From: Trichlorobacter lovleyi SZ | GTDB lineage: Bacteria; Desulfobacterota; Desulfuromonadia; Geobacterales; Pseudopelobacteraceae | DNA: 32,000 bases | Assembly: GCF_000020385.1 (NCBI RefSeq) | Contig: NC_010814.1 | Location: forward strand, 2,010,001 to 2,042,000 | Direction: 5' to 3' | Shown: piece by piece, positions 1 to 32,000 of the stretch | Layout: each line of letters starts with the position of its first letter | How positions within the stretch are numbered: position 1 is the first letter of the stretch | Program-made: the position numbers and the translations under genes | Notes under the pieces: generated by a model | The model's input: the letters and a program-made list of their open reading frames with translations, nothing else | Databases searched by the model: none | Told to the model about the DNA's origin: nothing

Positions 1-1
1 C

Positions 2-298
2 TACAGCGCTTTTGGTGCACGGATCGAGATCGCAGGCTGCTCACTCTGCATGGGTAACCAGGCCCGGGTACCGGATGGCGTAAACATGTTCTCCACCTCC
101 ACCCGTAACTTCGACGACCGGATCGGTAATGGCGCCAAGGTATTCCTGGGCTCCGCCGAACTGGGTGCCGTAGCGGCCAAGATGGGCAAACTGCCTACAC
201 CGGCCGAATTCTTGGCCATCTACAATGAGAAGGTTGCTCCTAACAAGGAGAAGATCTATCGTTACCTGCAGTTCGATGAGATGGAAGGCTACAAGTAG
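2..298 (+). CDS. acnB: aconitate hydratase B (AcnB-type), C-terminal fragment; the 5' end is outside the window
   Basis: The frame is open from the window edge. The translation YSAFGARIEIAGCSLCMGNQARV...STSTRNFDDRIGNGAKVFLGSAELGAVAAKMGKLPTPAEF matches the conserved AcnB C-terminal block (CSLCMGNQARV, STSTRNF, SAEL, GKLPTP). TAG at 296-298. Confidence 0.85.
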   Translation, partial: YSAFGARIEIAGCSLCMGNQARVPDGVNMFSTSTRNFDDRIGNGAKVFLGSAELGAVAAKMGKLPTPAEFLAIYNEKVAPNKEKIYRYLQFDEMEGYK

Positions 299-345
299 CA
301 TGCTGCTGAGCTGATCTGAATCAGCACATGCTGCTTAACAAGCTC

Positions 346-381
346 AAAACCCCTGTCCGGCATTGCTGTGGCAGGGGTTTT
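346..381 (+). terminator. rho-independent terminator downstream of acnB
   Basis: aaaacccctg (346-355) pairs with caggggtttt (372-381). The stem is GC-rich and runs into a T tract. Confidence 0.6.
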
Positions 382-510
382 GACTGTAAACAGTTGTCGC
401 TCGGTCGGGGGGTGAGAACGGTTCCGGTGCCGGAGGGCCGGATTCCGGCATCATATGGCTGCATGTCCGGCAGATGCAGCACAATATCACGCAATTAGCT
501 GAAAAAAGGG

Positions 511-539
511 TTGCAGCATCAATGCCCCTATGTTATAAA
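511..539 (+). promoter_or_regulatory. candidate sigma70 promoter for ihfA
   Basis: TTGCAG (511-516), 17-nt spacer, TATAAA (534-539), about 60 nt upstream of the ihfA ATG. Confidence 0.4.
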
Positions 540-600
540 CTTTTCCTTGCCGCTATCTGTCCGTTACAGAGTTAACTGTCCTATATAAGAGGGGTTTTTT

Positions 601-882
601 ATGACAAAAGCAGATATTGTTGAACGCATTCATCAGAAGATCGGTCTCTCCAAGAAGGAGTCTGCCGAAATGGTGGAGATGGTTTTCGGTATCATGAAAA
701 ATACTCTGGAATCCGGCGAGAAAATCAAGATTGCCGGTTTTGGTAATTTTGTTGTCAAGCAGAAGGCGGACCGTCGTGGCCGTAACCCCCAGACCGGAGA
801 TGCAATCACCATCTCTGCACGCCGTATCCTTACCTTTAAACCCAGCCAGGTTTTAAAAAGCGGCATCAACGACGAAGAATAA
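601..882 (+). CDS. ihfA: integration host factor subunit alpha (HU/IHF family)
   Basis: 93 aa. GLSKKES...GFGNFVVKQKADRRGRNPQTGDAITISARRILTFKPSQVLK resembles the IHF-alpha arm and C-terminus (ITARRVVTFRPGQKLK type) rather than IHF-beta. Confidence 0.85.
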   Translation: MTKADIVERIHQKIGLSKKESAEMVEMVFGIMKNTLESGEKIKIAGFGNFVVKQKADRRGRNPQTGDAITISARRILTFKPSQVLKSGINDEE

Positions 883-904
883 CGCCGGTCAGGGTAAGTA
901 GGGT

Positions 905-1255
905 ATGCAGCCAGTAATTCCGGACAAAACCTACTTTAAGATCGGTGAAGTTGCTCGTCTTGCCGATATCAAGACATCGGTACTCAGATACTGGGAAACC
1001 GAGTTTCCTTTTCTGAACCCTGAGAAAAGCTCTGCCGGGCAGCGTCTCTATACCCGGCAGGACATTGAGATGGTGCAACAGATCAAACAACTGCTCTATC
1101 AGGAAAAGTATACCATTGAAGGTGTTCGTAAGAAGTTTTCCCCGCGCAAAACCGCTTCAACCAGGCAGGTAGCTCCTGCAGATCCATCTCATGATCTGCA
1201 GACTATACTCAGAATAGTCCGACAGGAATTACGTGCTATTCGCGCCGTACTCTGA
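905..1255 (+). CDS. MerR-family transcriptional regulator
   Basis: 116 aa. The N-terminal wHTH YFKIGEVARLADIKTSVLRYWETEF...RLYTRQDIEMVQQIKQL is typical of MerR. It sits directly after ihfA, a common pairing. Confidence 0.8.
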   Translation: MQPVIPDKTYFKIGEVARLADIKTSVLRYWETEFPFLNPEKSSAGQRLYTRQDIEMVQQIKQLLYQEKYTIEGVRKKFSPRKTASTRQVAPADPSHDLQTILRIVRQELRAIRAVL

Positions 1256-1273
1256 TGTTCCCGCCGTTTATAT

Positions 1274-1306
1274 GAGCCTCGAAGAACTTTTCGGGGCTTT
1301 TTTTTA
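1274..1306 (+). terminator. rho-independent terminator after the ihfA-merR pair
   Basis: agcctcgaa / ttcggggct stem with one G-U pair, followed by an 8-9 nt T run (1298-1306). Confidence 0.6.
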
Positions 1307-1424
1307 CCCAAGACGCTACCTGTTCTCACTTCTCAGTCTTGCCGTTCAGCAGTGAATTGCTTTAAACTGTATAGTGCCTCCCGAAACGGTTTTACAATAG
1401 GGGCACTCTGGGAGAATTTGGGTT

Positions 1425-2579
1425 ATGAATGAAATAAATCAAGAACCGGATAGCTGGTTTGCACCTGCAGGCAGAGTCTCTCATGAAGCCTTGTTACAGG
1501 AAACCGCTAAGGTTGCCAATAGCAAGCTGATTTCAGCACTTTTGAATGCCATGCCAGATTTTCTGCTGGTGCTTAATGAACAACGCCAGATTGTGGCGGT
1601 AAACCAACGCTTGCTGATGACATTCGGGGTTGCTGATCCGGAATCGTTGCTGGGGTTGCGTCCGGGTGAGGCGGTTGGCTGTACCCATGCCTACGAAGGT
1701 CCGGATGGTTGCGGCACAGCAAAACATTGTGCCGTGTGTGGTGCCGTGCTTGCCATCATGGCCTGTCAGAACAGCGGTCTACCACAACAGGGCGAGTGCC
1801 AGTTGATGCTTGATAAGGATGGCTGTACAGCACTTGATCTGGATGTACTGGCTACTCCTGTGACCATTGAGGGAGAACTGTTTACGGTACTGGCCCTGCG
1901 CGATATCAGCTCTGAAAAACGCCGCCATGTCATGGAGCGGGTCTTTTTTCATGATATACTCAACAGTGCCGGTGGGATACGTGGGTTGGCCGCACTGCTG
2001 CAGGAAGGAACCACGCCGGCTGCTGAAGATGAATATAAAGGCTGGATGGTCAATCTTGCTGACAATCTGATTGAAGAAATCAATCATCAACGCCGGCTGT
2101 TGGATGCTGAGCGGGGAGCGTACAAACCACATTTTGAAACGGTGGACCTGTCGGAGCTCTTGCATGATGTCCAGCGCCTTTATGAACATCATGAGCGGGT
2201 ACCGGACCGGAAACTGGAGCTTGAACTGCCGATTGACTGCACCTTGATAACTGATCGTCCCTTGCTGCGCCGGATTGTCGGCAATATGGTGCTGAATGCG
2301 CTGGAAGCCAGTAAACGTGGAGATACAGTAACCATTAGGGCGTATTGCTCCAATGGTCTGGTTCAGATCCATGTGACAAATTCTGGTGAGATGACCTTAG
2401 ACGTCCAGCTGCAACTCTTTAAACGTTCTTTCAGTACCAAGGAAAAACAGGGAAGGGGGTTGGGTACCTACAGTATGAAGTTGTTTGGTGAGCGTTACCT
2501 GGGGGGGAAGGTTGATTTCAGCTGTTCAGGCGGTATGACCACCTTCTCCATTGAATTGCCGTTAACACCAGAGACCTAA
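1425..2579 (+). CDS. soluble sensor histidine kinase with a PAS-like Cys-rich N-terminal domain, DHp and HATPase_c
   Basis: 384 aa with no TM segment. H-box FFHDILNSAGGIRGL, N-box NMVLNALEAS, G-boxes KEKQGRGLGTYSMK. GGGAG lies about 10 nt upstream of the ATG. Confidence 0.85.
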   Translation: MNEINQEPDSWFAPAGRVSHEALLQETAKVANSKLISALLNAMPDFLLVLNEQRQIVAVNQRLLMTFGVADPESLLGLRPGEAVGCTHAYEGPDGCGTAKHCAVCGAVLAIMACQNSGLPQQGECQLMLDKDGCTALDLDVLATPVTIEGELFTVLALRDISSEKRRHVMERVFFHDILNSAGGIRGLAALLQEGTTPAAEDEYKGWMVNLADNLIEEINHQRRLLDAERGAYKPHFETVDLSELLHDVQRLYEHHERVPDRKLELELPIDCTLITDRPLLRRIVGNMVLNALEASKRGDTVTIRAYCSNGLVQIHVTNSGEMTLDVQLQLFKRSFSTKEKQGRGLGTYSMKLFGERYLGGKVDFSCSGGMTTFSIELPLTPET

Positions 2580-2693
2580 TCGGCTCCGCAGATCAGCGTA
2601 CATTTCTATCTATTTATTGTATTGAGGAGGCTCACCATGTTTTCTTTTGCAAGGAATATCAGTCTGTTCTGAAAATTCTCCATTTTTGGTGCC

Positions 2694-4271
2694 GTGGCGT
2701 CCCTGCTGCTGGTTGTTGCAGTTCTGCAGTCATACCGCGGTATGCGCTCAACTGAAGATCGTGTTGATATGTTTGTTGAAAAATATCAGGCTCTTGCTTT
2801 TATTGTCAGTGAAATGCACACCCAGGGTATCCAGACCGAACAGGCCATCCGTAATGTTATCCTGAACCCGTCTGATGAAAAGGCGATGGCCAACTACAAA
2901 AAGGCCAATGAAGAGTTCCTTGAGTCACATAAATCAGCCTCCAAATTGGCAAAAGATCTGAGCCGGTACGAACAGAACCTGGCGAAGCTTCCTGCGCTCT
3001 GGCAGGAAAATGCCGCAGTCAAGGAAGAGATTATCGCACTGGCCCGTTCCGGTAATCAGGCATCTGCCATAGAAATGCTGGCCAAGCAGGAAACCCCCAA
3101 ATGGCGTGAGATTAAAGCCCAGATTGTGGATCTGCAAAAGGGCATGAAAAAAGATATGGCTGCCTTCAGAAAAGAGATGGACAAGAAGAACGAGAATAAT
3201 CTGATCGTAACGGTTGCCATCCTGGGGGTGGCAATTGTGCTGATCAACATCATCCTGCTGGTTTTCTGGAAGCTGATGCAAAACTCCCTTGATACCATGG
3301 TGCTGCGTCTGAAGGATATTGCATCAGGTGAGGGAGATCTGACCCAGCGCTTGGAGGTGCAGGGCAAAGATGAGCTGGCCCAGGCGGCTCACTGGTTGAA
3401 CGAGTTTATCGAGAAGCTGAATCGTACTCTGGTGAGTATCTCCACCACCACCACCACACTTGCTTCAGCTACCTATGAACTGAATAATACCGCCGATCAG
3501 ATGGCCACCAGTGCGGAAGAGGTCTCGGCCCAGGCCCTGACCGTGGCCACGGCCAGTGAAGAGATGGCAGCCACCAGCAATGACATTGCCAGTAACTGTC
3601 ATGCCGCTGCCGAAAGTGCGCAATATGCTGCCAATACCACTGAAAAAGGGTTTGCGGTGGTTAAGCATACCGTTGATGGTATCAGGCAGCGGGGAGAAAA
3701 GACCAAACTTAACGCCCAGGACATTTCATCCCTGGGCGAACGTTCCGACCAGATTGGTGCCATTGTGGCCACCATTGAGGATATTGCCGACCAGACCAAC
3801 CTGCTGGCCCTGAATGCCGCCATTGAAGCGGCCCGGGCCGGTGAAATGGGACGTGGCTTTGCCGTGGTTGCCGATGAGGTCCGTGCCCTGGCTGAACGGA
3901 CCACCCGTGCCACCAAAGAGATCGGCGAGATGATCAAGGCGATTCAGCAGGAGACCAGGGAGGCGATTGTTTCCATGGAGGAGGGGGTACGGGGCACAGA
4001 AAAGGGTGCAGCCGAGGCGGCCCAGCTGGAATCCGCCCTGCAGGAAATTCTGGATCAGGTCAATTCCGTAACCATGCAGATCAGTCAGATTGCCACGGCA
4101 GCCGAAGAACAGACCGCCACCACCAGCGAGATTACTGACAACATCCACAAGATCTCGGAGGTAATTGAGGGTACTTCCAAAGGAGCTATGGATACTGCAG
4201 CGGCATCGGACAGTCTGTCGCATCTAGGAGATGAACTGAAGCGCCTGATGGGGCAGTTCAAGCTGGCCTGA
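2694..4271 (+). CDS. methyl-accepting chemotaxis protein (4-helix-bundle periplasmic sensor, HAMP, MCP signalling domain). Conservative ORF; the natural start appears to be ATG 2637, separated by an in-frame TGA at 2670-2672
   Basis: Signalling hairpin core [44 protein letters not shown]2 is [26 protein letters not shown] 2694 has no SD, whereas ATG 2637 has GAGGAGG 6 nt upstream. Confidence 0.85.
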
Positions 4272-4284
4272 TACCCGGGAAACC

Positions 4285-6600
4285 ATGTCACGCTACCGCC
4301 TCTCCATAAAGCTCAAGCTGCTGCTGGCGATCTTGCCGATCCTGGCAGCGCTTGGCTTTCTGACCACTATTTTTGTGTCGTCGTACATCCAGCATTCATT
4401 TCAGCATGATCTTGAAAAGCAGCAACTGACCCTTGTCTCGCTGATGGCACAAAAGCTGGATGACCAGTTTGCCGCCTACCAGAAAACCATCATCTCATTT
4501 TCAAAAAGCATCCCGCGTCATGCCTTGAACAATCCGCAACAGCTGGAACAGTACATTGACAGCCGGCAAGGTGTTCTGGAATTTTTTGATAACAATGTGG
4601 TGGTTTTCTCTCCTCAAGGGGTGTTGCTGGCTGAGACAGCCAAACGCCCAAGCCGCACAGGTACTGATTTTTCCTTCCGCGATTATATCATCCAGACCCG
4701 TAAAAACTGGCTGCCTGTCATCTCCAAGCCGTTTCGGAGCCAGCTCAATCACCGGCCACCGGTTGTGATGTTCACTGCGCCGGTGCTTGACAAGGATGGC
4801 ACGCCCCTGGCGATTGTGGGGGGGAGCATCAACCTGCTGCGTCCCAATCTACTGGGCAGGCTGGCCACTACCAGGATCGGCAGCAACGGCTATTTTTATC
4901 TGAGCGATCTTGATCGCACCATGATCATGCATCCGGATCAGAATCGTCTGATGAAGCCGGTTGCTGCACCCGGGGTTAACAGGCTGTATGACAGGGCGCT
5001 GGCCGGTTTTGAAGGGGCAGGGGAGACCAGTAATAGCGAGGGCGTAGCAATGTTGACCGCATTCAAGCGCCTCAGCACGGTTAACTGGATCATGGCGGTC
5101 CAGGTGCCTGTTAAAGAGGCCTATGCCGCTGTCAACACTGCCCGACGTCTGGCATGGATCAGCACCGGCTGCGCCCTGCTTGTGCTTGCCATACTTACCA
5201 TTGCAGCTGCCTCGCATCTGCTGGCGCCACTGCAGCTGCTGACGACCCGGGTGTCACAGGTTGACCAGGACAGCGAGTACCAGCCGATCAAGATTGCGTC
5301 CAATGATGAAATCAGCGAACTGGCCACGGCCTTTAACAGCCTGATGTATCAACTGCAAGCCCGCGAACGTGATCTGCGCAGTAGCCGGGAGTTGTTCCAG
5401 TTTATTGCAGACTTCTCCCATGATTGGATCTTCTGGCGAATACCGGGCGGGGCAATGCTGTATATCTCACCTGCTGCGGAGGAGATCACCGGATACTCGG
5501 TTGATGAGCTGATGTCCGAGCCTACCCTGACCTATACCATGATCCACCCGGAAGATCGCGGCCTCTGGGATCAGCATCTCTGTCAGACCGAAAAAAGTCC
5601 TGATAATCAGACTATTGAGTACCGGATCATCACCAAATCGGGTCAGGTGCGCTGGTTACGCCATATCTGTGTTTCAATCTTTGACGACAATGGCGCATTG
5701 CTGGGAGTACGGGGGAGTAACCGCGATATCACTGAACGCAAGCTTGCGCTGCTGACGTTGAAGGAGAACGAAGAACGCTTCCGCTTGATCGCCAAAACAG
5801 CCCACGATGCGATCATCATGACTGATCTCCATCATCGCATCAGCTTCTGGAATCCGGCAGCAGAACTGCTTTTCGGGGCCGACTCGGCCGCTGTTATCGG
5901 CCTGCCGCTGGTAACCTTCCTGCCCGGCCTGGTGGATGCGGTGCATCAGTCCGAGACGAATAGTGAGCGGGGGCTGATGCTTGAAATCAGCGGACGTCAT
6001 CAGGATGGCCATCTGCTAATGGTGGAGCTGGCCTATTCGCAGGCCCGGCTTTCAGGTGCCCCGGTCACGGTGGTGGTTGCCCGTGATATTACGGCACGCA
6101 AACAGACAGAAGAACAACTGCGCTATATCAGCCTGCATGACAGTCTGACCGGACTCTATAACCGGGCCGCCTTTGAACACCACCTGTCCCGTTTTGACAA
6201 GGAAGGGCCGTTCCCGTTGGCAGTGATCATGGCTGACCTGGATGGTCTCAAGCAGGTCAATGACACCCAGGGACATGAGGCCGGTGACCGTTTGCTGCAG
6301 GCTGCAGCCGAACTGCTCTCACTCTCGTTTCGTACCAATGATATTGTTGCCCGGATCGGCGGAGATGAATTTGCCCTGCTGTTGCCGGGTATCCCGGAAG
6401 AGATGGCAAAGAACAAGTTTAACCGCCTGCAGCGGCAGATTGAACTGTTTACGGAATTACCTGAAAATCCGCAGGTTGCGCTATCCTGCGGCATGATCCA
6501 GGTCACCGGGCCGGGGCAACTGCTGGAGGCGGTGAAACAGGCCGATCAGCTGATGTATCAGCAGAAAAAGGCCCGTAAAGAAAATTTATCCCTGCTTTAA
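4285..6600 (+). CDS. diguanylate cyclase with dCache-like periplasmic sensor, HAMP, two PAS domains and GGDEF
   Basis: 771 aa. N-terminal TM, GYFYLSDLDRTMIMHPD Cache-type motif, second TM, two PAS blocks, GGDEF domain (RIGGDEFALLL) with an RxxD I-site (RTND). Confidence 0.85.
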   Translation: MSRYRLSIKLKLLLAILPILAALGFLTTIFVSSYIQHSFQHDLEKQQLTLVSLMAQKLDDQFAAYQKTIISFSKSIPRHALNNPQQLEQYIDSRQGVLEFFDNNVVVFSPQGVLLAETAKRPSRTGTDFSFRDYIIQTRKNWLPVISKPFRSQLNHRPPVVMFTAPVLDKDGTPLAIVGGSINLLRPNLLGRLATTRIGSNGYFYLSDLDRTMIMHPDQNRLMKPVAAPGVNRLYDRALAGFEGAGETSNSEGVAMLTAFKRLSTVNWIMAVQVPVKEAYAAVNTARRLAWISTGCALLVLAILTIAAASHLLAPLQLLTTRVSQVDQDSEYQPIKIASNDEISELATAFNSLMYQLQARERDLRSSRELFQFIADFSHDWIFWRIPGGAMLYISPAAEEITGYSVDELMSEPTLTYTMIHPEDRGLWDQHLCQTEKSPDNQTIEYRIITKSGQVRWLRHICVSIFDDNGALLGVRGSNRDITERKLALLTLKENEERFRLIAKTAHDAIIMTDLHHRISFWNPAAELLFGADSAAVIGLPLVTFLPGLVDAVHQSETNSERGLMLEISGRHQDGHLLMVELAYSQARLSGAPVTVVVARDITARKQTEEQLRYISLHDSLTGLYNRAAFEHHLSRFDKEGPFPLAVIMADLDGLKQVNDTQGHEAGDRLLQAAAELLSLSFRTNDIVARIGGDEFALLLPGIPEEMAKNKFNRLQRQIELFTELPENPQVALSCGMIQVTGPGQLLEAVKQADQLMYQQKKARKENLSLL

Positions 6601-6669
6601 CAGCCCTGTTGATTGCCAAACAACCATTCCCTGTTACACTTGGCTATAATTTGTGGAGGTCGTTCCACC

Positions 6670-9309
6670 ATGGTAGCCTGGTTTAACAACCTTTCAATCA
6701 CCACTAAAGCCACCATCCTGCTTTCGCTGACTGCCATGTTTTTTTTGCTGGCGCTGTCGGGTGTTACCTATTTTTTTGCCCGCCAGGAGCTGCAGCAGTC
6801 CATTGCCACCAACCAGACCGCCATGGTCAACAATATTGCCGTCCAGCTGGATGAAAATCTGGCCTCTGCCCGCAACTATCTGCAGCATCTGGCAGGGCAT
6901 CTACAACAGCAGCACGGAAAGGTGCCTGCACATCTCCAGCAGATACTCGGGCATCATGATGAAGCCCATCTGTTTTTCGACCACGGTCTGATCCTGCTTT
7001 CACCGCAGGGCAGGATTGTTGCCGAGATCCCCTACCACCCTGAGCGGATCGGACTTGATCGCAGCCACCGTGAATACTACCAGCGTGTCATGGCAACCGG
7101 TAAGCCGTCAATCAGCGCACCGTACCAGCTCTCGTTGCCGCCCAACCCGCCGGTGATTGCCTTTTCCGTGCCGGTCCGGGATACCCAAAACCGGATGACT
7201 GGTGTGCTGATGGGACGGCACAGTCTGTATAAAAAGGGCATTTTGCAAGGTTTGGTTGATGCACCGATCGGCAACAGCGGCTATTTCTATCTTTTTAACC
7301 AGCAGCGGACCTTGCTGATCCATCCTGATGTGTCCCGCATCCTTACCACTGTGGCACCTGGAAAAAACAGGGCGCTTGATGCTGCCCTGCAAGGCCGGGA
7401 GGGTACCTGGGAAAACACCAATTCTCTCGGCGTTGCCGGACTGACCAGTATCAAACAGCTGAAGGAGGCCCCCTGGTACCTGGCTGCTCACTATCCACTC
7501 AGTGAGGCCTATGCCCCCCTGCAACGTGCCCGCTTTGCCTTTGTTGCCGTACTGGTGGTTTCCATGGGGCTGGCAGTGGTAGCGGTCTGGTTCAGTATGC
7601 AGCCGATGGTGCAGCCATTACGCCAGTTAACGGAACATCTGCGGGATCTTGGACAAAAACAGGGGGATGAACGCTTTCTGCCGGAAACGTCACGTGATGA
7701 GATCGGACAGCTCAGCAAGGTGTTTAACGAGCTGTTGCATGAACTGGATGACGACACTGCCGCCCTTGAAGAATCAGCCGAGGTCTACCGGATCGTAACC
7801 GAGTTTACGACCGAGGTCTCGATCTGGCAGCTTGAAAACGGTGATATCCGTTATATCTCCCCCAACTGCATTGATGTGTTCGGCTACATGGCCGCAGAAT
7901 TTTATGCAGACCCCGCTCTGATTTCAATCATGATCCATCCTGATGATCAGGCCGCCTGGCAGGGGCACCGGCCGGGAAGTTGTTCATTGGGCGGGAGCGG
8001 AGTTGAGACCAGGATGATTGTCAAGGATGGTTCAATCCACCATTTCAGGCATTACTGTCATCAGGTGGTTGATCAGCAGGGGCGGCCTAACGGTATCCGC
8101 AGCAGTTGGCTGGATGTCTCCGGCCAGCAGTTGATTGAATCCAGGGCACGCAAACTTTCCAGGGCCGTGGAACAGAGTGCCGGAATTGTCATTATGACCG
8201 CCACGGACGGCTCGATTGAGTATGTCAACCCTGCCTTCTGCAGGGCAACCGGTTACACCGGTGATGAGGTGCTGGGAAGAAATATCGATCTGCTCAAGAC
8301 CGACCAACTGTCAAAAGAGGTTGAAGAGGCCCTGTGGCGCGCCATTAACAATGGCCAGCAGTGGCGGGGAGAGTTCTGCAACCAGCGCAAGGACGGCAGC
8401 AGGTACTGGGTGAATGCGTCAATCTCGCCGCTGTTCGATAAAAATAACCAGATTACGGGATACCTGTCGGTTCAGGAGGATATTACCGATAAAAAGGCGG
8501 CCGAACAGCTGATGCTGGAGCTATTCCAGCAGGTGGAGCAGGCAAAACTTGAATGGGAGCATACGCTGGACCATCTGCATGACTTTATTATCCTGACCGA
8601 TGCCGAACACCGGATCAGGCGCTATAACCGGATACTGGCCGACATGACCGGCAGGGATGTCAAGGGGCTGGTTGGTAAAGACTGGCGAGACCTGCTGCAG
8701 GAAACAGGTTTCAAATTTGTCCACTTTAATGCTGAAAGCGGAGAGATGCTGCACCAGCGTTCCGCCCATATCTATGACATCAATGTCTATCCGGTCAAGG
8801 ACTCGCTCGAAGGTACGTTGACCGGGTTTGTGATCTCCCTGAACGACACCACAGAACTGCGGGCCATTACCCATGAGCTTGAACAGACCATGACGGAACT
8901 GAACGAGGCGCAGTCCCAGATCTATCAACAGGAAAAGATGGCCTCCATCGGTCAGCTGGCTGCCGGGGTGGCCCATGAGATCAACAATCCGATGGGCTTT
9001 ATTACCAGTAACCTTGGATCGCTGGACAAATATGTCAGCAGATTGTCGGACTATATCAGCGTGGTTGATCAGGCCATGCAGCAGTGTACTGTTGCCGGTC
9101 TGGTTGCCCCGGTTCTGGAGGCCCGCAAGCAGCTCAAGATAGACCGGATTCTTGCTGATGCCCATCAACTGATTGGAGAAAGCCAGGACGGAGCCGGGCG
9201 GGTACGCAGGATTGTGCAGGATCTGAAGAGCTTTTCACGGGTTGATCAGGCGGAAACCGCACTGGTTGATCTGAACGAAATCCTGGAAACCACCAGGGGT
9301 TTTGCCTGA
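6670..9309 (+). CDS. sensor histidine kinase with dCache-like sensor, HAMP, three PAS domains and DHp. It is truncated and has no HATPase_c catalytic domain
   Basis: GGAGG lies 10 nt upstream of ATG 6670. H-box AAGVAHEINNPMGF, then ...DLKSFSRVDQAETALVDLNEILETT. The ORF ends (TGA TGA, 9307-9312) where the N/G1/F/G2 boxes should begin. Confidence 0.8.
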   Translation: MVAWFNNLSITTKATILLSLTAMFFLLALSGVTYFFARQELQQSIATNQTAMVNNIAVQLDENLASARNYLQHLAGHLQQQHGKVPAHLQQILGHHDEAHLFFDHGLILLSPQGRIVAEIPYHPERIGLDRSHREYYQRVMATGKPSISAPYQLSLPPNPPVIAFSVPVRDTQNRMTGVLMGRHSLYKKGILQGLVDAPIGNSGYFYLFNQQRTLLIHPDVSRILTTVAPGKNRALDAALQGREGTWENTNSLGVAGLTSIKQLKEAPWYLAAHYPLSEAYAPLQRARFAFVAVLVVSMGLAVVAVWFSMQPMVQPLRQLTEHLRDLGQKQGDERFLPETSRDEIGQLSKVFNELLHELDDDTAALEESAEVYRIVTEFTTEVSIWQLENGDIRYISPNCIDVFGYMAAEFYADPALISIMIHPDDQAAWQGHRPGSCSLGGSGVETRMIVKDGSIHHFRHYCHQVVDQQGRPNGIRSSWLDVSGQQLIESRARKLSRAVEQSAGIVIMTATDGSIEYVNPAFCRATGYTGDEVLGRNIDLLKTDQLSKEVEEALWRAINNGQQWRGEFCNQRKDGSRYWVNASISPLFDKNNQITGYLSVQEDITDKKAAEQLMLELFQQVEQAKLEWEHTLDHLHDFIILTDAEHRIRRYNRILADMTGRDVKGLVGKDWRDLLQETGFKFVHFNAESGEMLHQRSAHIYDINVYPVKDSLEGTLTGFVISLNDTTELRAITHELEQTMTELNEAQSQIYQQEKMASIGQLAAGVAHEINNPMGFITSNLGSLDKYVSRLSDYISVVDQAMQQCTVAGLVAPVLEARKQLKIDRILADAHQLIGESQDGAGRVRRIVQDLKSFSRVDQAETALVDLNEILETTRGFA

Positions 9310-10255
9310 TGATCTGAACAAGATTACGATCATCAGCAAAAAACCGCAGGGGGTGATTATCGCTACCGGTCCGACCGGCAGCGGCAAAACCACCATGCTC
9401 TACTCGCTGCTGGCCGCCATGATGAATCCCAGCAAGAACTTTGAGACCATTGAAGAACCGGTGGAGTATTATCTGGAAGAGGCAAATCAGGTCTCGATCC
9501 ATGAGAAAATCGGGCTTTCCTTTGCCCAGGTCTTGCGGGCCACCCTGCGACAGGATCCGGATGTGATCCTGGTAGGGGAGATGCGCGATTTCGACACCGC
9601 CGATACTGCCTTCAAGGCTGCCTTAACGGGCCATATGGTACTCTCAACCCTGCACACCAACAGTGCCATTGCCTCCATCACCCGTCTGATTGATATGGGG
9701 ATCAAGCCCTATATTCTGGCCTCTGCCCTGGAGGGGATCATTGCCCAGCGTCTGGTGCGGCGGATCTGTGAAAACTGCCGGGAAGAAACCGTTCCTGATC
9801 CGGAACAGTCAGCGCTGTTGCGGGTCCCGGAAGACTTTTTTAATGGCACAACCTTCCGCGGGGCAGGTTGCGTCCGCTGCAACAACACCGGCTACAAAGG
9901 CCGCCTGGGAATCTATGAGATCTTTCTGATGAGTGATGAGTATCGTCAGTTGATCGGTACCAGTTACAAGGAGTCGGAGATCCAGACCATCGCCCGTGTC
10001 AACGGTATGCGCAGCCTGCTTGAGGATGGCCTGGAAAAGGTCCGTCAGGGGCTGACTACCATGGAAGAAATCCTGCGGGTGGTTGGGCCGGCTGTGCGGA
10101 TGGAACGGCAGTGCGACCACTGCGGCAAGCTGATGGAATCGCGGCACCTCTTCTGTCCCCACTGCGGTGCCTTCCGGCAGAATTGCTGCAAATCATGTCA
10201 CCAGTCTCTAGAGGATGAATGGTTGGTTTGTCCTGTTTGCGGTACGGCACGTTGA
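9302..10255 (+). CDS. PilB/GspE/PulE-family secretion ATPase, C-terminal ATPase domain only, plus a C-terminal double zinc ribbon. It has no credible start of its own (frame open from 9275), so it is either a pseudogene fragment or fused to the upstream kinase by a +1 shift
   Basis: Walker A GPTGSGKTT, Asp box ETIEEPVEY, Walker B DPDVILVGEMRD, His box TGHMVLSTLHTN, tetracysteine CENC...CVRC. About 300 aa of N-terminal domains expected for this family are absent. The TTG at 9302 is only the ORF-tool start and lacks a properly spaced SD. Confidence 0.7.
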   Translation: MPDDLNKITIISKKPQGVIIATGPTGSGKTTMLYSLLAAMMNPSKNFETIEEPVEYYLEEANQVSIHEKIGLSFAQVLRATLRQDPDVILVGEMRDFDTADTAFKAALTGHMVLSTLHTNSAIASITRLIDMGIKPYILASALEGIIAQRLVRRICENCREETVPDPEQSALLRVPEDFFNGTTFRGAGCVRCNNTGYKGRLGIYEIFLMSDEYRQLIGTSYKESEIQTIARVNGMRSLLEDGLEKVRQGLTTMEEILRVVGPAVRMERQCDHCGKLMESRHLFCPHCGAFRQNCCKSCHQSLEDEWLVCPVCGTAR

Positions 10256-10274
10256 ATATGAAAAAGGAGTTTCC

Positions 10275-10832
10275 ATGAGCAATCCGATCCTGCTGGTTGA
10301 TGATGAAGCCAATGTCTTATCGGCACTGACCCGCGCCCTTTTTGATGAACCGTATCAGGTAACCTGTGCCAAAAGTGGTGAAGAAGCCCTGGCATTGATT
10401 GCCACTACGCCGTTTAAAGTGGTGATCTCCGACGAACGCATGATCGGCATGCAGGGCAGCGAACTGTTGGCAATCCTGAAGGAACGCTATCCGCATACGC
10501 TTAGAATACTGCTGACCGGACATGCCACCCTTGAGGCAGCCCTGAAAGCGGTTAACCAAGGTGAGATCTATCGCTTTTTTACCAAGCCCTGGAATGATAC
10601 CGATCTGAAGTTTGCCATCCGGTCAGCCATTGAACGTTATGACCTTGAGGCAGAAAACCGGCGTTTGCTGGCAACTGTAAAAAATCAGGCCATGGAGATC
10701 AAGGTGCTTGAAAAACGCTACCCCGGTATCAGCCGGGTTGAGAAAGATAACCTGGGCAGTTTTGTGCTGCCGGATCTTTCTGAAGCGGAAATCAGGATGA
10801 TGATGGCAGAGTGTGAAAAGGAAGTCGGTTGA
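10275..10832 (+). CDS. response regulator: receiver domain plus a short C-terminal coiled-coil-like tail with no recognised output domain
   Basis: AAGGAG lies 7 nt upstream of ATG 10275. ILLVDDE...VVISDERMIGMQG...LLTGH...FFTKPW receiver motifs. Confidence 0.85.
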   Translation: MSNPILLVDDEANVLSALTRALFDEPYQVTCAKSGEEALALIATTPFKVVISDERMIGMQGSELLAILKERYPHTLRILLTGHATLEAALKAVNQGEIYRFFTKPWNDTDLKFAIRSAIERYDLEAENRRLLATVKNQAMEIKVLEKRYPGISRVEKDNLGSFVLPDLSEAEIRMMMAECEKEVG

Positions 10833-10845
10833 AGATAAAAAAGTC

Positions 10846-10874
10846 TTGACCTGGACTCCCGATTGATTTATATA
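10846..10874 (+). promoter_or_regulatory. near-consensus sigma70 promoter for the tRNA-Ala/tRNA-His pair
   Basis: TTGACC (10846-10851), 17-nt spacer, TATATA (10869-10874), about 60 nt upstream of tRNA-Ala. Confidence 0.6.
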
Positions 10875-10935
10875 GCTAAGACTTTTCGCGATACGAAAAC
10901 GCCGCGTGAAAAGCACCCTGTTTGATTGGTTGTGT

Positions 10936-11011
10936 GGGGCTGTAGCTCAGCTGGGAGAGCGCTTGACTGGCAGTCAAGAGGTCGACAGTTCGATCCTGTT
11001 CAGCTCCACCA
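10936..11011 (+). tRNA. tRNA-Ala (anticodon GGC)
   Basis: Hand-folded cloverleaf. Acceptor ggggctg/cagctcc with the G3:U70 Ala identity pair, anticodon loop ctGGCag, T-arm gacagTTCGATCctgtt, encoded CCA. Confidence 0.9.
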
Positions 11012-11018
11012 TAATTGT

Positions 11019-11042
11019 AAAAGCCGGCTCTTGCCGGCTTTT
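11019..11042 (+). terminator. terminator-like hairpin in the 44-nt spacer between the two tRNAs
   Basis: aaagccggc-tctt-gccggcttt perfect stem followed by TTTT. Confidence 0.5.
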
Positions 11043-11055
11043 GACATAGGGCTGT

Positions 11056-11132
11056 GGTGGCCATGGTGAAGCGGTTAACACTTACGACTGTGACTCGTAC
11101 ATACGAGGGTTCGATCCCCTCTGGCCACCCCA
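11056..11132 (+). tRNA. tRNA-His (anticodon GTG)
   Basis: Encoded extra G at position -1 (g-gtggcca...tggccac-c-cca), anticodon loop ctGTGac, T-arm gagggTTCGATCccctc. Overall similarity to the canonical bacterial tRNA-His layout. Confidence 0.9.
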
Positions 11133-11507
11133 AAAAACATAACCTGCTGTAAACCTGCAGGTTGCTATACCTAATGAGGTTTTTCCGATTTGTTGCCATG
11201 TCTGGTACGAACGGTGGAACCTCATTTTGCATTTTTGGACTCTGACTATTCAGCTCAACCTTCCCTTTGACCATCAACAATATCCCCTTCTGATACCTGC
11301 GGAACCTCAACCGGCACTGCAAACGACGTGAGCTGCCTTTGTATATCGTTTGTAGATAGACCTTTAGATTGTAAATAAATTACATGTAGTTATGGTGTAT
11401 CTGTACGTTTTTAAATCCTTATTTGTTAAATTGTTATATTTTGTTCGGATGCTGAAATTCAAATTATTTGCTTGATTGACGCATAATTTGTGCGGTAATT
11501 TGTCTGC

Positions 11508-11804
11508 ATGAAAATCATATGTTCATGTTACGGCTATCGCGAGAATGAAATTTTTCAGGAAATCCTTGATACGGGGATCTCAAGCATTTTAATCAATATT
11601 GAGACGGCCTACAATCTGGGGTTATGTAGCTGCAAAACAAAAAATCCAAGTAAACACTGCTGTTTGCCAGAAGTTCGTCTGGTCGCTGAAAATGCGATGA
11701 TTGAGCGCCTGGAAATAATCAAAACAGCGATACTTACCCTGGAGCTGCATGGCGTTAATATTGAGAGGCTAAGTCAAAAGGCTAAAGAATTATTTGATTT
11801 TTGA
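11508..11804 (+). CDS. hypothetical small Cys-rich protein, possibly BFD-like [2Fe-2S]-binding
   Basis: 98 aa. IICSCYGYRENEI...GLCSCKTKNPSKHCC resembles the CxC...CxxC layout of Bfd-type domains. GC is 38-42% in the two lines I counted, and there is no obvious SD. Confidence 0.4.
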   Translation: MKIICSCYGYRENEIFQEILDTGISSILINIETAYNLGLCSCKTKNPSKHCCLPEVRLVAENAMIERLEIIKTAILTLELHGVNIERLSQKAKELFDF

Positions 11805-12129
11805 CAAGGCGGCGTTCATTCCCTGTATCTTTTGCAATACTGCTGTTGTTTTTTCTGCGCATACCCACACCCTCCCGTTTTTCAAACGGTAAAAGTTTTA
11901 ATACCCTCATCCCTCCTGCAACAATGTTTCTTGAGTAATCGTGTTCCCAGTAGTGGGTACTGGACATTTTATGCAATGTCATCGATTGGTTGCCAGCGTT
12001 GTTCCCTGTATCTCTATTGTTGGTCTGTTGCGTTGTTTATTGTTTTTGTATGGAATTGCGTGGTATACTTCCATTGTAGGAAAGATAAAGAGTCCGAAGA
12101 AGGTTGTAGGGCCTGGGAAGGAGAGGGCA

Positions 12130-12609
12130 ATGAAACTCAACGAATGTGCCATAAAGATGGAAAGAGAAACGCAGTCACATTATGAACGATTATCCAATAT
12201 GGTGAGTAATGATGAATTAAAACGACTGTTTTCGCTGATTGCCTCAGTAAAGCTGGAGCATATTAATCGTCTGACTGCGCTGGAAGAGAAGTCGGATGAA
12301 ACAGGGAAGGTAGATGTGGATGAGTCCTTGTGTTCCTACAGTCCGTATATTGGTCCGTGGCGTCTGGCAGAGGCATTGAAAGATGATGCTGATGGCTATC
12401 GCCATCTGGAGCAGGAAGAAAAATCAATGATTGAGTTCTTTGAGGAGCTGGGGAGCCGGACAGAGGATGATGAGGTGAAGAAAATCTGCCGGATTCAGGC
12501 TGATAAAGAACGGGAGCATCTCGAAACGCTTGAAAGAATTTACTCCTTTGTGGAAGAACCCAGAACGTATCTGGAGTGGGGTGAATTCAGTAACCTTAAA
12601 AGTCTTTAA
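12130..12609 (+). CDS. ferritin-like / rubrerythrin-family four-helix-bundle protein
   Basis: AAGGAGAG lies upstream of ATG 12130. 159 aa. AIKMERETQSHYERL...LEQEEKSMIEFF...ADKEREHLETLE resembles the short rubrerythrin/ferritin-like family (E, ExxH, E, ExxH helices). Confidence 0.65.
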   Translation: MKLNECAIKMERETQSHYERLSNMVSNDELKRLFSLIASVKLEHINRLTALEEKSDETGKVDVDESLCSYSPYIGPWRLAEALKDDADGYRHLEQEEKSMIEFFEELGSRTEDDEVKKICRIQADKEREHLETLERIYSFVEEPRTYLEWGEFSNLKSL

Positions 12610-12633
12610 GTGTTTGAAAAGAGGTGTATTATC

Positions 12634-12828
12634 ATGATAAGCAAACATTATGAACAGGTCTGTTACAGGACTGAACAACGGGAGGAAAGCCTTCCGCTGC
12701 GACATATGCGGGATGGACGTTTGGGTTATACCTTGGGATGTACTCCAGAAGGCGAGACCGTTCAGGTTAGGCTTGTAAATGGCGAGCTGGACAGTTGGTC
12801 TCGTGATGAGTGCATGGAAAGTTTCTAG
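12634..12828 (+). CDS. hypothetical small protein (64 aa)
   Basis: AGAGGTG lies about 8 nt upstream of ATG 12634. It follows the ferritin-like gene by 24 nt and is followed by a terminator. I recognise no family. Confidence 0.45.
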   Translation: MISKHYEQVCYRTEQREESLPLRHMRDGRLGYTLGCTPEGETVQVRLVNGELDSWSRDECMESF

Positions 12829-12863
12829 AAGTACAGACAATAGATCGGAGCATGAGCTTACTG

Positions 12864-12899
12864 GGGGTCGGCAAACAATTGTCCGGCCCCTTTTTTTTC
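12864..12899 (+). terminator. rho-independent terminator closing the low-GC gene trio
   Basis: ggggtcgg ... ccggcccc imperfect stem followed by an 8-nt T run (12891-12898). Confidence 0.55.
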
Positions 12900-13076
12900 T
12901 TGCGCAGGCAGGCTCGAGCACGATGCTGCCACTTGAACCGGTATGGACGCCCGGGGAGTTTACGGTGAGCTTTTTTGATTGATACCCGGCATTCTGTTTG
13001 ACGGCCTTAAAGTAGGGCAGGTAAAAATTAGTTGTCGCCAGGCCGGTTTTCTAAACAGATTTTCAGTTGCCGTTGC

Positions 13077-13104
13077 TTGACAGTTTGATGACTTGTTGTA
13101 TCCT
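13077..13104 (+). promoter_or_regulatory. candidate sigma70 promoter for the REC-GAF-PAS-GGDEF gene
   Basis: TTGACA (13077-13082), 16-nt spacer, TATCCT (13099-13104), about 40 nt upstream of ATG 13146. Confidence 0.4.
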
Positions 13105-13145
13105 GATTCAGTTAGAGGTAGTGCTGATAACCGTCAGGAGACGCA

Positions 13146-14996
13146 ATGGCAGTTCATCCGATAACCGGCGATAGTTCTTCGCTGGTTGAATTACGCGAAA
13201 TTTCAATCCTCTTTGCTGAAGACGACACCAGTGTCCGCACCCATATTTCGCGGATGCTGACGCCGGTCTGCGGTGAACTGTACACGGCAGAAAATGGTCG
13301 TGTTGCCCTTGATCTGTTCAGGAAGAAAATGCCGGACCTGGTCCTGACCGATATTACCATGCCGGCCATGACCGGTCTTGATCTGGCTCGCCAGATCAAG
13401 CTGGAACGTCCGGCAGTACCGGTTATCATCATTTCATCCCACGACGATTCTGAGCACCTGCTGCAGGCTATTAATCTTCACCTTGACGGTTACCTGACAA
13501 AACCTCTCAACGTTCAGAAGCTGTTTGCCAATCTTCAGCAGCAGGCAATGTTGCTACGTGCCCGTCGGCTTGCCAGCCAGCAGTCCAGGCTTTTGTCCGG
13601 TGTCAATATGGCCATTCAATACCTCTTGTCCGCTGATGCCAATCAGGATGCGGTCGATTTTGCACTGCAGGAAATGGCCAAGGCCGCCCGGGCCGACAAA
13701 ATTTTCCTTTATCACTATCAGAATGCAGTGCTGGGTGACCGTGAAGTTTCCTTGATCAGTGGTTTCGCCGGAGGGGAGATGGTTCTGCGCTTTCTTGATG
13801 GTGCCGAGCCGGATATGCCTGAGCTGCCGTACCTTGAGCGTTGGTACGGCCTTCTTTCACAAGGTAAATCAATTTCTGGCCCCCGTTCAGCTTTCCCGTC
13901 GGAAGAGCGCCATATACTGGATACCATGCGGGTACGCTCGATGCTGCTGACTCCTATTTTTGAGGAGGGTAATCTGTGGGGTTTTGCCTGCCTCTGTGAT
14001 ATGAAACGGGAACGCCCCTGGTCAGACGCCGAGACTTCAGTGGTGATGACTGCGGCACGGGGACTGGGCAGTTTCATGGGGCGTCTCAAGCTGGAAGAGG
14101 AACGTCTTGAGGCACGCAAATCACTTGAACTTGCCAATACGCAATGGCGTGAAACCTTTGATACAATCCCTGATATGGTCATGGTCTTGGATACCTCACA
14201 CCAGATTGTACATATCAACAAGGCCGCAAGAGAACGCCTGAACATCGGTGAATCCGGCCCCCAAAGCCTGATCGGCCCCTGCTTTCAGCATGTACATGGA
14301 GCAAGCCACCCCCTGCAGGGCTGTCCCCACAGTGCCCTGCTGAAAGACCATCAACCCCATGAGACAGAGGTTCATATTCCACATATGAACAGCTACTTTC
14401 ATATTACGGTCAATCCAACCTTTGATGGGGATGGCAATCTGGTCGGTGCTGTCCATGTGGCTCGTGATGTTACCAAACGGCGTGAAATGGAAGACCGGTT
14501 GCGGTACCTCAGTACCCATGACGAAATGACCAAGCTGTATAACCGCGCTTTTTTTGAAGCCGAAATTGAGCAGCTTGAAAAGGGTCGCGTGGCTCCGTTA
14601 TCGGTGGTCATTGCTGATCTTGACGGACTGAAAGAAGCGAACGACCGTTTTGGCCATGATGTCGGTGATGGCTTGATCAGGGCTGCTGCAGATCTTCTGC
14701 GGGAGATTTTTCGGGCTGGTGATGCCATTGCCAGGATAGGTGGAGATGAGTTTGCCGTGATCCTGAAAGGGGTGGGGGAAGAACTGCTTGCCACCATTAT
14801 GGAACGGGCGCGCCAGATGCTTGAGGAAGGCGGTCATCAGTCTGAACATGGTCTGAAGGTCCGCTTCTCTCTGGGTAGTGCCACAACCGGCTTTCCTGCT
14901 CGTCTTCAGGATGCGATCAGAGAGGCGGATATGGCCATGTATGAAGATAAGAAGGCTCGTAAGCTGAAAGAAAACGAACTCTCAGAATTCGCCTGA
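13146..14996 (+). CDS. response-regulator diguanylate cyclase (REC-GAF-PAS-GGDEF)
   Basis: 616 aa. REC (ILFAEDD...LVLTDITMPAMTG...YLTKP), a GAF-like middle region, a PAS domain, and GGDEF (RIGGDEFAVIL) with an RxxD I-site (RAGD). Confidence 0.85.
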   Translation: MAVHPITGDSSSLVELREISILFAEDDTSVRTHISRMLTPVCGELYTAENGRVALDLFRKKMPDLVLTDITMPAMTGLDLARQIKLERPAVPVIIISSHDDSEHLLQAINLHLDGYLTKPLNVQKLFANLQQQAMLLRARRLASQQSRLLSGVNMAIQYLLSADANQDAVDFALQEMAKAARADKIFLYHYQNAVLGDREVSLISGFAGGEMVLRFLDGAEPDMPELPYLERWYGLLSQGKSISGPRSAFPSEERHILDTMRVRSMLLTPIFEEGNLWGFACLCDMKRERPWSDAETSVVMTAARGLGSFMGRLKLEEERLEARKSLELANTQWRETFDTIPDMVMVLDTSHQIVHINKAARERLNIGESGPQSLIGPCFQHVHGASHPLQGCPHSALLKDHQPHETEVHIPHMNSYFHITVNPTFDGDGNLVGAVHVARDVTKRREMEDRLRYLSTHDEMTKLYNRAFFEAEIEQLEKGRVAPLSVVIADLDGLKEANDRFGHDVGDGLIRAAADLLREIFRAGDAIARIGGDEFAVILKGVGEELLATIMERARQMLEEGGHQSEHGLKVRFSLGSATTGFPARLQDAIREADMAMYEDKKARKLKENELSEFA

Positions 14997-15090
14997 ACCA
15001 GGCTTTTTTCTATTCCCATGTTTGCTGCCTTTCGATAAAAATAGCGTAGACGTTCTTGACTTCACTGCCGTGCTGTACTAACGTCTGTAA

Positions 15091-16584
<1,494 letters not shown>

Positions 16585-16597
16585 GGATAGTTATTTT

Positions 16598-18151
16598 ATG
16601 AGTTCTACTGACATTCACAGCCAGAAGATTCTGATTCTTGATTTTGGTTCTCAGGTTACCCAGCTGATCGCCCGCCGCATTCGTGAACAGTCGGTTTACT
16701 GTGAGATTCATCCCTACAATATGGGTCTAGAGAAGATTAAGGCCTTTGCCCCTCAGGGGATTATCCTCTCCGGAGGTCCAAGCAGTGTCTATGATGCTGA
16801 TGCCCCCCATTCCGATGCCGGTGTCTATGAACTGGGGGTGCCGGTGCTGGGGATCTGCTATGGCATGCAGCTGATGACCAGCCAGCTGGGTGGCAAGGTG
16901 GAGCGTTCAGATAAGCGTGAATTCGGTCGTGCTGCCATGACAATTGACGACACCACTGATCTCTTTTCCGGCCTGTCCGGCAAGGAAGAGGTCTGGATGT
17001 CCCATGGCGACAAGATTGAGCAGATGCCCAAGGGCTTCAGTGCCATTGCCCACACTGACAACACCCCGGCTGCTGCCATGAAGGATGAGAAACGTCGCCT
17101 CTATGCGGTGCAGTTCCACCCTGAGGTGGTTCACACCCCGAAGGGTGCGGAGATGTTGGGCAACTTTGTCTTTACGGTCTGCGGTTGTCAACCGATCTGG
17201 ACCATGGCCAACTTTATCGAAACCGAGATTGCAGCCATCCGCGAAAAGGTTGGTAACGGTAAGGTTATCTGTGCACTGTCCGGCGGGGTGGACTCATCAG
17301 TGGTAGCTGTATTGCTGCATAAGGCGATCGGTGATCAGTTACAGTGCATCTTTGTCAATAACGGCCTGCTGCGCAAGGGTGAGGCGGAAAAGGTGGTCAA
17401 CCTCTTTACCCGTCACTTCAAGATTAATCTTGATTACGTTGAGGCATCTTCGCGCTTCCTTGATAAACTGAAAGGAATTACTGATCCTGAGCAAAAACGG
17501 AAGATTATCGGCAATGAGTTTATCTACCTTTTTGAAGATGAGGCAAAGAAGATCGGGACGGTAGACTGGCTGGCACAGGGAACTCTCTATCCTGACGTGA
17601 TTGAATCGGTTTCCACCAAGGGGCCATCAGCAGTGATCAAGAGCCACCATAACGTCGGCGGCCTGCCTGACCGGATGAAGATGAAGCTGATTGAACCGGT
17701 ACGTGAATTGTTCAAAGATGAGGTTCGGCTGCTCGGTAAAGAGCTTGGCCTGCCTGATGAGGTCATTCATCGCCAGCCGTTCCCCGGCCCTGGCCTGGCA
17801 ATCCGCTGCATTGGAGAGATCACGGCAGACCGGCTGGAAATACTGCGGGAATCAGATGCGATTGTGTTGGATGAAATTCGTAAGGCGGGGCTCTACCGCG
17901 AGATATGGCAATCTTTTGCCGTGTTGCTGCCTGTTCGCTCGGTTGGCGTCATGGGGGATGCCCGTACTTATGACTACACCATTGCCCTGCGAGCCGTAAA
18001 TTCGCTGGACGGCATGACTGCCGATTGGGTCAAGCTGCCCTATGAGGTGATGGGCAGTATCTCATCACGGATCATCAATGAGGTCAAAGGGGTTAACCGG
18101 GTGGTCTATGATATCAGTCAGAAACCGCCAGCTACCATTGAGTGGGAATAA
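16598..18151 (+). CDS. guaA: GMP synthase (glutamine-hydrolysing)
   Basis: 517 aa. GATase domain ([12 protein letters not shown]), PP-loop SGGVDSSV, C-terminal PPATIEWE. Confidence 0.95.
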
Positions 18152-18175
18152 GAACTCTGAAGAGCAGGAGGGGCC

Positions 18176-20071
18176 ATGCGTAGATCGCTACTGACAACCT
18201 GTGCTATTGTTGCCTGTTCTGTTGTTATGATGTCTCTGGTTGCCTCTGCCAAGACTCTGATACTTGAAGGTAACCTTGATGGTGCCGTTGCCATGCGCCA
18301 GTCCATGGAGTTTTCAGTCAATAAGGGCACGGTCTCCAGTTTTTCATTCAAGTTTGCCTTGCCGGCCTCTTTTTCAACCAGGACTGTTAGCCAGGGGGTT
18401 GACGGCCTTGATATTGGTCTGTCTCCTCAACCCACCAGTTCAACGGTTGAAACCGACCGTTTTGGCAACAAATTTCAGCGGGTCAGCTGGAATAACGTTA
18501 ACCAGGATATCCGGGTTAATCTGAACTATACTGCCAATGTCCGTACGCAGTTGACCTCGCTGGAGAGCAAGACACCTTTTCCGCTTGGCAGTCTTGCCTC
18601 AAGGGAGTCACTCTATCTGCAGCATACCGAGATGGTGCAGGGGGATGCCGAGATCAAATCCCTGGCCCGTCAGTTGACCAGTGGTGTCAAGAACGAGTAT
18701 GAGGCCGTATCTGCCATCATTAACTGGGTCACCGACAATATCAAATATACCTTTAACCCGCCCCAGTATGATGCCTCCTACACCCTCTCAACCAGAAGCG
18801 GCAACTGTCAGAACTTTGCCCACCTTTCCATTGCCCTTTTGCGCAGTGTGGGAATCCCCGCCCGTATTGTCGGCGGCATAACCCTGAAAGAGGGCTGGAA
18901 GGTGCCGATTGATGCAAAAAACTCCATTGTCCAGAGCATGGGGCAGGGCGGACATGCCTGGCTGGAGGTCTACTTCCCCGACCTGGGCTGGTTGCCGTAT
19001 GACCCTCAACAATCACGTCAGTTTACCTCATCGCGCCATATCAAACAGACCCATGGTCTGGACTCCCGGGATATTAATGACACCTGGAAGGGCGGCCCCT
19101 ATCTGCCGGCCTACAGTGAGCTGATAGAGGGGCGTTATACCACTGACGATATCAAGTTGAAGATGAAGCGCTATGCCAGCGCTCCCCGTCCCTATATCCT
19201 GAGTAATGCTGTGATGGCTGGTTCAGCCGGCGTCGTGGATACAGCAGATTCCGGTCGGGAGACACCTCCGGCTGCCAAGCCGCCCCGTCCGGAATCGAGG
19301 ACAAATGTTGCATCAGCCAAGCCGGCAACACCTCCGCAAGGATCAGGTGCCGGGCCGGCAGAGACCCGTCTGGTCAGTGATGACGAGGCATCTGATGAGG
19401 ATCAGCCCAGACCGGTCAAACCCAAACCTCCCGTAAAGCCGGTCAAGCCGCCTGTAACCAAACCGCCCAAGGTCGCTACCAAACCACCGGTAGTTGTTGA
19501 GCCCGGCCACAAGAAACCACGTCCTGGTACCATGCTGGCTTTTGGTAACATGGATTTTCCTGCCCTGGTTAACCTGTATAATGTCAAAGGTGATACCGGT
19601 ACCCGTGTCTTTGAGCGTGAGACCTCGGAATATGTTACATCAAAACATATCTTTGCCCAGGCTATTCAGGTCAAAGACCGGATGAGCCTTGAAAAAATCT
19701 CACTTGCCATGCGAAAATTCGGTGGTGATGGTGCGGTGTACATAGATCTGGTCAAGGATAAGGGCGGCAAACCAGACATCATGCAGGGAATCCGCTCTAA
19801 CCTGCTTGACCTGGAAAAGATAGTCAGAAGACCGGGTTATTACTGGGTAGATTTTTCATTTCCGCCTGATGGGAACAAACCGCAACAGCTTGCTCCGGGC
19901 AAGTACTGGATTGTATTCCGTGCCTCAGGCGAGGCGATCATGAACTGGTTTTTCACACCGGGTAAACCGTATGGCGAAGGTGATGATACCCGTTCCACGG
20001 CAAAGGGCTTCCAGTGGGAAGATATCCTGAACTATGACTTTGTCTTTAAGGTCAGCGGCAAGGCGGTATGA
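18176..20071 (+). CDS. secreted transglutaminase-like (papain-fold) protein with a Pro/Lys-rich linker and a C-terminal domain of unknown function
   Basis: Signal peptide MRRSLLTTCAIVACSVVMMSLVASA. Transglutaminase core GNCQNFAHLSIALLRSVGIPARIV...GGHAWLEVYFPDLGWLPYDP (Cys-His-Asp). KPPV-type low-complexity linker at about 19259-19515. Confidence 0.8.
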   Translation: MRRSLLTTCAIVACSVVMMSLVASAKTLILEGNLDGAVAMRQSMEFSVNKGTVSSFSFKFALPASFSTRTVSQGVDGLDIGLSPQPTSSTVETDRFGNKFQRVSWNNVNQDIRVNLNYTANVRTQLTSLESKTPFPLGSLASRESLYLQHTEMVQGDAEIKSLARQLTSGVKNEYEAVSAIINWVTDNIKYTFNPPQYDASYTLSTRSGNCQNFAHLSIALLRSVGIPARIVGGITLKEGWKVPIDAKNSIVQSMGQGGHAWLEVYFPDLGWLPYDPQQSRQFTSSRHIKQTHGLDSRDINDTWKGGPYLPAYSELIEGRYTTDDIKLKMKRYASAPRPYILSNAVMAGSAGVVDTADSGRETPPAAKPPRPESRTNVASAKPATPPQGSGAGPAETRLVSDDEASDEDQPRPVKPKPPVKPVKPPVTKPPKVATKPPVVVEPGHKKPRPGTMLAFGNMDFPALVNLYNVKGDTGTRVFERETSEYVTSKHIFAQAIQVKDRMSLEKISLAMRKFGGDGAVYIDLVKDKGGKPDIMQGIRSNLLDLEKIVRRPGYYWVDFSFPPDGNKPQQLAPGKYWIVFRASGEAIMNWFFTPGKPYGEGDDTRSTAKGFQWEDILNYDFVFKVSGKAV

Positions 20072-20072
20072 G

Positions 20073-20405
20073 ATGCAGGCGGCCTGTCTGGTAGCAGGAG
20101 TCATGCTGATTATGGCAGGTTGTTCGCAACAGGACAACAGGCCGGAAACGCGCAAACAACAGCAGACACCAGCAGTTTTTCAGTCCAGCCAAAAGTTTGC
20201 CGAACTCTGCGCTGCCTGCCACGGCGTCCGGGCCAGGGGAGGGGTAGGGCCTGATTTAACGGTGTCCCGCTTCAAATATGGTAAAGACAGAGCTTCAATA
20301 AAAAAGAGCATTCTGGAAGGGCGTCCGGGCGGGATGCCTGCCTTTGGCGCTCATATCAAACCGGAGGACGCAGCAGCGTTGGCCGACTATCTGCTTTCAT
20401 TGTAG
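20073..20405 (+). CDS. class I c-type cytochrome, lipoprotein
   Basis: ATG lies 1 nt after the upstream stop. Lipobox LIMAGC, single CAACH haem motif, distal GGMPAF Met ligand region. Confidence 0.8.
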   Translation: MQAACLVAGVMLIMAGCSQQDNRPETRKQQQTPAVFQSSQKFAELCAACHGVRARGGVGPDLTVSRFKYGKDRASIKKSILEGRPGGMPAFGAHIKPEDAAALADYLLSL

Positions 20406-20433
20406 TACACATTCTCCAGAGGAGGCACTAACT

Positions 20434-20925
20434 GTGGCGGGAATCAGCTTTGAAGAGGTAATGTTTACGGTCATGACGGCCACCCAGGACACCTTCAAGT
20501 GTTATATGAATATTGAGTTGTATGCAGGCCATGTAGAACGCAAAGTTACGCCTGTAGATTCTGATGTGACCGGTATTATTGGCGTTGCCGGTGATCGGGT
20601 TGGTTATATCATTGTCGCTGCGGACCGGGCAACAGCACAGCTGGTTGCTCGCGAGATGTTAATGGATGATGAGCCGGATGAAGACTCAATCCGTGATGCC
20701 ATCGGCGAACTGATCAACAATATCGCCGGTGCGTTCAAGACCAAGTACCACGACCAGTACGGCAATGTAGCCATGGGACTGCCGCTGGTGGTGTCCGGAC
20801 AGTTGCGGACGGTTACGGAACCGCCTGAAGAGGGTGCCAGTATGAATGTCCAGTGTAAGGGGGTTACCATCCCCTTTACCAACAAGGACGGCAGTGCCAA
20901 TCTGAAGGTTATGATCTACATGTAA
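20434..20925 (+). CDS. CheX-like chemotaxis phosphatase family protein
   Basis: GGAGG lies 8 nt upstream of GTG 20434. TGIIGVAGDRVGYIIV...AIGELINNIAGAFKT resembles the CheX/CheC-like fold signature. Confidence 0.6.
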   Translation: MAGISFEEVMFTVMTATQDTFKCYMNIELYAGHVERKVTPVDSDVTGIIGVAGDRVGYIIVAADRATAQLVAREMLMDDEPDEDSIRDAIGELINNIAGAFKTKYHDQYGNVAMGLPLVVSGQLRTVTEPPEEGASMNVQCKGVTIPFTNKDGSANLKVMIYM

Positions 20926-21608
20926 TGGTTGCAACCGTTTCGATTCTGAACCGTTACCAGGAACTGTTGTCTGAAGTAGACTCCTGGTTTTTACACTGCA
21001 GCCTCGCAGCAGGTACACAGATCTCCTGTCAGCGGGGCTGTTCTGCATGTTGCCGTGGTCTGTTTGATATTACGCTGCTGGATGCACGACTGGTAAGGCA
21101 GGGTTTTGAAAGCCTTCCCGCAGAGACGAAACAACAGGTCGTACTGCGTGCACAGCAAAGTATTGCCGGTATCCGTACATTCTGGCCGGATTTTGACCAG
21201 CCGTACCTGTTTAATGACTACCCGGAAGAAGAGTGGGATCTGGTCATGCCTGAAGAGGATGAGACGCCGTGCCCGCTGCTGGGGCAGGACGGGCTCTGTC
21301 TGATTTACGGATACCGTCCCATGACCTGCAGGTTGAACGGCATACCGATGGTGGATAGCAGCGGTGAGGTGCTGTTTGATGAATGGTGCAGTCTCAATTT
21401 CTCAGCTGCTGATCCTCTCCAGATGCAGGAGCTGCGCTTTCACTTTAACGATATTTTTACCCAGGAACAGCTGTTGTTCAGGGAGTTCACCAGACGCTTG
21501 TTTGGTGAACCGTTGAATGAGCTGGATACTGTGATCCCTGCTGCAGTATTGATCGATTTTGCTCGTGTACGCGTGCCGGAGCAGGTATGGAAACAAAGAA
21601 CTACCTGA
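20925..21608 (+). CDS. YkgJ-family Cys-cluster protein (putative Zn/Fe-chelating CxxCxxCC domain)
   Basis: 227 aa. SCQRGCSACCRGLFDIT plus downstream CPLL...GLCLIYGYRPMTCR. Its start overlaps the upstream stop (TAATG). Confidence 0.7.
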   Translation: MVATVSILNRYQELLSEVDSWFLHCSLAAGTQISCQRGCSACCRGLFDITLLDARLVRQGFESLPAETKQQVVLRAQQSIAGIRTFWPDFDQPYLFNDYPEEEWDLVMPEEDETPCPLLGQDGLCLIYGYRPMTCRLNGIPMVDSSGEVLFDEWCSLNFSAADPLQMQELRFHFNDIFTQEQLLFREFTRRLFGEPLNELDTVIPAAVLIDFARVRVPEQVWKQRTT

Positions 21609-22396
21609 CACCTACTGAGACCATCAGCGCCATTGTACAGAATGGTAAAAGGGTCATGACCCAATGCCGGCGTCGCACATTTTTGTTGTCATTGCTGGCA
21701 GGTTTCTATATCGCCTTTGGTGCGCAGCTTTCCACCGTGGTAATGCATGACGCTGCAGCGTTTATAGGTCTTGGTATTGCCCGCCTTGTAACCGGTGTTG
21801 TCTTTTCCTTTGGTTTGATGCTGGTGGTGGTCTGTGGCGCTGAGCTGTTTACCGGTAACAGTCTGCTGGTTTCTTCGGCCCTGGATGGTGAGATCTCCTG
21901 GATAAAGTTGATCGAGAACTGGTCAATCGTCCTGCTCGGCAATCTGCTGGGAGCCCTTTTTATGGCCTGGTTGCTGTATGAATCACAACTCTGGCAGAGC
22001 GGCACCGTTGCACAACAGGTGCTTGCTACGGCGTCTGCCAAAAGTCAGCTGTCGTTCTGGGTTGCGTTTGTACGGGGGATTCTCTGCAACTGGCTGGTCT
22101 GTCTGGCTGTTTTTATGGCAACCGCGGCACGGGATATCTCCGGCAAACTCTTGTCCTGTCTGGTGCCGATCACCGCCTTTGTGGCCAGCGGCTTTGAGCA
22201 TTCCGTTGCCAACATGTACTTCATTCCTGCCGGTTTACTGCTTAAGTCAGGGTTGGGCATCACGGCCCCCGGTCTGACCTGGAGTGCTTTCCTGTTTGGC
22301 AATATCCTGCCGGTAACCCTGGGCAATCTGGTAGGCGGTGTTCTGTTTGTTGCCTGTGCTTACTCGTATGTACATTTGCCCCTGAACCGCCACTAG
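21587..22396 (+). CDS. formate/nitrite transporter (FNT) family channel
   Basis: 269 aa with six hydrophobic segments. GAELFTGN and SGFEHSVANMYF signature motifs. Overlaps the upstream gene by 22 nt. Confidence 0.85.
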   Translation: METKNYLTPTETISAIVQNGKRVMTQCRRRTFLLSLLAGFYIAFGAQLSTVVMHDAAAFIGLGIARLVTGVVFSFGLMLVVVCGAELFTGNSLLVSSALDGEISWIKLIENWSIVLLGNLLGALFMAWLLYESQLWQSGTVAQQVLATASAKSQLSFWVAFVRGILCNWLVCLAVFMATAARDISGKLLSCLVPITAFVASGFEHSVANMYFIPAGLLLKSGLGITAPGLTWSAFLFGNILPVTLGNLVGGVLFVACAYSYVHLPLNRH

Positions 22397-22441
22397 GCAC
22401 TCCTTGCAATTCCCCGGCTGTTCCGCTAGTATTCCACGACT

Positions 22442-23488
22442 ATGAAAACAATTACCAGACAACTGCATGTAGGCCCGGTGGCAGTAGGCGGAGGCGCTCC
22501 TTGTGCTGTCCAGTCCATGTGCTCCACCGATACCCGTGATATCAAGGCAACCCTGGCGCAGATTCAGGCTTTAAATGCAGTGGGTTGCGAAATCGTCCGT
22601 TGTGCGGTGCCTGACGCCGATGCTGCGGATGCCCTGGCTGCTATCAAGGCCCAAAGTCCGATCCCGGTAATTGCTGATATTCACTTCGATTATAAGCTGG
22701 CTCTGCGGGTGCTGGAGGGGGGCATTGATGGTCTGCGCCTCAACCCGGGCAACATCGGTGAACACTGGAAGGTTGCCGAGGTGGTAAAATCTGCGGCAGA
22801 GCGCAAGGTGCCAATCAGGATCGGTGTCAATGCCGGATCACTTGAAAAGCACCTGCTCGAAAAATACGGACATCCGACCGCTGAGGCGATGGTTGAATCC
22901 GCCATGGGACATATCCGTATTCTTGAGGAGTTGAACTATCAGGAGATCAAGGTTTCCCTCAAGGCTTCTGATGTACCCAAGACCGTCGAGGCCTATCGTC
23001 TGCTCTCCAGTCAGGTCAACTACCCGCTCCATATCGGCATTACCGAAGCAGGTACCATTTTCTCGGGGACCATCAAATCTTCAGTCGGGCTTGGCATTCT
23101 GCTACACGCTGGGATCGGTGATACCCTGCGGGTTTCCTTAACCGGTGATCCGGTAGATGAAGTACGGGTAGGGTATGAGATACTTAAATCGCTGGGATTA
23201 CGTCAGCGAGGCGTTAACTTTGTGTCCTGTCCCACCTGTGGCCGTTGTCAGATCAACCTGATCCGTGTTGCTGAAGAAGTGGAAAAGCGTCTCCAGTCAG
23301 TTGACAAGCAGATTACCGTGGCAGTAATGGGGTGTGCCGTTAATGGCCCCGGTGAAGCTCGCGAGGCTGATGTTGGAGTGGCGGGCGGCAAGGGGGAAGG
23401 GCTGATCTTCCGCAAGGGTGAAGTGGTCCGTAAGGTCAGTGAGGCGGAACTGGCTGATGCCTTGCTGGAAGAGATCAATAATCTGTAA
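22442..23488 (+). CDS. ispG: 4-hydroxy-3-methylbut-2-en-1-yl diphosphate synthase (MEP pathway)
   Basis: 348 aa. VQSMCSTDT, RLNPGNIG, Fe-S cysteines SCPTCGRC...GCAVNGPGEA. Confidence 0.95.
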   Translation: MKTITRQLHVGPVAVGGGAPCAVQSMCSTDTRDIKATLAQIQALNAVGCEIVRCAVPDADAADALAAIKAQSPIPVIADIHFDYKLALRVLEGGIDGLRLNPGNIGEHWKVAEVVKSAAERKVPIRIGVNAGSLEKHLLEKYGHPTAEAMVESAMGHIRILEELNYQEIKVSLKASDVPKTVEAYRLLSSQVNYPLHIGITEAGTIFSGTIKSSVGLGILLHAGIGDTLRVSLTGDPVDEVRVGYEILKSLGLRQRGVNFVSCPTCGRCQINLIRVAEEVEKRLQSVDKQITVAVMGCAVNGPGEAREADVGVAGGKGEGLIFRKGEVVRKVSEAELADALLEEINNL

Positions 23489-23506
23489 TGATGCAGGGAG
23501 ACGACT

Positions 23507-23890
23507 ATGCGAAGCTTAATCGTTGATGACGATGATATCGGCCGTCTGATGCTGGCGACCTTTCTGGAGGATTTCGGCCCCTGTGATCAGGCGGAAAACG
23601 GCCAGCAGGCCCTTGATCTGATTGATGCTGCCACTGCTGAAGGTAATTCCTATAATTTGATCTGCCTTGATATTGTCATGCCGGTTATGGATGGTACCAC
23701 GACCTTGCGCGGTATTCGGGAGCGTGATCAGAAACAGGGGGGGCGTACCAAGGTATTCATGATCTCTGCCTGCAGTTCCCCCGAGGATATTCAGGATGCT
23801 TTTTTTGAAGGGGATTGCGATGACTATGTGGTAAAGCCGTTTCAACGTGAAGCAGTCAGCCAGATGCTGCAACGTCATAAATTGATCTAA
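23507..23890 (+). CDS. single-domain CheY-like response regulator
   Basis: 127 aa. LIVDDDD, CLDIVMPVMDG, FMISAC, VVKPF receiver motifs. GGGAG SD. Confidence 0.85.
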   Translation: MRSLIVDDDDIGRLMLATFLEDFGPCDQAENGQQALDLIDAATAEGNSYNLICLDIVMPVMDGTTTLRGIRERDQKQGGRTKVFMISACSSPEDIQDAFFEGDCDDYVVKPFQREAVSQMLQRHKLI

Positions 23891-23904
23891 GGTGGTTTAA
23901 TAGA

Positions 23905-25635
23905 ATGCGTTATACACAATTTTTTATTCCAACACTTAAAGAAACTCCATCCGATGCCGAAGTGGTCTCACACCAGTTAATGATGCGTTCCGGCATGATC
24001 CGTAAGATTGCTGCCGGTATCTATACCTACATGCCGTTGGGGCTGCGTTCGATCCGTAAATTTGAACAGATTGTACGGGAAGAGATGAACCGTGCCGGTG
24101 CCATTGAACTGCTGATGCCCGGTGTGCAACCGGCGGAACTCTGGATTGAGTCGAAGCGTTGGGCTCAGTATGGCAAGGAACTGCTGCGCTTCAAGGACCG
24201 CAAGGATAACGAGTTCTGCATGGGGCCAACCCATGAAGAGATAATCACCGACATTGCCCGGCGTGAGGTCAAGAGTTACCGCCAGATGCCGGTCAACTTC
24301 TACCAGATTCAGACCAAATTCCGTGATGAGATCCGTCCGCGCTTCGGCCTGATGCGTGGACGGGAATTTATCATGAAAGATGCCTATTCCTTTGATGTTG
24401 ACTCCTCTGCAGCTGATCTTTCCTATGACAAGATGTATCAGGCCTATAACCGCATCTTTGAGCGTTGCGGCCTTAATTTCAGGGCTGTAGAGGCTGATAC
24501 CGGTTCAATTGGCGGCTCGGCATCCCATGAATTCATGGTACTGGCTTCATCAGGCGAAGATGCCATCGTGTCCTGTAATGCCTGCCGCTACGCTGCCAAT
24601 GTGGAAAAGGCTGAGGGAGTAAGGCAGCAGCAGGGGGGGGCAGGACAGCAGGCGCTGACCAAGGTCCATACCCCTGACAAGAAGACCATTGCTGAAGTTG
24701 CCGAGTTTCTGGGGCTTCCCCAGTCCGGCACTGTCAAGGCACTGGTGCTGTCCAATGGTGAAGGACAGTTTGTGATGGCCCTGGTGCGGGGTGACCATGA
24801 GCTGAATGAGTTGAAGCTGAAGAACCGTCTGGGCTGGGATGAGATTCAGATGGCCACTGATGATGAAATCCTGCGTTTTACCGGTTCACCTCCCGGTTTC
24901 CTGGGACCTTTGGGATTAAAGGCAGAGCTGCAGGTGGTGGCTGATTATGCTGTTGAAACGATGGCTGATTTTGTCATCGGTGCTAATGAGACAGATCAAC
25001 ACTATACCGGTGCAAATACTGGCCGTGATTTTCAGATCAGCCAGATTGCCGACATACGTCTGATCGGTGCCGGTGATCCTTGTCCACGCTGTTCAGGCGG
25101 TACTTTGGAAGTCTGGCGAGGTATTGAAGTCGGTCATGTCTTCAAGCTGGGTACCAAATATTCAAGCAGCATGAATGCCACCTATCTTGATAAAGACGGC
25201 AAGGAGCAGATCATCTTTATGGGCTGCTACGGCATCGGTATCGGTCGTACGGTGGCTGCATCCATTGAACAGAACCATGATGAAAACGGTGTGATCTGGC
25301 CGTTACCATTGGCTCCGTTTCACTGCTCGGTGGTGGCGATCAATGCCCAGAAGGATGAGGCGGTCATGGCTGCTGCTCAGGATATCCATGATCGACTTGA
25401 GGCTGCCGGTGTTGAGGTCCTGCTGGATGACCGTGACGAGCGGCCCGGTGTCAAGTTCAAGGATCATGACCTGATCGGTATTCCGCTCAGGATCGTGGTG
25501 GGGGGAAAAAATCTGGCCGAAGGTAACGTTGAGTTCAAGCAGCGTGCTGGTGGCGAGATGCAACTTCTGGCGCCCGAACAGGCAATTGAATCAGTTATTG
25601 CCAAGGTCAGGGAGTCCTGCGGAGGTAGCCGATGA
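23905..25635 (+). CDS. proS: proline--tRNA ligase (bacterial type with INS editing domain)
   Basis: 576 aa. Class II motifs ([34 protein letters not shown]). AAGGTGG SD. Confidence 0.95.
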
Positions 25636-26942
25636 GCAGTGCTGCTATCTGGGATGCCCAGCATGAATGCATGCCACGTGAGGAACTGGAGCAGCTCCAG
25701 CTTGAGCGGTTGCAGGCTACGCTCAACCGGGTGTATAAAAACGTTCGTTGTTACCAGAACAAGTTTAATGAGTTGGGGATTGTACCGGAAGACATCACCT
25801 CGCTGGCTGATCTTTCACGCCTGCCCTTTACCACCAAGGAAGACCTTCGCCTCAACTATCCCTACGGCATGTTTGCAGTGCCATTGCGTGAAGTGGTCCG
25901 GATCCATTCATCATCCGGCACTACCGGCAAGCCGACGGTGGTTGGCTACACCAAGCATGATCTAAAGATCTGGTCGAATCTTGTGGCCCGTTTCATGACT
26001 GCTGCCGGTGTAACCCCAGATGATGTGGTCCAGATCGCCTTTGGGTACGGCCTGTTTACCGGCGCCTTTGGTCTGCATTATGGTTCTGAAGCCATTGGTG
26101 CCGCGGTGATACCGATGGGGGGCGGCAATACCGAAAAGCAGATCATGATCATGCAAGACTACCGGACGACTGCTCTGGTCGGGACGCCCAGCTATGCCCT
26201 GACCATTGCAGATCGCCTGGAAAAAATGGGGCTTGATCCCAAGTCGCTTTCACTTAAGGTTGGCCTGTTTGGTGGTGAACCCTGGTCAGAGGCGATGCGA
26301 ACTGAGATTGAGCAACGTCTGCAGATCAGTGCCACCGACAACTATGGTCTATCCGAGGTAATCGGTCCTGGAGTGGCTGGCGAATGCCAGCATAAATGCG
26401 GTATGCATCTTGCTGAAGATGCCTTTATTGCTGAAATTATCGACCCTGAAACCGGTGCCGTGCTGCCACCAGGCAGCGTGGGTGAGCTGGTATTGACCAG
26501 TCTGACCAAAGAAGCCTTTCCGATGATTCGCTATCGAACCCGCGACATCACCAGTCTGGTCTACGAACCCTGTGCCTGTGGCAGAACCCTGGCACGGATG
26601 AAAAAGACCATGGGGCGTAGCGATGATATGTTGATTATCAAGGGAGTTAATGTTTTCCCGTCGCAGATTGAAGAGGTGCTGTTTGCCATAGAAGGGTGCG
26701 AACCCCACTATCAGTTGGTTGTCCAGCGCACCGGCACCACGGATGTTCTGGAAATTGACATTGAAGTCACTGAACATATATTCTTTGACGAAATGAAAAA
26801 GCAGCGGGCCTTTCTGGAATCAGTAGAACGCAGGATTCATTCAGCACTGGGGGTCGGCGCTACCGTAAAGTTGGTTGAACCCAACAGTATTCCGCGTCAT
26901 GAAGGTAAGGCGCAGCGAGTTATTGATAAACGGAGTCTGTAG
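25632..26942 (+). CDS. phenylacetate-CoA ligase-like adenylate-forming enzyme (PaaK / F390 synthetase family)
   Basis: 436 aa. [15 protein letters not shown]-binding P-loop, [27 protein letters not shown]. Its start overlaps the proS stop (ATGA). Confidence 0.8.
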
Positions 26943-27001
26943 GCGTTCAGGTGTTGCCTTTTTAAAATAGTTTGTGCTATTACAAAGCACTATATCAGGT
27001 C

Positions 27002-27032
27002 AGCCGCAGTGCTTCCGGTACTGCGGCTTTTC
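27002..27032 (+). terminator. rho-independent terminator ending the guaB-to-paaK-like co-directional array
   Basis: agccgcagt (27002-27010) pairs with actgcggct (27020-27028) as a perfect 9-bp stem, followed by TTTT. Confidence 0.6.
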
Positions 27033-27064
27033 TATGTAAATTTATCGTGTTGGAGTTATTTGCT

Positions 27065-28198
27065 GTGCCGTATACCTACTCTTTGCCGTCCTTGAAGCTG
27101 AAGCATTCGTTACTTTTTCTGTCGTTACTGATCACTGTTTTTCTCACAGCCTGTCAGGATAACCGCAAACCCGGCGTTGCTTCATCTGCAGCAGTTACGA
27201 GCGTACAGACGGCTTCCTCCAGTAGCGGTGCTGCTATCAGGCAGTTGCAACCCAAAGGGTTTGAGCAGCGTAGCAGTTCGATTGGTTCTGAACTTCCCAC
27301 CCAGAGTCAGGTCAGTTCAGCCCGGGCTGCCAAGCTCAAATATAATGCCGGAGAAGATCCTGAATTTGCACGCCGCAAAGGCTGGCCCAAAAAGTATCCG
27401 ACACCGTTACAGGGGGCGATTATCCCTCAGAAACGGATTGTAGCCTATTACGGCAATCCACTCTCAAAGCGGATGGGAGCCTTGGGGGAATTCCCTAAGG
27501 ACGAGATGATCAAGCGCTTAAAGCTTGAGGTTGCCAAATGGGAGAAGGCTGATCCGGGAGTTCCGGTCCAGCCCGCGCTGCATCTGATCGCTGTGGTTGC
27601 TCAAGGCGCACCGGGCAAGGCAGGCAAGTACCGGTTAATCATGACCAATGACCTGATCAATCAGGTCTATGGCTGGGCCAAGGAAGCCGGTGCAGTTCTG
27701 TTTATTGACATTCAGACCGGTCATGATGATATTCGTGCAATTCTGCCTCAGTTTGAATGGATCCTGAAAAACCCGGATGTTCATTTGGGCATAGACCCGG
27801 AATTCAACCTGATCTCAAGCAAAGTAAAGCCCGGTAAGAAGATTGGAACCTATGACGCTGCTGATATCAACTATGCCAGTAGTTACCTGAAGGATCTGGT
27901 TCAGAAATACAAACTGCCTCCCAAGGTGTTTACGGTGCATCGTTTTACCCGTAATGGTGTTACCAATGCTGACAAAATCGTACTTCGTAGAGAAGTGCAG
28001 ATTGTCATGCATATGGATGGTTGGGGTGCTCCCTGGTTAAAGCGTGATTCCTATAAAGATTATATTGTGGCTGAACCGGTGCAGTTCACTGGATTCAAGC
28101 TGTTCTATCATAATGACACCAAGAAAGGGGACCCGCTGATGACGCCACAGGACTTGTTGAAGCTGAACCCCAAACCGATATATATCCAGTATCAGTAA
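27065..28198 (+). CDS. hypothetical lipoprotein. The start is uncertain: GTG 27065 or TTG 27092
   Basis: Lipoprotein signal (M)KLKHSLLFLSLLITVFLTAC with a lipobox, then a Ser/Ala-rich linker and a conserved-looking domain of about 290 aa. The ORF-tool start at 26972 would include the terminator, so I rejected it. Confidence 0.6.
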   Translation: MPYTYSLPSLKLKHSLLFLSLLITVFLTACQDNRKPGVASSAAVTSVQTASSSSGAAIRQLQPKGFEQRSSSIGSELPTQSQVSSARAAKLKYNAGEDPEFARRKGWPKKYPTPLQGAIIPQKRIVAYYGNPLSKRMGALGEFPKDEMIKRLKLEVAKWEKADPGVPVQPALHLIAVVAQGAPGKAGKYRLIMTNDLINQVYGWAKEAGAVLFIDIQTGHDDIRAILPQFEWILKNPDVHLGIDPEFNLISSKVKPGKKIGTYDAADINYASSYLKDLVQKYKLPPKVFTVHRFTRNGVTNADKIVLRREVQIVMHMDGWGAPWLKRDSYKDYIVAEPVQFTGFKLFYHNDTKKGDPLMTPQDLLKLNPKPIYIQYQ

Positions 28199-28374
28199 TA
28201 TCAGTGAGATACCTATATCAACGGTTACTGCTCGTACTTTACATAATATAGCTTATGGGCTAATTGTCTGTGGTGCGAGTCAAGGGTGTATTTATATAAG
28301 ACTTGCAAATCACAGAGAATAACGGTAGTGTAACGGCGCACTTAAGAAGAGTACACAAAGGAGCAACCAGCTGC

Positions 28375-28593
28375 ATGAGTAAAGAAGAAGCGATTGAGGT
28401 TGAAGGTACGGTTATAGAGCCGTTGCCAAATGCGATGTTCCGGGTCAAGCTTGAAAACGATCATATTGTGCTGGCTCATATTTCCGGTAAGATGCGTAAA
28501 TATTTCATCAAGATTCTGCCTGGCGATAAGGTGACGGTTGAGCTTTCCCCCTACGATCTTACTCGTGGACGGATTACCTACCGAGCAAAATAG
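28375..28593 (+). CDS. infA: translation initiation factor IF-1
   Basis: 72 aa. [79 protein letters not shown]. Confidence 0.95.
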
Positions 28594-28612
28594 AACCCTT
28601 TTCAGTCCAAAC

Positions 28613-28667
28613 ACAACAACATGACTCATGTATACTGCCAGCGCAGTGCATGAGTTTTATGTTGTTA
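28613..28667 (+). terminator. long imperfect hairpin / terminator after infA
   Basis: acaacat-gactcatg ... catgag-tttt-atgttgt. The inner stem actcatg/catgagt is followed by TTTT, and the outer arms aacaacat/atgttgtt also pair. Confidence 0.45.
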
Positions 28668-28696
28668 TCTATCTAGTATGTATATAAGGAGCCGCT

Positions 28697-29260
28697 ATGC
28701 TGTCTGTTGCAGATTTGAAAAAAGGAACCAAGCTTATTCTTGATGGTGATCCCTATGTGGTGACTGCATTTGACTTTGTCAAACCAGGCAAGGGACAAGC
28801 ACTGTATAAATGTAAAATGAAGAACATGATCAGTGGATCAACCCTTGATCGTACCTACCGTTCCGGTGAAAGCTTTGAACCTGCCGGTATGGATGAACGG
28901 GATATGGAATATCTGTATAAGGAAGGCACCCACTACACGTTCATGGATCAGCAGAGCTATGAACAGGTTGTTATGGAAGAAGATGCTGTGGGTGACGCAA
29001 AGAACTTCCTGCTGGAGAACACCAAGGTGGCAGTACTTTTGTTCGGAGATAAGCCAATTGGGGTGACCCTGCCCAACTTCATAAACCTGCGGGTTACTCA
29101 GACAGACCCCTGGTTAAAGGGTGATACCTCAGGTAGTGATTCCAAGCCTGCCACGGTTGAGACAGGCTATGTATTGCGTGTGCCGCCATTTATTGAAGAA
29201 GGTGAGCTGATCGTGATTGACACACGTACCGGCGAATATTCTACCCGGGTTAAAGGATAA
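28697..29260 (+). CDS. efp: elongation factor P
   Basis: 187 aa with the modified-loop sequence VKPGKGQA (Lys32). AAGGAG SD. Confidence 0.95.
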   Translation: MLSVADLKKGTKLILDGDPYVVTAFDFVKPGKGQALYKCKMKNMISGSTLDRTYRSGESFEPAGMDERDMEYLYKEGTHYTFMDQQSYEQVVMEEDAVGDAKNFLLENTKVAVLLFGDKPIGVTLPNFINLRVTQTDPWLKGDTSGSDSKPATVETGYVLRVPPFIEEGELIVIDTRTGEYSTRVKG

Positions 29261-29264
29261 TCTC

Positions 29265-30173
29265 ATGCAGAATTCAGGCGCTCTTTACATCCGGGCGCAG
29301 GTGCTGCAGACGATTCGACGTTTTTTTACGGAGCGGGGGTTTCTAGAAGTAGAAACCCCCTTTCGTATTCCTGCAAACGCACCTGAAGAGTTTATTGATC
29401 CGGTCCCTGCCCTCGCCTCCTGGCAACTTCAAACATCTCCTGAAATCTGTATGAAACGTCTATTGTGCCGTGGCTATGATAAGATCTTTCAGATCTGCCG
29501 CTGCTGGCGCGCCGATGAGCGTGGTTCCAGGCACCTGACAGAGTTTACTATGTTGGAATGGTACCGCAGCAATGCCGATTACCGTGATTTGATGCAGGAT
29601 TGTGTTGGCTTGCTCCGGCAAGTAGCAGATACCTGTAGTGAAGGCGCTTGTTTTAAACGAAATGACCTGAAAATAGACCCCAATCAAACCTGGCTGCATT
29701 TCAGCGTGCAGGAGGCGTTTTTGCGTTTTGCCAAGGACGATGCCTTGGTCAGTGCTCAAAACGGGCTCTTTGAAGAGCTTTTGACTGACCGGATTGAACC
29801 TGCTTTGGAGAAATTTGAGGTGCCGGTTATTTTGCAGGACTATCCTGCTCAACTGGCTGCCTTGGCCAGATTGAAAACAGTGGCACCTGATTTTGCAGAA
29901 CGGTTTGAGTTGTACGTTGGCGGGCTGGAGCTGGCAAACGGCTTTAGCGAACTAACAGACCCCTTTGAACAGCGTGCACGTTTTGAAGAGGCCAATCGAA
30001 TCAGGCAGCAGATGGGGAAGTCTGAGTTGCCGCTGCCGGAACCGTTTCTGGCTGAACTTTCTGCCATGCCTCCGGCAGCCGGTATCGCCTTGGGGGTTGA
30101 CCGTCTGGTGATGCTCACGGTTGGCGCAGACTGTATTGATCAGGTTGTGGCCTTTACTCCGGAATCGCTGTAA
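29265..30173 (+). CDS. epmA: EF-P beta-lysine ligase (truncated class II LysRS paralogue, GenX/PoxA)
   Basis: 302 aa from ATG 29265. RRFFTERGFLEVETP, FQICRCWRADERGSRHLTEFTMLEWY, FELYVGGLELANGFSE, GIALGVDRLVM class II motifs. Lies directly after efp. Confidence 0.85.
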   Translation: MQNSGALYIRAQVLQTIRRFFTERGFLEVETPFRIPANAPEEFIDPVPALASWQLQTSPEICMKRLLCRGYDKIFQICRCWRADERGSRHLTEFTMLEWYRSNADYRDLMQDCVGLLRQVADTCSEGACFKRNDLKIDPNQTWLHFSVQEAFLRFAKDDALVSAQNGLFEELLTDRIEPALEKFEVPVILQDYPAQLAALARLKTVAPDFAERFELYVGGLELANGFSELTDPFEQRARFEEANRIRQQMGKSELPLPEPFLAELSAMPPAAGIALGVDRLVMLTVGADCIDQVVAFTPESL

Positions 30174-31504
30174 GTCTCTTCAATCCGGCAGAGGGCGCAC
30201 CCCTGGTGCAGCCTCAGCCTGATCTCTTCTCCGATCGCCAATTCAGCGGCATTTCTGATGATGTGCTTGTCGGTCTGTCGTTCAACCACGGAGAACCCCC
30301 GCGCCAGTGTGTGCAGGGGAGAAAGTGCCTCAAGTCGCGCAGTTGCCTCTCCCCGTTCCCTGCCAAGTTGCTCAAGCTGGCTGGTTACACGCCGCTCGGC
30401 ATGTTCTGTCAACAGCAGCAGTTTCTGGCGTAGTTTGCTGATCTGGATAGCAGGATGCAAACCGGCCAGATGCTGTTCCTGGCGGGCAAGCTGTTCCCTG
30501 TGTCGTCCAAACAGGTTTCGTAGTGCCATGTCCAGGCGTTCAGAAAGGTCATCAACCCGCTGTAGCTGATGCCCTAACATTCGAGAAGGATCATGCAGGG
30601 CACGGCGTAACCCGGCAAGGTTGTGTATACGCAGCTTCAGCTGGCTTGAAATCGCCTGATCCAGTCGAAGAACAAGATTCTGAATTTGATTGAGCAGTTC
30701 TTCTCGAGCAGTGCAGACCAGTTCTGCAGCCGCCGATGGCGTTGGAGCTCGCAAATCAGCAACAAAATCACAGATAGTCCAATCTGTCTCGTGGCCCACT
30801 GCAGAGATAACCGGAATTCTGGAACGATACACCGCACGGGCAACCAGCTCTTCGTTAAAGGCCCAGAGGTCTTCCAGAGAACCACCGCCACGACCTACAA
30901 TCAGGACATCAGCAGCATTCAGCCGGTTGAGATTGTCAATGGCAGCAGCAATCTCAGCAGCTGAACCAACGCCCTGAACCCGTACCGGGTACACAATCAG
31001 GTGCAATCCTGCATTGCGTCGCCCCAGTACATTCAGTATGTCATGGATTGCCGCACCACTTGCAGAGGTGACAATACCGACCTTCTGAGGCATGAACGGC
31101 AAGGGCTGTTTATGAGATTCACTGAACAGCCCCTCTCCTGCCAGGCGTTCCTTAAGCTGCACAAAGGCGGCCTGCAGGGCACCTAAGCCTTTAGGTTCGG
31201 CATATTCTGCAATCAGCTGGTATTCTCCGCGCTGGTCGTAGACAGAAAGCCGTCCCCGTACAACCAGGGCCATTCCCTCTTCAAGCTTGAACTTAAGTGC
31301 CTTAACACTGCTGCGAAACATGACACAGCGCAGCATCGCTCCACTGTCTTTAAGGGTGCAATAGACGTGGCCTGATGCAGCATAGGTCAGGTTTGAAGCC
31401 TCGCCTTCAGCCCAGACCTGGCTAAAGTTGTCCTCAATCAGGTCTTTCAAGAGTGAGGTCAGGCGAGAGACAGTCAGTATGGTCTGTTCTGCAAAGAGAT
31501 TCAT
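30140..31504 (-). CDS. xseA: exodeoxyribonuclease VII large subunit
   Basis: N-terminal OB fold (ILTVSRLTSLLKDLIEDNF..VWAEGEASNLTYAASGHVYCTLKD), catalytic core (IVGRGGGSLEDLWAFNEE..ISAVGHETD) and a long coiled-coil tail. I chose MNLFAEQ (31504) over the ORF-tool start at 31585. Confidence 0.9.
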   Translation of the reverse strand: MNLFAEQTILTVSRLTSLLKDLIEDNFSQVWAEGEASNLTYAASGHVYCTLKDSGAMLRCVMFRSSVKALKFKLEEGMALVVRGRLSVYDQRGEYQLIAEYAEPKGLGALQAAFVQLKERLAGEGLFSESHKQPLPFMPQKVGIVTSASGAAIHDILNVLGRRNAGLHLIVYPVRVQGVGSAAEIAAAIDNLNRLNAADVLIVGRGGGSLEDLWAFNEELVARAVYRSRIPVISAVGHETDWTICDFVADLRAPTPSAAAELVCTAREELLNQIQNLVLRLDQAISSQLKLRIHNLAGLRRALHDPSRMLGHQLQRVDDLSERLDMALRNLFGRHREQLARQEQHLAGLHPAIQISKLRQKLLLLTEHAERRVTSQLEQLGRERGEATARLEALSPLHTLARGFSVVERQTDKHIIRNAAELAIGEEIRLRLHQGCALCRIEETYSDSGVKATT

Positions 31505-31583
31505 GGCTGAAAAGGTATCACAGTGGCTGCAGATGGTCAAACCAGGGTTGACCACAGGGCTCACTTTCCGTATGATGCGCGCC

Positions 31584-32000
31584 ATGAATAATTTTCCCTA
31601 TATCCTGACCATTTCATCTGAAAAGGGTGGTGTCGGCAAGACCACGCTGGCAACAAATCTGGCAATTTACTTGAAAGCTATGCAGGAAGATCTGCCGGTT
31701 ACCATCATATCCTTCGACAATCACTTTACTGTTGACCGCATGTTTGAGTTGAAAGGTCAAGAAACGCGTGGTACGGTCGAAGATATGTTGACCGGTACCC
31801 CTGGAGCCGATCTGCTTCACCAGGGGCAGTACGGCGTCAGCTACATCCCGTCTTCCAACAACCTGACAGAGCTGTATCAAGGTTTTAAAGGGCCGATGGC
31901 GCTTTGCCGTATGGTGGCGGAATCAGGCATTTCCGGTATTATTGTGCTGGATACCCGTCCAGACCTGAATATCCTGACCCAAAACGCCCTCTATGCGGCA
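31584..32000 (+). CDS. ParA/MinD-family P-loop ATPase, N-terminal fragment; continues beyond the window
   Basis: My own translation from ATG 31584 gives MNNFPYILTISSEKGGVGKTTLATNLAIYLK...IIVLDTRPDL (deviant Walker A KGGVGKT). The frame stays open to position 32000. It is not in the supplied ORF track because it has no stop. Confidence 0.75.
   Translation, partial: MNNFPYILTISSEKGGVGKTTLATNLAIYLKAMQEDLPVTIISFDNHFTVDRMFELKGQETRGTVEDMLTGTPGADLLHQGQYGVSYIPSSNNLTELYQGFKGPMALCRMVAESGISGIIVLDTRPDLNILTQNALYAA

What the first reader, a model, noticed from the sequence alone, without database searches (positions are those of the whole stretch)
9260..9320. A histidine-kinase ORF runs into a start-less PilB/GspE-type ATPase ORF across a GGGGTTTT run
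**What the sequence shows**
- The 6670-9309 ORF has a full sensor, PAS domains and a DHp region (AHEINNP ... DLKSFSRVDQAETALVDLNEILETT).
- It stops at TGA TGA (9307-9312), where the ATP-binding N/G1/F/G2 boxes of a histidine kinase should start.
- The +1 frame is open from 9275. It reads ...GVLPDDLNKITIISKKPQGVIIATGPTGSGKTT and continues through all the motifs of a secretion/pilus hexameric ATPase.
- That ATPase lacks its roughly 300-aa N-terminal domains. It also has no usable start: the TTG at 9302 sits only 2 nt after AGGGG.
- Removing one base from the G4 or T4 run (9296-9303) gives a continuous ORF of about 1210 aa. Removing one T would read ...LETTRGLPDDLNKI..KPQGVIIATGPTGSGKT.
- That sequence resembles the LGL/LGF-x(16-20)-P-x-G-hhh-TGPTGSGK lead-in of the family, as I recall it from PilB/EpsE.
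- A 10-nt direct repeat TGATCTGAAC (9267-9276 and 9310-9319) brackets the junction. It encodes DLN in both frames.

**Possible readings**
1. A sensor-DHp module whose kinase catalytic domain is replaced by a T2SE-type ATPase. I do not know of a described example. It would be interrupted here by a homopolymer indel or a sequencing error.
2. A deletion scar that fused two unrelated genes and left two pseudogenes.
3. An assembly chimera.
Basis: partly seen in the sequence, partly recalled or inferred. Interest (0 to 1): 0.85.

Follow-up and report, generated by a model that had tools for sequence, protein, structure and literature searches.

The report
Deletion scar joining two truncated genes
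A recent deletion in one Trichlorobacter (Geobacter) lovleyi lineage removed a block of signalling genes and joined the front of a sensor kinase gene, out of frame, to the back of a pilus/secretion-type ATPase gene, so this is an ordinary pair of gene remnants and not a new fusion protein.

Summary
A dCache-HAMP-PAS-PAS-HisKA kinase ORF with no HATPase_c domain ends at 9309. A +1-frame ORF follows that encodes only the C-terminal ATPase domain and zinc ribbon of a PilB/GspE-family protein.

The favoured interpretation, a new sensor-DHp/T2SSE fusion broken by a homopolymer error, is refuted.
- Close relatives carry an intact 1016-aa kinase with HATPase_c and an intact 798-aa REC-MshEN-T2SSE-Zn-ribbon ATPase. 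Both lie on the same strand, 9.5-14.3 kb apart, with 7-10 signalling genes between them.
- Window 3812-9295 is collinear with the intact kinase locus at 97% identity. Window 9296-20255 is collinear with the intact ATPase locus at 99.8%, starting at ATPase codon 480.
- The junction is blunt, at 9295|9296, with no microhomology.
- GGGGTTTTGCC is native ATPase sequence (Gly-Val-Leu-Pro) and is identical in the intact gene, so no base is missing from the run.
- The kinase is cut after the first base of a codon, so the joint is out of frame by construction.
- The same junction occurs in 10 independent assemblies, so it is neither a chimera nor a read error.

Interest is low.

The parts
6670..9295 (+). 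Native part of the sensor histidine kinase remnant: codons 1-875 plus the first base of codon 876. Domains are dCache_1, HAMP, PAS, PAS and HisKA/DHp. The HATPase_c catalytic domain is missing.
   Evidence: Pfam. It is collinear with the intact 1016-aa orthologue gene in L007 (window 3812-9295 = L007 1-5484, 96.96% nt). The intact orthologue P0121 has HATPase_c at residues 904-1009.
9295..9296 (.). Deletion junction. It is blunt, with no shared bases between the two parental sequences at the joint.
   Evidence: The BLASTN alignments to the two parental-type loci abut without overlap. The three-way alignment shows kinase ...ACCACCA|TCAAC and ATPase ...GGAACTG|GGGGTTTT. The 34-nt junction word is exact in 10 independent assemblies.
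9296..9309 (+). Out-of-frame tail of the kinase ORF (A|GG GGT TTT GCC TGA, giving RGFA then stop), read from ATPase-gene sequence.
   Evidence: The intact kinase continues ...ETT-INIAWNELKY..., whereas here it reads ETT-RGFA*.
9296..10255 (+). ATPase remnant: codons 480-798 and the stop of a REC-MshEN-T2SSE-Zn-ribbon PilB/GspE-family ATPase. It holds the C-terminal ATPase domain (Walker A GPTGSGKT, Asp box, Walker B DVILVGEMRD, His box, CxxC...CxxC) and the double zinc ribbon. REC, MshEN and the N2 subdomain are missing.
   Evidence: It is 100% identical in nucleotides to L001 11438-12397 (0 differences in 957 nt). Pfam T2SSE profile positions 125-370 only. The intact orthologue P0002 has REC at 36-144, MshEN at 237-318 and T2SSE at 361-740.
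9302..9304 (+). TTG, the only possible start upstream of Walker A. In the intact gene it is the internal codon Leu482. It lies 2 nt after AGGGG and overlaps the end of the kinase ORF by 8 nt.
   Evidence: Public annotation calls a 317-aa product from this TTG (P0001).
9267..9276 (+). Left copy of the 10-nt word TGATCTGAAC. It is native kinase sequence and encodes DLN.
   Evidence: It is present at the same place in the intact kinase gene of L007..
9310..9319 (+). Right copy of TGATCTGAAC. It is native ATPase sequence and encodes DLN. It is not the crossover point and not a target-site duplication.
   Evidence: It is present at the same place in the intact ATPase gene of L001..
10275..10832 (+). 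185-aa single-domain response regulator. It is the conserved downstream neighbour of the ATPase gene.
   Evidence: Pfam Response_reg. The same 185-aa gene follows the intact ATPase in L001-L006, L011 and L023.
4285..6600 (+). 771-aa dCache-HAMP-PAS-PAS-GGDEF diguanylate cyclase. It is the conserved upstream neighbour of the kinase.
   Evidence: Pfam. The same 771-aa gene precedes the intact kinase in L007, L008 and L009.

Best explanation
Positions 9295|9296 are the scar of a single, recent, non-homologous deletion in the Trichlorobacter (Geobacter) lovleyi SZ-like lineage.

**Ancestral arrangement (shown).** It matches what relatives still have:
- a dCache-GGDEF gene;
- a dCache-HAMP-PAS-PAS-HisKA-HATPase_c kinase of 1016 aa;
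- about 9.5-14 kb or more of further two-component genes;
- a REC-MshEN-T2SSE-Zn-ribbon ATPase of 798 aa;
- a 185-aa REC gene.

**What the deletion removed (shown).**
- The last 425 nt of the kinase gene, including the whole HATPase_c domain.
- All the genes between the kinase and the ATPase.
- The first 1437 nt of the ATPase gene, covering REC, MshEN and the N2 subdomain.

**Why the joint is out of frame (shown).** The kinase was cut after the first base of a codon and the ATPase exactly at a codon boundary. The kinase ORF therefore reads four junk codons (RGFA) and stops, and the ATPase C-terminal half sits in the +1 frame with no start of its own.

**Consequences (inferred).**
- The kinase remnant cannot autophosphorylate.
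- The ATPase remnant is at best weakly made, by reinitiation at the internal TTG. Without N2 and the N-terminal domains it is unlikely to form a working hexameric motor.
For: 1. **Intact orthologues exist for both halves.** The ATPase orthologue is 798 aa with REC, MshEN, T2SSE and a zinc ribbon, and is 96-100% identical over the remnant (P0002-P0009; domains). The kinase orthologue is 1016 aa with HATPase_c and is 96% or 90% identical (P0121 and P0122).
2. **The DNA is collinear on both sides and switches at one point.** Window 3812-9295 equals L007 1-5484 at 96.96%. Window 9296-20255 equals L001 11438-22397 at 99.81%. There is no overlap.
3. **The G4T4 run is intact.** GGGGTTTTGCCTGATGATCTGAAC is base-for-base identical in the intact gene of L001.
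4. **The two genes are syntenic in relatives.** They lie on one contig and one strand, 14.35 kb apart in ERZ21878134 contig_14 (L010 and L012) and 9.5 kb apart in L023.
5. **The junction is reproducible.** It is exact in 10 assemblies from separate samples or runs (ENA ERZ724082, ERZ724083, ERZ724086 and ERZ27315029; Logan SRR253106, ERR7764202, ERR7764176, ERR7764179, SRR9436583 and SRR3330208). These are 99.96-100% identical to the window.
6. **The event is recent.** There are no differences from L001 across the 957-nt ATPase remnant, and the first mismatch is 2.5 kb downstream. The kinase remnant shows no clear relaxation of selection, with dN/dS 0.16 against 0.11-0.13 between intact copies.
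7. **No fusion-type homologue was found.** None of the 120 best of 8000 scored homologues of the conceptual fusion has HisKA or PAS domains. The full-length ones carry REC and MshEN N-terminal domains instead.
Against: - The immediate ancestor is not available. The best kinase-side relative is only 97% identical, and I could not put both intact genes on one contig in a T. lovleyi strain, so the exact size of the deletion is unknown.
- A 10-nt word shared by the two retained flanks is rarer than chance suggests. It occurs in 0.5% of random break pairs and is unexplained.
- Loss of function of the remnants is inferred from domain content and was not measured. Their sequences are undecayed, so residual activity is not excluded. 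Examples are phosphatase activity, heterodimerisation of the DHp-only kinase, or a coupled translation product of the ATPase domain.
Confidence: 0.95

Rival explanations
1. A native, new architecture in which the sensor-DHp module has a T2SSE ATPase domain in place of the kinase catalytic domain. In this window it would be interrupted by a 1-nt homopolymer indel or a sequencing error in GGGGTTTT.
For: Deleting one G or one T gives a continuous 1213-aa ORF. The lead-in GVLPDDL...PQGVIIATGPTGSGKT looks like the family's own lead-in.
Against: - That lead-in is simply the ATPase's own sequence (MEELGVLPDDLNK in intact P0002).
- The G4T4 run is identical in the intact gene.
- Homology to the ATPase gene starts exactly at 9296 and homology to the kinase gene ends exactly at 9295.
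- The intact kinase continues with a normal HATPase_c domain.
- No DHp-T2SSE homologue appears among the 120 best hits.
- Ten assemblies show the same run length.
Confidence: 0.01
2. An assembly chimera or misjoin at 9295/9296.
For: There is an abrupt switch of homology at a single position, and the two flanks have different closest relatives (97% against 99.8%).
Against: The identical 34-nt junction, with thousands of bases of matching flank on both sides, was assembled independently from at least 10 samples or runs with different assemblers. One of the contigs that encode the 317-aa product is 3,917,761 bp long, the published size of the finished strain SZ chromosome (PMC3403914).
Confidence: 0.01
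3. The deletion is real, but the products are still used. The CA-less kinase would act as a phosphatase, or as a regulator through DHp heterodimers with the paralogous kinases. The 317-aa ATPase domain would be translated by termination-reinitiation at TTG 9302. Alternatively, occasional +1 slippage would make a fused protein.
For: - Both remnants are undecayed.
- The TTG overlaps the kinase stop by 8 nt, a geometry that can support translational coupling.
- The allele is widespread in SZ-like populations.
- A paralogous REC-kinase with 61-63% identical DHp-CA regions exists in relatives.
Against: - Lack of decay is expected for a very recent event, given zero substitutions in 957 nt.
- The spacing of 2 nt between the Shine-Dalgarno-like AGGGG and the TTG is poor.
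- From established structural knowledge of PilB/GspE/PilT motors, the N2 subdomain packs against the neighbouring subunit's C-terminal domain in the hexamer. An isolated C-terminal domain is therefore unlikely to be an active motor.
- There is no slippery +1 motif at the site, and no time has passed for selection of one.
Confidence: 0.08

Closest known systems
Deletion-generated gene remnants (pseudogene pairs at a strain-specific deletion junction)
   Same: - Two genes that are intact and separate in relatives are each truncated at one shared breakpoint.
- The intervening genes are missing.
- The joint is out of frame.
- The flanks are otherwise unchanged.
   Different: Nothing essential differs. 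The junction has no microhomology, so it is not a slipped-strand or short-repeat deletion. The mechanism (NHEJ, topoisomerase-mediated or other illegitimate recombination) is not determined.
PilB / GspE / MshE-type assembly ATPases (Pfam T2SSE PF00437; closest solved structures are type IV pilus ATPase PilB entries 5zfr, 6olj and 5tsg/5tsh)
   Same: The remnant keeps the C-terminal ATPase domain, with Walker A, Asp box, Walker B, His box and the tetracysteine motif. The intact orthologue aligns with PilB structures over residues 184-742 (E 1e-141).
   Different: - The intact orthologue is a paralogue, not PilB or GspE proper. It scores 570 and 544 bits, below the NCBIfam equivalog cut-offs of 675.65 and 630.25.
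- It carries an extra N-terminal REC domain and a C-terminal double zinc ribbon.
- It sits in a two-component gene array rather than a pilus or secretion operon.
- The window copy lacks REC, MshEN and N2 altogether.
Class I sensor histidine kinases (HisKA + HATPase_c) with dCache-HAMP-PAS input
   Same: The sensor, HAMP, two PAS domains and the DHp with its H-box (AHEINNP) are intact and 96% identical to a complete orthologue.
   Different: The catalytic HATPase_c domain (residues 904-1009 of the orthologue) is deleted, and the ORF ends in four out-of-frame codons.
Programmed +1 frameshift sites (prfB-type: Shine-Dalgarno-like element, slippery codon, stop)
   Same: Superficially, an AGGGG element lies a few bases before an in-frame TGA and the +1 frame is open.
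   Different: - There is no slippery P-site codon. GCC cannot re-pair on CCU, and UUU re-pairs poorly on UUG.
- The arrangement was created by a recent deletion and is absent from all relatives, which have two separate intact genes.

Membership tests
Deletion scar / gene remnants | Each flank is collinear with a different intact gene in relatives, switching at one point | tested here: met
   Window 3812-9295 equals L007 1-5484. Window 9296-20255 equals L001 11438-22397. There is no overlap.
Deletion scar / gene remnants | The missing parts and the intervening DNA exist in relatives, in the same order and orientation | tested here: met
   The kinase and ATPase lie on one strand of one contig, 14.35 kb apart (L010/L012) and 9.5 kb apart (L023). 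HATPase_c, REC, MshEN and N2 are present in the orthologues.
Deletion scar / gene remnants | The junction is reproducible in independent data, so it is not an assembly or read artefact | tested here: met
   The exact 34-nt junction is present in 10 independent assemblies.
Sensor histidine kinase (HisKA/HATPase_c) | DHp (HisKA) domain with a phospho-acceptor His | tested here: met
   Pfam HisKA at residues 780-825 of the 898-aa ORF, E 1.5e-7, with AHEINNP present.
Sensor histidine kinase (HisKA/HATPase_c) | Catalytic ATP-binding HATPase_c domain | tested here: not met
   There is no HATPase_c hit in the window ORF. The orthologue P0121 has it at residues 904-1009.
PilB/GspE-family secretion or pilus ATPase (T2SSE) | C-terminal RecA-like ATPase domain with Walker A/B, Asp and His boxes | tested here: met
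   T2SSE profile positions 125-370, E 1.1e-86. The motifs can be read in the translation.
PilB/GspE-family secretion or pilus ATPase (T2SSE) | N2 subdomain (T2SSE profile positions about 1-124) and an N-terminal N1/MshEN domain | tested here: not met
   Profile positions 1-124 and MshEN are absent from the window. They are present in P0002 at residues 361-480 and 237-318.
PilB/GspE-family secretion or pilus ATPase (T2SSE) | Own translation start with a ribosome-binding site | tested here: not met
   The only candidate is the internal TTG (Leu482 of the intact gene), 2 nt after AGGGG. The frame opens only at 9275.
   The joint is out of frame because of the codon phases of the two breakpoints. 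None of the 120 best of 8000 scored homologues has HisKA plus T2SSE.
Programmed ribosomal frameshift | A frameshift site conserved in relatives, with a slippery motif | tested here: not met
   Relatives have two separate intact genes and no such junction. No slippery codon can be read at 9296-9309.

The most novel reading that the evidence does not exclude
The deletion might be an adaptive loss rather than neutral. It removed a whole array of two-component genes and is fixed in the SZ-like T. lovleyi lineage seen in many samples. The CA-less kinase might then be retained as a phosphatase or dominant-negative partner of paralogous kinases, and the orphan ATPase domain might be made by translational coupling. 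Nothing here tests this. The undecayed remnants are equally explained by the event being very recent.
Probability: 0.07. Interest if true: 0.3.

Novelty: already known. Interest (0 to 1): 0.08.

Why it matters
It matters mainly as a correction.
- An apparent domain swap, with a kinase catalytic domain replaced by a secretion ATPase, would have been remarkable. It is in fact the out-of-frame joint of a strain-specific deletion.
- The 317-aa 'ATPase, T2SS/T4P/T4SS family' protein and the 879-aa kinase annotated in this lineage should be treated as gene remnants.
- More modestly, the two-component gene array around this ATPase is structurally unstable among Trichlorobacter strains.

Tried and rejected
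- **Homopolymer indel or sequencing error: rejected.** The run is identical in the intact gene, and 10 assemblies agree.
- **Repeat-mediated deletion through the 10-nt word TGATCTGAAC: rejected.** Both copies are retained. Each is native to its parental gene. A crossover in the repeat would have left one copy and an in-frame fusion (...VDLNKITII...), which is not what is seen.
- **Target-site duplication of a mobile element: rejected** for the same reason. No element lies between the copies.
- **Programmed +1 frameshift: rejected.** There is no slippery codon, and the site is not conserved.
- **Inversion: rejected on geometry.** The kinase 5' part is joined to the ATPase 3' part in the same orientation.
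- **Translocation of the excised segment: nothing found, inconclusive.** A scan of species-representative genomes with the full intact ATPase returned no match above 89% identity. That means no T. lovleyi locus at all, and it did not return the window's own locus either. Either that genome is absent from the collection or only part of it could be read there.
- **Bridging the kinase-side (L007/L008) and ATPase-side (L001/L002/L005/L011) loci of the closest T. lovleyi relatives to size the deletion: failed.** The 10-kb flanks do not overlap. The deletion size comes only from two more distant relatives.
- **dN/dS as a test of decay: uninformative.** The values are 0.16 against 0.11-0.13, and most of the divergence probably predates the deletion.
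Full report
**1. The observation**

- The ORF runs from 6613 (TTG) or 6670 (ATG) to 9309, ends ...VDLNEILETTRGFA, and is followed by TGA TGA.
- The +1 frame is open from 9275 and reads ...PPGVLPDDLNKITIISKKPQGVIIATGPTGSGKTT.
- The only start codon before Walker A is the TTG at 9302, 2 nt after AGGGG.
- Pfam finds dCache_1, HAMP, two PAS domains and HisKA in the first ORF, but no HATPase_c.
- In the second ORF, Pfam matches only positions 125-370 of the 370-position T2SSE profile (E 1.1e-86), plus a double zinc ribbon.
- Removing one G or one T gives a continuous 1213-aa ORF.
- TGATCTGAAC occurs exactly twice in the window, at 9267-9276 and 9310-9319.

**2. What the two halves are in relatives**

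I searched with a conceptual fusion made of the DHp region plus the ATPase.
- It found the 317-aa product itself (P0001, named by NCBI as Trichlorobacter lovleyi 'ATPase, T2SS/T4P/T4SS family'). One of the contigs that carry it is 3,917,761 bp long. That is the published size of the Geobacter lovleyi strain SZ chromosome (PMC3403914).
- It also found many 797-818-aa proteins that are 96-100% identical over the same 317 residues in other T. lovleyi strains.
- These intact proteins are REC (36-144), MshEN (237-318), T2SSE (361-740) and Zn ribbon (752-771).
- They cover only the ATPase part of the query. None of the 120 best of 8000 scored proteins has HisKA or PAS domains.

A search with the kinase remnant found 1009-1024-aa orthologues at 96% (P0121), 90% (P0122), 87% and about 70% identity. 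These cover all of the remnant and carry a normal HATPase_c domain, at residues 904-1009 in P0121.

**3. The junction**

BLASTN of the window against the loci that encode these intact genes gives two collinear blocks that abut without overlap.
- Window 3812-9295 equals L007 1-5484 at 96.96% (dCache-GGDEF gene plus kinase).
- Window 9296-20255 equals L001 11438-22397 at 99.81% (ATPase codon 480 onward plus 10 kb downstream).

The three-way alignment shows three things.
- The intact kinase continues ...GAAACCACCA|TCAACATCGCC (ETT-INIAWNELKY...).
- The intact ATPase reads ...GAGGAACTG|GGGGTTTTGCCTGATGATCTGAAC (MEEL-GVLPDDLNK).
- No base is shared at the joint.

Two conclusions follow.
- GGGGTTTTGCC is unchanged ATPase sequence, so no base is missing from the homopolymer run.
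- The kinase was cut after the first base of its Ile876 codon and the ATPase exactly before codon 480. The two reading frames are therefore offset by construction.

The four residues RGFA and the TGA are ATPase sequence read out of frame.

**4. Synteny and the size of the loss**

In two relatives both intact genes lie on one contig and one strand.
- In ERZ21878134 contig_14 the kinase ends at 20,527 and the ATPase starts at 34,881. The 14.35 kb between them holds about ten signalling genes.
- In L023 the kinase ends at locus position 469 and the ATPase starts at 10,001. The 9.5 kb between them holds seven genes.

The neighbours on the outer sides are also conserved. The 771-aa dCache-GGDEF gene lies upstream of the kinase. 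The 185-aa REC gene, the 98-aa gene, rubrerythrin, REC-GAF-PAS-GGDEF, guaB and guaA lie downstream of the ATPase.

The deletion removed 425 nt of the kinase gene, 1437 nt of the ATPase gene, and everything between. That is roughly 11-16 kb by these two relatives.

It may be more than 20 kb if the ancestor resembled the closest T. lovleyi strains. In those strains the 10-kb flanks on the two sides do not overlap. I could not bridge them, so the exact size is unknown.

**5. Not an artefact**

The 317-aa product is encoded on at least 23 contigs. In 10 independently assembled loci, L013-L022, the 34-nt junction word is exact. These come from ENA ERZ724082, ERZ724083, ERZ724086 and ERZ27315029, and from Logan SRR253106, ERR7764202, ERR7764176, ERR7764179, SRR9436583 and SRR3330208. 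Their flanks are 99.96-100% identical to the window over 3.6-9 kb. That excludes a chimera or a read error in one assembly.

**6. Age and state of the remnants**

- The ATPase remnant has no nucleotide difference from L001 over 957 nt, and the first mismatch lies 2.5 kb downstream.
- The kinase remnant against L007 has dN/dS 0.16, compared with 0.11-0.13 for comparisons involving the intact copies. No decay is visible.

This fits a recent event and says nothing about retained function.

The following rest on established knowledge of the families rather than on measurement.
- A class I kinase without its HATPase_c domain cannot autophosphorylate.
- PilB/GspE/PilT-type motors need the N2 subdomain for the hexamer interface.
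- The only possible start is an internal Leu codon with a badly spaced Shine-Dalgarno-like element.

I therefore regard both ORFs as remnants.

**7. Mechanism of the deletion**

The joint is blunt with no microhomology, so it is an illegitimate (non-homologous) joining. The tools here cannot tell which pathway produced it.

The 10-nt word TGATCTGAAC is native to both parental genes, in the same codon phase. It is neither the crossover point nor a target duplication. A crossover within it would have left one copy and an in-frame fusion.

I drew random pairs of breakpoints from the parental-type loci. A shared word of 10 nt or more in the 50-nt retained flanks occurs in 0.5% of pairs. I record this as an unexplained coincidence noticed after the fact.

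**8. Comparison with known families**

The intact ATPase is a PilB/GspE-family paralogue.
- Its best solved relatives are type IV pilus ATPase PilB entries (5zfr, 6olj, 5tsg), at E about 1e-141 over residues 184-742.
- It scores below the NCBIfam equivalog cut-offs for PilB (570 against 675.65) and GspE (544 against 630.25).
- It has an added REC domain and zinc ribbon, and it sits in a two-component array.

The window copy fails the membership features N1/MshEN, N2 and own start. The kinase fails HATPase_c. A prfB-like frameshift site is excluded, because there is no slippery codon and the site is not conserved.

**9. Verdict**

This is an ordinary strain-specific deletion scar with two gene remnants. 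Interest is low, at 0.08.

Noticed in passing
window 9267-9276 and 9310-9319: The 10-nt word TGATCTGAAC lies 19 nt left and 14 nt right of the deletion joint. It is native to both parental genes and in the same codon phase. For random break pairs in the parental-type loci, a shared word of 10 nt or more in the 50-nt retained flanks occurs only 0.5% of the time. It is not the crossover point. I do not know whether it helped bring the two sites together.
   Followed up: partly
L001 3226-9985 versus L002; L005 and L006 upstream of the ATPase gene: The two-component gene array upstream of the intact ATPase differs between T. lovleyi strains.
- L001 has four extra genes (800, 571, 146 and 646 aa; 6.8 kb) that L002 lacks.
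- L005 and L006 have a different set (REC-HD, REC-HK, REC, REC-HK) directly upstream.

The region is a hot spot of gene gain and loss, and the window's deletion is one more case.
   Followed up: partly
window 2694-4271: A HAMP-MCPsignal chemoreceptor gene sits between the 384-aa HATPase_c gene and the dCache-GGDEF gene. It is present in the window and in L010 (79% nt) but absent from L008 and L009, which have only a 42-aa ORF there.
   Followed up: no
L012 8787-11194 (ERZ21878134 contig_14): In this relative the same ATPase gene is called as two ORFs (400 + 397 aa) because of frame changes near codon 400, next to G, C and A runs. The aconitase gene on the same contig is also split (122 + 722 aa).
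   Followed up: partly
window 10936-11011 and 11057-11132; minus-strand ORF 10876-11322: tRNA-Ala(GGC) and tRNA-His(GTG) follow the 185-aa REC gene. Several public assemblies call a 132-aa minus-strand gene at about this place (for example L013 5575-5973 and L001 13018-13416). It is probably a spurious call.
   Followed up: no
window 16729-16945 (inside the GMP synthase gene 16598-18151): Eight of the 21 mismatches between the window and L001 over 10,960 nt fall within 217 nt. This suggests a short recombination tract in guaA.
   Followed up: no
window 8910-9034; L007 11966-12823, L008 19108-19965: The DHp-CA region of the kinase has a paralogue in the deleted array, a 440-aa REC-kinase. It is 61-63% identical in protein, with a 127-nt stretch at 87% nt identity. 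Homologous recombination between such paralogues would be an obvious route to deletions here, yet the observed joint is non-homologous.
   Followed up: no
(genome-contig scan with P0002): No locus from T. lovleyi with more than 89% identity was returned, although 79 loci from other species were. The window's own genome seems to be absent or masked in that collection. That scan therefore could not show whether the deleted segment sits elsewhere in the genome.
   Followed up: no
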